The notes beneath the pieces were generated by a model. That model was not told where the DNA came from. It ran no database searches and saw only the letters and a program-made list of their open reading frames with translations. A stretch of DNA of 62,193 nt, filler included, from Dugesia japonica (Eukaryota): NCBI GenBank assembly GCA_001938525.1. It is 6 parts of 6 records of this genome, joined end to end, with 100 filler letters (N's around TTAATTAATTAA, not from the genome) between each part and the next. Parts side by side here need not be neighbours in the genome. Positions count along the whole stretch, not along the records: positions 53,279 to 62,193 come from MQRL01647886.1; 5 more parts are not named here. One strand, 5' to 3'. This document shows positions 1 through 62,193 of the stretch, in pieces. Positions within the stretch are counted from its first letter, which is position 1. Each line of letters starts with the position of its first letter. The position numbers and the translations under genes were made by a program.

Positions 1-77
1 TTATTATTAGTATAATTATTATATTATTTTTATCGGATCGAGAAAAATGAAAATTGTTCATAAATCGTGTACACATT

Positions 78-275
78 TATTATGAATTATTTATTATCAT
101 TAAACTATTTCTTATGAATTATGTATTATTATTAAAATATCTCTTATGAACTATTTTTTATCCTTAAAATAGTTATTCTGAATTATTTATTATCATTAAA
201 ATATCTCTTATGAATTAGTTAATGCCATTTAAATATTGATTATGAATTATTTATCATCCTTAAAATATTTATTCA
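78..275. repeat. Degenerate tandem repeat, ~32-bp unit (TTATGAATTATTTATTATCATTAAAATATCTC), ~6 copies
   Basis: TTATGAATTA...TTAAAATA recurs at ~31-33 bp spacing. Confidence 0.75.
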
Positions 276-2649
276 GACATATGGATTTGATTATTATAGT
301 TAAAATATCTATGCCGTTATTCAGTGTTTCGTCATTATGATTTATTTAATTGTTCGTTATATTTAAAATAAGCTGACGTTCGAGGAGTATATTGATCTAA
401 TTACTTTATTTTTCGATAATGGGAACGAAGAAAGATGACTGTTTCCAGCAGGTATCTTCCCTGGTTTGCGTTATGAAACGAATGAAAATATTTGATAGGC
501 CGAAGGCCGAAGAAAATCGGGCGGGGAACGCTCAGACATAGTTTTTAACTTATTAGATTTTAAATTACTTCATTATTTCGTTATCGTTGTAGTATAATAA
601 TAATTAATAAAATGATCCTAATTTTATCAAATGACGAAAGGCAGAAAAAATTTGCGACGACTCCGATACGTCTTGCTATATATCGATACTAACAAATTCT
701 ACTACATTGAATGGGCGGAGGTCCAGAAAATGATACAAGATGAGAAAATCGGCCGTCACGAAGAAACAAATGAGTTTTTTTTAGTTTTTGATAATATCTC
801 AAATTTTCTACTTTGTCTTCGTCTGGAATTGACTTTTCCTGGTTGATAATTACTGACAAGGACAAATTTGGAAATTCAAATTATTATTAAGTACTAGAAA
901 AATTACTAAAAAAGAAAAACAATTTTTTGATTGAAGCTTTTAATTTAATTTAATCTTATTTTATTTATTTCAAAATTTTTAGATATTTTTAAAAATAATA
1001 TGTAACAGTTTAAATTATTCTTAACTCTCCAAAAATCAAAGTCGAAATTTCAAAAAATTTGCCAATGTCATTAATCTAATTTTAAAAGTTCAAATAACAT
1101 TATTTTATTAATAAAATAAAAATGTATTAAAAAATAAATTTTACTAATATTTCGACGATATAAAAAATTGCAAATTTAATATAAAAGCTGAGAAAAATTA
1201 GATTTCTCAGTTTCATCGACCAAAAAATGTGATTAGAGACCATAGATTAGTTAATTAAATGTTGTTTTCAAAAATCTTATTGAAAAAAATTCACAATAAA
1301 TAAATTTTTTGTTGTTTTGATTTTTATGAATTATTTAAAAAAAAACGAAAAATATATTTTGAAAATCACGAAATAAAATAGTACATTTTCAGTTTATTTA
1401 AAAGAAAATTGCAATTATTAGCTGAATAAAATTAGTATTATATTTATTCTTTTATTGATTTGTTTTAAAAATTAAAATATATTTAAATAAATATTTGTAA
1501 AAATCAATAAATTTTTAATAAATTTTTAATTCGTTTCTTAAAATTACAAAGAATTTATGTGGCAATTTAATTTTAAATACAACTCTTAAGATCAGTAGTT
1601 CCAGGTTTAACCTATTAAAGCATGAGTATTTATTTTCCTTCAATATTATTTTATTTTAAAATATGTGTTTATTTATGTATTAATACAACATATTGGTTGA
1701 TATTTATTTTTTTCTTAGACTGTTAATTTCCATATGACCATAGACAATAATGTTACGAAAGAATAAATGTGATACAAATTGTCTGTGATAACTTATGTCT
1801 GTTTTAACAATGACATGATTTGCGTATAATATTTCATATTATAGACGTTAGTTAATTAATATTTCTTGTTTTAAATTTATTACTTGTTTTAAGACTACAA
1901 TAGTTAGTTATTTTGAAATAAGTAAACCACATTGACAAAAATATGTAATTAGTAGTGAACATTCAATTTTAAACGATTTTGATAGATTTTATTTGGAATC
2001 TACGAGCATTATTATACAAGGTTAAGAACCCATGCAATAGAATTATTATGATTTCATTATTTATCTTCTCGTGTTTAATAATGTAGAGAATTTATATTAA
2101 ATTTCTAATTTGTTTTATAAAGAGAATATTATGAAATTTAGATTAAAAAATTCTTAACCTTTCGCACCGGCCCAGTAGACCTGAAGAATTGTAAATTCAA
2201 AGTGTTGTCAAATGTTAATAGATGAAAGTCTCAACACTATTTAGCGATGTTGGGGTGAAATACATCAGGAATAAATACCCGAGTCCTGGAGACCCCATAA
2301 ATAGTTAATTAATGGCGGAAAAGTGTAAGAATTACTAATTAAAATTAAGAGCGAAATAAATTAAGATATTATCAAACTAGGGTATCAAATATACAATTTT
2401 GATTAGAAATTAATAATCCAGGATCAATTAAAGTATAAATAAATCGGTTGATTAAATAAAATAATTAGTTTACGATTAATAATAAAATTAATAAAAACAA
2501 TTCGATAATTGTGAATAACGCCCGAATATTATGTAGTAAGAAAGTTAAATAGATTAAAGTAAAAGAACATACTACATATACGGAAGCAAATGATTAAAGT
2601 CATTGTTGAGCTTACTGTAAATTTTAAACCTGATATTCGTAAATATTCA

Positions 2650-4180
2650 GTAAATTTTTCTTAAGTGTCCAAACAGAGTGCAAATTATCTGTCCTACAAA
2701 ATCTCAAAGAAGATAGTAATTACCAAGAGATGAACTAGAAATTATACCAGTTAACTAAGAGGCGGGCGGAAGCACAAATCACAAGTGCTCAAGCCAAAAC
2801 ATATTTATTAATAAGTCAGTCTAACAGATTCATCAACATGAAGGTATTTGGTAAAACAGTTGGAAACATTTACCAAACTGTTGCGACCATTCTATGAACT
2901 CAACGCAAACCATCACTGTTGGATATTGAACATTATGACTCTTTGGATAACTTTGTTCTATTCAACTTTGAAGATAATCCACCAATTGACCCCTAAATTT
3001 AAATAAATCTTAGTTACACACGGGAGTTGATTTTCATTTCTTTGATGAAGTTGAGCCAAAATCCAAAGAAAAAAAGAAGACTTTGAAACAAAACTAAAGA
3101 AACGCGAGCATGCACTTAAGTTACAGATTGCGAAACACCAGCGCTATCCTGAATATCTAGAGTAGGGGTCCTAGTAAGCAATTAAACTCTTCCAGCCATA
3201 AAAATGAATCATCTGCCTAGATTTAACAGCAATAGCAAGACTTTTATTGGCAATATTTAAACCTTTTCTTTTCAAACATGACATAAAATAAAGATAAATG
3301 TAAAGTTCAATAAATTTTGTATACGAAATCGCCTTATGTTTTATTAAATGTCTATTTATTTAAAAGATTTTTATAATTTTGTTTCAATATAGTTTAGTAC
3401 ATTGAACATGAGTTATGCACATGCAATACGAATACAATGCGTCTGCAGAATATGTGCCCTTCAGGTTGAAACCCAAACCAATGTCCTTTGTCACTACGGT
3501 TCAACTTCAACTTTTTGCATTGAGCGTCACAATAATGTTCTGGAACTTTTTGCGAACGTTGTCCGTTATAATACGAATTTCAGAGTTATTGTCGACCGGT
3601 TATGCAAATTTTTGAACCACACTGATTGAGGTGATTTACAACTAATAAATGTGGAAAGGAAATAGATTATATTGCTGGATGTGAAAGTTCCTTATGACAC
3701 TTCTAACAATATCAAATTGGCTAGAGACAACAATATTAGGAAATACACACCGCTTAAAGAATTCATCAAACATAATCTTCCAAATTAGAATGTCTAGTTT
3801 GAGACGATCTCAATAGGATGTCTGGGATCATAGTGTGTTGAAAATGAGTCTGTCCTGAAATATAATGGTCTCAAAGTCAATGTTATAAAAGAATTTGCAC
3901 TTGCCAGAATAAACATCTGCATTGTCTGGTTTACAAAGAACTGTCAATTTCACAATGGACAAGCTAATTGTGCTGACTTTGAAATATCTATTATAAACGA
4001 TATCAGCAATAGTAAGTCCATTGTGGATAATTAAATTCATAGGGCTTACTTCCAAGGTTGGTTCTTCGCACCATTTCTTCTTAGTGTCTTTCTTTTTTGT
4101 TGTTTTTCTACAGCGATCCGCTGGTCAAACCAAGATGTAAAGTCTTAGGGAGGATTTTGGCTTAAACGACAGCCTTTGTT
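2650..4180 (+). mobile_element. Decayed non-LTR retrotransposon with restriction-like endonuclease (R2/NeSL/Utopia-type), internally deleted
   Basis: From ~3402: CRICALQVETQTNVLCH (CCHC knuckle), ERHNNVL, DLQLINVERK*IILLDVKVPYD, DNNIRKY, ISIGCLGS*; in-frame stops; same family as 56871-58860. Confidence 0.85.
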
Positions 4181-6019
4181 TATTTTTGCACAATTTGCGT
4201 TTAGTTCCCCTTATTTGATTTAAGGAAACTTTTATGCGGTATTTTCTTCAAAATTTGATAGGCTTTGTTAAAAAAAATTATATATTAATTTATGTAACAT
4301 TTATTGGATTAAAATTAATAGAAGTACAAGTTATTATTCAAAGTTCTTATTAAGAGTTTATTAGTTTAAAATAACCAATACATTCAATCTACTCGGTATC
4401 AACCATTCATTGACTGAACCGTTTATTATTACATTCATTAAACCTACTAGAGTAAAAATATCTTATACTCTTTGTCGATATTTTTTTAAATTCCATCAAG
4501 GTAAGATTTATATGTATGCACTTTAGATTTATTTCATCAAATAGCTAATCAGCCAAAGATGTACTACTCAGTAATGACAGAATTTGAATCCAGCGCAGTG
4601 CTCTTTGAATTGTATTCTTTCTATAGGATGCGGACATTTATGAGAACAGACGTTTCAAATTTGCGTAACTTTTTAAATTTTCATTATCCGGTTGTTGCTT
4701 ATTAATGTTGGTTCGTAATGGCGACTTACACTCACCTTCTCTTGTAATTTTATTTTCTTCTTCAAACCCTCTTTGAGGTCTCGCGGCAATGTTTTCATTT
4801 CCGTTCTCCGCTTTCCTTGCTCTTCCATTAATTTTGCTAGGGTTAGATGATTGACATACTAAAACGGAAAAATCATCAATTGTGACGATTAACCGCAAAT
4901 TATTTCTATAATTAATTTCACAATACTTGTGGCGTGTTCTTTATCTTATATCACACAACATTTTCGATCAACAATAAAATTTAACGTTTAATTGAAATAA
5001 GAAGTAGTTAAAATAATATATCAACAAAAATAAACATAAAATATGTGTAAAATGTCACACTGTTGTTTCAAGGGTGACAATAAGGTGAACATATTTTTCT
5101 TGATCTTTGAAGCAGTGTGAGTTGTCTTTATTAGTTAAATTCAAAACTTCAAAACTCTCCATAAATTGTATTTATTATTACAAGTCTATTTGATTAAAAT
5201 AACAATTATGTCAAGAATAATTCATAGTATTCAAACAAATAATCTGAGAAATTTTTCAATAAAATAATAAATATTTTACTTTACATAAAAATTTATAAAA
5301 TATTTTAAAAAATATCGACTTTTTAATTTAATGAAATATCTCATTTTACATAAAAATTTCATAAAATAATTAAGCTAATAATTACATTAAATAAATTAAA
5401 ACTATTTAATTTTACATAAAAATTTCATAAAATATTTTTCTAAATAATTTCATAAAATAAATCAAAAACATCAATTTAATTTTATGGAATATTTTATTTT
5501 ACATATGTTTTAAAAATACATTTTAAAGTTATAAATAAAAATTAAAGAACGATTTCTCAGATATTTAAATCTATGAATAATTCTTACAGTCTTTAAGTAA
5601 GCTTTTTTTGTTCGGTAGCAATTAATGGGCTCTGTAGATGTTGCGAGATTCTTGAAAACTACCATTGAGTTCAAAGTTACGAATCTCCTGTTCTTGCGCG
5701 AGCTGAATCAAATAATGTTTATGCTCTGATTTAAATCAACTCTCTTAATTGTCTGATTTGGGAGTATTTAAAATGCAACCAATTTTGCGGCACACACCAT
5801 GGATTGCTTTCAGTTTCATATACGATACATACAAAGATGCATACAAAAACAATTTTAACAAAATATAACGTAACGACAGTTGATTAAGATTATGTGAAAG
5901 CGCATGATTATTATTGATGGAAGATGGATTTCTTTAAGAAATCATTAATTTACACTTTCCTAGCAATATTGTTCACTTTTATTATTTCTATTTGGGAATT
6001 GATTAAGTTTAAATTACCA

Positions 6020-7010
6020 ATCAATATTCAATGATCAAAAAAGTGCAAATAAATAATTTATCTTTAGTATATAGATAATGACTCAATGCAGACTCCTTGT
6101 GTACAAGAATTAATAAACTGAATCCATCTCTAGATGAATGCCTCGAATGAAAAAATTGGAAAAAACATTAACAAACTCAAATTCAAAATAAAACTCAATT
6201 TTTAGTGAATCAAAACGGCAATAAACTTTTTCAGAGGATTCATGATACAGAAATATCGTGTAATGTTTTTAATAAAAAAGTCTTTTATATAACAAACAAG
6301 ACAAGAAATTTTAAAGATCATTCACAACGTTCTCTTTGACGCATACGCTAAAAAAGGGAAAAGTAGCAAAAAGATCAAATTCTCAGCTATTTAAATAAGC
6401 TATTTAAATAAAATTATCTACAAAAGTGAAAATTATTAAATCTCAATGAAATTTCCTTCACAGTGCACAGACAAACTTAGAAGATCATTTCATGAAAATC
6501 AAAACTGTTGTCACTGTTTATGAAAATGAAACTCTATTACATGTTTCTTCAAAAATGCAAAATGAATCAGGCACAGCAACTGAAAGACATAATGCTTGCC
6601 TTGACATTATTGTCAGCAAAGTTAAAACCCTCAATACAATTGTTGATCAAACAAATATATTAAAGACAAAGAAATAAGTGGATATCACAGTAACTAATGT
6701 TGAAAAAAACGATATATTTAATGATGTTAAATGCCCAATAGAAAAAAATGAAAAAATATTTTGAAGAGACCAGCAATAGAAACTTTGAAAATGTGATCTA
6801 AATTAAAATTAGCAAAGCTAGACTTTAACGTAAAATTAGATATTTAATGATTGGATCCCTTAGCTGAATTCCAACCACAACCAAACATATTCTTGAAAGG
6901 TTTATTGAAAACAAAAATATAATTAAAGGAATATTAAATGATTATTCCATACCATACAGTCTACTCTACAGAAATGTGGAACTTCCACAAAACTGGAATT
7001 AGAGACAGCA
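6020..7010 (+). mobile_element. Heavily decayed RLE-type non-LTR retrotransposon fragment (different family)
   Basis: TERHNACLDII motif followed by DITVTN and IGSL-like RLE motifs; many stops and frameshifts. Confidence 0.6.
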
Positions 7011-7249
7011 GAATAAATTTCACTATTGAAGGCTAGTGTATAATAAATTGTAGAAAAGTGTTTGGGTTCAATGTAGAACCCAAAACCAAACTATTTTATA
7101 TATTCAAACTTCGTATATTTATTAAATCTTTTAGATATATATCTAAGTGATTAAATTAGTTTTGAACAAATAATTATTAAAACTAATTAAAATATATTAT
7201 TTTGAATTATAAAATTTTGTGTGAAACAATTTCTGTTGTGAAACAATAA

Positions 7250-8190
7250 AGTCATTTAGGATCAAAGGTTAAGAAGTTACTGCTAATACATTCCTCTAAG
7301 AAGGAATACAAAGTGCATTGGATGCTACTATAAATGTATACAAAGTTAGATACATCGGATAGTAAAATATAAACAAGATTCAATATTTCAGAACTGTATG
7401 AAAGGTAAGACAACATCATGATTTGAACGCAAAAATGAGCTGAACAAAAGATTTTATAAGTTATTCAAAACGGTTAAAAATCTTAAGAATAAACCTTAAA
7501 GTTTGTAATTCAGCAAATATTTTGATGTTTTATTAATCAAAACCAACTTTAAGTAGATCTATATAAATAGATAAAGATCTTATTGCACTCAAGCTGAATA
7601 AAGAAACAATTTGATAGATTCTTCCGGATTACATTGGTCAAGCAGTGTTTAACTTGTCTAAGTTGTATATATGTACCAACTAGAGTATTTTAAATTGAAA
7701 ATCATATAAACAAAGAGAACTGCACAATAATCATAGTAGCTTTAGATACATATAGCTTTTCCTGGATGTTAAAAGCTATTAGGACCAATGATTGGAGATA
7801 AGTTATTGGATACATCTAATTATTGTACGTATAACTCAACTGTGTAATAATAATTTAAACTATATAGTAAGGAAATTAAAAGATGAGTCATAAGGAACTA
7901 GATATAAGGAATGGATATTCATGAGACCAAAATATTACAGTTTATTTGGTGAAAAACTAGCATGAAGGTTAAGATTGTATCATTAAGAAATATAGACTTT
8001 ATATAAACATTAATTAATGTCCCTAAAGGTTTTAAACTTTTCCTGTGCAAGAATCTTATTGAGACTGCTGGAATAATAGTCTTTTGAAACCTCTGAGTAA
8101 ATTTTCTAAACAAATGTGATATGAAATAACTAATTCTTACAGAAAGACTGATAAAACAACAGCGTAAATGCCATTGTCTATCTGGAATAC
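7250..8190 (+). mobile_element. Possible decayed LINE reverse transcriptase fragment
   Basis: IAFLDVKSY-like motif at ~7752-7780 (cf. RT 'FLDxxKAYD'); otherwise broken. Confidence 0.4.
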
Positions 8191-8769
8191 CTCAATCACT
8201 TAAATTTTAAAAGCGCCTGTAGCGCCCGTAATTTTTTAATTTATTTTTAATTTTAAATCTTAGAATATCATAAGAATAATTTGCAAACGTTTATTTTGGT
8301 TTGAATTAAAAAAAGAGAAATAAATATTAATGTTCATACAATGAATATTTAGTATTTATTTGCTTAATTATTTCGGTATACACAACATTGCGAGTAAATT
8401 GTCGTGCATCATTTAGTAAAGGTTTTGTAATTCAGACAAAAAGCCACCTACTTACTCACCCAAAACTAGTTAAAATATCCGTTAACAGTTATAGTATATT
8501 AGTTTGCTAATTCCAATACACTTATACAAATTATTATTGACTATTTCTACTTTTTGGCTCAAGAATTAGCAAGCCAGCACTTGTAAATGATTTGGATGAC
8601 CTAGTTAACAACCAAGAGATTTAGATTTCAATTGTAAATTGTCATTTTTTAAAATATAAATCAATATATTTTAGCCAAAGAAATAGAAAACCACTTTTGA
8701 AAACAAAATAAACTTTTCTTCAAAATGTTTGTTAATCTTATTTTCATTATTATTTTGTTTGGAATAGTC

Positions 8770-9076
8770 CAGTGGTACTCAAACATTTTTCGGTTCAAAT
8801 TGTTTCCACGGCACCCCAAATCAACAAATTGGTTTATTATTGTGCAAGTTTTTAATTTATGAGTAAATCATATCATATTAATGATATATTATTCAAAAAT
8901 TATAAAGTTGATAGTTTGGTGTCACAACAGATTGCGAGCATAAGTCAATGGGTTTTTATTCTTCATTTGAATTAGCTACTTTTATAGAAGACGTATAATA
9001 TTTTAAAACCGTGCGGCGCCTCTGTGATACAGCCAAGCTTTCTCAGGCGCTGTGGCAGATAGTTTAAGAACCACTA
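8770..9076. mobile_element. hAT (Charlie-like) MITE
   Basis: TIR CAGTGGTACTCAAAC...GTTTAAGAACCACTA; 8-bp TSD GAATAGTC/GAGTAGTC (7/8). Confidence 0.85.
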
Positions 9077-9720
9077 GAGTAGTCAAATAAATTCTAAATG
9101 AATAAAGCAATTTTCAGACAATATTTTCATTTAATTAACATCATTTAAAAAACAATTCTATAATATATTTTTTAAAAAAGTAAATATTCTAAAATATTCT
9201 TCAAAGTTTACTTGGAATTAAAATGAAATCGAACTTAATTAACCTTGTTGGTAATTAAAACATTTATTAGCAAACATATTTATTTAAAAAATAATTAAAT
9301 GAGCAAGTTTTGTTACGAATTATAATGAATATAAAGTAGACAATTTTGAAATATTCGTCAAATTTTATTTTGATTGCATAAATATTTTATTTAAGTATTT
9401 AAAAAATACAGCTTTTTTTGAAAAAAGCAAATATTTCTGAAATTTAATCAAATGAGACTGAAAATTAAAATGATACATATTCATAAATTCATTTTGAAAA
9501 GTAACAAAATACTTTGTTAATGAAAAATGAAAAAAAATAATTAAAATTTTCTAGTAGTATTATTAGCATCTATTTAATTGTTATCATTACTATGTTATTC
9601 CAAAATATAAACTTTTTGATTCCGAAAATAAACTTTTTGCAAAGAAAAAATATTTTGTGACGAATAATAAAATTTTCAAATATGAAATATAATTGAAAAA
9701 TTTACATAAATTCTTTTAAT

Positions 9721-9820
9721 NNNNNNNNNNNNNNNNNNNNNNNNNNNNNNNNNNNNNNNNNNNNTTAATTAATTAANNNNNNNNNNNNNNNNNNNNNNNN
9801 NNNNNNNNNNNNNNNNNNNN
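9721..9820. other. Artificial contig linker N44-TTAATTAATTAA-N44
   Basis: Identical 100-bp structure occurs five times; the 12-mer gives stops in all six frames. Confidence 0.95.
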
Positions 9821-10826
9821 ATTCTAAACAAAATATCATATTTCAGTTTTCAATTTACTTATTATTTTAGGAAATTAATATTTACATGATAACTATTTTT
9901 TATACAAAACTATGGTGGATATACAATTAAATTACCAAAGCTTTGTTTTTTTACCACGCCTCCTTTCTCTAGCACAAAGTCATAACAGTTTATACGAGCA
10001 TTACTTCGATATCACCTTTTAATAATGTGATTTTCCATCTTTTTGTTTATTAATTTAATTTAATAAAATTTTTTTCAAAAAATTATTTCAACAAAACAAT
10101 ATTTTATTATTTCTATACTGGAAGATTAGTTTATGAACTTTATCAAATAATTACGTTTTACGTTGCGTTATTCATTTTACATAATATAGAATANGTACTT
10201 ANGTGAAAATAGATATTTGAACATTAATGACTTAAAGAAATAAATTTTAAAAAATTAATGAAATTTGATACAAGCTTTCTAATACAATTTTTTGCGATCT
10301 TTCCGTCGTACATTCATATTCTTTGAATTATTTATAAACTATTTGAGATTATTAAATGGTATTCAATAGTAAGTGTTGAGATGTGCATTATGTGCATATT
10401 CATAAATATTATTGAATATTATCATTATTTCCATTTGAGTTCTATTGTTTTATGAAATACTTACTTGATATGTTCGTATTTACTCTGTTTTATATGTTTA
10501 TAAATTTATGTTTATAAAGGAGGTTCGTAGTTCAACTCCTAAAAATAAATAACAATAAAATATGAAGAAATTAAAAAAATTAAACTAAAATTAAATAGAA
10601 ATCTTATTAAATTAATCATCAAAGTTTGATAAATTGTGATATTGAATGAGTCATCAACGAATATAGAAATTAATGAGCATTTGAATAAAATAGTTTTGTG
10701 AACATTTTTATAAAAAATTTTCAAAATGTATGACATTCCAAATATTACTAAATCATTCATATTACATAACAAAAACAATTGAAAATATTATATTGTTCAA
10801 AAATATTACGTAATATTACATGTGAA

Positions 10827-10828
<2 letters not shown>

Positions 10829-10895
<67 letters not shown>

Positions 10896-10945
10896 NNNNN
10901 NNNNNNNNNNNNNNNNNNNNNNNNNNNNNNNNNNNNNNNNNNNNN

Positions 10946-11006
<61 letters not shown>
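10829..11006. repeat. (TTA)n microsatellite spanning a gap
   Basis: Pure trinucleotide run. Confidence 0.95.
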
Positions 11007-11008
<2 letters not shown>

Positions 11009-11171
11009 ATTTTATTATTCATTTTTAAAATATAAAATAAAGCCTGATTTATAATTTTTGAAATATTCCTCATACAAAATCAGAGGTGAAATACAATAAA
11101 CTCAGAAATATTTATAGCAATAAAAATGACAGTATATTTATTATTATTATCATTATTTTTATTTTTGTTAG

Positions 11172-11328
11172 ATGAATTCCATTTGGTTACTGTGGAAATG
11201 ACATCTGATTCATTAAAATTAAATTTGCGTGGAAATTATATAATGAGATTAGGGATGGATTCTCTGCAATTGTTGGATGTCAACACTCGTGAACCAATAC
11301 ATTCATTCCCATATACTTCCATTCGTAG
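11172..11328 (+). CDS. Exon of IRS/DOK/FRS2-type PTB-domain adaptor gene (N-half of PTB)
   Basis: tttgttag acceptor, AG|gtaatt donor; encodes (D)EFHLVTVEMTSDSLKLNLRGNYIMRLGMDSLQLLDVNTREPIHSFPYTSIRR; splices in phase to 19404. Confidence 0.85.
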
Positions 11329-12689
11329 GTAATTGATAAATTTATCAATATTTAATAATTAAAATTTAAAAAGTCAAATCAAATGTCACCTAGTTTTATT
11401 GTAAATATTGATTTTTAAATATCTACTAACTATCGAAAATAATTGGTTTCAATGGCACTTCAGTAATTTTAATAACCTTACATCACCAATATTACTAAAA
11501 TTTAATAGTTACAATAATTTGATGAATTTAATAATTAAAAATGATAATATTGATATTATGAAATAATTCTAAGCCCCATTTAAAAAATATTTCTTTACAT
11601 GTTTTGACAAGTTAATTGTTCTTTCCAAGTAAATTTTTATCTATAAAAAATGACCTTATATCATAAAAAATATGATTATGGAAACATTCATGCAATCTTA
11701 ACAAATCAACTTAATTAAAAATATATAATAAAGACTTCGAAAAATCTGTTTGAACATGATTATTTGAATCAATTGATCCAACCATGCAGATAATTCTCTC
11801 CCGATATTCTTTAAAATTTCTGCATAAAATTTTAAAATTATCACTATTAATAACTGATTTACAATCAAAAGCATCATAAATTATTCCATTATTCAAATGT
11901 AAACATATAATTCTTATAAATTTATCACATTTCACACATATTATCATAATAAATTATTTTACTAGTTAATTGAAAAAATATATAATAAGAATATTTAAAA
12001 TTAACAAATGCAAGAAAAATTAATACAAGATTTCTATTGTTGTTTTTGGTATATATATATATATATGGGTAAAAATACAAATCTATTGGAAATTTCTTCA
12101 AAATTGTGAATCGACTAAACTGAATTATATGAAAATAATTAGAAACTATTATTGAATTTGTTATTGAAAATCTAATAAAAATAAGAGTAAAAAACTAAAA
12201 ATTAAAACGACTGGCAATCCAATTCTTAATAATTTTACAAGAGGAGAATTTTGAATAATATAAAAACTGAATTTCATAGATCGGAACCACCTACTCTTTC
12301 ACCAGTACCACTTCCTCTTGGTAGTCCACCTACTTCAGATGAACATAAAATTATAATTCCTTNNNNNNNNNNNNNNNNNNNNNNNNNNNNNNNNNNNNNN
12401 NNNNNNNNNNNNNNNNNNNAAAAACGAAATAATTTAAACAAAGAAAAGAAACAGAAGTAATATGTAAAACAACTTGATGGATCCACCAGGGATTTGTGTC
12501 TTTTCCTTGAGTTTTACGGCTAAATAAAATTAAAATAATAAAAAAAAATTGATCACTATAAATGATACCAATATCGAGCGAAAAGGCTTTTGATTTAGAA
12601 ATTTAATCTAAATTCTAAATATAAATAAAAAGAAAAATATAAACTGAAACTAATAATTTCTGTAAATGTAGTTAAGATTACTTATGAAA

Positions 12690-13900
12690 CAAAAAAATTA
12701 TAAAAAATATAATGATGTATAATCTCATAAATTTTCACATTTAAATGTTTCATATTATTTATATTCTTTATATAAATAATATTATATTCTCTATATATTA
12801 TTATTCTCTATTATATTCTTTACCTGTAATATTTTCAACTTTTAAATAATAATAAAAGGTTGAGAAATTAAATTTTTTGATTAAAATTTATAAATTTAAT
12901 CAACGTATTCATATAAATAAATTCCTTTTAGTTTTGATGGCCTAAATAATTCCTCTATTGGCTTATTTAATTTAATAGACTGTTCACAGCAATCAAATAT
13001 TTGTTTGGTATCTTCTTCTAATACTAATTTAGATAAGAAATATAAAAATCTATATAAAAATATAGAATTTTAATAAATATTATGATGTTCCTGTACAGAA
13101 TAAAAACAAAGAAAATTAATTGATATGAATTTCATCTGTTTTATTGATTTATTTCAATTTGTTTATAATATAGATTAGTAGAGTTTTAGTGTTCTCTTAT
13201 GATTAGATGGAAATCAGTTTTGGAACCATTATGAAATAATAATGGAATAAATAGATTTTTAAGATTATAACTATTATTTCCTGCCCTCTATCTTCTCCAT
13301 TAACGTGATCATGATCATAAACGTTTTCATTATTAGAATCAATAAATCTTTTCCCACTAATCCAACATGATAATCATTTATTGTATTATTTGATATGATC
13401 TAGAGATTTTGATTTTAATTTAACATGTTTCTTTAATACTCTTTCATAAATCTTTCTTCATTTCACTTTCTAATTTAATAATAATTAAATTAATAAAATA
13501 GTTTACGCAATCTTCTCTGGTAAATTTTTTTCAAAAAATCTTGTTCTGTTTCTTGGTATGTTGATTTAAATAATATTTTTCTTTTAAATTGAATATGTAC
13601 TCTTAATTATTTCTGATATTCAATACCTGCAAAATTTATTAATTACATAAAACAAACTTGTACTTGCTATTTGTAAAAATTATAACTTTTTTATTAACAG
13701 ATATTGTGATTTCTGAATTGGATCTACATTATTAGTTGAATCAAATACTTCAAATAATTGTTCAAATGAAGTACAAAATTTATAATAATTTTTATAAGAG
13801 TTTCTGGTTTCTAATTCTGAAAAACATTTATCACACAAGAAAGTAAATATTTGTTATAAAACCTTTTATTTATTTTAATCCAGAAAAAATAATTATTGTT
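12690..13900 (-). pseudogene. Relic of Polinton/adintovirus-type protein-primed DNA polymerase B with endonuclease-VII-like module
   Basis: Minus strand: FLCDKCF; CWISGKRF...VYDHDHVNGEDRG/AGNNSYNL...IPLLFHNGSKTDFHLII (cf. DHCHxTGxYRGxAHxxCNL...FHNxxxYDxH); KGIY/YEYVD...ENITGKEY...FKCENL; frameshifted. Confidence 0.75.
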
Positions 13901-15851
13901 TAATCATAAATAGATTTTACAATTATTTAATGCATTAATTTTATTATGATCTAATTCCAATGCCGGTTTTAAGGGGTGACTAGGTGTGGCCTCGCCGAAG
14001 TAGGCTTAATTTGCTTTGAATATTTTTTATTGTACGGGCTTGTGTTCCTAGATAGACTAGGGATTTTAGAACGAGAACTTGGAGTCTTGTGTGAGTATTT
14101 CGAAGGGACCTTTGTTCGAAGGTTGAATAACAAAATTTAAATTGGGAGGACATTCAGCTGGTGAGTATGAAATCTTTTTTGGAGTTTGAACTTGTAATTG
14201 AACTTTAAGTGACTGAATATGGGGAGATCAGATGAAATAAGTAGTGTGCTTGATATTTATAATATTTATACACAAGAAACACTTTGCGCCTTTTTCATAA
14301 TCAACATTCATATCATATNNNNNNNNNNNNNNNNNNNNNNNNNNNNNNNNNNNNNNNNNNNNNNNNNNNNNNNNNNNNNNNNNNNNNNNNNNNNNNNNNN
14401 NNNNNNNNAAAGCAGAAAGATTGTAAAATGAAATTCAAAAAACTGTCATCAACAAAATGATTTACAACCCTTACTCTGCCGGCACGTTTCGGGTATTTAT
14501 ACTTATCTATTCACAAATTGACGCTAAAAGGTTTTTTACTATCTCCAGCAAGCTGAAGATCAGGCATAAGTAAAAATCTTTCATTTTCGCCAATAGCTGT
14601 TCAATATCAGTTGAAGTTTATCGTTGGGGACATGTGGACATCTCCTAATTAAACCTCAGTCACTGCTGGTATCATTCAAGATCTTTCTTCATTCTTGACG
14701 CCTCCTCATCTTCTGTATTTAATTAGTAAATATTTTATTATTAAATTTATTTGATGTATGTTTAGAAATATATATCGATAAATATGAATATTGTTTGAAA
14801 GCTAAAAAATATTTAATAAAACATTTTTGCACATTTTTTTGTTTAGGAGATAAGCTAAGTGTTTTCCATGATAAATACAGCTACCATATAAAAATTAAAC
14901 TCTTGACTGTTTGAATACTATATATGAAAAAGAGACTACTTAAGTTAGAACCATACAACTTTTCAACATGTAATTCTACACTTTCCTTTATTCAAGTAAT
15001 AATAATTGTAATTATTTTATACTTNAATTATTTTATACTTTAAATCTCTTAATAAATAATCTTTTATTAAATGAAATGTATAGTCTGTTATAGTATATTT
15101 TGCATTTTATGTAATAATACATCATGTAGATTATCCAGATATTCAATTCAATTTTATCTGACGATATTAAAACGATCTTAAAAAATTATTCGATCTTGTT
15201 GTTGATGTTAATTCATTAATAAAATGTAAACTTGTAGGTCTTGAATATTTTAATGAATGTTTATTATCACCTAATAATTCAGGTAAATAATATATCGGTT
15301 GTTTGAATTTGAGTTTTATCACTCTAATAAAAGAAATTATAAAAGCTTATTGATATTTGGGTATTCTAAAGGAATGGTAACGAGCTAACAATACGAAAAT
15401 TCACTGAATGCACTTTTTCCTGATAACAAATTAATCTTCATAACTTTTTTCCGGCTTCTGAAAACACATTTCTTTCCTGACACAAATTTCAATGATTCAG
15501 AATTAGCTGTAACGTAGCAACAATTGATTTTCCATTTCTTTGAGACAGTTGAATTTCTACATTTATTATGTTATTCTTTGAACTCCTTAATACCATATAA
15601 CGTTAAAAGTATGTACATATTTCAAAACCGTTATAGTGGTACTAACTGGAATTGAAATTAAAAAATACGAATTGTCAGGAGAAGTATGTTTTTTTCTAAA
15701 TACAATCAAAAAATGCGGTCATATCTGAAACATATATCAGCGAAAATTGTCTTAGACTTACAAAATTGTCGAATTTAATAAAATAAAAAAACATTATTAT
15801 AAATAATAACAATAATAATGATAATAATAATAATAATAATAATAACAATTT

Positions 15852-16068
15852 TACAATTACAATTATTGCGAGAATAATTGTTGGACGTACCCATCGATCG
15901 TTTTTCATAATTCATTAAAATTAAAATAAAGCTTCGATCAAAATTTTTTTTGTTTTGGATAATAATTATAATTTTCAACTTCTTTTTCAACGAAGATAAG
16001 TAAAAAATTATAATTATTATCAAAAAAAAAAGTTTTTTGATCGAAGCTTTTATTTTAATTCCAATGAA
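15852..16068. repeat. Dispersed palindromic element copy 1 (small hairpin plus ~150-bp imperfect hairpin) between (AAT)n tracts
   Basis: CAATTATT-GCGAG-AATAATTG, then arms AATTAAAATAAAGCTTCGATCAAAA...TTTTGATCGAAGCTTTTATTTTAATT; homologous to 52282-52442. Confidence 0.8.
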
Positions 16069-16069
16069 T

Positions 16070-16146
16070 GATAATAATAATAATAATAATAATAATNNNN
16101 NNNNNNNNNNNNNNNNNNNNNNNNNNNNNNNNNNNNNNNNNNNNNN

Positions 16147-16210
<64 letters not shown>
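16070..16210. repeat. (AAT)n microsatellite spanning a gap
   Basis: Pure trinucleotide run. Confidence 0.95.
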
Positions 16211-16213
<3 letters not shown>

Positions 16214-18943
16214 AATGATATTAATGATAATATTGAGTAGATCATCATGATTGTTAGAGGAAACGCTCGTTGGTGTTTGAATATTTAAATAACCAAAACT
16301 AAGTGAATCCATAAAAGTGTATTCAAATCAAAAAGAATATAAATAAAACCTATTATTTAAACACACTGACTTTATATTTTTATCATTTAAAATGAAAATT
16401 AATTTAAAAACTTAAGCAAAATTTTTTTAGGAATTAATAAATCTCCTTATAATGATGATGACGATAAAAGAAATAAAAAAATAAAAAATAAACTTTTTAT
16501 TATTGAAATTTTTAAACTAATTGTTTATTATTTTATTTCTTTTTGTCAGTTTATTTATTCATTTATTTCTAGTGCAGAAAATCGACTAAAAGAAGTTTCA
16601 AAAATAAATAGGACTGTTTATATCAATTATATATAATATAAAAATAAATTACTGTAAAATTTTTTAAATGTCATTTTAATTTGGAAATACGATTAAAAAG
16701 GAAAAACACTCAGTGTCGGAAAATTACACAGACAAATTACATTAAACACTAATTTCATGTTTTTTTAAAGACAAAAGAATTTTACATTACTTGACGCATG
16801 AAAAGTGTTAATGAAATGTAATTTCTACAATAAAATATTTAATTTTTTAAATTGATAAATTTTATGACCCATTTGAAAATAGAAGTCAGAAATAAATTTT
16901 CCAAGTTTCAGCAAAATTGTTTATCTAATTTACTGCACTATTTTTATTAGGCTTTAATGGTTATCTGTATATCGAATTTTAATAAACAAATTGGTATGGT
17001 ATTTGCTATGGAATCATGAAAATAGCTCATGAATATTTTAATCATTTAAAAACAAAATAATCATAAACAGAAATTCTCATTTTTATTAATTTATTCTGAA
17101 AAAAACTGTTGAAGTTAGAAAATCGAATTTAAATTGAAATTGATATTCTAATTTAGTTGGTGAACTGAGAACTAATGATCTTATTTTTATAGAAAGGTTT
17201 GTACTTATAATATATTAGATAGTTAATTTGGAATTAATCTCATTTCATCCATCTCTTTAAAAAAATAATTAAAACGATTAGCATAACATACTCTTGTGGT
17301 TGTTTGTAACCTTTCAAAATCTACACTAAAAGCATTTCCAAGAATAGTTAACGAGAACTAAAATGNAAAAATATAAAAACCAGCTTTGACTGAACCGCGT
17401 CAAGACTATTCGCAAGTGGCATGATATAGCACTCTACCAAGTCCAACAGATGGAAACACATCTCATCCATCACATGAACGTAGTGGATGAATATCGGGTA
17501 CTCTTATGGAATCAATGCTTTCTTTTTTAATCTATTATTTTTATTACTTTTATTTTTTTTTATAAATTTTATATAGTCTGTTAAGTAGGTTACACTTAAT
17601 TTTCAATAATTATTTATCTTAAATGAAAATTTCAAATTAATGAATGAATTATCGGGAGAATATCAAATATTCCTCGACTAAGATGATATTTTATTTTCAA
17701 TCTCAATTCCAGCAACTTTTCGAGAAGTGATTTTGGAACTATAATTTGTTTTACTAAATTGAGTGTAATCAAAATTATTTCCAGATTTCATTAGGGTATT
17801 TATGGTAAACTAAATAGGAAATTAATTTTTGCCAATTTTTAATTATTGTATTTCCCTGTCAATGACACGCAGGTTATTTAAATAAAAAATACGTTGAAGA
17901 AATTTTGAAAAGTGCGTGAAAACATATCTATTTTGTTTTCAGTGCGAAATCTACTAGATGCGTATTATTTGACCATTATTATTATAAAGTGCTAGATCCG
18001 CAAAATACATAATATGTGCATTGTCAATCGTAAAATGCGGTACTAATTTTTTNNNNNNNNNNNNNNNNNNNNNNNNNNNNNNNNNNNNNNNNNNNNNNNN
18101 NNNNNNNNNNNNNNNNNNNNNNNNNNNNNNNNNNNTTCTATAAATAGATAGATTTGTTAATGTTAATGCTTTAACTTATGAAAGTAGCTAAAATATTATT
18201 TTAAAATGAATATCGAAGCATTTTATGGTAAACAATTTTTAAAAACATAAAGCAATAATATATTTTCAGAGTTAGTTAATAAATAAATTATTTAATTNNN
18301 NNNNNNNNNNNNNNNNNNNNNNNNNNNNNNNNNNNNNNNNNNNNNNNTTTAAAATTAATGAATAAATCGATATACATTTAAATTTGATACGACAACATGA
18401 ATTTTTTAAAATAAATATTTATCATGAATTTGAAATATACGTTATTTGAACTTTGATATTTTATTTTTTTTTTTCATTAATTCAATCCGTGATTATTTTT
18501 TCATTGTGATCAGTGCCACACATGTGTTTAAATTATTTTTCGAATTTGTTTTACAACTGATAAGAATAGAACTAATAAATTTTATTAAATACCGAAATGT
18601 TGGTCTCAATTCTCATTTTTTTAAATTAATATTATACTAAATAAAGTTTAATAAGTGTTAAATCAAAATAATTTACTAAACTTAATAATTCTTTATAGTT
18701 TTAAGTAAAATAATTACCAACCTGATAATAAATTCTTGTAATTTGATTGGATCCCTAGAATATTGAAATTCAATTCCTGAATAAGACAATTGTTGAAAAT
18801 TCAAATTACTAAAAATAGCAAAAAAAAGAAAGCCATAAAATACAACATTTTGATCTAATCTTTTTAATTTCTTGAAACTTGAAAAAAGCGATCAATGGTT
18901 AAGTCTAACAATTATTCTCGCATTAATTGTAATTGTATAACTA

Positions 18944-19236
18944 CAGTGCAGTCCCGTTAACCCGCGGTCACTGGGGTCCATGATCTGCCGTCTCGGGCTA
19001 AATTAAGCGCGAGTTATATTTGTCATTTAAATTCATCATTCTAAATAATGGGCAATATTATGTATATATTTATATGTAAAATAATTTACCTCTTGACAGA
19101 TATGAGTGTTGATAGATTGTTTATGTATTGTTACTGTCGATTATTGCTATGTATGTGTAAATTCGGGAGCCAAGGCAGAACCGCGGGTTGAGCAGAACAG
19201 TGAGTTAACGAGGCGCGGGTTAGCGGGACTGCACTG
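18944..19236. mobile_element. Tc1/mariner-pogo (Tigger-like) MITE
   Basis: TIR CAGTGCAGTCCCGTTAACCCGCG / CGCGGGTTAGCGGGACTGCACTG with TA on both sides. Confidence 0.9.
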
Positions 19237-19403
19237 TATATTTATTTAAACAAACAACTTTGACAACCTTAATTTATAGTAAATTTAATTCTAAAAAACA
19301 TTCTAAAGTAATTTTAATTTTTGCAATTATTACCATCTTTGATAATATGAAGTAAAATTAATAAAATCATAAAAGCCTTTTAATTTATAATTTATTTTAC
19401 TAG

Positions 19404-20580
19404 ATTTGGAGCCAAAGATAATCTATTTAAACTGGAAGCTGGCAGACACTGTACAACTGGTATGGGGCATTTTATATTTAGAGTTAAAGATGCGATTTCT
19501 GTTGCTGGAAAGTTAAAGAATAATACTAAACAAATAAAAATGTCACAAAGCACAATGCATAATTCTTGTATGACATTAAATAAACCGTCAACTTCCCAAA
19601 TATCACTTCAAAGTGAACCAAAGATTTACACTACAATTAACTCACCAAATCGACAAAGTATAGAAATTGTATCTCAAAATTTAATGAGATCTCCAGGTAG
19701 AATTTCAACATCAAGTAGAACTTCCTTTAGAGGTACTTTTATACCTAAAGATTCAAATCGGCATACATACCATCCTGAAAATGAGGTAGCTAGATTTAAT
19801 ACAAATAGAATTTCTGATAAATTTTCTTCGTCTGAAATATCTACTGGAGTGACGAGATTAAGAAGTCGTTCCGGTAGCGTTTCGAAATCTCAAAATTCTC
19901 ATAGATTATCCGAACGAAATTTATTTGTGAATGATACTAACATTGATGACGTTCCATTACCAAAACGTGATAATAAAATAGCATTANCTAATGAAAATAA
20001 AATCGAAAGAAGACCGTCTTTAGCTACTACAGAAAGACCGTTTATATTTAATATTACTCCAGATATAGCTCCAAGATATAAAGAGCAACAAAAACCAGAT
20101 CAACGTCCAGAAATTATAATGAGATCATCTGAACCTATTTCATTACCAAACGAATTATCGAATAATGATAAATTTACTTTTGATGACAATTTACAATGCT
20201 CTCTAAACGAAAATGATAATAAAATTGATAACAACAATAGTGACGGTGATAAACAAAACGATAATACAGAAAACTTTAATACGAATATATCAAACAATAT
20301 AGAAGACGAAATCTTTATAAAATCATTTGAATTGAATAAACAGAAAGATAATTTTGTTGAAAATGATAAAGATAAATGTGAATTTAATGAGATTGATGAA
20401 TATATTCTTCCAAAGAATCCGAATGACTTAATAAATGAGGATATTTCAAATAGTATTGATTTTAAAACTGCTATTCATGATCGAAATAGTGTAGTATCAG
20501 AAAATCTTACCTTTAAATTTGATGAATCAATAAACTCCTTAGAAATTCCAGATAAGGATTTTAGGCCAATGAGTTTATTT
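19404..20580 (+). CDS. Large exon of IRS/DOK/FRS2-type PTB adaptor (C-half of PTB plus Ser/Arg/Asn-rich disordered tail)
   Basis: ttttactag acceptor; FGAKDNLFKLEAGRHCTTGMGHFIF matches IRS-PTB 'YG...FSFEAGRRCxxGxGxFxF'; open for 392 codons to a gtaagc donor at 20581. Confidence 0.85.
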
Positions 20581-20599
20581 GTAAGCTTACTTATTTTAT

Positions 20600-20600
<1 letters not shown>

Positions 20601-20666
<66 letters not shown>
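20601..20666. repeat. (AAT)n microsatellite
   Basis: Pure trinucleotide run before a gap. Confidence 0.95.
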
Positions 20667-21355
20667 NNNNNNNNNNNNNNNNNNNNNNNNNNNNNNNNNN
20701 NNNNNNNNNNNNNNNNNNNNNNNNNNNNNNNNNNNNNNNNNNNNNNNNNNNNNNNNNNNNNNNNNNNNNNNNNNNNGTTGTAAAAGCTTAGTGTTTATTT
20801 TACCATCTATAAAGAAAATTATTAAAACATTAATCAAGCACATTTGTTTGAGCTCTCATCACATTTGTAAATTAAGTTCCTATAATTGTCTTGAAAGTTT
20901 AATAAGTCTTTTTCGTTTAATGCATCGATTCAATGGATCTACCTGAATCTATCTAAATTATCAGGAAATATCTCTTTGATTGTCATCAAATGTTATTCTA
21001 AATTGCATAAAAGATTATCAACCAAATATTTTCCGAATTTCGAGAATTTTGCTACATTTGAATTCTGTTTAATAATTGTTGTCTATTAGAAAATTGCAGT
21101 AATATTTCTATAGTTATTATTGCATATATTGCTTAGCATTTTGTCTTTCAATTCATTTTTTGTTTTTATTGATCTTTATTTTTTAATTATTGGTTCAATA
21201 TCAATTTTTGTTTATTTATTTTTCTATTTAATCGATTTTATCCTGATTATTAAATTTTTCTCCGGATATTTTAGTGATCTAATTTTTATGCATGTTATAT
21301 TTCGTTTTGCTTTTGACCTAGTTTTGAATGTATATCTACAATTTTGGCACAACTA

Positions 21356-21486
21356 TATTATTATTATTATTATNNNNNNNNNNNNNNNNNNNNNNNNNNN
21401 NNNNNNNNNNNNNNNNNNNNNNNNNNNNNNNNNNNNNNNNNNNNNNNNNNNNNNNNNNNNNNNNNNNNNNNNNNNNNNNNNNNNNN

Positions 21487-21534
<48 letters not shown>

Positions 21535-21556
21535 ATTATTATTATTATTATTATTA
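21356..21556. repeat. (TTA)n microsatellite spanning a gap
   Basis: Trinucleotide run. Confidence 0.95.
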
Positions 21557-23786
21557 AAGTTTGTTTCTTTTCATAAATCATAATTGTCTGATGGCGTCAT
21601 AATGCATTATAACAATAGTAAATGACAAAATCTTTGTGCATTATATAATTAAAGTTTTTCTTATGAACTTTTGCTTTTTCATATACCAAGTATAAGTAAA
21701 ATTTTGTCTATGGTGTGACGTAATTACATAAAGATCATTTTTCAATGTATGTTTACATCGAATTTTTTGTCAAACAATTTGATAAGCAATGTAAACATCT
21801 TTTTTCCTGGTATGATAGAAAACGTAAGCATAAATGTGTTTTCTAAAATTAATGTAAAAGCTAAATTGCCTCCATTCTATTTTGAGGTGTTTTTTATTTG
21901 AAAAAATTTTAATCCAATAATACAAAATATAATACATTAAATAAAAATATTCTTTAGTTATTTAAAAAAAATTCTAAACTACTGGGACTATCTCACATTT
22001 CAATATTTTACCTTTTAAATTTCTTCTGTACCATTTCTCAACAGTTTATTGGTAGAAATTTCTTATCCAATATCTGCTCATTCACTAAAATTCTTTATTA
22101 TTTTACAACAATATCGTTAAGTCAATTACTCTGTCGGTCATTTTATTTTAAATTTCTCTTTACTTATTTCAATTCTTGTTTTACTCTTTGTAATTTATTT
22201 TGCAAATTTTCTTTTAATTTCATTTTACCGCCTTTTCTTCATTCATTTTATCTAATTGCTTGTAGTTTTTTGTTAAATAATTAATTATTATTTTTAATAT
22301 TATTTATCGGAAAGCGTTCAAATTCGGACCAGGTGATATTTTTTGTCCACATTTTCATCGATTCGTAGTGCATTCTTTAATTACATATCATATGTCTCAA
22401 TGATTTCAAAATTATCCTATTTTACAAAAATTAAATCCTTTCTAATTTCAGTAGTGATTTAATTGTTGGTATATTTTATGATGTTCTTAAGGTTTTTGAA
22501 AAAATTTTTAAAACAATAAATTTTGCGTATAATAGTCATTTGATATTGATACTGTATATTAAATAAAACTAAAAGCTACATAATCAAGTAAATTTCCTTC
22601 AGTTTACATAATAAAACTACATTTAACGTTCCTATTTGGTTTGTTTATTCGAATCATTTTGTCTTGTTTGACGAACAAATATAATTTGCATAACTTTCAC
22701 AATAGTTAAATAGTTGAGTTTCTTTTAAATTTTTCACTCTTAATAAAAAATATTTAAATTAACACATAATATTTATAATCGCTATTATTTTCTAAGTAAT
22801 TATCGAAGGCAATTTATTGTAAAGTTTGTTTTAAACGTTCACAAATTATTATTATTCATAATCAAAATTTTTTTCAATACAACAAAATAAAGTTGATTGT
22901 AATGATATAATTGCTTTGTAAATTAAAATACAAACAATTTTAATATAGACAAAAATTTTCAGAATATTTTTCACAGTTTTCTAATAAAATAGTTCCAATA
23001 ATTTAGTGTTACCTAATGAATAATATTCACTTAATCATCAGAATTCTAGTGAATCATTGAATGTGAAATTATTGTTTTTGTTAATTCTGATATATTGTTA
23101 CAAAAACCAGTGTGTATGTACTCATCGGTGAACTGAAGTAGTAGTAGACCAAATTGACCAATTTTAGACATTTTTTAAAGTAGTACATATTTATGAATAA
23201 TCAATTTTTATCAATTAATTTTTTCATTTCTAAAACTATTCCTTATCAATTTTATTACACTGAATCTGGTTTTAATTTTCAGCACCAGCTTCCTAAAAAG
23301 ATTGAATATTTTAAAAGTTAATCTTACAAATTATTTATTTAATTTAAAGTATTTTTGAAAAATTAATTTAATTATGTTGCTATGATTTGATTTGAAACGT
23401 AACATCAAATTTATATTATTTAGATTCAAAAAAGATTTTAGTGACTTAAGGTAGTAGATAGTGGCATACTGGACTAACCCGCCGGTAAAGCTTCTTAGAA
23501 ATTATTAAATTTGATTGGTCGATACATTTCAGTCGAAAATTGTTTTGTTTTAATTTTAAAAATTAAAACAAATTTTTTCTACTAAAATATGCCAATCAAA
23601 TTGCAGAATTTCTAAACCACTTTGGTGGCGAGGTGAGAACAATAATTTATTTCAAATAGTTATATGAAGAGTTTGTTTTAATGAAGATATTTTCAACCCA
23701 GTAATTATTTTAAGAAAATCTTAATAACTTCTTTTATGCTTCTTAAAGTGTCAAAAATTTAGTAAATTCTAATATATTTTCTAAAT

Positions 23787-24335
23787 CAGGCCTGAGCAAA
23801 CTTTTTGATTTACATTATTAAATAATGTATATCTAAAAATATTATTTGTTTAATATAATATCCATCAGAAAACGGTTTGTTGTTTTTATATGAAAAATAA
23901 CAAAATTTACCTCTACAGAGGCTTCTTGTTAAATGGTTTGTCGTGCAAACATATTTTGTTGTTTTGATAAATTTTAAATCAAACTATCCCCTCTTTCTTA
24001 TGGAGTCTGATGGCGTATTCGATAAGTTTAGAAGAAAAATGACTTTTAATATTGGACTCTTGGAACACTTATAAACTTTCATGGTAAATGAGACAAATAA
24101 ACACACGACGCTCGTGTTCGATGTTTTTCTTTTCTATTCATTTTTAAAAGGCTGCAAATATTAACTATTTAAACAAAAGTCAGTTTAATAATTTAATAAG
24201 TAAATTCAATTTTAATGGATTCTTTACTCAAATTTACTTTTAAAAACAAATAATTTTTTTAAATACGATTATAGTTAGCAAACCGAATAGAAATATGTGG
24301 AGAGTTGAATGCAGGCCGCAGTTTGCATATGGCTG
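23787..24335 (-). mobile_element. Internally deleted hAT (Charlie/SPIN/GTF2IRD2-like) element
   Basis: Ends CAGGCCTGAGCAAAC...GTTTGCATATGGCTG; minus strand MNRKENIEHERRVFICLIYHESL*VFQESNIKSHFSSK resembles the N-terminal Zn-finger of Charlie-type transposases. Confidence 0.7.
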
Positions 24336-25111
24336 ATCTTAAATATTAATAATTTCTTGATAATTCGAACTCAAACACACTGATAAATAAGGGACAACAT
24401 TTCAACCCACTGCACGTATTTTATTTTGAACTATTTTAATTTCAAANNNNNNNNNNNNNNNNNNNNNNNNNNNNNNNNNNNNNNNNNNNNNNNNNNNNNN
24501 NNNNNNNNNNNNNNNNNNNNNNNNNNNNNNNNNNNNNNNNNNNNNNNNNNNNNNNNNNNNNNNNNNNNNNNNNNNNNNNNNNNNNNNNAAAAATTACATT
24601 TCTTTTTTTAGACGTTTTAAAGTTTTTTATAATTTTACAATTAAATTAATTTATTATTTTAACTATATTAAATTTTCGATAATTCAATAATTTTCCAATA
24701 ACATTGTAGTTATTAATGTTAAAGAAAAATAGATATTTTAGAAATAGGTAAAAATCTATGTTGTCAATTATTATCAGAAACTTTGATCAATGGACGTTTT
24801 TAGTTCAAATTATTTATGTGGTTTTTGACCCCATCGATGATTGATAGTTGAACAATTGAACAGCCTTTACACACTTATTTCTTATAAAACATTAAGTAAA
24901 TGGATGAGATTAAACTTACACATTTAACCTATTGATTAATTTAATTATTTGTTTTTATTCAATAGTAACTAGTAAACTGGAATTGACTATCAAATCTCAA
25001 TAAAATTCAATTGTCAATGAGTAACTCAAAAATTGTCTTTTTTCGTTAAATTGATTAAAATCATATCTTATCTCAATTATCGACTCTACTGAGATAAACA
25101 AATTATAAACT

Positions 25112-25211
25112 NNNNNNNNNNNNNNNNNNNNNNNNNNNNNNNNNNNNNNNNNNNNTTAATTAATTAANNNNNNNNNNNNNNNNNNNNNNNNNNNNNNNNN
25201 NNNNNNNNNNN
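25112..25211. other. Artificial contig linker
   Basis: N44-TTAATTAATTAA-N44. Confidence 0.95.
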
Positions 25212-25479
25212 TTAATTCTGAGTTTAATGGTCTAAAAAAATTTTAAGAATTTTATTAATTTAATTAAAATTTATAGTTAATTATATTGTTGGCGTTCCAC
25301 CCGAGTTGATATTACAAAAATAGCGGCTGAGAAAAAGGCAGCCATCAGGGGCCCCCTTCAAGAATTTAATCTTAAGTCCCTTTTTAGATTTTTGGTTTAG
25401 AGCGGTTGACCTCAAACATTTACTTAAGGTGCACACTTGTATACCTTTATGTTTGGGTTCACACTTTTTCCTTACTTTA

Positions 25480-27190
25480 GTTTTTTAGAATAAATGAAGT
25501 AAACTGAATAAATAATTTATTTTTAACTTAATAATTTACATAAAATCGAGAGCACCCGGGTCTAGCCACTGGGTAGGCTCTTCAGGAACAAAATTATAGC
25601 GGCATCGTCGTCATTTTCGACCCACTGAATCCAGGACTCGTTACCTAGTTGGCGGGAAAGATCCGACGTGTATCGCTGCAAGAAGTCAATCTTGTGTTGT
25701 AAGAGCTGTTTGGTTTGTTCATCTAAGTCGCCCAGTTTCTTCACAATAACGTCAAACTTTTTAGTTTATTAGTTTATTACGCTGCAAAAGGTGTTTCAAC
25801 AGGGCGCGCTCAGTTTGCCTTTTAATGTGCCTTTCTAATAGCAAATTTGTGATTAAACGGTGGCAACGACGCAAGCTATTTGGGAGTCAAATTTGTGGCA
25901 CTAAGACAAATTAGAATTAAATCATGGCCTCACTATCGACCATCAGCGGTTCGGGATGCATGGCCTGTTTCAATTTCAGAATGTCAGATACCAGTTTATT
26001 CTCTCCGTCATGGAGGAACCGGATAATCTTTGTGAAAGACTCTGTTTGAACTTTCAATACTCTCTTTCTTGCGCACGGGAGTCCTCAGCTTCTTTCCTAA
26101 ATTCTACACACTTCGACGTATATCTTTTGACTTTAATCTCAGCTGATGTAATGTTCGCCTCCTAGCGCCGCTTTGCCTGGTGGTTGAGGTCCCATGTCAT
26201 TTCTTGGTCATCGCTTGACTTACGTATCTTTTAATGTGTGCTGATGTGCGATTTAATGATGAATGCTCTGCAAAGATAGGAGTGTTAACTAGAAATCATA
26301 GACAAAATTTATTTTACAAAGAATCAAATACAAATTTAAAAATAGAATTATTCCTTATTATATTTTATGAGAGTCATTAGTAACGAAAAGATAAAAAACG
26401 ATCACTTTATTAACTAACAAAAAGGTGAAAGAAAAATCTTTACAGACGTTTCACTAGTGGGAGCAGAGTTCTCTGAATTACTGCTCTCAACGGACTCACG
26501 AATATTCCATAAGTTATTGTGTACAAAAGTGGTTAGATTGTAAAACGGAGAGAAGTGACTAGTTGCTTCGTGCCATTCACGAGTGATCTGCGGTTCGCTG
26601 TTAGTGCCTACTTTGGTGATGGTGACTGCGTGGTAAACGGCACGCTTACGGTCAGGACCATTCCAGGTATAGTAAGCCTGACGCTCGTTTGTATTTCATT
26701 CTCGTTCGTCATCCGCTTCGATGGCGGGTAAGTTTGCTCGGTCAACCAGAACACCAGCATCTCTATTATGGGGGTTCCTGTACCTTCTGAATACGGTACG
26801 GCTGGAAGCGCGATCCAGTATGACCTCCCATTTATGTTCCACTATAAAATTAGAATAATATTTATTGATTATAACCAAAGTTTAACGTAGTACACAGAAA
26901 AAAGAGTAACTAGAAATTCAACCATGATTAACAAAATGATCAGCCTACAATGTATTTCACTAAAAACTATGACAGATTGAATTATCACATTGAAATAATA
27001 TTTTCAGTCTTCTAAATTTACCGGAAAATTTAGCAAGAACATCTCGGCAAAACACTGGAGATCGGTTTCGTCGGGATGCTCCACCAGTTGGGGAAATAAG
27101 AAATGGTCCATCACCTGTCTGAGGCGTGCAGTTTTACGCTGTTTTAGAATCGTGCGAAAAGTCCTTTTTAGCTATGTTGGCATGATCTAA
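25480..27190 (-). pseudogene. Decayed multi-exon gene of unknown function
   Basis: GC-richer blocks (~27022-27187, ~26444-26842, ~25920-26267, ~25540-25781) bounded by AG/GTAA-like sites on the minus strand and AT-rich spacers; in-frame stops. Confidence 0.45.
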
Positions 27191-28397
27191 AAATAACGCA
27201 AGGATTAATATCGTCTGCATCTCAGGGTCACTAAGATTCCCTCTGAGCAGCACCAAGATAGATTCTGAGTTATAATGTTCAGTGATGGAATAATAAACTT
27301 TAATCTCGATAATTAATAATTAATTGTTTTAGAGGTTCATTATGCATCTAACAAAATCATAAGTACCCAAATAAATTTAACTTTAACGAGAAATATTACA
27401 TGTATTACTACTTCAGTTAATAATAACGATAGTACATGCCCCATTAGTAAATTTCGAAGTTGATAGCATTGATGGGTATAATAATTATTAAAATCACAAG
27501 AATATAGATAAAACAATAATATATTTTATAATAAATTTAATGAAGCTGACCTAATAACAATAAATTCCATCGCTAGTACCCATAATAATAATAGTGTTAC
27601 GAGTAAAAATAAGTAGGATACGAGAGGAACTACTAAGAAATTAGCATGGATAACATTCATTAGTTGACCCTCAGGACGGGGATACGGAGTCGTCAATAAT
27701 AGCAGCAATCGCCGATAAATGAGATTACCAATAAATAAATAACTATGTTAGAATGGTAAGAACCCGATACAATACTTTGGGTAGTCATAAAAAGTTTACT
27801 AATAATATGAATTATACTGATATTATTTAAAAACAATAGTTACCAATTTCAAGGATATAGTAAAAATAATAAAGATAAAATTAATACTTATAAATGACGT
27901 GAAAACAAAGAGAATCATCTGAGGGTCCCATTTATCAATTCTAAAAGATTTTTGCATTGGTTAGAGCTTAAATCATATCAATGTTAACGTTGCTGGACTA
28001 AGTAAACAGAAATAAGTAGATCAACGTCACGGATGTGGAAATACAAGGCAATTCTACTTGTTCACAGATCTTCGACGGAAATAATTATAGGCTACACTCA
28101 CACCAGGAATTTGCTTATACTTGAGAAATGGATTTACATAGCAACCGTGTAATGTATGGTTTATGAGTGTATTATTTGCTTAGTTACTCTGTAATATTTA
28201 TATAACAACCATGTATTATTTTCATAGTAACTGTGTAATATAAGGCTTATGGTTATATTTTTTTACATAGAATAATTTGATCATTATCATTTGCTTATCT
28301 TAGTTTTCTTTAATTTATTACATTTTATATATTTGTTTTATCGAATCAATTAAATTAAATCTATCAAAACTCCAATGTTCCTCTAAATTCATTAATT

Positions 28398-28626
28398 ATG
28401 ATAACCAATATTAGTTACAGAGGTGAATTGACACAAGAATTAATAAAGAAAATAAGCTTTCCTACAGGCAAACCATGTCAATATAAAGTCAAAAGTGATA
28501 AATTTACAATTATTTACCTCAGATCAAGAAAATTTAGAATAATGAGTTGTAAGAAACCATTTACACCACATGATTTAAACCCTATGATATAAAAAAATTT
28601 ACAATTACAGTCACTAATAATTGTTT
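28398..28626 (+). pseudogene. TBP-like gene, truncated second copy
   Basis: ITNISYRGELTQELIKKISFPTGKPCQYKVKSDKFTIIYLRSRKFRIMSCKKP aligns to 34261-34767; 1-nt frameshift at NP/YDIKNLQLQSLIIV, then homology stops. Confidence 0.8.
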
Positions 28627-28629
28627 CTT

Positions 28630-28985
28630 TATGCCTTCGCAAATAATTTGGAAAACCCTGTCCAAGGAGAAAAAGCGGACTTNNNNNNNNNNNNNNNNNN
28701 NNNNNNNNNNNNNNNNNNNNNNNNNNNNNNNNGTCCAAGGAGAAAAAGCGGACTTGAAAAATGAATAGAAAATATCTCTGCAGACCTCAATGTTAATGAA
28801 GACAAAGCTATTCAACAAATACCAGATGATGATAATGCTAGTGGTCATTTTGAAGTTAAGTATTTGAAATATGATCATTTTTATGGTAAGAGTTTAATTT
28901 ATTATTACAACTTTATTTAATTTTTTTTCATAGAAATAACTAAGGAGATATTAAATGAAAAGTTTCCAGAATATTATCCTGACTG
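28630..28985 (+). pseudogene. Polinton-arm spliced gene Z (copy A), intron 28886-28933
   Basis: DDDNASGHFEVKYLKYDHFY|EITKEILNEKFPE; homologous to 54140-54503 with the same phase-1 intron. Confidence 0.65.
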
Positions 28986-28989
28986 TGAT

Positions 28990-29860
28990 TGTTATGTAAA
29001 TAATACAAGGTATCTATGCAAAGAATATACTCACAAACTTTATAATATGGTTACTATGTAAATAATATACTTACAAACCCTATAATACATGGTTCAAATA
29101 TAAAAAATACAAGTTAACTATGCAACTAATACACTTAAAAACGGTTGTTATGTAAATATTACATGGTACCTAAACAAATAATATACTTGTAAACCTTATA
29201 TTACATGGTTAATATGTAAATAATATACTCATAAACCATATATTACATTGTTACTATGTAAAAAGTACCTTCATAAGCCTTCATATTACACGTTTGTTTT
29301 GTAAAAAATTCACTATTATATTTCATAAACCTGATATTTCATGGTTGCTACGTAAATAATAGAAGGTAGATATGCAAATAATGTACTCATAAACCCTATA
29401 ATACATGGTTGCTATGCAAATAATATACTAATAAATCCTATAGACTCATAAAAATATTTTTTTACAAGTTTTTTTATAGACCTATTAGTTATATATGGAA
29501 AGGTTCCATGAACTTATGATTTGTCAAAAAAAGTTCTGTTTTTTATCATTTGGTTCTAAGAAATGTTCTCAACTAATATGTTTTTTATAGAAAAAATTGC
29601 ATGACTAATACGTTTTTATTAAAAATTGCATCACTAATGATATATTTTATTTAGAATTGCATCGGTAATGAGAATTTTTATTAAACATTGCATCACTAAT
29701 GATATTTTTATTAAAAATGGCAACGCTAATGAGAATTTTTATAGAAAATTGTCACTAATATTATGCTTTTTTATAGAAAATTGTCACTAATATTATGCTT
29801 TTTTATAGAAAATTGTCACTAATATTATGTTTTTTATAGAAAATTACCTAGCTAATATGT
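28990..29860. repeat. Subterminal tandem arrays of Polinton arm
   Basis: ATAATATACTCATAAACCCTATAATACATGGTTGCTATGTAA-type units, then ~29-bp TTTTATAGAAAATTGCATCACTAAT-type units; same arrays at 38600-39200 and 54660-55310. Confidence 0.85.
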
Positions 29861-32800
29861 TTTTTGAAAAATTTTCTATGTGTTTTTTATCATTTTGTAA
29901 AGAAAAGTTTTAATTTGAATATTTTTTCGTGTATATATCACAAAGACTCCTCTCTTTGAAGTTTTTTGATAGATATATTTGATAACTGAAATATCTTAAA
30001 GACTCCCCTCTTTGAAGATTTTATCATGTTAATTAATTTAAATTAAATTTTAGACTGCCCAATATCTTGCAATAATATAAAAAAATATCAAGACTGCTCA
30101 ATATCATACATAAATATAAAGACTACCTAAATGTTTTAATAATAAATGTAATAGGCATGCAAATGGGTTACAATAGGCATGCAATTAGATTGCAATAGTG
30201 ATGCAACATAGCTGCAGCATACATTTACTGAAAATCATGCGCCTGAGAATTTTTTACATTTCCCGTCAAAAATTATTTCTTTTAAATTTCCAGCCAAAAA
30301 ATTTTTTTAAAATTTGCCGACAAAATATTTTTTTTAAGTTTCCGCAAAAATGAATATGATATTTATAGGTTCCATAGTAATATGGTCTATGATATTTAAA
30401 GGTTCCATTAATATGGTCAAAGATGTCTAATATGTGCTAAATAATATTTTAAAAAATGTCATGTATTGAATAAATAACATTTGCCTTAGAATTCCTGACC
30501 ATTTTGCGGATCTGAGTCTAGTCAACTATTGATATTATGACTGATTGTTTTTAAAACAATTTTAGTGGTATTCCATTATGTCTAAATGTGAAATGATTGA
30601 AGCACTGCAACAGAAGATGCGCATACTGTAATCGAGCTTAGCCTAGTTAAAACTACGCAAGCAAATCGATAGGTTCAATTATGAACGGACTCGAATTTGA
30701 TGCTAAAGACCTTGATGGATTCGCTCCGGCTGACTGTACATGTTGGAGGAGATAATGTAACGGTATTGAAGGAAAACAAGACTGTTACTGAAACAATGCA
30801 TGCAAATAATTATTAATAATTTTTTCAACTAATTAACTTATAAAAATTAATTAATATCTTATTCCTTAAATACCTGTAATTAAATACCTTTGACCATATG
30901 TATTTAGAATACCATGAGCATATGTATTAAGACTGTCGCATCCCATGCTAATTATAGTGACTGCCCCATCTCAATCAAAATATCAAGTTTGCCCTATCCC
31001 ATACAAAATATAGAGTCTCCCCATGCTAAATATAAAATCTCCCTCTCTCATGCAAGACCAAATAGAAATACTCCTTCATACCATTCAAAATATAGAGAAT
31101 CTCCCATTCTATCCAAAATATAGATACTTTACTTTTAAAATATCAAGACTGCCCCAGTCAAACATAAATATATTCTTCTCAAAAAAAAAATTAAAATTCC
31201 CTAAACCTCAAAAAAAAAGTAATTAATTATTAAAATTTGAATTACACACAAAATCCAACTATTAATAAAAATAAAAATTCCATTAATTAAAACAAAAGAA
31301 ATCAATTAATTAAATTAAAAATTCCCCCCTCTCCCTAAAAAAGAGATTAAAAAAATCGACCAAAAAAATATGGGAAAAAAATCGGCCGAAAAAAATATTT
31401 TACTCGTGGGTCTAGGTTTTCCAGTGCGCCACTATCCATTTTCTTGGCATTATATGTGCATTCGTATGTTTCACGGCAATGTCAATTGGAAGCTGTAAAA
31501 AAATTCATCCAAATTTGAAATTTTCGAGTAATCGGCTTGTTTATTTCATTCATAAATGCTATCGCATTGTTTTCACTAAAAATGGTTTCCATATAAACAA
31601 TGTTTTAAGTGATTATAAAAATAGTAAATGGTTAGTTATTTTTCTTGTTATACAATACCATTTTTAATAGGTTGACATAGCATGTGATCTATATGTGATG
31701 AATTTTTCTAGTCGGTTTTCATCTTTTTGTAATAAAACCGCGTCTATTGCACCAAAACTTACATCTATATGCAATATAAACATCTTTTTGATATCTGGAA
31801 AATTCAAATTCTGTGAGTTGGTAGATCCTATCTCACTTAAAGAAGGAGATTTTCTGATTCCCCTCTAGCGAGCAAAATGGTTTGTAACTTTTGAAATTTG
31901 AAATGTTTTTTATTATTTTTCTGTATTTATTGATTTTTCAAATTTGTTCATTTTTAAAAATTTTTTTTATTTTTTAATTTTTTAATTTATTTTAAAATAT
32001 TTTTAGAATTTTTTTCCCCAACTTTTTATTGTTATGGTGAAAAAATAGTATCGTTAGATGCGCAATGAAAAGACGAACAGTTTGATTGGCTTAAATTTTT
32101 AATCGGAGAATTAGGTGAAAAAGTTATTAAAGAGTTAAAATTTGAAAACCATACTCAGCCACCTATTTAAATTTTAAGCTTATATCATTTTATAGAGAAT
32201 GAAAAACTGTCTATACATTGCCTAAAGGTCTACTATCAAAAAACGTTTCCTTCAGGATGAAAAAATGTTTTACTCTAAACTGTGAAGTAAGTAGATAGTG
32301 GCGCACTAGATTACAGTGAATTATTAGTCACTGATTCTAGTAAGTAGCTAGAATAAGTTTTAAAATTTTAATGAAACATTTGGATGATTCATGATGAATC
32401 TTGAATGATGAGTCATTGAGATAATAAATCATCAAGTATAACTCATTTTCGAAAAAGAATTTTCAAAGTATTTTTTATTTGTATCATAACAAAGCTCCGA
32501 GTAGGCAAAGAACTTTAAAACAAAGACAATGACTCGTCGAATTTTTTTCTATGTTTTTTGGCTGTCTGGAAAACAAAGACTTCTCCTCCTCCGTTCGACG
32601 GTAAAATTTTCTTTTACAATTTCTAGTAAATTTTTCTTAATTTTTTAATTAGTTGGATTAAGGTCAAATTTTTCTTTCTAAATAGACAAACATTATTTTT
32701 TATGACATCAACTAATAAAAAAAACTTGTTAAAAATAGAAATTATTTACATAAATTAAATCATTTGGAATTTAAATTTCATTATTTTATGGTCACAATAC

Positions 32801-33635
32801 ATTAAGAAGATAAAATTAATGAATGGAGAAATTATGTTGTGNNNNNNNNNNNNNNNNNNNNNNNNNNNNNNNNNNNNNNNNNNNNNNNNNNNNNNNNNNN
32901 NNNNNNNNNNNNNNNNNNNNNNNNNNNNNNNNNNNNNNNNNNNNNNNNNNNNNNATAAAAATTAGGAAATGGGCTACTTCAAACTTTATGGTTGAATACG
33001 AGAGGAATGTGCACCCTCAATCATAAAAAATATTTGACATGTTCATAAGAAAGAAAACGAAAAATCTACCTATGATATTCATTTAAAGACTTGGCACAAT
33101 ACTTGAGAATGTGTTCTCAAAAGAAATTATTCTGAAAAGGTGGGATATTAGAAATCAAATTCTAAGAGGGTTTAATAGGGTTGATCCAGGCTCAAATATT
33201 GGATTCTCTTATTATGGACGAGAAGAATGATGGTGAGGAATTTTGTGATTTCAGCGAGGAAATATGAGAAAACGCAACATTCCTGTTGCAAAATAGTTTA
33301 CAAACTCAATGGGATTATTACCAGAAGCTAAAGCAGTATCTCTTTATAACGACATTTATATGAAATCTGTGAAATCATCATGAAAAAAAATCTTCAGTAC
33401 ACTTCACAATCAACATTTTTGTTGCAAAAGCAGAGTATCAATAAAAGAAATGCAAAACTGCTAAATCGTTAGTGACAATTGTAATGATATAATTAAAGAT
33501 ATGTCATTAAAAAATATGAGTGAAAAGTTTCAAGAAGAAAAATTGAGATTAATTAAAGTAATTTTATTTAATTTTCTGGTTGTTTAAATATTCAAGTTAA
33601 AAGAATGGCAGGATTTGAATACTAATTTTATTAAA

Positions 33636-33735
33636 NNNNNNNNNNNNNNNNNNNNNNNNNNNNNNNNNNNNNNNNNNNNTTAATTAATTAANNNNNNNNN
33701 NNNNNNNNNNNNNNNNNNNNNNNNNNNNNNNNNNN
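33636..33735. other. Artificial contig linker
   Basis: N44-TTAATTAATTAA-N44. Confidence 0.95.
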
Positions 33736-33789
33736 AAAAAAAACTAAATAAATAAAACAAAGACTTAATAATAATACATTTATTTTTTA

Positions 33790-34100
33790 TTAATGATAAC
33801 AAAAATAGTCATTATAACAATTTAGTTCATCCAGATGGTTCTCCATGGCAACCATCAGATTAAACTTTGCGCACCCGATACAACCAGGTTCGCCGAATTC
33901 AGCATCCATGAAATCATTGATAATAAAATCCGGCAGCATTGGTTTCCTTTCTTCGTCCAGGATTCTCCGTTCTTCGCAAATATCAACAATCATTCCTTAA
34001 TTAAATTTATTAATAAAATTATAAAATTAATAAAAATCAAACCTCTTTTACTAAATTGTTCTTCCATTATCTTCATTTTTCTTGTATTTGATGAATTCAT
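33790..34100 (-). CDS. Polinton-arm small spliced gene X (exons 34100-34043 and 33995-33790), unknown function
   Basis: MNSSNTRKMKIMEEQFSKR|GMIVDICEERRILDEERKPMLPDF...GCIGCAKFNLMVAME; 47-nt GT-AG intron keeps the frame; homolog at 53318-53617. Confidence 0.65.
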
Positions 34101-34260
34101 ATTTAAAAATTACAAGAAATAATAATGAAATGCATTATATATATGTATAATAAAAAACCACAACGTAATATATTAATTATTTTAAATTTAAATATCTAAA
34201 TTTAAATTGTTATTTTTTGTACTTGAATTGTGAAAGTTTTGCAACCGTGTTGCGAATTTT

Positions 34261-34767
34261 CTAAATTTTATCAAGCAAATTAAACAAATCTGAAGTAATG
34301 TTATTCACATATCCCTGAAAATACAAATTTTTAAGTCCAAGTATCAATAGTTTTCCTGTTAAAAACACATTTACAGATAAAGGGTCATATTTTACAAGTC
34401 TTAGAGCAGGAAATAACTCTGGTTTGAACCAAAAGTATACTATTCTTGCNAATTTATACAAATTTATTGAAACTCCCATATTTACGACAATGAATAGCGA
34501 TTGTAATTGTAAATTTGTTATGTCGTAAGGGTTCAAATCATTCGGTTCCAATGGTTTCTTACAACCCATTATTTTAAATTTTCCTGATCTGAAGAATATA
34601 ATTGTATATTTGTCACTTTTGATTTGGAATTGACAGGGTTTGCCTAAAGGAAAGCTCATTTTCTTTGTTATTTCTTGCGCCATTTCACCTTGGTAATTAA
34701 TATTGGTTATTTTAATAAATGAATTAAAGAGTTCATTTAATTGATTCGTTAAAACAAATATAAACAA
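34261..34767 (-). CDS. Divergent TATA-binding protein (TBP)-fold protein encoded by a Polinton; start codon uncertain
   Basis: KITNINY ~ LQNIVS; TIIFFRSGKFKIMGCK ~ TALIFSSGKMVCTGAK; FKPELFPALRLVKYDPLSVNVFLTGKLLILGLK ~ [34 protein letters not shown]; both TBP half-repeats present. Confidence 0.85.
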   Translation of the reverse strand: MFIFVLTNQLNELFNSFIKITNINYQGEMAQEITKKMSFPLGKPCQFQIKSDKYTIIFFRSGKFKIMGCKKPLEPNDLNPYDITNLQLQSLFIVVNMGVSINLYKXARIVYFWFKPELFPALRLVKYDPLSVNVFLTGKLLILGLKNLYFQGYVNNITSDLFNLLDKI

Positions 34768-34925
34768 TTTATTGAATTATGAAAAGAAATTAAATAAAAA
34801 CAAGATGGAAAGATTAAGAAATGATGCAGTCCATTAAATTGTTTGTTTGTATGTCAATTATTGAAATCAAGGTTATTCAAGTCTATATTTAAAAACATAT
34901 AAATCGTGTAGATGAGGAGCATGGA

Positions 34926-35267
34926 TTGACTAAATCTCAATTTGGTAATATTAAAATGAAAATTATAAATGGTTTTTATTTTAATTGGAGCAAAAGATTA
35001 AAGCCAGGTGATGTTATTGTTGTTGATTATCTGTATCAGGAGGCAAACANNNNNNNNNNNNNNNNNNNNNNNNNNNNNNNNNNNNNNNNNNNNNNNNNNN
35101 NNNNNNNNATATTTATAACTCAAAATCTATTTCATCAAGGAGGTAGTCATAGAACTCGTAATTTAAACGTGCAATATTTAGTTTTATTCAAAAATCTTAG
35201 AGGTCAGACTATTGTTAATTTTCTAGCAAGACAAGCATTATCTAACTTTGAACTGAAATTTGCATGA
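34926..35267 (+). pseudogene. Polinton packaging ATPase (A32/FtsK-HerA family) relic
   Basis: VIVVDYL (degenerate Walker B) and IFITQNLFHQGGSHRTRNLNVQYLVLFKNLRGQTIVNFLARQ (cf. ITQNLF...RTISLNxxYxVLFKNPRD...LARQ); Walker A not seen. Confidence 0.9.
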
Positions 35268-35277
35268 AATTGTTGTA

Positions 35278-35615
35278 ATGAAGACAAAAATAAAGACAAT
35301 ATAGACAGATCCAAAATACCCAGCAGGTTTTCGAGGTGTAGAAAACTTGATGAAAGCAGATCAAAAAACGAAAAGAAAGACGGAAAGGTTTTTATCTGTT
35401 CATCTAGTGTACATTCTGAACAAGTCAATTTTGAAAAGATTTCCAACAAGAGCATATAAAGCTTGATATTGTTTTGATATTGTATTGATAATTTATGGTT
35501 AATGTATCTAATTGAAATGATTAATAAATTTTACAAGTATATTTTTGTCTTTTATCGTTGTATTCATTAGATTTACAAGAGATGTTCTATTTAAATCAAA
35601 GGGACCTGAAAGAAT
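35278..35615 (+). pseudogene. Polinton retroviral-like (RVE) integrase N-terminal relic
   Basis: MKTKIKTI*TDPKYPAGFRGVENLMKA...FLSVHLVYILNKSILKRFPTR, then YKYIFV/FIVVFIRF...LFKSKGPE (cf. YYDPxxPxSFxGxxKL...YTLHKP...FPRR; YILTVIDVFSR...PLKSK). Confidence 0.8.
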
Positions 35616-35699
35616 AAACAATATTATGTAAAATAATATGAATATGAAAACCAATTTGAATAGTAGCAACACAAATAAAATAACAAAACAAAAATTCAG

Positions 35700-36515
35700 A
35701 TGAAATCAAATAACTTCTTTACACTTTTACCTAGTAATAGTAGTCCACTAGTTCATCCAAATAATACTGCTAGTAATTACATTGTTGAGCTTTAAAACCC
35801 AATTTACATGGATGGTAGTTGGGAAGTAGCCTTGATGGATTTCACCTTTGGATATTCATCCATGCCGATTTACAGTCAAACTAGGATTGATTATGAATTA
35901 TTTACAATAATTGAGAAAAAACTAATACTTGATGTTAACAATAAAGAAGAAAAAGTTCTTTTAACTGTTAATTCTCAAGACAAATATAAAAANNNNNNNN
36001 NNNNNNNNNNNNNNNNNNNNNNNNNNNNNNNNNNNNNNNNNNNNNNNNNNNNNNNNNNNNNNNNNNNNNNNNNNNNNNTATTCTTTGAAAATCAGGAAAC
36101 TATAAAGAGATTTTCATATTTTAGCGGTGAATATGAAAGTATGGATATTAAATTAGTTTTAGATGCTAGTAAGAAGTTTAGAGATAAAACATTTTTTCTT
36201 GGCTTTCAACACTTTAAAAACGATGATTCCATTTAAAAAATAAGCATTAAATATTATTATCCCATTGTAGCTAAACACTCTTTTCAATTCGAATCTGAAT
36301 TGTATATAAAAGATTTTAATCAACTAAATGTCTTTTTTAAGAAACACCTTCCAAAGTTATTTAAAACTTTTGCATTAAAGCAAGATGAGATATTTGAATT
36401 TACATTAGCAAGTAGAACTAAAAGTCTTAAATTCGACAAGATCCTAACAAATACATTAGGACTAAAAAAATCACAATATACTCGAATGGTACTTTCAAAT
36501 ATGTCCTTCCTATGA
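35700..36515 (+). pseudogene. Polinton minor capsid/penton (PX) relic
   Basis: MKSNNFFTLLPSNSSPLVHPNNTASNYIVEL*NPIYMDGSWEVALMDF (cf. FYxTLPSNSS..FPxNTxxxFxxxLxxPIxLxGxWEVxL); C-terminal part missing. Confidence 0.85.
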
Positions 36516-36545
36516 ATTCAATGTCTTAATCTTAATGTCTTAATC

Positions 36546-37464
36546 GATGTAGAGTTTTTTATAAACGGATCTCAAACAGAATATTTGGATTTAAATGATA
36601 CTTTATTGTATATTAAAGTAAAGGTAGTTGATAAGGATGATAAAGATTTGACTGATAAGGATGATTCNNNNNNNNNNNNNNNNNNNNNNNNNNNNNNNNN
36701 NNNNNNNNNNNNNNNNNNNNNNNNNNNNNNNNNNNNNNNNNNNNNNNNNNNNNNNNNNNNNNNNNNNNNNNNNNNNNNNNNNNNNNNNNNNNNNNNNNNN
36801 NNNNNNNNNNNNNNNNNNNNNNNNNNNNNNNNNNNNNNNNNNNNNNNNNNNNNNNNNNNNNNNNNNNTATCTCTATGTGGTTCATTGCAACTTGATTTCA
36901 TGAATCAACCGAAATACCTTATTCCAGGTGTCAATGTTCATTTTCGATTGAAACGAGCAGATGCTGATATTTGTTTGGAATCTACAGCCAATGAACCTAC
37001 ATATGTATTACTAGATGCAAAATCAATGGTTAGACTTGTACGAGTTGAACCCTCAGAAATAATTGCTCATCAAATGGGCCTCAAAAAGCAAAATGCTGTT
37101 TATCCAATAAGAACCAAGGAATTCGTTGCATATGCAACTATTAAAGATGGTACATCGTTTTATAAGGAACAAATCTTTTGTAATCGTCGATTACCTAGCT
37201 TTACTCTGGTTATATTTCAAAGTAGTGAACAATATAATGGTAGTTATAAAAGTTCGATTTCGACATTTCAAAATCTAGATGTTTTTTCTGTTTTGTTGTC
37301 GAAAAAGAATGATTATCGAGAAATATATACTCAAGATTTTACAAAAAATAATTTTGCAGCAAGATGTATGCAATCTACAGTATGAAATATGGGATATTTG
37401 GATAATTTATGGAGTATTTGAAAAAGAAATTCAGATTAAAGAAAACGGAACAGCATTGGTGTAA
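36546..37464 (+). pseudogene. Polinton major capsid protein (PY, double jelly-roll) relic
   Basis: DVEFFINGSQTEYLDLNDTLLYIKVKV; LQLDFMNQPKYLIPGVNVHFRLKR; AHQMGLKKQNAVYPI; RLPSFTLVIFQSSEQYNGSY; C-terminal IIYGVFEKEIQI. Confidence 0.9.
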
Positions 37465-38133
37465 ACCATAATATGTATTTTTGAAATACTTGTAATAAAG
37501 TAATAGGTATTGTTTAATTTAGTAATTCTATTCACATTGAACGGAGTACATTAATGTTACTTAAATCATCTTATTTCAGTAAACAATGCCTTAATTGTGA
37601 ATACTCATACCACAAATCTATGTGAAGAACACTAGATAGTGGTTTACAATAAAAGAAGCAACATTAAATATGAAATATTTATTTGCATGTATTTGTATTT
37701 TAAGAAATATATGTTTTATTGTAAATCAATCTTGTTCATTTTTTCTTTTTAATAATACTAAGAAACAAAAGTACTCTATTTAACTATACTTGTTATTATT
37801 TATTTAATTTTGTGAACATGTCATAAACATAAATTTAGCATGACACGAGCATGCATTTACATATCTTCCTCATATTGCATGGTTATTTTGTAAATAAAAC
37901 TTATAATACAAGGTTACTTTGTAAAAAATACACTCATCAACCAACAGTAATTAAAAAACTATTTACTTATAAGTTTTTTAATATAAATAATGCAAGAAAG
38001 AAACAAAATTATTATTAAAATCTATTTATTAAACCACAAAATTAATAATTACATTAATTCCGACCAAGCAAATAAAATATCACAATGGATGTCAATAAAG
38101 TTACAACAATAAATTTATTCCTATTTTGGATCT

Positions 38134-38361
38134 TTAATTCTTCCTTAATTTTGTCCATGAATATTGATAGGACAATGAGTTCAACATAGTTCTCAATAGA
38201 CCATTGTCGATCCTGCTTATGAATTGAATTTCGTCAACGGATCCACTGGTAATTTNATCTGCCGATTTTTTAATTTGTCTTTCCAATTGATTCATTTCTT
38301 CAACGGATCCACTGGTAATTGCATCTGTAATTTTTTTAATTACTCTTTCGATTTGGTTCAT
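38134..38361 (-). CDS. Small Polinton ORF (75 aa) with internal 22-aa duplication, unknown function
   Basis: MNQIERVIKKITDAITSGSVEE / MNQLERQIKKSADXITSGSVDE; ATG start. Confidence 0.45.
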   Translation of the reverse strand: MNQIERVIKKITDAITSGSVEEMNQLERQIKKSADXITSGSVDEIQFISRIDNGLLRTMLNSLSYQYSWTKLRKN

Positions 38362-38599
38362 TTTATAATAGTAATTTCGAATTTTAAAAGTGACTTATTT
38401 TACGAAACCTGTTGTTTATATACTTGCTGATATACATACATCCTCGTTATTTGTTAGTTTTTATTAGTCGTTTCATGTTTTAAAGGAAATGAATGGTTAT
38501 TATTCATTTTGATTTATATGATTGAATGTAATTTGTTTTAAATGATATGATTTGTTATCTAAAATATTCATGAACATGATTCGATCATGCATTTTGCAT

Positions 38600-40244
38600 G
38601 GTGGCCTCTTATTACACGGTTAATATGTAAATACTCATAAATATTGAAATATATAGTTACTATATAAATATTACTCTGATAAGCATTATATTACACACTT
38701 GCTATGTAAATAATACAAATAATATACTCATAAACACTATAATACAGGGTTACTATGTAAATAATACATGGTAACTAATCAAATAATGCACTCATAAACC
38801 CCATAAGACAGGGTTATACATTCATAATACATGCATAATCCTTAAAATACATGGTTTCTATGTAAATAATACAAGGTAACTATACAAATAATATACTCAT
38901 AAACCCTATACACTGATAAATATATTTTTTTATAAGTTTTTTAAATATATTTATATTAATTATATATTAAAAGGTTCAATTAAATTATGATTTTTATGAA
39001 AACAGTTCTATATTTTTATCATTTTGTTCTAAGAAATGTTCTCAATTAATATATTTATTATAGAAAACAATGCATGACTAATATGTTTTTTTATTAAAAT
39101 TGCATCACTNATGAGATTTCTTTAGAAAAATTGCCACTACTAATATGTTTATAAAGAAAATTGTCACTAGTAATATGTTTTTATGAAAAAAGTTCTATGT
39201 TTTTTATCATCTTGCATAGAAAAAATTTTAAAATATTTTATCATGTAAATATCGCAAAGACTCCCCTTTTTGAAGTTTTTTGATTGATATGTTTTATCAT
39301 GTAAATAACACAAAGATTCCCCTCTTTGAATATTTTATCATGTTAATTTTAGACTGCCCAGTATCTTGCAATAATTTAAAAAAATATCAGGACTACCTCA
39401 ATAATTTAATAATAAATGCAATATGGATGCAATATGAATGCAATACAGCAACACGTGCCTGGGAATTTTATTGATTTTAAAAAAAATAAATAATGCCTCA
39501 ATCTCTTAAAAATATCAAGACTACCCAATATCCTGCAATAATACCCCATCTAAAGTAAAATATAAAGAAATAATCAATAATGCTTCAATCACGACTGCCC
39601 AATCTCTTACAAAAATATCAAGTCTGTTCCATCCTCTGCAAAATATAGAGACTACCCATACCATGTAAAATATCAAGACTGTCCATATCTTGTAATAATA
39701 TCTTACAATATATCAAGACTGCCGATTTCTTGTTATAATGTCTTACAAAATATCAAGACTACCGGATATTTTTTTAATAATATCTTACAAAATATCAAGA
39801 CTGCCCGATATCTTGTTATAATATAAACATTNNNNNNNNNNNNNNNNNNNNNNNNNNNNNNNNNNNNNNNNNNNNNNNNNNNNNNNNNNNNNNNNNNNNN
39901 NNNNNNNAAATTTAATTAGATTTAATTAAGTTTAATTAAAAATTTCCCCCACCAAAAAATAAATTTTTAAATTTCCCGCCAAAAAATTTTATGTTTCCCG
40001 CCAAAAAAAATATCAAGACTCTCCTCTTCCCAGTTCAAAAAATATTAGAAACAAATTTTAAAATTTAAAATACACACACACCCAGGAAAAAAAATGATCC
40101 GATCAAAAATGTTTTGATCCCAAAAATCTTAGAAAAAAAACCATCACAAAAATACCACCACAAAAATTTGTTCACAATCGTAAGCAGTTGTCAAGCAGTG
40201 GGGGGTCCCCTCAAATTGTGACCGCGCGCTACTTTCCCCCTACT
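38600..40244. repeat. Long terminal (inverted) repeat region of Polinton copy B with nested tandem arrays
   Basis: Colinear similarity with 54655-56870 and 28990-31437: ACTCATAAACC arrays, TTGCATCACTAAT arrays, AATATCAAGACTGCCC arrays, TTTCCCGCCAAA, AAAATACCACCAC, CTACT end. Confidence 0.85.
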
Positions 40245-41949
40245 TTCCCCAGACATATTTACTTTTATTAATTGAGATCCTCATGTAAGAACCACCAATA
40301 TTGAGAATATTGACAATTAATCTAAGTCCCTGTTTAAATTAGAAAGCTGTGTGTGTATGGTTGTCTGAAATATAAATGACGATAAGACGCAGCATATTCG
40401 TGAGAAAAAGAAACGACTAATTTTCATAAACAAAATTAGTCAATTGAAGTTTCATAAAGTGAAGGAATCCGAAAGAAAGTTATGCAAAAAGTTCTCACCG
40501 CAAGAGGCTCCATTTTGGAAGTTTGAAAACCTAACATCAGATCTGTTTCTTTGCGGGGTTATACTAGGCTGGTAGTGAGTTTTCAATCATATTTTATGAC
40601 TCATTTATTTGTTTCATGGTTTTATCATCAACCTTCTAGAGTTCGCCATGATCAAGTTGATTATATTTTTTGTTAAACTGTATTTTAATATATAGGTCAT
40701 TTATTCTACTTATTTTCACTGAAAATTTTATTTTTGTAAGTTAGTAAAAATCTAACTCTGATAATTTTTATCTGGTTCTTTTTTTTTGTTTTTTCTTATA
40801 GAGATACCCATGTTACTTGCTATTTCTGATTTTTTTAAAACTTGGATATTATTATCTAATTTCTNNNNNNNNNNNNNNNNNNCTTATTTCTACTATTTTA
40901 TTCATTATTTAATGTTTTTGACGGGGATAATACTTTAAATGTGTTTTTGCTTTCGGAAAATAAGAATGTGCTTCCCATTTTTAGAGACAAAGTGAGACTT
41001 TCGCGATCTTTCGAAAAAAATGTCTTGTTGAAAAATATTAAGAAGCTTAAGGATGGAATTTGAGGGACAGACTGCTGACCATTTTGCCATTACTTATATT
41101 ATATCTATATGGATCTCTAAATATTAATACATACGCATTTATCAATAATTATTAACTAATGAAATATTGGCTTAATAATAAAACAATGGTTTCTTTATTT
41201 AATTGTTTTGTTTACAATTCACTAGTTTTTTCATTTTAATGTCTTATTCTTTTTAATAGTTTAACATAACTATATTTTATTTAAAAGTTCATAAAACAAT
41301 TTTCAAATGGAAATTCTTCTTTTTAATGACTAAAAAGTAACGGAAAAAATTAATAGATTACATATAATTATATTAATAAAATTGCATATTTCTTTTTTCG
41401 GTAAAACGAGTTTAACGTCAGTCCTTTACGCAAGTCTTAATATTAAACAATCTATAAATTAATTTAAATTTAATATGTTTGTATTTTCTTATCCCAATTT
41501 ATAAAATTTATTATGAAATAAATTGAATAAATGCACAAGAAACAACTTTGCATGAAGTTAGAATATTGATTACAAAATTCTTAAAATAGATTGTGAAATT
41601 CTCTATTCATTATTTCAATAACAAACACCGCTATATGCTATCAAATTTATGCGTATCATTTACTTATGCACAAATTGAAATAGTGAATTTAAACGTACCT
41701 GTTTCGTTCATTTTTATGTGAAATCAATTCAGAATTGGATTTAATAAATTTCTAATCAATAATGAATTTATTCACAAAATATTTTAAAATTTTAATTAAA
41801 ATTCATTAACAAATAAAATTTGATGATTAAATAAATAAAAAATTCATAACAAACGAAAAAGAAATATCAAATTTATTTGTAGATATTCCATTCATGAACA
41901 ACGTTAAATAAAATTTTAAGTTTCAAAATTAGAAAGCAACATTGTAATT

Positions 41950-43263
41950 TTAAATAGCAATAAATTTTGGTTCAAAATTTTCAAATGATGGCAAATCTTC
42001 ATTTTGATTCAATTTTGGTTCGTAATGATTGAAACTTTCATAATCATTATTTAACATTTTTGGTTCAAAATGATCAAAATTATTGGATTCATTATTCAAA
42101 ATTAATTTTGGTTCAAAATGATCAAAATTATTGGATTCATTATTCGAAATTAATTTTGGCTCAAAATGATCAAAATTATTAGACTCATTGGCTGTAATTA
42201 GTTTTGGTTCAAAATGATGAAAATCATTTCCTTTTTTAATTCCACTATATTCATTTGCAGAGGAGAGACTAAATATATCATCATGAATTTTCTTAGCCCA
42301 ATCAGTATTTCTGAATTGTGCACAATACATATATATGGGGCCTGTTTTGTCAGTTTCCTGTAACATACTATTTCTTGAATAATTAATACAAGTAATATCT
42401 TCCTCACAAAATTCAACATTTGAATAAATTTCATTTCCTGATTTAATCCGCAAATCTTTCAACTTTGATCGTGATAAATCGTCGCAATGTATCCGATTGT
42501 CGGTATCACTTGAATTGGAACTACTGGAAGAAGGTCTAGAACTGCATACGGATATAGCATCTGGTTCATTGAAATTTTGAAAAGTTAAGTCAGGTTGATA
42601 GAAACTTTCATCAAAGTCTACTGCTGTCATTTCATTTCTATTCAGCATGGCAGAATGAATTGAAATCTTTTCGAAGTCTCTAGGATCTTCATAAAGATTT
42701 GTAGCATCGACATTATCCATATTTTCAATTTGAATTTCAGGTACATCAACTGGTACATCGTTTGAGTCACTAAGGGGTTGAATTTCTTCATTTGCATTAT
42801 TTTGGACTTTCTTTACTCCTTCAATTTCATCACAAAATATTTTTAAATCTTCAACATTATTAAATTGAAATACTAAAAAAAATTTGTGCACTTTATGATG
42901 GACACCCATAATAATCATAGTTGGATCTCTGTGTAAAACGAAAAATTTGTTAACTTGAGTATAAGGAAAATGATGAGTACGTTTTGAAGAGGCTTTCTTA
43001 CCATAGAAAAATATTTTCTTTTCAGAATGCATTTTTATTGTTGTGTCTTTAAACAGCATTTCGTTCTTTTTATAAATAACTTCAAATAGATTTATGGCAT
43101 TTTCAAGATTTATTTCTTTGTTAAGGTCCTTTTTATCCAAGTCGTATTTTCCTCTGAACTTGCACGGAAGTTCAATGTATTGTTTGGATTTAACACCAGA
43201 TTTACTAGATTTACCAGATTTACCTGCTTTTTTTGCTTTAGTGGATTGGCTTTGATTTGACAT
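41950..43263 (-). CDS. Intronless protein (437 aa): N-terminal PH/PTB-like domain (flatworm 'trematode PH-like' type, tentative) and C-terminal 16-aa repeats
   Basis: Long open ORF from ATG 43263; IELPCKFRGK...HHFPYTQVNKFFVLHRDPTMIIMGV...FLVFQF followed by a helix fits a PH-superfold; GPIYMYC motif; six (F/Y)EPK repeats. Confidence 0.75.
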   Translation of the reverse strand: MSNQSQSTKAKKAGKSGKSSKSGVKSKQYIELPCKFRGKYDLDKKDLNKEINLENAINLFEVIYKKNEMLFKDTTIKMHSEKKIFFYGKKASSKRTHHFPYTQVNKFFVLHRDPTMIIMGVHHKVHKFFLVFQFNNVEDLKIFCDEIEGVKKVQNNANEEIQPLSDSNDVPVDVPEIQIENMDNVDATNLYEDPRDFEKISIHSAMLNRNEMTAVDFDESFYQPDLTFQNFNEPDAISVCSSRPSSSSSNSSDTDNRIHCDDLSRSKLKDLRIKSGNEIYSNVEFCEEDITCINYSRNSMLQETDKTGPIYMYCAQFRNTDWAKKIHDDIFSLSSANEYSGIKKGNDFHHFEPKLITANESNNFDHFEPKLISNNESNNFDHFEPKLILNNESNNFDHFEPKMLNNDYESFNHYEPKLNQNEDLPSFENFEPKFIAI

Positions 43264-43615
43264 TTTGTAATTGATTTGTAACAATAATTTTTTTATATGA
43301 TTTTATTATTATCGTTTAACCAATGAAAATCAAATTAATAAAACATCACATATAATTTTGAAAATTTCAGATCAATACAATGGCTTAATCTTTGAAATTA
43401 TCGCATTTACACACAAATAAAATGCCATTGAAAAGTATTACTATGAAATAATTGTTCAAATTCATATATTTTACTATGCATGCTTACTAATTTAATTCTA
43501 GTGTATAGCAAGTTAATTCACATTAAATTGAAATTTGTGTTTAAATTAAATAAGTACGAAAAAATTAAAAACAATTTCAAAAATTGAAAAAATATTTAGA
43601 AAGTTATAAATAAAA

Positions 43616-43616
<1 letters not shown>

Positions 43617-43680
<64 letters not shown>

Positions 43681-43731
43681 NNNNNNNNNNNNNNNNNNNN
43701 NNNNNNNNNNNNNNNNNNNNNNNNNNNNNNN

Positions 43732-43793
<62 letters not shown>
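43617..43793. repeat. (AAT)n microsatellite spanning a gap
   Basis: Pure trinucleotide run. Confidence 0.95.
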
Positions 43794-43797
<4 letters not shown>

Positions 43798-44099
43798 TTA
43801 AATAGCCTAAATAATAGTTCAAACCCAATAGTTTTAATAACAAGTCGTTATCATCATAATTATCAAACTGTTTCCAATAATCTTGCGTGAATTTTGGATA
43901 ATTTCATGGACAATTAAAAATAATAACCCCTAAATTGGGAATTATTTAGAATTAAATATCAATCAGTCTAGGAAAAATCATAAATGTTTTCCAGTTCAAA
44001 TTAAATGTCTTTTTTCAAATTCAATTTTTTAAATTTCAAATTTAATGTTTGTAAAATTATATATATTTTGAAACAAAACAACAACTAATGAACTAATAA

Positions 44100-45000
44100 T
44101 AAATGCAATATTTTTCCAATTTCATGAGCATGTCGACATAATGATTTTTGCAATCTCTAGAGGTAACAGTAGCCACGGATGCTTAAATCACGATTACTAG
44201 GCTTTTTAAATAAATTATTGATCTGCCAACAAATTTCTTGAGACAATTTTATTTTTGAAAAAACCTTTTTATTTGGATTTAACTTTGGGGAGTATGGGGA
44301 AAGAAAAATTAATGTATGAGTTGTCTCACTAACTTTATTACACACCCGAGTTTTATGTATTGTAAAATTATCTATGACCAGTCATGCATTTGTGATGCCA
44401 GCTTTAGTCAGTTTGGCAAATAATTCTTCAAAAATGGTAATAAAAATGTTTGCATTAACAGTTTTGTTAGAAATTACTTAACTATGTATGATCTATTGTA
44501 AATTCATAGCCGTAATATGTGAAACATTTCGTCTTCTCACAGTTGGAAATACTATATGAGTAAAGGTGTTTACCGAGCGATTAAACTCAAATTCATCAAT
44601 AAACACTATATTCTCTAGTTGTTCTGAAGAATTTTGAGAAAAGTGAATTACATATAATTTACGTTGCTCAATTTTGACTATAGAACTCATAGGATCTAAG
44701 TTTATTATATCATTTTAATCGATATTCGCAAAGCTAACAATGTATTAAAAATACTGGCTATCCATTGGCATTTTCTAAAAAATCTTCATTTTGATTTCTT
44801 TAAACGTTATGCATGAATTTTCTTCAACTATTCTTTCAATTTCAATTAATATTTCAATCGATAATTTCACTTTTTATCTAGAGCCAGAATTTGTTTTAAT
44901 AATTACACATCCATCTTTTTATAGCCATTTATCATGAATAGGGCGGTGTTTTAATTAATTCCTGCTATCCCACTAGATTCAATAATTGTCTTACCTTAAT
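44100..45000 (-). mobile_element. Decayed IS630/Tc1-mariner transposase
   Basis: ENIVFIDE, VIDNFTIHK, LIFLSPYSPKLNP DDE-triad motifs spread over frames. Confidence 0.75.
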
Positions 45001-45022
45001 CATAACATTTTAGAAATATATT

Positions 45023-45122
45023 NNNNNNNNNNNNNNNNNNNNNNNNNNNNNNNNNNNNNNNNNNNNTTAATTAATTAANNNNNNNNNNNNNNNNNNNNNN
45101 NNNNNNNNNNNNNNNNNNNNNN
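45023..45122. other. Artificial contig linker
   Basis: N44-TTAATTAATTAA-N44. Confidence 0.95.
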
Positions 45123-46023
45123 TATATATATATATATTTATTATTATTATTATTATATTTACACATTGTAATAATTTAGTAGTAATTAGATAGTATTAAT
45201 AAAATTTCTGGTTATTTTGAAAATGATTGCAAAATTTGAACTGATAAAAATCTTTCAAAATATAAACTATGTAAATCTGTTATTATTTATTATTTAAAAT
45301 AAAAATATTTATTAAAAATAAAACATTAAAATATAATTGAAATTATAATGCAATGAAAATTCCAGTTTGAAAATAATGAAAACTTATTAGACAACTTTCA
45401 GATTCTCATTATTCCTCAACAATTCAAACAAAATTGACTTGGTAATTTATCATAATCCCTTTCAAACAAAACCAATGGCTACTATTCATAGATTTAATTG
45501 GAAAATTGTAGCAAATAATTTGTAGTCATTTAATCGAATGCCAATATTGAATTATACAGCTATATTCAGCCTCTGCAATAAACTCACAGAGTATTTTGGA
45601 AAAATAAAAAAAGAAGGTTTATACTAACAGAATTGTTGAAACAAAAGCAATTCCAATTTCAGAAATTTAGTTTGTTTATTTAACTGCCAGTAAAAATAAT
45701 CGACATAGATTCATTATCTGCCTATTCAAAACAGACAGGACAATGTTTCAGATAAATTGCATTTCCTATTACCTACCTAAACTGACATGATGACTAATTA
45801 ATTTAAATTACCATTCAATTTTTTTATATAAACTTTTTAAAAATAAGATGATAAAAAATAATGTAAATTTTGTATGATAATCATTTTATCAAAGATTTTT
45901 CGAACCTATTTTTGATCTTCAAGAAAATTATATTATGCTTGTTAGAAAGGAAATTTTAAAAAACATAGTTGTACAAGAATTTTTAATCAATGTTGAATGT
46001 AATATTTTTGAGTTGTTTTAATA

Positions 46024-47611
46024 CAATGCCGTTCATATGATGAATATATATAATTATAAGTACTTTAATTTAGTCTTTATTTAAATTTCTCTAAGAATAT
46101 GTTGAAGTACATGTTTCCAATCGAAACTTTCCAAAGTAAAATTGTTGTAAATGTAGAAAAACCGATTTTTCACAAAAACATTAATTTTTAGGTCATTTTG
46201 AATACAAAAGTAAAAATTCAATAAAACATCTTTTATTTACATTTCGAATTAGGAAACACATTATAATAAATATTCAACCTCATGAACAATCAAGACACTC
46301 GAAATTTGTACCTTGTATTCATACTTTTATTTTTAATTACCTCTTGAATCCTACTTGGCATGCTTTCGTAAAGATTTTTAATTTTAGATGTTGGAATCAT
46401 TGCCCGTTGCTCCTCGGAATTCTTCCACAGTACCTCAATATTTGCTGGCTTACACATAGCAACTTTGGCTTTTAGGTCAGCACACAACGGCTCTATTATA
46501 TTCTGGTCTGGTGATTGAGCCGGCCAATCACTGAGTACGCAGATTTTTTTGATGTCCAAAAAGGAAGACACCGATCGTGATTTATGGCATGGAGCTCCGT
46601 CTTGTTGAAATATATTTTGTGCCTCATATATTGGCAACAACCCTTTCTTCAATACATTCATGTAGGCATCGGAATTCATCCAATCCAGACACCTTATCAT
46701 AACTCTGGTACCATCTTCTTTGAATTGCACCCCAAACCATCAAACTCTGTCCTCCGAATTTCCCCATTTTCGTGGTATATTTTGGATTATACCTTGATCC
46801 TTGAGGTCTGCTGACATATTCTCTTCTTCTAGAGAACAGTTCTATGCGACTTTCATCAGTAAAAATCACCTCATTCCAAAAAGAAGGAAGCACTTTGCTA
46901 TAATCTCTTCACCACTTTAAGCGATTCTTGATAAATATGATTCATTTAAATATGGTTTTTTTGCTGCAATTCGCGCGAAAAAGCCATACTTTCTCAGAAT
47001 GCGCTTTACAGTACTAACTGAGGAAGTTTGGCTTCATTTCCAATCGATAAAAAGATCACGTGCTGTTTTCTGGGGATTTTTCTTTGACTACCGAATAAAA
47101 GATCTTTCTGATCTTTGTGTATTTTTCGGATTACGACCACTTTTACTTAGGTTTTCCAATGTTCTATGCTGTTGCAGCTTCCGTACAATATGTTGAATAG
47201 CTTTCCTTGAAATATTGAGTTCATTTGAAATGTTCCACTGAGATAAATCCTCTTTCAATTTTTTAATGACTAAATTCCTAATATATATTGATATCTTAGC
47301 CATATTTAACATAAGAATTTCAAAAGTAAAAAAATATATTACTTAATCATTTGCAAAATGTTGTAATTATAGATTTTACTTAAAAATTTAATTTATTTAT
47401 TAAAATAGTTTAAATAAAAACGCCTTAACATAACAAATCTATTTTAATAATTATAAAATAATTTTTGTAAATAATTTTTTAATGAAATATAAAACTAACA
47501 TCAACATATTTCTAAATTAAAATAGTTAAAATCATAAAACCTTTAATATAATTCATAATCTACAATTTTTTGCATTTTTATAGGGTGGCCCAAAACATAT
47601 GGACGGGATTG
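46024..47611 (-). mobile_element. Full-length Tc1-like transposon, transposase frameshifted (46290-47312)
   Basis: TIRs TA|CAATGCCGTTCATATG ... CATATGGACGGGATTG|TA; HTH...SGRNPK, VIFTDES, LMVWGAI, FQQDGAPCH, WPAQSPDQNIIE. Confidence 0.92.
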
Positions 47612-48809
47612 TATTCAGTTTAAAAGATTGTTTTGAAAAATGTGTATGTACAGTTTAGTTGGAATATTTTTATTAATTGTATTTAAAGCAAGATCTATTT
47701 AAGAGCGTAAGTTAGTATTGTTAATCTGTATTTTGGTAATTAATTTATTGATTATTATTTCGATTGCAAACAATAGATTTTAAAATTAGATTCTTTAGAA
47801 AGCTTATTTGGTGTTTTATTATGAAATAAAAAGTGACACGATATTGAATTATTTAAATAAATAATGTATATAATTTAAATATTTTTTATTTAGAGAATAA
47901 ATATTTTTAAAAAAGTTGAAAATTCATTCGAAATACAAATTTATTTGACTTATTACTTTTGTTGTTAAATAAATTTTCAATGGATTCAAATACTCTTTTA
48001 AATTCAACGACGATTGTCTTAGACTCATTGAACAAGTATAATGATTTGTATTATTATTTCAAGATTAAAATAAAAGTAATTTATTCAAAACTCACTAATT
48101 ATTGAAATATTCTGATAAATTATTAATTCCATAAAAGATAGTATAATTATCATTTTGGTAACTAAGTAATTGCCAACATTTTCACAAGAAGCAATTGTTA
48201 TAATAATAAGACGAGTTAATTATAATTTTTACAATTCATTTTTACCGATTGGCCAAAGTTGTGTGTGAAAGATGATACTTTTTCGCTTGATAAATTTTGA
48301 TTGTTTTCCTTGGGTAATTATTGATAAGTTAATTAATTGTGAAATGTAGACATCTGAATTGACCGTTTAGTTGCGTGATAAAGCTTCAAATTAGATAATT
48401 CATTTTTTAAATTAATTTCCCACAATTATTTTTCGCCAACAAATAGTATTTTACTTGGATTTATTTTGTGTTATTGTTACTATGATACTTGTTAGTTAAG
48501 GGTACTTGTTAATTGATGATTTAAAGAAAATAGTTACCTATAATAAATTTCAATAAAATTCATTAGAGTATATTAAAACATTTAATTTCTCTTAATTTTT
48601 GAGATTATTTATTTTATGAAATATCTTTTTCAAATTAATATGTAAACATTTTATATTTCTTTCAGATATAGTTCTACGTATTTCTGAATAGTTAATTATG
48701 CAATCTATGCTAAATTATTTTATTCATCTTTACTTTTAATATTAACCAATCAAATGCACGCATCAAAACTTTATTATATATATATATTCATTAATATTTA
48801 CGAATAAAT

Positions 48810-48965
48810 ACACAAGTATAGCAACACACAAATATAGCAACACACAAATATGCCAACGTACAAATATGCCATCACTCAAATATAGCAACATACAAATATG
48901 TCAAAGTACAAATATGCCAACACACAAATATACCAACACACAAATATTTCAACAAACAAATATAT
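48810..48965. repeat. 16-bp tandem repeat ACACAAATATAGCAAC, ~10 copies
   Basis: Direct inspection. Confidence 0.85.
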
Positions 48966-49506
48966 TCGCAAAGAAATAAATCAACGTATAATTAATTACA
49001 TTAACAAAAACATATGAACATACAAGTATATCAATACATGTCAAGGATATTATGTAAATTGATTATTTAGTAAATATATTAAGAGCTATTAACTAGAAAA
49101 TCATTTGGAAAATTTTACATCTGAAAAATTATTTAATATTTCAAGAATTTTATTACTATATTTGTTGAAATAAGTTTTTTATTGCTGTGTTGAACTACGA
49201 TTAAATGAGTAACAATAATAATTACGAATTAAATTCATGAATGTTCAACATTTACATGATAACAATTTAGACAACATGACACACAGATATCATCAGTTTT
49301 CAATAAATTAATGAATTTCTTTTTACTAGAAAATTAAAAGAACAAAATATTATTTTCTTTACAGATCACCAAGAGTATAATTCTATATAATTGTGGATTC
49401 ATAAAATGAAAATATATTTGTACAAATTTCGAAACATTTTTAAACAAGCAATCAATTAATTTCGATTTCTCTTTGTAATGATAGAAAAATAGGTTACATG
49501 ATGAAA

Positions 49507-51338
49507 TCACACAGGGCGAAATTACACGGGAAAGAATTACACATAAAAAGTTTAGAAAGTTAATAAATTATTAAATTTTAAATTTATAATCAAATATTAA
49601 AAGTTTAGTAAAATGAGCTATAGACCACAAGAACTCTTGTCGTCTATGAGAATCATAATTTTGTACAATCCTTCAAATACGTTGTTTTAAGTTTGTGTAA
49701 CGAATACGTCCATGGTTCTTTTGATAAGTTACATGCTGTAAATAGTTTGTATGTTGCAGGGACAATTCCTTGATGATGTTATTCAGAAATTTCCAAATTC
49801 TTGGATGGGAACACTGAAAAAGTGACTGAAGTCCGTAGTGCTATCCTTCTATACAGTTTATAGTTCTTGCTATGCAGTTTGCTGCTGATTCCTTATAGTT
49901 CCAAATTGAAATATTAAACAATGGTAGTTTGTAAGTTCCGTTTCTAAGTTGCCTACCTCTAATATATGTAAGTTCAAAATAGGAGAGGATTTTGTCAATT
50001 TGTTCATTTAATTTATTTACAACAGAGAATAGTTCAGAAACTTTTAAAAATGCTTCCACGACCTCTTCTTCTGGTAACAAAGCAAAAGATAACAACATTT
50101 TTATATGTATAGCAAAAGGCTGATTAGATTCGTACAAAGTTTTCGATCCACACTCATGTACTTTACGCAGAATCGATTGGGATAGATGAAAAAAACATCC
50201 GCCAACTTTAGTATTTTCAAATACAGTACGAAAGGCTTTCGTTGCTGCAGTTTCAAAATCTGTCAAGATTTTTCGTGGCCGTGCTTAAGGAATTATTTCC
50301 AGTAACATATTTAGCATTTTTCCGTATATTCTTTCTTCTTTCCCTGTTAATAGAGCCATTAAACAAGGAAAAGCGACGCCTGATTCGTATTGAACATGAA
50401 TACTATATAATTGGTAATATATTTCTGGAGCAACTTTAAATGTACAATCTGCTAGCCAAAAATCATTAACTACAAGAGGATCTAAAAGTGTTTTTATGAC
50501 CAAGTAGTATTATGCGTTCTGGGTCATCTACACCAGAATCTTGAATAATTCGACTTGCATTCATCAATGGTATTTCAAAATTTTTATTAGTAGGATTTGC
50601 AGGAGGTTTTTCAAGTGTCCTAGCTTTAGATGCATTTAATCGTTCTGTTAAGGAACATTTCTTCGGTAAACTATATCTTTACACCATCTATATTATCAGC
50701 TATGACTGATCGAGCAGTTGCCCCTAGATGCGACATTTTTATCTTCATTATATTTGTAAGTTTGTGAGATTCTGCTTCAAAAGCCCTGTTTTCATGACAG
50801 TGGTCTGAAGGTTTACGAATAATCTTGTTGTCTTTAGTATGGAACAACGATCGACAACGTAAAGTTCTGAATTTTGCACATCGCCAATGGATAGTCCCAT
50901 TAATAGTTTCACGATGGCGAATAAACTCAAATCCTCTATAAATAATAACTTAACGACTTTTATTACTAAAACTATGCTCAAAATTATCTATGGTGTAATG
51001 AAATTTTTTTATTTAAATTAAACAAAGTATATAAACAAGAGAATAATTTTATATATAGTCAAGTAAATTTAAAAAATTTATAATTTAAATTTTATTAATT
51101 TAGTATAAGTTTTATAAAATATTTTTATGTAATTTTTTCCAATGTAGTCCTGACACGTGTAATTTTTTTTGTTTTATAATTATAAATTTTTTATAATTTT
51201 TTTTGTTTTATAATTATAAATTTTTTATAATTTTTTATAAATTAATTTTAATAAGTAAATTTAATAAATTTATAATTTAAATTTTATGTGTAATTTTATC
51301 TTGTGTAATTTTTACCCGTGTAATTTGGTCCTGAGACC
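49507..51338 (-). mobile_element. Mutator-like (MULE) transposon with decayed FLYWCH-MULE transposase
   Basis: HWRCAKFRTLRC; WLADCTFKVAP..YQLYSIH; TDFETAA..AF...GCFFHLSQ; RTINCIEG; imperfect TIRs CAGG..AAATTACACGGG / CCCGTGTAATTTGGTCCTG. Confidence 0.88.
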
Positions 51339-51617
51339 AAAAAATATATGTTAACATACATGCATTTCAGCTGTTTAGTTAACAAATTGAATAAATTCAC
51401 TGCTTTTTAGTGTTGTAGAACTATTATTACTTTATAATTGGAATGCACATTTTCTTTCGTAGAAAGCTTAATTAGGATTTATTTTCAAAGTTGGATTTTA
51501 GTTTGCTGGAAAATCTTAAATTTTAACGAAATTAAGATAACAATACAAACCAATCTCATGAAAATGAACAATAAAAATATTTTCATATAACAATTAGTTA
51601 AAAAAACTTTATGGTTT

Positions 51618-51693
51618 TGAATATAAAAATTGAATATAAAAATTGAATATAAAAATTGAATATAAAAATTGAATATAAAAATTGAATATAAAA
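51618..51693. repeat. 13-bp tandem repeat TGAATATAAAAAT x~6
   Basis: Direct inspection. Confidence 0.9.
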
Positions 51694-52281
51694 TTTACCT
51701 TGGAAAATTTTTTTAAATACCTCAATCATAAAGGAGTTCCCAAATTACAATTCAGTAAATTATTTCATTGTTATATCATCTAGGTATCGTGTTCAACATT
51801 GAAATTATTTTGATTGAATTTTAGATTTGTTATTTTAATAAACATTTGTGTGAGATTAATTTTGTATTTCAACCTAACAATTATTATTATTATTATTATA
51901 TTGTGAGATACGTTATGTGGGAATAATTTGAGTTTTTAAAAATTAATTATTGTATAGAATTATTATTTTAAATTAAGTTGTTTGAATATTAGACAGTTTT
52001 TGTGTTTGATTTAAAAAATTTAGTTTTATAAATTAATTTTAGGAATTATCTCTTTAGTTAAGAATTTCTCAGTTGATTTGATTTTTGTATTTGTAACGCA
52101 AGATTTTTATATTTTTAATTGTAAATTTTTTGGTTACATTAACGTTATTATTACATCCTGTTATAATTTTTATTTAAATATATGTTATTCGATAATCACA
52201 GTGTTTTTGATAATGGGTATGTAAGCCCGCTCCCTAACAATTATTATTATTATTATTATTATTGCTATTATTACTGTTTTA

Positions 52282-52442
52282 CAATTGCAATTATTGCGAG
52301 AATAATTGTTGGACATAACCATTGATCGTTTTTTAGAACTCATTTAATATAAAAGCTTTGATCAAAATTTTGGTTTTATTTATTGATATTGGATAACAAT
52401 AAATAAAACCAAAATTTTGATCTAAGCTTTTATATTAAATGA
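52282..52442. repeat. Dispersed palindromic element copy 2; 46-bp stem (52340-52385/52397-52442), one mismatch
   Basis: Same CAATTATTGCGAGAATAATTGTTGGAC head as copy 1; near-perfect inverted repeat with 11-nt loop. Confidence 0.85.
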
Positions 52443-53178
52443 ATACTATTATTATCATTATTTATATTTTAATTAACATATTATTTGTAACAATAATAGT
52501 TAACAATAATTATAATTGAAACATTAATAATAATGATAATAATAATATACATAATAATATATTTATATATGAAATTCAAATTAGAAGTAAAAATATTCAG
52601 AAGGAAATTTTAGCAATTTGAAAAAAATGAAAAATTGTGATAACGAAATGTGATTTATTCAAGAAAATTCATTAGGGAGATAATGTCTCAAGAGATATTA
52701 TAAAATGGAATAAATCTCTGAGCGAGACAGTGATTCTCTTTGGTAAGCCATTACATTTAGGTTTGTTGATTATAAAAAACGTATGTTTTGTTTATGTAAT
52801 GAAAGATTGATTAAAAGTGGTCAACTAAATTAGAATTCATTGATCAATAATAATTTAATTATAAATTTCCAGTATTATATTGATTTATTTGAATTCAAAA
52901 ATTTTCATCAATGTAATTCTTTTTTGTATTCAGCATGAAGATTTATACAAATATGTTACTATTTTCACACTACATAAATATTTTAATAGGTACTCTTGGA
53001 AAAAGAAAATTTTTGTAAAAAATATAATTTCAATAAATTTCTGAATAATAGCTCAAGGTGAGTCTGAGAACTCATTATGATATATTGAATTTATATTGAT
53101 GATGCATAATACGAAATAGATTATTAAACAAGTCATACAGAAGAAATAATGTACAATATCGGCTATCCAATTACTCAG

Positions 53179-53278
53179 NNNNNNNNNNNNNNNNNNNNNN
53201 NNNNNNNNNNNNNNNNNNNNNNTTAATTAATTAANNNNNNNNNNNNNNNNNNNNNNNNNNNNNNNNNNNNNNNNNNNN
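53179..53278. other. Artificial contig linker
   Basis: N44-TTAATTAATTAA-N44. Confidence 0.95.
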
Positions 53279-53317
53279 ATATAATGCATTTCATTATTAT
53301 TTCTTGTAATTTTAATA

Positions 53318-53617
53318 ATGAATTCTTCAAATACAGGAAAAATGAAGATAATGAAAGAACAATTTATTAAGAGGTTTGATATTTATAATTTTATTAAAAA
53401 ATTTAATTTAGGAATGCTTGTTGATATATGCGAAGAACAGGGGATCCTAGACGAAGAAAGAAAACCNATGCTCTCGGATTCTAGTGTCAACCAATAAATG
53501 GATGCTGAATTTTGCGAACCTGATTATATTGGGTGCACAAAGTTTAATCTGATGGTCGCTATGGAAAAGCATCAGATTGAACAACAGAATTATAATAATT
53601 ATTTTTGTTATTATTAA
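53318..53617 (+). pseudogene. Gene X (copy C), disrupted
   Basis: MNSSNTGKMKIMKEQF...MLVDICEEQGILDEERKPML...MDAEFCEPDYIGCTKFNLMVAMEKH with a stop and indels. Confidence 0.7.
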
Positions 53618-53814
53618 TAAAAAATAAATGTATTATTATTAAGTCTTTGTTTTATTTATTTAGTTTTTTTATTTAGTTTTTAAAATATTGTATTAAAAAA
53701 ATGTTTTTATAATTAAAACTAACAAGACATTTTTCATAAATATTTATTTAATTTTAAAAGATAACACAAAGTAAATATTAATTAAACAAATTTAAAAAAA
53801 CAAATTAATTGATT

Positions 53815-54026
53815 TCTTATAGCCTTTAGTCTCCACTTGAATCATCAATTGACTGTCGTCTTCATAATTGATTTCATCTTGTTCTTTAAAGACTATATAA
53901 ATAGTCTCATTGACTTCAATTTGTCTACCCAATCTTGCAAACATGGCTTCCGGTATATTTATATCCTACTCATGAATTCCAGATAGAAGCAAACTAAATT
54001 TGGATCTTTTTATTGAAACTGGTTTC
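53815..54026 (-). pseudogene. Gene Y exon relic, unknown function
   Basis: ttttattttag acceptor, then KPVSIKRSKFSLLLSGIHE*DINIPEAMFARLGRQIEVNETIYIVFKEQ... Confidence 0.4.
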
Positions 54027-54139
54027 TAAAATAAAATAATAATTCATAATGAAATAAAAATTTATTACTTTGAAGTCATAGATAATTAGAGTCTTCAAAA
54101 AGAACATCTTGTAATTATGGGAATCTGTAATTTTCCAAA

Positions 54140-54503
54140 GTTCCACGATGATTGTGATGGTGATTGTGGTTATACTGAAATTGAATACAGAAACTATGAA
54201 AATTATTATGGTAAGAGTTTAATTTATTATTACAACTTTATTTAATTTTTTCTAGAATTAGTGATGGAGATATTACATGCAAGGTTTCCGGAACTTCTTC
54301 ATGAATATATGCGGTTGATGATGAATGAATATTTTAATCATTTATTGCAGACAAAAGCAATAGATATGTTTCAAGTTATAAACAATTTCATCATAGAACT
54401 TCAATCGAATTTCCCTTTCAATGAAAAGTTGAACCATTATGAAATTTTAAAAGAAAAACTTTTAAAGATGACTCTAGAATATGAGAAAAAAATGTTTAAT
54501 TAA
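54140..54503 (+). pseudogene. Gene Z (copy C), intron 54211-54255
   Basis: DDCDGDCGYTEIEYRNYENYY|ELVMEILHARFPELLHEYMR...; 5' part missing. Confidence 0.65.
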
Positions 54504-56870
54504 TAAATGTATTATAAATAATTATTTTATTGGATAATTGTTTTCTTTTATTTTTTTATAATTAGTAAATTAATAAAGTTTTTAATAATACTAAGTAAAC
54601 AAATACAATATTTTGAATAAATTAATTTTATATACATTAACTTTGAATGGTGACATCTTATTACACGGTTAATATGTAAATAATGTACTCATAAACCATG
54701 AAATATAGGGTTACTATGTAAATATTACCCTCATAAGCATTATATTACAAAGTTGTTATTTAACTAATACAAGGTAGCTATGTAAATAATATACTCATAA
54801 ACCCTATAATACATGGTTGCTATGTAAAAAATACAAGGTAACTGTGTATATAATAAATTCACAAACCTTATAATACAGGGTATCTATACAAATAATACAC
54901 TCATAATCCTTATAATACCTGGTTGCTATATAAATAATACAATGTAACTATGCAAATAATATACTCATAAACCATATATACAATCATATCAATATTTTTT
55001 TATAAGTCTTTATATAGACTTATTAGTTATATATGGAAAGATTCCATGAATTTATGATTTTCATGAAAGAATGTTCTATGTTTATATCATTTTGTAAAGA
55101 AATGTTCTTAGCTAATATATTTTTTATTAAACATTGCATTGCTAATGATATTTATTATTAAAAATTGCAACACTAATGAGACTTTTTATTAAAAATTGCA
55201 TCGCTAATGAGATTTTATATTTAAAATTGCATCACTAATATGTTTTTTTAAAGAAAATTATCACTAGTAATATGTTTTTTTAGAAAATAACGTAGCTAAT
55301 ATTTTTTTTATGAAAAAAGTTTTATGTTTTATCATCTTGTAAAGCAAAGCTTTTATTTGAATATTTTATCATGTAAATATCTCAAAGAATCTCCTCTTTG
55401 AAATTTTTGATAGATATGATTTACCACAAAGAATATTTTATCATGTTAATTTTAGACTGCTTAATTTCTTGCAAGACTGCCTCAATGTTTTAATAATGAA
55501 TGCAATAGGGCAACACGTGCCTGAAAATCACGTGCATTGAAATTTTTTATTAATAAATGAAATAGGTATGCAACTCAGATGCTAAAAGAATGCAACACAC
55601 ATACATTGAATATCACATGCCAATTAATTTTAGACTGTCCCATCTAAAGTAAAAATATTTTTAAAAAAATCATTAATGCCTCAATCTCTTTTAAAAATAT
55701 CAAGACTACACAATATCTTGCAATAATATCAAGACTTACCTATCTAAAGTAAAACATAAAGAAATAATCAATAATGCTTCAATCAAGACTGCCCAATCTC
55801 TTACAAAAATATCATGCCTGTTCCATTCTATGCAAAATATAGAGGCTTCCTATACCATGCAAAATATTAAGACTGCCCATACCATGCATAAATATCAATA
55901 CTGCCCCATCTCATACATAAATATAAAGTCTTCTCAAAAAAAAAATTTTACTTTCCCTCCCAAAAAAAAATTTTTAAATTTCCCGCCAAAAAATTCAATA
56001 ATTTCAAGACTCCCATCTTCAGTCATAAAAAATATTAAAAACAACCCTATCACTTAAAAATACTCAAAAATACTCAAAAATACATGATTCTTACAAAAAT
56101 ACCATTACATTCAATAAATTCATCATTTTAAGCAAAATACAGCATTTTTAACCAAAATAAAGATTTCAAAACATTATTACGTCTTACCCAGAAAGTTGAA
56201 AAATTTCAATTAATTAATTAAAAAAATTTGATAATTAATTCTCTTTCCACACATACCTTTTTCCCCTCCCGAAAAATATTTTTAATACACTTATACTACT
56301 TACAAATATCAACCATTCAAATTCGATTACAACCAATCAGAAATTAAAGCACAATCGACATTCCAAATATTCCCCATCACATTACCTTTCCAACAATATA
56401 TCAACCAAAAAGATCCATCAATCCCATACAAACATGCACCCTCTCAAAAAAACCCACGATAACTCTTACAACTGTGCCCATGCGCTACCATAGTTCTAGG
56501 ACAAACCATTCATCCAACCTCATAAGTTCTTAAGACAATATATAGACCAATATATATTGTCCAACAACAACCAAATCTTAAAAACTCCAAAAAAAATATT
56601 TTCAAGATCTATCAACAATCCATCGAGTCCAAATTCATTAGCAACCCAAACACACGCAAATTTTAAAATTTAAAAATATACACGTACACCCCTAGGATAA
56701 AAAAAATGATCCGATCAAAAAAAAAATTTTAACCCCAAAAATCTTAGAAAAAAAACTAGCACAAAAATACCAGCACAAAAATACCAACACAAAAATACCA
56801 CCACAATCGTAATGTGTTTCCGTGCCCCCTCGGGGTGTAAATTATGCTTGGTCGCTACTATCTACCTACT

Positions 56871-58860
56871 AAATAAATATACCAAAGTTTAACTTGCACA
56901 TAGCATTTTTGGACATACCTGATGCCTTCGGTAGTATAATAATTAACCATATTCTTGGTTTGTTGGCACAGATGGATGTTACTGAAAAGGCTACTGGTTA
57001 ATTCAGAGCTCTTAATTCTGACTTCTCAAGCAATTACATCTGCAATAAGGTTTCTACTAACCCTATTGCTAACAGAAGGGGTTTTATACAGAGCTGTCCT
57101 CTATCTATGTTGTTGTATAACATCGGCATTAANNNNNNNNNNNNNNNNNNNNNNNNNNNNNNNNNNNNNNNNNNNNNNNNNNNNNNTCATCCCATATTTT
57201 GTATGGCATATCCAGATGATCTAGAACTTGTAGCCTCTTCCAAGATAAGCCTTCAGGATTTGGTTGATGTCGATGAACAATTCGCAGATTAGTCACATCT
57301 TGATTTTCGACAAAGCCAACGCGCCCATTTACCTTGTCCAATAAATGGCTAGCTTGCTCAAATTGTTGTTAAGGGAGAAGTTATCCCAAAGCTGTTGAAT
57401 AAAGACTCTTATCGCTATCTTGAGACCGATTTTAATTGTGAACACTTTCAAACACCAACGGGATCTTGAGAAAATTTCTAACACAGTTCTGTATCCTTGG
57501 CAGAAAATCCACGCGTATCGAACCTTTATTCATTCTAGATTCACGTTCGCGTTCAGACATTTTAAAATTCCGTTATGAAAGTTTGACTGCAGTAAGTATT
57601 ATGAAAATGGGATTCTTCTTCGTCCACGAGTTATCGATTAGAGCATTCGTTCTAGCATTCGTCAGATTTTATCTTTTTCAACTAATGCTACTTCTGACTA
57701 TTTATATAGTTCCCGTAAACTTGGGACAGTTGCAAGAGACGAATATTCCGTACAATCTCTAGTTTAGGTGTTTCAAACCTTTGATTGCCCTGACAAGATT
57801 GTACGGGATGTGGCTAGCAACGATCTTGCCCATGCCGCGACTAAGCATCTCAAGCGTTTCGAATTGTGTTCCATAGATGAAGCACTTGATTGGCTCTGCA
57901 TAAATACTACTAACTCAAATCTCATGTGCTGGTGGTCTAAAGCCTATGATGCAATTGCTCATGAATTATTTGATTTCGTTTAGATACCAGAGAGGTCTGA
58001 CCAAGCTGCTTCATAATCTTTTGAATTGGGCTCACATAGGAAAGTGGAGCATTCTGTATAAGCAGAAAGTCTATCAACTGCAATTATTGACTTCTTCTCT
58101 TAACTAAGCTGCTATTTGATGGATCTATCAATATGGAAAGCTGAAGTTTCATTTATAAGGCAAGTACAAGCACACTTTATGTAGGGAGCAATCATGGTAT
58201 GCCTTTTAAATCAGGCAGGAAATGATCTATTCATCTTGAAACTCAAGCACATGTTTTCTGTCGTTGTGGTCCTTCTTCTTCATTCCGATTTGGAAAGCAC
58301 AATGATGTGCTTGAGCTGCTTGTTAGATTTGTTAGATCCAACACCAACTATAAGGTCATTGCCGATCAGACTTGTGAATTTGTCAACAAAACTGATCGCA
58401 TCGATCTTCAGCTGATAAATATCAGGACTAAGCGTGTTATCCTTTTAGATGTGAAGATTCCCTATGACACTTCCAATAATATCAAACTAGTCAGAGATAA
58501 TAATATCGTCAAATTCAAGGCTAGTGTGATTAGGAAATTTGAGTTGATATCGATAAGGAAATGCATTGCCTGGTCCAGCAAACAATGGCGCTTACATAAC
58601 GGTGCAATGGAAAATTCTGATCAAAAATGTGGAATTGTTTATGACAGTGAGTCTAAAATGAAAAAGTTAAAATAGGTTCCTAAATTTAGGGTGTATTCTG
58701 AGTTTTNNNNNNNNNNNNNNNNNNNNNNNNNNNNNNNNNNNNNNNNNNNNNNNNNNTTTTTATTTTTTTTGTATTTTTTTGTTTTCTTACAGCATTTCCG
58801 CTTGCCGAACCAGGACTCAATTAATCCTGGAACGAGTTTTCTGGTCTGAAAAAAGACCTT
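56871..58860 (+). mobile_element. Decayed RLE-type non-LTR retrotransposon (RT to endonuclease to 3' UTR), 5' end cut at the Polinton terminus
   Basis: LHIAFLDIPDAFGSI; GVL/QSCPLSMLLYNI; MAYPDDL; KHNDVLELL; RIDLQLIN...VILLDVKIPYD; same family as 2650-4180. Confidence 0.9.
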
Positions 58861-59915
58861 TNCATATCTTGGCGTATTAATACCTGTGAATTTGAGTTCG
58901 ATTCATATGATTGTTCATTTATTTTTTNCACGTTTTTTCGAATTTTGTTAGCTTCATATACAGTTTGATGATTTTAAGTGATTATATTAAGAATAAACGA
59001 AACATTCTCTGTCTAATAGATACTTTGATGTTCAAATTTGAGATACGTTTTATTTTTTTTCCAAATTATATTATTGGTCCTCGGGGACTCCCAAATTAAG
59101 TACATCTTTTTTCAATAACCTTTTATCTACATGGTTTGGGGATTTTAAGTTTACATATTCGGAATCAGTGAAAATATCTCTATCTCTACCTTTTTAATCA
59201 ATTTTGAGAAACGTTTTTAATTTTTGAAAAAAGTTACCAAATCCGGGAAGACAGCTGTATATCTTCGTTAGGAAGCATTTTTGTCTAGACGATATTTCAA
59301 CTTTGTACAGTCACCTTTACCTACTAAGTTTGATGATATTAATTTGAAACCATACGAGTTATATACGCAGAGAAAAATGAGCACTAAAATTAAAAACTTG
59401 AGATTTTTCACCACAAAACCCTATTTATTTCATCTCGGATAAACTTTGACGAAAACTTTGGCAGAAAATTCTCNNTCTAATAGACATGGCTATTTTATAA
59501 AAAAAAAGAAAAAAACTTTTTCGAAAAATTTTTATATGCGAAAATTAATATCCATCGAATTCTGCATCGATTGGTGTAATAATCTCGACAAAAAAACGTT
59601 TCAAAAATTATCTAATTTTGGGAAGTTATCATAGAAAATTTGATTTAAAAATTTTAAAAATCTACAAATTGAAACAAATTTAACATTTTTCGTAAAAATT
59701 CAAACCAAACGGACCAATCCTGAGGATATTATCGCTCAAATTCACCAAAAACTAACCCTTGTGAGAAAATAATTCACCACGATTGTAAAAAAATTACCAA
59801 AACTAACCATGCGAAGAAATAATTGACCGAATCTTCCAAAAAATTATCCAAATTAACTAATTCCAAGATAATAATTGATCAAAATTAAAATTACTATCTT
59901 TAAATTAAAATTCAT

Positions 59916-60098
59916 AGTAGGCAGATAGTGCAGCACTGGTATAGCAACACATTTGAAAATTTCTTGAAATAATTAAGCACATTTTTAAAATTTTTTAAAA
60001 AACACAAGCACAGTTTACAAATTTTTCAAACGTCAAAATTATGAGGGGAGGGCAGGTATACTTTATGGACTGTGCCAGTACTGCACTATCTACTTACT
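59916..60098. mobile_element. Miniature element bounded by Polinton-like termini
   Basis: AGTAGGCAGATAGTGCAGCACTGG ... CCAGTACTGCACTATCTACTTACT (24-bp inverted pair, 3 mismatches). Confidence 0.7.
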
Positions 60099-60713
60099 AG
60101 AAAAGTAGTAATAATTATTTAATTTTGATTTATTAATAAAGTTATTATAACTTATAGACAGTATGAACCTTGATTGTTGTCCTATAAATATCTTTGTGAA
60201 ATAATCTATTATTATAAACTTAATATTATGCGTTGTATACCATACAAAAAATTTTAAGTTATTCAAATGCAAACAATAAAAATAATAAAATGAAAATAAA
60301 CAAATGCAATATAACAGCAATTAGACACAATTTTCGCTTTGAAAATAGTTCAAAGTTCTCTCACAATTCTTTAATAAAACTAAAACAATAAAAACGTGAT
60401 ATCTGAAAATCATTTTAGCAATATTATTAAATTTGTTGTTTCTTTAAATAATTCAATTAGAATTAGTGATATTTTTTTTAATATTTCGCAAATAATTTTT
60501 GTGAAAACTACACTTCATTTAAACAAAAATTTAAAAATAATTTTTTATTAATGCATATTTATTTACTAATGAACAGTTTCATTTTGATTTATCAATCAAA
60601 TTAAATTGATTTAACAACATCAATTTACATCTGTTACTATTAATATTTGACATATCTTATTTAAACAAACTTATCTGGTTTAAATTATCACTTATTTTAA
60701 ATTATTATGGAAT

Positions 60714-62033
60714 ATGAACTTTGGAAATAGTTTGACGAGAAAGTTTGTAATTAATAAAGGTAAAAACAACTCAATAAAATTGAAAGGAAATTCTAAATTT
60801 TATGAAAGTGGAAACAATGATGAAAAATCTATAGAAATAATTGAAAATGAAAGATTATCGAGAAATTATTTAAAACCAACTTTTCAAGTGAAAGACAGAT
60901 TTTTTTGTATGATTTGTGATAAACTATTAAAACAACCGGTTCAATCAGATTGTGGATGTCGGTTTTGTGATAAATGTTACGATCAACATTTTTCATTAAC
61001 ATCAAATAAATGTCCAACAAAAGATTGTTGTAAAATCGAAATCAAAAATAAACATCGAGATCGAGAAATTGAAAGAGAAATGGACAAATTTTCGATTTCA
61101 TGCATCAATGATAACTGTACNNNNNNNNNNNNNNNNNNNNNNNNNNNNNNNNNNNNNNNNNNNNNNNNNNNNNNNNNNNNNNNNNNNNNNNNNNNNNNNN
61201 NNNNNNNNNNNNNNNNNNNNNNNNNNNNNNNNNNNNAAAATGATTGTATAAATCGAAAAATTCAATGTAAATTTTGTTTGAAAGAAATGTCAGTTTATGA
61301 GGCAAAGAATTACCATTTTAATATTGAAAACATCTCTGAATATTGTGAAAAAGATTCTGGAAAATGTCCATACGATTGTTCTCCAGATATTCATAAGAAT
61401 ATAAAGTTTCATTTAGTAATGAAACATACAGATAAATGTAATTATTTTAATAAAAATCCTTTGGAAATCGGTAAAAAATTTTCCATTTATGAAAAAGAAA
61501 TCGTAAATATAGATGAAAATGAGTCTGCAATTGGTATTAAATCAGAAATTGAAGAAATCAGAAAAAATATTAAAGTTAAACGTTATGTAGGAACGAGATA
61601 TATTTGGAAAATTACAAGATTTTCGAATTATTTTGAAAAATCTAAATCAAATCAACAAACGTATATTTTAAGTCCACCATTTTATACTGAAGAATTGGGT
61701 TACAAAATTTACGTAAAAGTTTATCCATATGGTGATGGAACAGCGAATGGAAATCATTTATCAATATTTATTGCCATCGCAAAAGGAAAGTACGATCCAC
61801 TTTTACAGTGGCCATTTAAACATAAATTTAAACTTCAAATTTTAAATCAAAATAACAATAAAAACCATACAGAATGTTTTCGACCAGACTCTGAATCACC
61901 TTGTTATCAGAGACCATTAAAAGATATTAATGTAGCAACTGGTAATCCGAAATTTATAAGTTTTGAAAAATTATTTGAGAATGACGATCTGATTAAAGAT
62001 GATATTTTGTTTATTAATTGTGAGATATTTTAA
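60714..62033 (+). CDS. TRAF: TNF receptor-associated factor (RING, TRAF Zn fingers, MATH/TRAF-C), apparently intronless
   Basis: CMICDKLLKQPVQSDCGCRFCDKC RING; YIWKI...SPPFYT...GYKIYVKVYPYGDG...HLSIFIAI.KGKYDPLLQWPF...FRPD...FI....DDILFI MATH domain. Confidence 0.95.
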   Translation: MNFGNSLTRKFVINKGKNNSIKLKGNSKFYESGNNDEKSIEIIENERLSRNYLKPTFQVKDRFFCMICDKLLKQPVQSDCGCRFCDKCYDQHFSLTSNKCPTKDCCKIEIKNKHRDREIEREMDKFSISCINDNCXXXXXXXXXXXXXXXXXXXXXXXXXXXXXXXXXXXXXXXXNDCINRKIQCKFCLKEMSVYEAKNYHFNIENISEYCEKDSGKCPYDCSPDIHKNIKFHLVMKHTDKCNYFNKNPLEIGKKFSIYEKEIVNIDENESAIGIKSEIEEIRKNIKVKRYVGTRYIWKITRFSNYFEKSKSNQQTYILSPPFYTEELGYKIYVKVYPYGDGTANGNHLSIFIAIAKGKYDPLLQWPFKHKFKLQILNQNNNKNHTECFRPDSESPCYQRPLKDINVATGNPKFISFEKLFENDDLIKDDILFINCEIF

Positions 62034-62193
62034 TTTTTTTTAATTTGTTTATTTTATAATCTACCTAATCCTTATTTTAATTGATATAATTGATATAATT
62101 GATGTAATTAATTAATTGTTATATATATATAAGTAATAGAAAAACTACTTTTAAAATTCAAGCATCATAGTGACCCCTTAAAAAGCCTACCCC

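Follow-up and report, generated by a model that had tools for sequence, protein, structure and literature searches.

A Polinton/Maverick family of Dugesia japonica contains an amplified sub-lineage that keeps capsid genes and has lost the integrase core, the protease and pPolB

In the genome of Dugesia japonica a sub-lineage of one Polinton/Maverick family has lost the integrase core, the protease and pPolB and was amplified nonetheless, probably by means of enzymes that complete sister copies supplied in trans. The sub-lineage is represented by copy B in the DNA analysed here (the window), a stretch of 62,193 nucleotides, filler included, in which six contigs of assembly GCA_001938525.1 (854 Mb, 648,594 contigs) are packed together. 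The window holds three copies, all of them decayed insertions of this family:

25212-33635, copy A
33736-45022, copy B (contig C604755, from its base 1)
53279-62193, copy C (contig C647886, from its base 1; the right part of the element is missing)

An earlier note on this DNA had proposed that copies B and C together reconstruct a two-ended element, C running outward from gene X on the plus strand and B from gene X on the minus strand, both into the same arrays and CTACT. The alignment agrees with this. Positions 33737-34140 of B are the reverse complement of 53670-53279 of C (85% identity over 404 columns, E 7e-129), the array arms of the two are 71-85% identical when compared blockwise, and a shared terminal motif, ...CTACT, closes both arms (B at 40244, C at 56870). 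Because each contig starts there at base 1, the open ends of B and C are assembly breaks, and since the two are only 85% identical they are two insertions and not the halves of one. The same end and flank as in copy C occur on another contig, either allelic or duplicated; a 94% match to the end of C, considered as its opposite terminus, was rejected as it represents the same site. Searches with TBP and with the major capsid protein (MCP) each gave at least 150 matches, mostly carrying stops, and the family is thus large and decayed. Every copy examined is now a fossil.

The window also contains other sequences. Non-LTR retrotransposon-like fragments, which gave no Pfam match and presumably carry reverse transcriptase and restriction-like endonuclease motifs, lie beside the terminus of C (56940-58680). 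An intronless TRAF-like gene (RING, MATH) is found at 60714-62033, a Tc1-like transposase remnant at 46290-47342 and a MULE/FLYWCH transposase remnant at 49841-50949.

The layout given by B and C, a two-ended element with inverted termini, was found in the same order on single contigs elsewhere. C302669 (L001+L021) and C644189 (L022) carry the left arrays, Z, Y, X, TBP, ATPase, MCP and the right arrays, inverted; X, Z and TBP do share an element with the capsid genes. Integrase and penton likewise occur on single contigs together with inverted arrays, Z-Y-X, TBP, ATPase and capsid genes. Both outer termini are present on one contig in C623656 and in C298600, where the ends are inverted and not direct, and the Y-X-TBP-ATPase junction is crossed by many independent contigs. 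In the sister copies the order, pieced together from overlapping single contigs none of which holds an entire undisturbed element, is TIR-Z-Y-X-TBP // ATPase-small ORF-integrase-penton-small ORF-MCP-protease-ORF-internal array-acidic ORF-pPolB-ORF-TIR; we tentatively take the two small conserved ORFs to be PW and PZ. When its parts are summed the complete element measures ~19-20 kb. A layout with two such ends is standard for Polintons. On C619617 (L069, L104) inverted copies of the internal array flank pPolB, and TBP and ATPase are turned round with respect to MCP, a kind of inversion to which the arrays may give rise.

Both arms end in terminal inverted repeats (TIRs):

38593..40244, + strand, right terminal inverted repeat of copy B
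54640..56870, + strand, left terminal inverted repeat of copy C, composed of 22/42-, 31- and 27-bp arrays, a unique block and the terminus ...CTACCTACT

The arm is 2.23 kb long in C and 1.65 kb in B, which is without a 540-bp block. Among other copies the right repeat measures ~1.3 kb in several that carry pPolB and ~2.2 kb in B-like ones, and is longer elsewhere; gene Z is included in the right arm of some B-like copies, which lengthens the repeat. The TIRs of ~2 kb described in the earlier note are therefore real as inverted repeats, but their length is not fixed. The ends of C623656 are 83-96% alike, and those of C298600 only 67-75% in long blocks. A tree built from 27 rows of the TIR unique block does not separate left from right ends, as is expected of true inverted repeats. 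A perfect 6-bp target-site duplication was found at neither of the two both-ended contigs, the copies being ~13% diverged; the target sites match at 3/6 positions (5/6 with an alternative end) in one and at 2/6 in the other. No further both-ended element was seen among 20 more contigs.

Smaller or nested elements with similar ends were encountered as well. A 544-bp element (L120:698-1241, across an N gap) ends in the same motif and has TAAATT as a perfect duplication. In the window a gene-free element of 183 bp with AGTAGG-type inverted ends (59916-60098), without a 6-bp duplication, is possibly a miniature derivative. In one B-like copy the MCP gene is interrupted by the end of a related Polinton (L001:7128-8585); L209 and L082 contain comparable nested termini.

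It had been suggested to look for family copies that possess pPolB and protease, and the sister copies carry both. The left terminus through pPolB is contained on C547312 (L119+L074), while protease, pPolB and right terminus lie on C589842 (L064+L103) and L080, and C619617 unites TBP, capsid, protease and pPolB. A profile of the polymerases of other families finds pPolB remnants adjoining the family MCP, and the family pPolB DNA matches 40/40 scored candidates; the sister pPolB matches that of an intact relative at 35-57%. Full-length integrase remnants in L061, L072 and L074 match the integrase of the metagenome element L127 (Pfam rve and Chromo) at 47-53%. Translation revealed the full integrase core, as well as the protease after MCP, in the same pPolB-bearing copies. 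At the level of the family, then, pPolB, an rve integrase, an ATPase, a cysteine protease, both capsid proteins and TIRs are all found, as is proper to a Polinton/Maverick. A genome search with PF03175 yielded 97 matches; 20 fetched contigs were without any DNA feature of the family, and the proteins of the PF03175 contigs gave no tblastn match to the family genes. As Pfam also misses the pPolB of L127 and L141, this search is no test of the absence of pPolB.

The complete copies L066, L069, L072 and L075, compared with L061, display two penton types ~25% apart in DNA and one MCP type. Other Polinton families of the genome (L041-L060) have open pPolB frames of 1,250-1,500 aa; in L053 a remnant of a Monjiviricetes-type fusion glycoprotein adjoins pPolB, and L042 contains a phospholipase A2-like ORF. 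A pPolB remnant in the first stretch of the window (7259-7962) belongs to a different Polinton family.

The structural arm of copy B consists of the following features:

34893..35255, + strand, packaging ATPase fragment, 59% to the ATPase of L127; Pox_A32 matches in sister copies
35239..35690, + strand, integrase remnant with a lineage-wide core deletion of ~630 bp, junction near 35600
35700..36490, + strand, penton (minor capsid) remnant that lacks its 3' part; the next small conserved gene is deleted as well
36516..37403, + strand, major capsid protein remnant, in pieces of 44% and 83% to the MCP of L127
37520..37670, + strand, protease remnant with shared 41-bp and 154-bp deletions
38080..38365, - strand, small ORF of ~105 aa with a hydrophobic C-end; its homologue directly follows TBP in intact relatives

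MCP, penton and protease are what we take these genes to be from familiar motifs and from synteny with intact relatives; no library gave a name to the corresponding proteins of L127. The order ATPase-INT-penton-MCP-ORF, which had been read in B before, stands, but the genes are fragments and the integrase is without its core. Likewise, B is without pPolB as had been stated, but it keeps a broken protease, and the absence of both genes does not extend to the sister copies. Thus pPolB, the integrase core and an intact protease are all missing from copy B itself. No remnant of the family pPolB was found inside the element at any B-like locus.

These losses are shared. The integrase junction, at which ~630 bp are removed, is identical in 11/11 B-like copies listed. 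Junction probes applied to 140 records of the genome itself found 15 deleted and 6 intact integrase junctions and 18 deleted and 13 intact protease junctions, in a sample that is skewed by B-derived queries and with groups set by hand from gene context. The protease deletions are nested (41 bp in 6/6, 154 bp in 4/6 B-like rows). Since the B-like copies share their deletion junctions, the losses preceded their spread, and amplification after the losses implies that the enzymes were probably supplied in trans. For B, the shared junctions together with the pPolB-bearing sisters support the earlier proposal of a deletion derivative or helper-dependent lineage.

Divergence between the B-like and the complete copies differs from gene to gene. 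Net divergence is 0.004 in MCP (19 vs 10 copies) and 0.005-0.006 in the ATPase, and amounts to 0.047 in the small ORF, 0.051 in the N-part of the integrase and 0.075 in the N-part of the protease; in the 5' part of penton it is also low (0.009, from just 2 complete copies). At synonymous sites net divergence is 0.007 for MCP, 0.104 for the integrase N-part and 0.131 for penton. A tree of the small ORF and the integrase N-part separates the two groups at 100/99; the MCP and ATPase trees mix them. MCP retains a small group signal, which was reached by 18/2000 shuffles. The capsid and ATPase genes of the B-like group show no group-wide lesion: over 305 codons of MCP one stop is found in 3/19 and one frameshift in 3/20 copies. 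Frameshifts in penton, scored against the reference copy, are common to 7-9/16 B-like copies and may be either errors of that reference copy or real lesions of the lineage. Within-group dN/dS of MCP does not differ between the groups (0.59 B-like, 0.61 complete), which offers no sign that selection acted on the capsid once the enzymes were lost.

Copy A differs from this sub-lineage in that it contains the following element:

28132..31444, + strand, TBP mini-element: inverted array, TBP, Z fragment, arrays and terminus, without structural genes

In copy A and four other loci the same junction is present (5/5 rows), at which the inverted array is joined directly to the region upstream of TBP. 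A sixth locus with TBP and arrays, L086, has a different structure and was left out of the junction alignment. Copy A represents a third amplified lineage, which is TBP-only. It had been cited in support of the order TBP, Z, TIR; it does support that order, but not a linkage to the capsid genes.

The left arm comprises genes X, Y and Z and the TBP-like gene:

33793..34110, - strand, gene X remnant of copy B
53318..53615, + strand, gene X remnant of copy C, ~95 aa, reverse complement of the X of B
53790..54110, - strand, gene Y remnant of copy C, pointing into the element; predicted T7 gp2.5-like OB-fold ssDNA-binding protein
54146..54503, + strand, gene Z remnant of copy C, in which the acidic N-part is mostly deleted
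34261..34710, - strand, TBP-like gene of copy B, ~150 aa, Pfam TBP above cut-off

Gene X has no match in Pfam or the Atlas, PHROGs gave nothing useful, and a profile of the small upstream ORFs of relatives did not match it. Gene Y is read in the other direction from X and Z. A profile of 25 metagenome ORFs matches 13 Y ORFs of sister copies; the Y relatives adjoin TBP and resemble NCLDV clusters in the Atlas. A metagenome relative of Y was modelled with a pLDDT of 91.8. Compared with 48,161 chains, this model gave DUF2815, Enc34 SSB, T7 gp2.5 and ASFV CP312R as its top four matches (Z 7.5-6.7, rmsd 2.9-3.5, 103-113 aligned) and the next match at Z 5.2, values under 8 being common according to the tool. 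Foldseek returned no match at E<=0.001, with the same gp2.5-type proteins ranked high. On the strength of this model Y is predicted to be a gp2.5-type ssDNA-binding protein. Gene Z of copy C contains a 45-nt GT-AG intron candidate at 54211-54255, of which the donor and acceptor flanks are constant in 12 copies and the spacer is variable in length; it is likely that Z carries a short intron. The searches gave no name for Z or for the acidic ORF that precedes pPolB.

The model of a sister TBP ORF (pLDDT 92) matches TBP structures in Foldseek (E 3e-10, TM about 0.7) and forms a two-lobed saddle with PELF and FxSG motifs, which is the TBP fold; at the sequence level the C-lobe alone aligns and the N-lobe is shortened. 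Of 202 candidates 190 were homologues of the TBP-like protein. A Polinton core gene is located near TBP in 39/70 metagenome loci (the first 70 of 80), and in 19/22 of those of at least 4 kb. TBP-like and Y-like genes are found repeatedly in Polinton-like contigs from metagenomes, two of which, L127 and L141, are near-complete TBP-bearing elements with pPolB. TBP and ATPase are on the same strand in 22 metagenome loci and on opposite strands in 5, so that the divergent layout seen here is the rarer one. A scan of viral_contigs with the TBP alignment gave no match. The cargo of TBP-bearing relatives includes a ubiquitin-conjugating enzyme (L127:225-722), a dual-specificity phosphatase (L133:3975-4316) and KilA-N (L168:7067-8032).

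A putative regulatory motif was noticed in both arms:

38410..38445, - strand, upstream motif TATATAAA of copy B, preceding the small ORF; also found upstream of gene Y

The motif has 42 matches in the fetched loci, in copies that are related and counted with no shuffle control, and it is likely to be a core promoter. RNA reads on L074 are few (3072 of 13.6 million and 154 of 10.5 million) and come from both strands, with TBP, X and Z outside the coverage. The left arm had earlier been regarded as an accessory cassette transcribed away from the structural genes. Its accessory character is supported by the TBP fold and the predicted ssDNA-binding protein, but gene Y points inward.

Polintons replicate by protein priming from their TIRs and integrate by means of an rve integrase. 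In this family the terminal repeats would serve as the cis signals for protein-primed replication and for integration, helper and dependent genomes would replicate together and exchange their MCP and ATPase modules, and the array repeats would promote the rearrangements. The left arm would act as a nuclear accessory module, with Y as a coat on displaced single strands and the TBP-like protein at work on the TATA promoters of the element. That dependents and helper exchanged the capsid module is the reading that we prefer, and not a result. A rival explanation, which departs from the main one only as to the role of the retained capsid genes, sees in the B-like copies a non-autonomous transposon derivative of the ordinary sort, in which the ends alone matter and capsid and ATPase are passengers, whose likeness to the complete copies is due to earlier purifying selection or to chance gene conversion. 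The equal dN/dS of MCP in the two groups fits this explanation, as do the penton frameshifts if they are really shared, and the TBP-only minis and the 544-bp element with its perfect duplication show that ends alone can spread; its chances seem to us slightly below even, because the shared lesions are concentrated in integrase and protease with few in MCP (stop in 3/19, frameshift in 3/20), and because the net synonymous divergence of MCP is 0.007 against 0.104 in the integrase N-part and 0.131 in penton.

Other explanations fare worse. It appears most improbable that the element without pPolB is an autonomous lineage that employs host or other enzymes in the manner of Polinton-like viruses: the contigs spanning the element offer no substitute replicase or integrase, the integrase core is deleted and close sisters that do have pPolB share the same ends, even if the many copies and the retention of capsid, ATPase, TBP-like and predicted ssDNA-binding genes would be in keeping with autonomy. 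That the tiling of B and C is an artefact of unrelated fragments or of mis-assembly might be thought of in an assembly as fragmented as this one (648,594 contigs), B and C being separate insertions, but it is hardly credible given that independent contigs cross Y-X-TBP-ATPase and that two hold accessory and capsid genes between inverted arrays.

A dependent sub-lineage served by complete sisters thus accounts best for copy B. A more far-reaching and rather unlikely extension would be an endogenous virus community of three tiers: complete helpers; satellites with working capsid and packaging genes, which recombination with the helper would renew and which would travel in particles; and TBP-only minis whose viral TATA-binding protein could tune the shared promoters, the TBP-plus-SSB module marking a wide, undescribed Polinton clade with a nuclear transcription programme of its own. 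The view that animal Polintons are viruses is still argued solely from the genes that they contain. An enzyme-less lineage whose capsid and ATPase match those of its helper would, if true, be fossil evidence of co-replication and possibly of shared particles. For two accessory genes of Polintons, the TBP fold and the predicted ssDNA binding suggest functions that can be put to the test.

The text on animal Mavericks/Polintons (Barreat & Katzourakis 2021, PMC8097293) describes pPolB, an rve integrase with chromodomain, ATPase, protease, two capsids, two small ORFs and TIRs, most copies being degraded fossils; in gene set, TIRs and fossil decay the present family is alike. It differs from the elements described there by an AGTAGG-type terminus in place of (AGT)2 or (AG)3, by the extra left module with a TBP fold and a predicted ssDNA-binding protein, by the likely intron in Z, intact vertebrate elements being reported there as intron-free, and by having amplified sub-lineages whose members have core deletions in common. 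The gene classes found here are also those of adintoviruses and MELD viruses (Starrett et al. 2021, PMC8502044). The text of that paper mentions a TBP-like gene in some MELD element, in the legend to its Fig. 5 (section on the non-animal dataset), whereas here such a gene recurs across a Polinton clade (39/70 metagenome loci). Tlr1 elements and Polinton-like viruses (PMC5499653) possess, like the B-like copies, a capsid module without pPolB; according to the part of the text at hand they carry a helicase-based replication module, whereas the B-like copies have no substitute and have pPolB-bearing sisters. Neither the TBP plus SSB module nor a capsid-keeping derivative is described in the text of the open literature searched, which included PMC8502044 and its preprint, PMC8097293, PMC5499653, PMC6431247, PMC11131425 and PMC12220804, and the figures and tables of Starrett et al. 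may contain this TBP family. What is new is modest: a dependent lineage that keeps its capsid genes, minis that carry only TBP, and the module of TBP and predicted ssDNA-binding protein. In defective-interfering and satellite viral genomes, as in non-autonomous TIR derivatives, the cis ends are kept, the enzymes are lost and a helper brings about the spread. The B-like derivative is unlike these in that it loses the enzymes while keeping most of the virion module.
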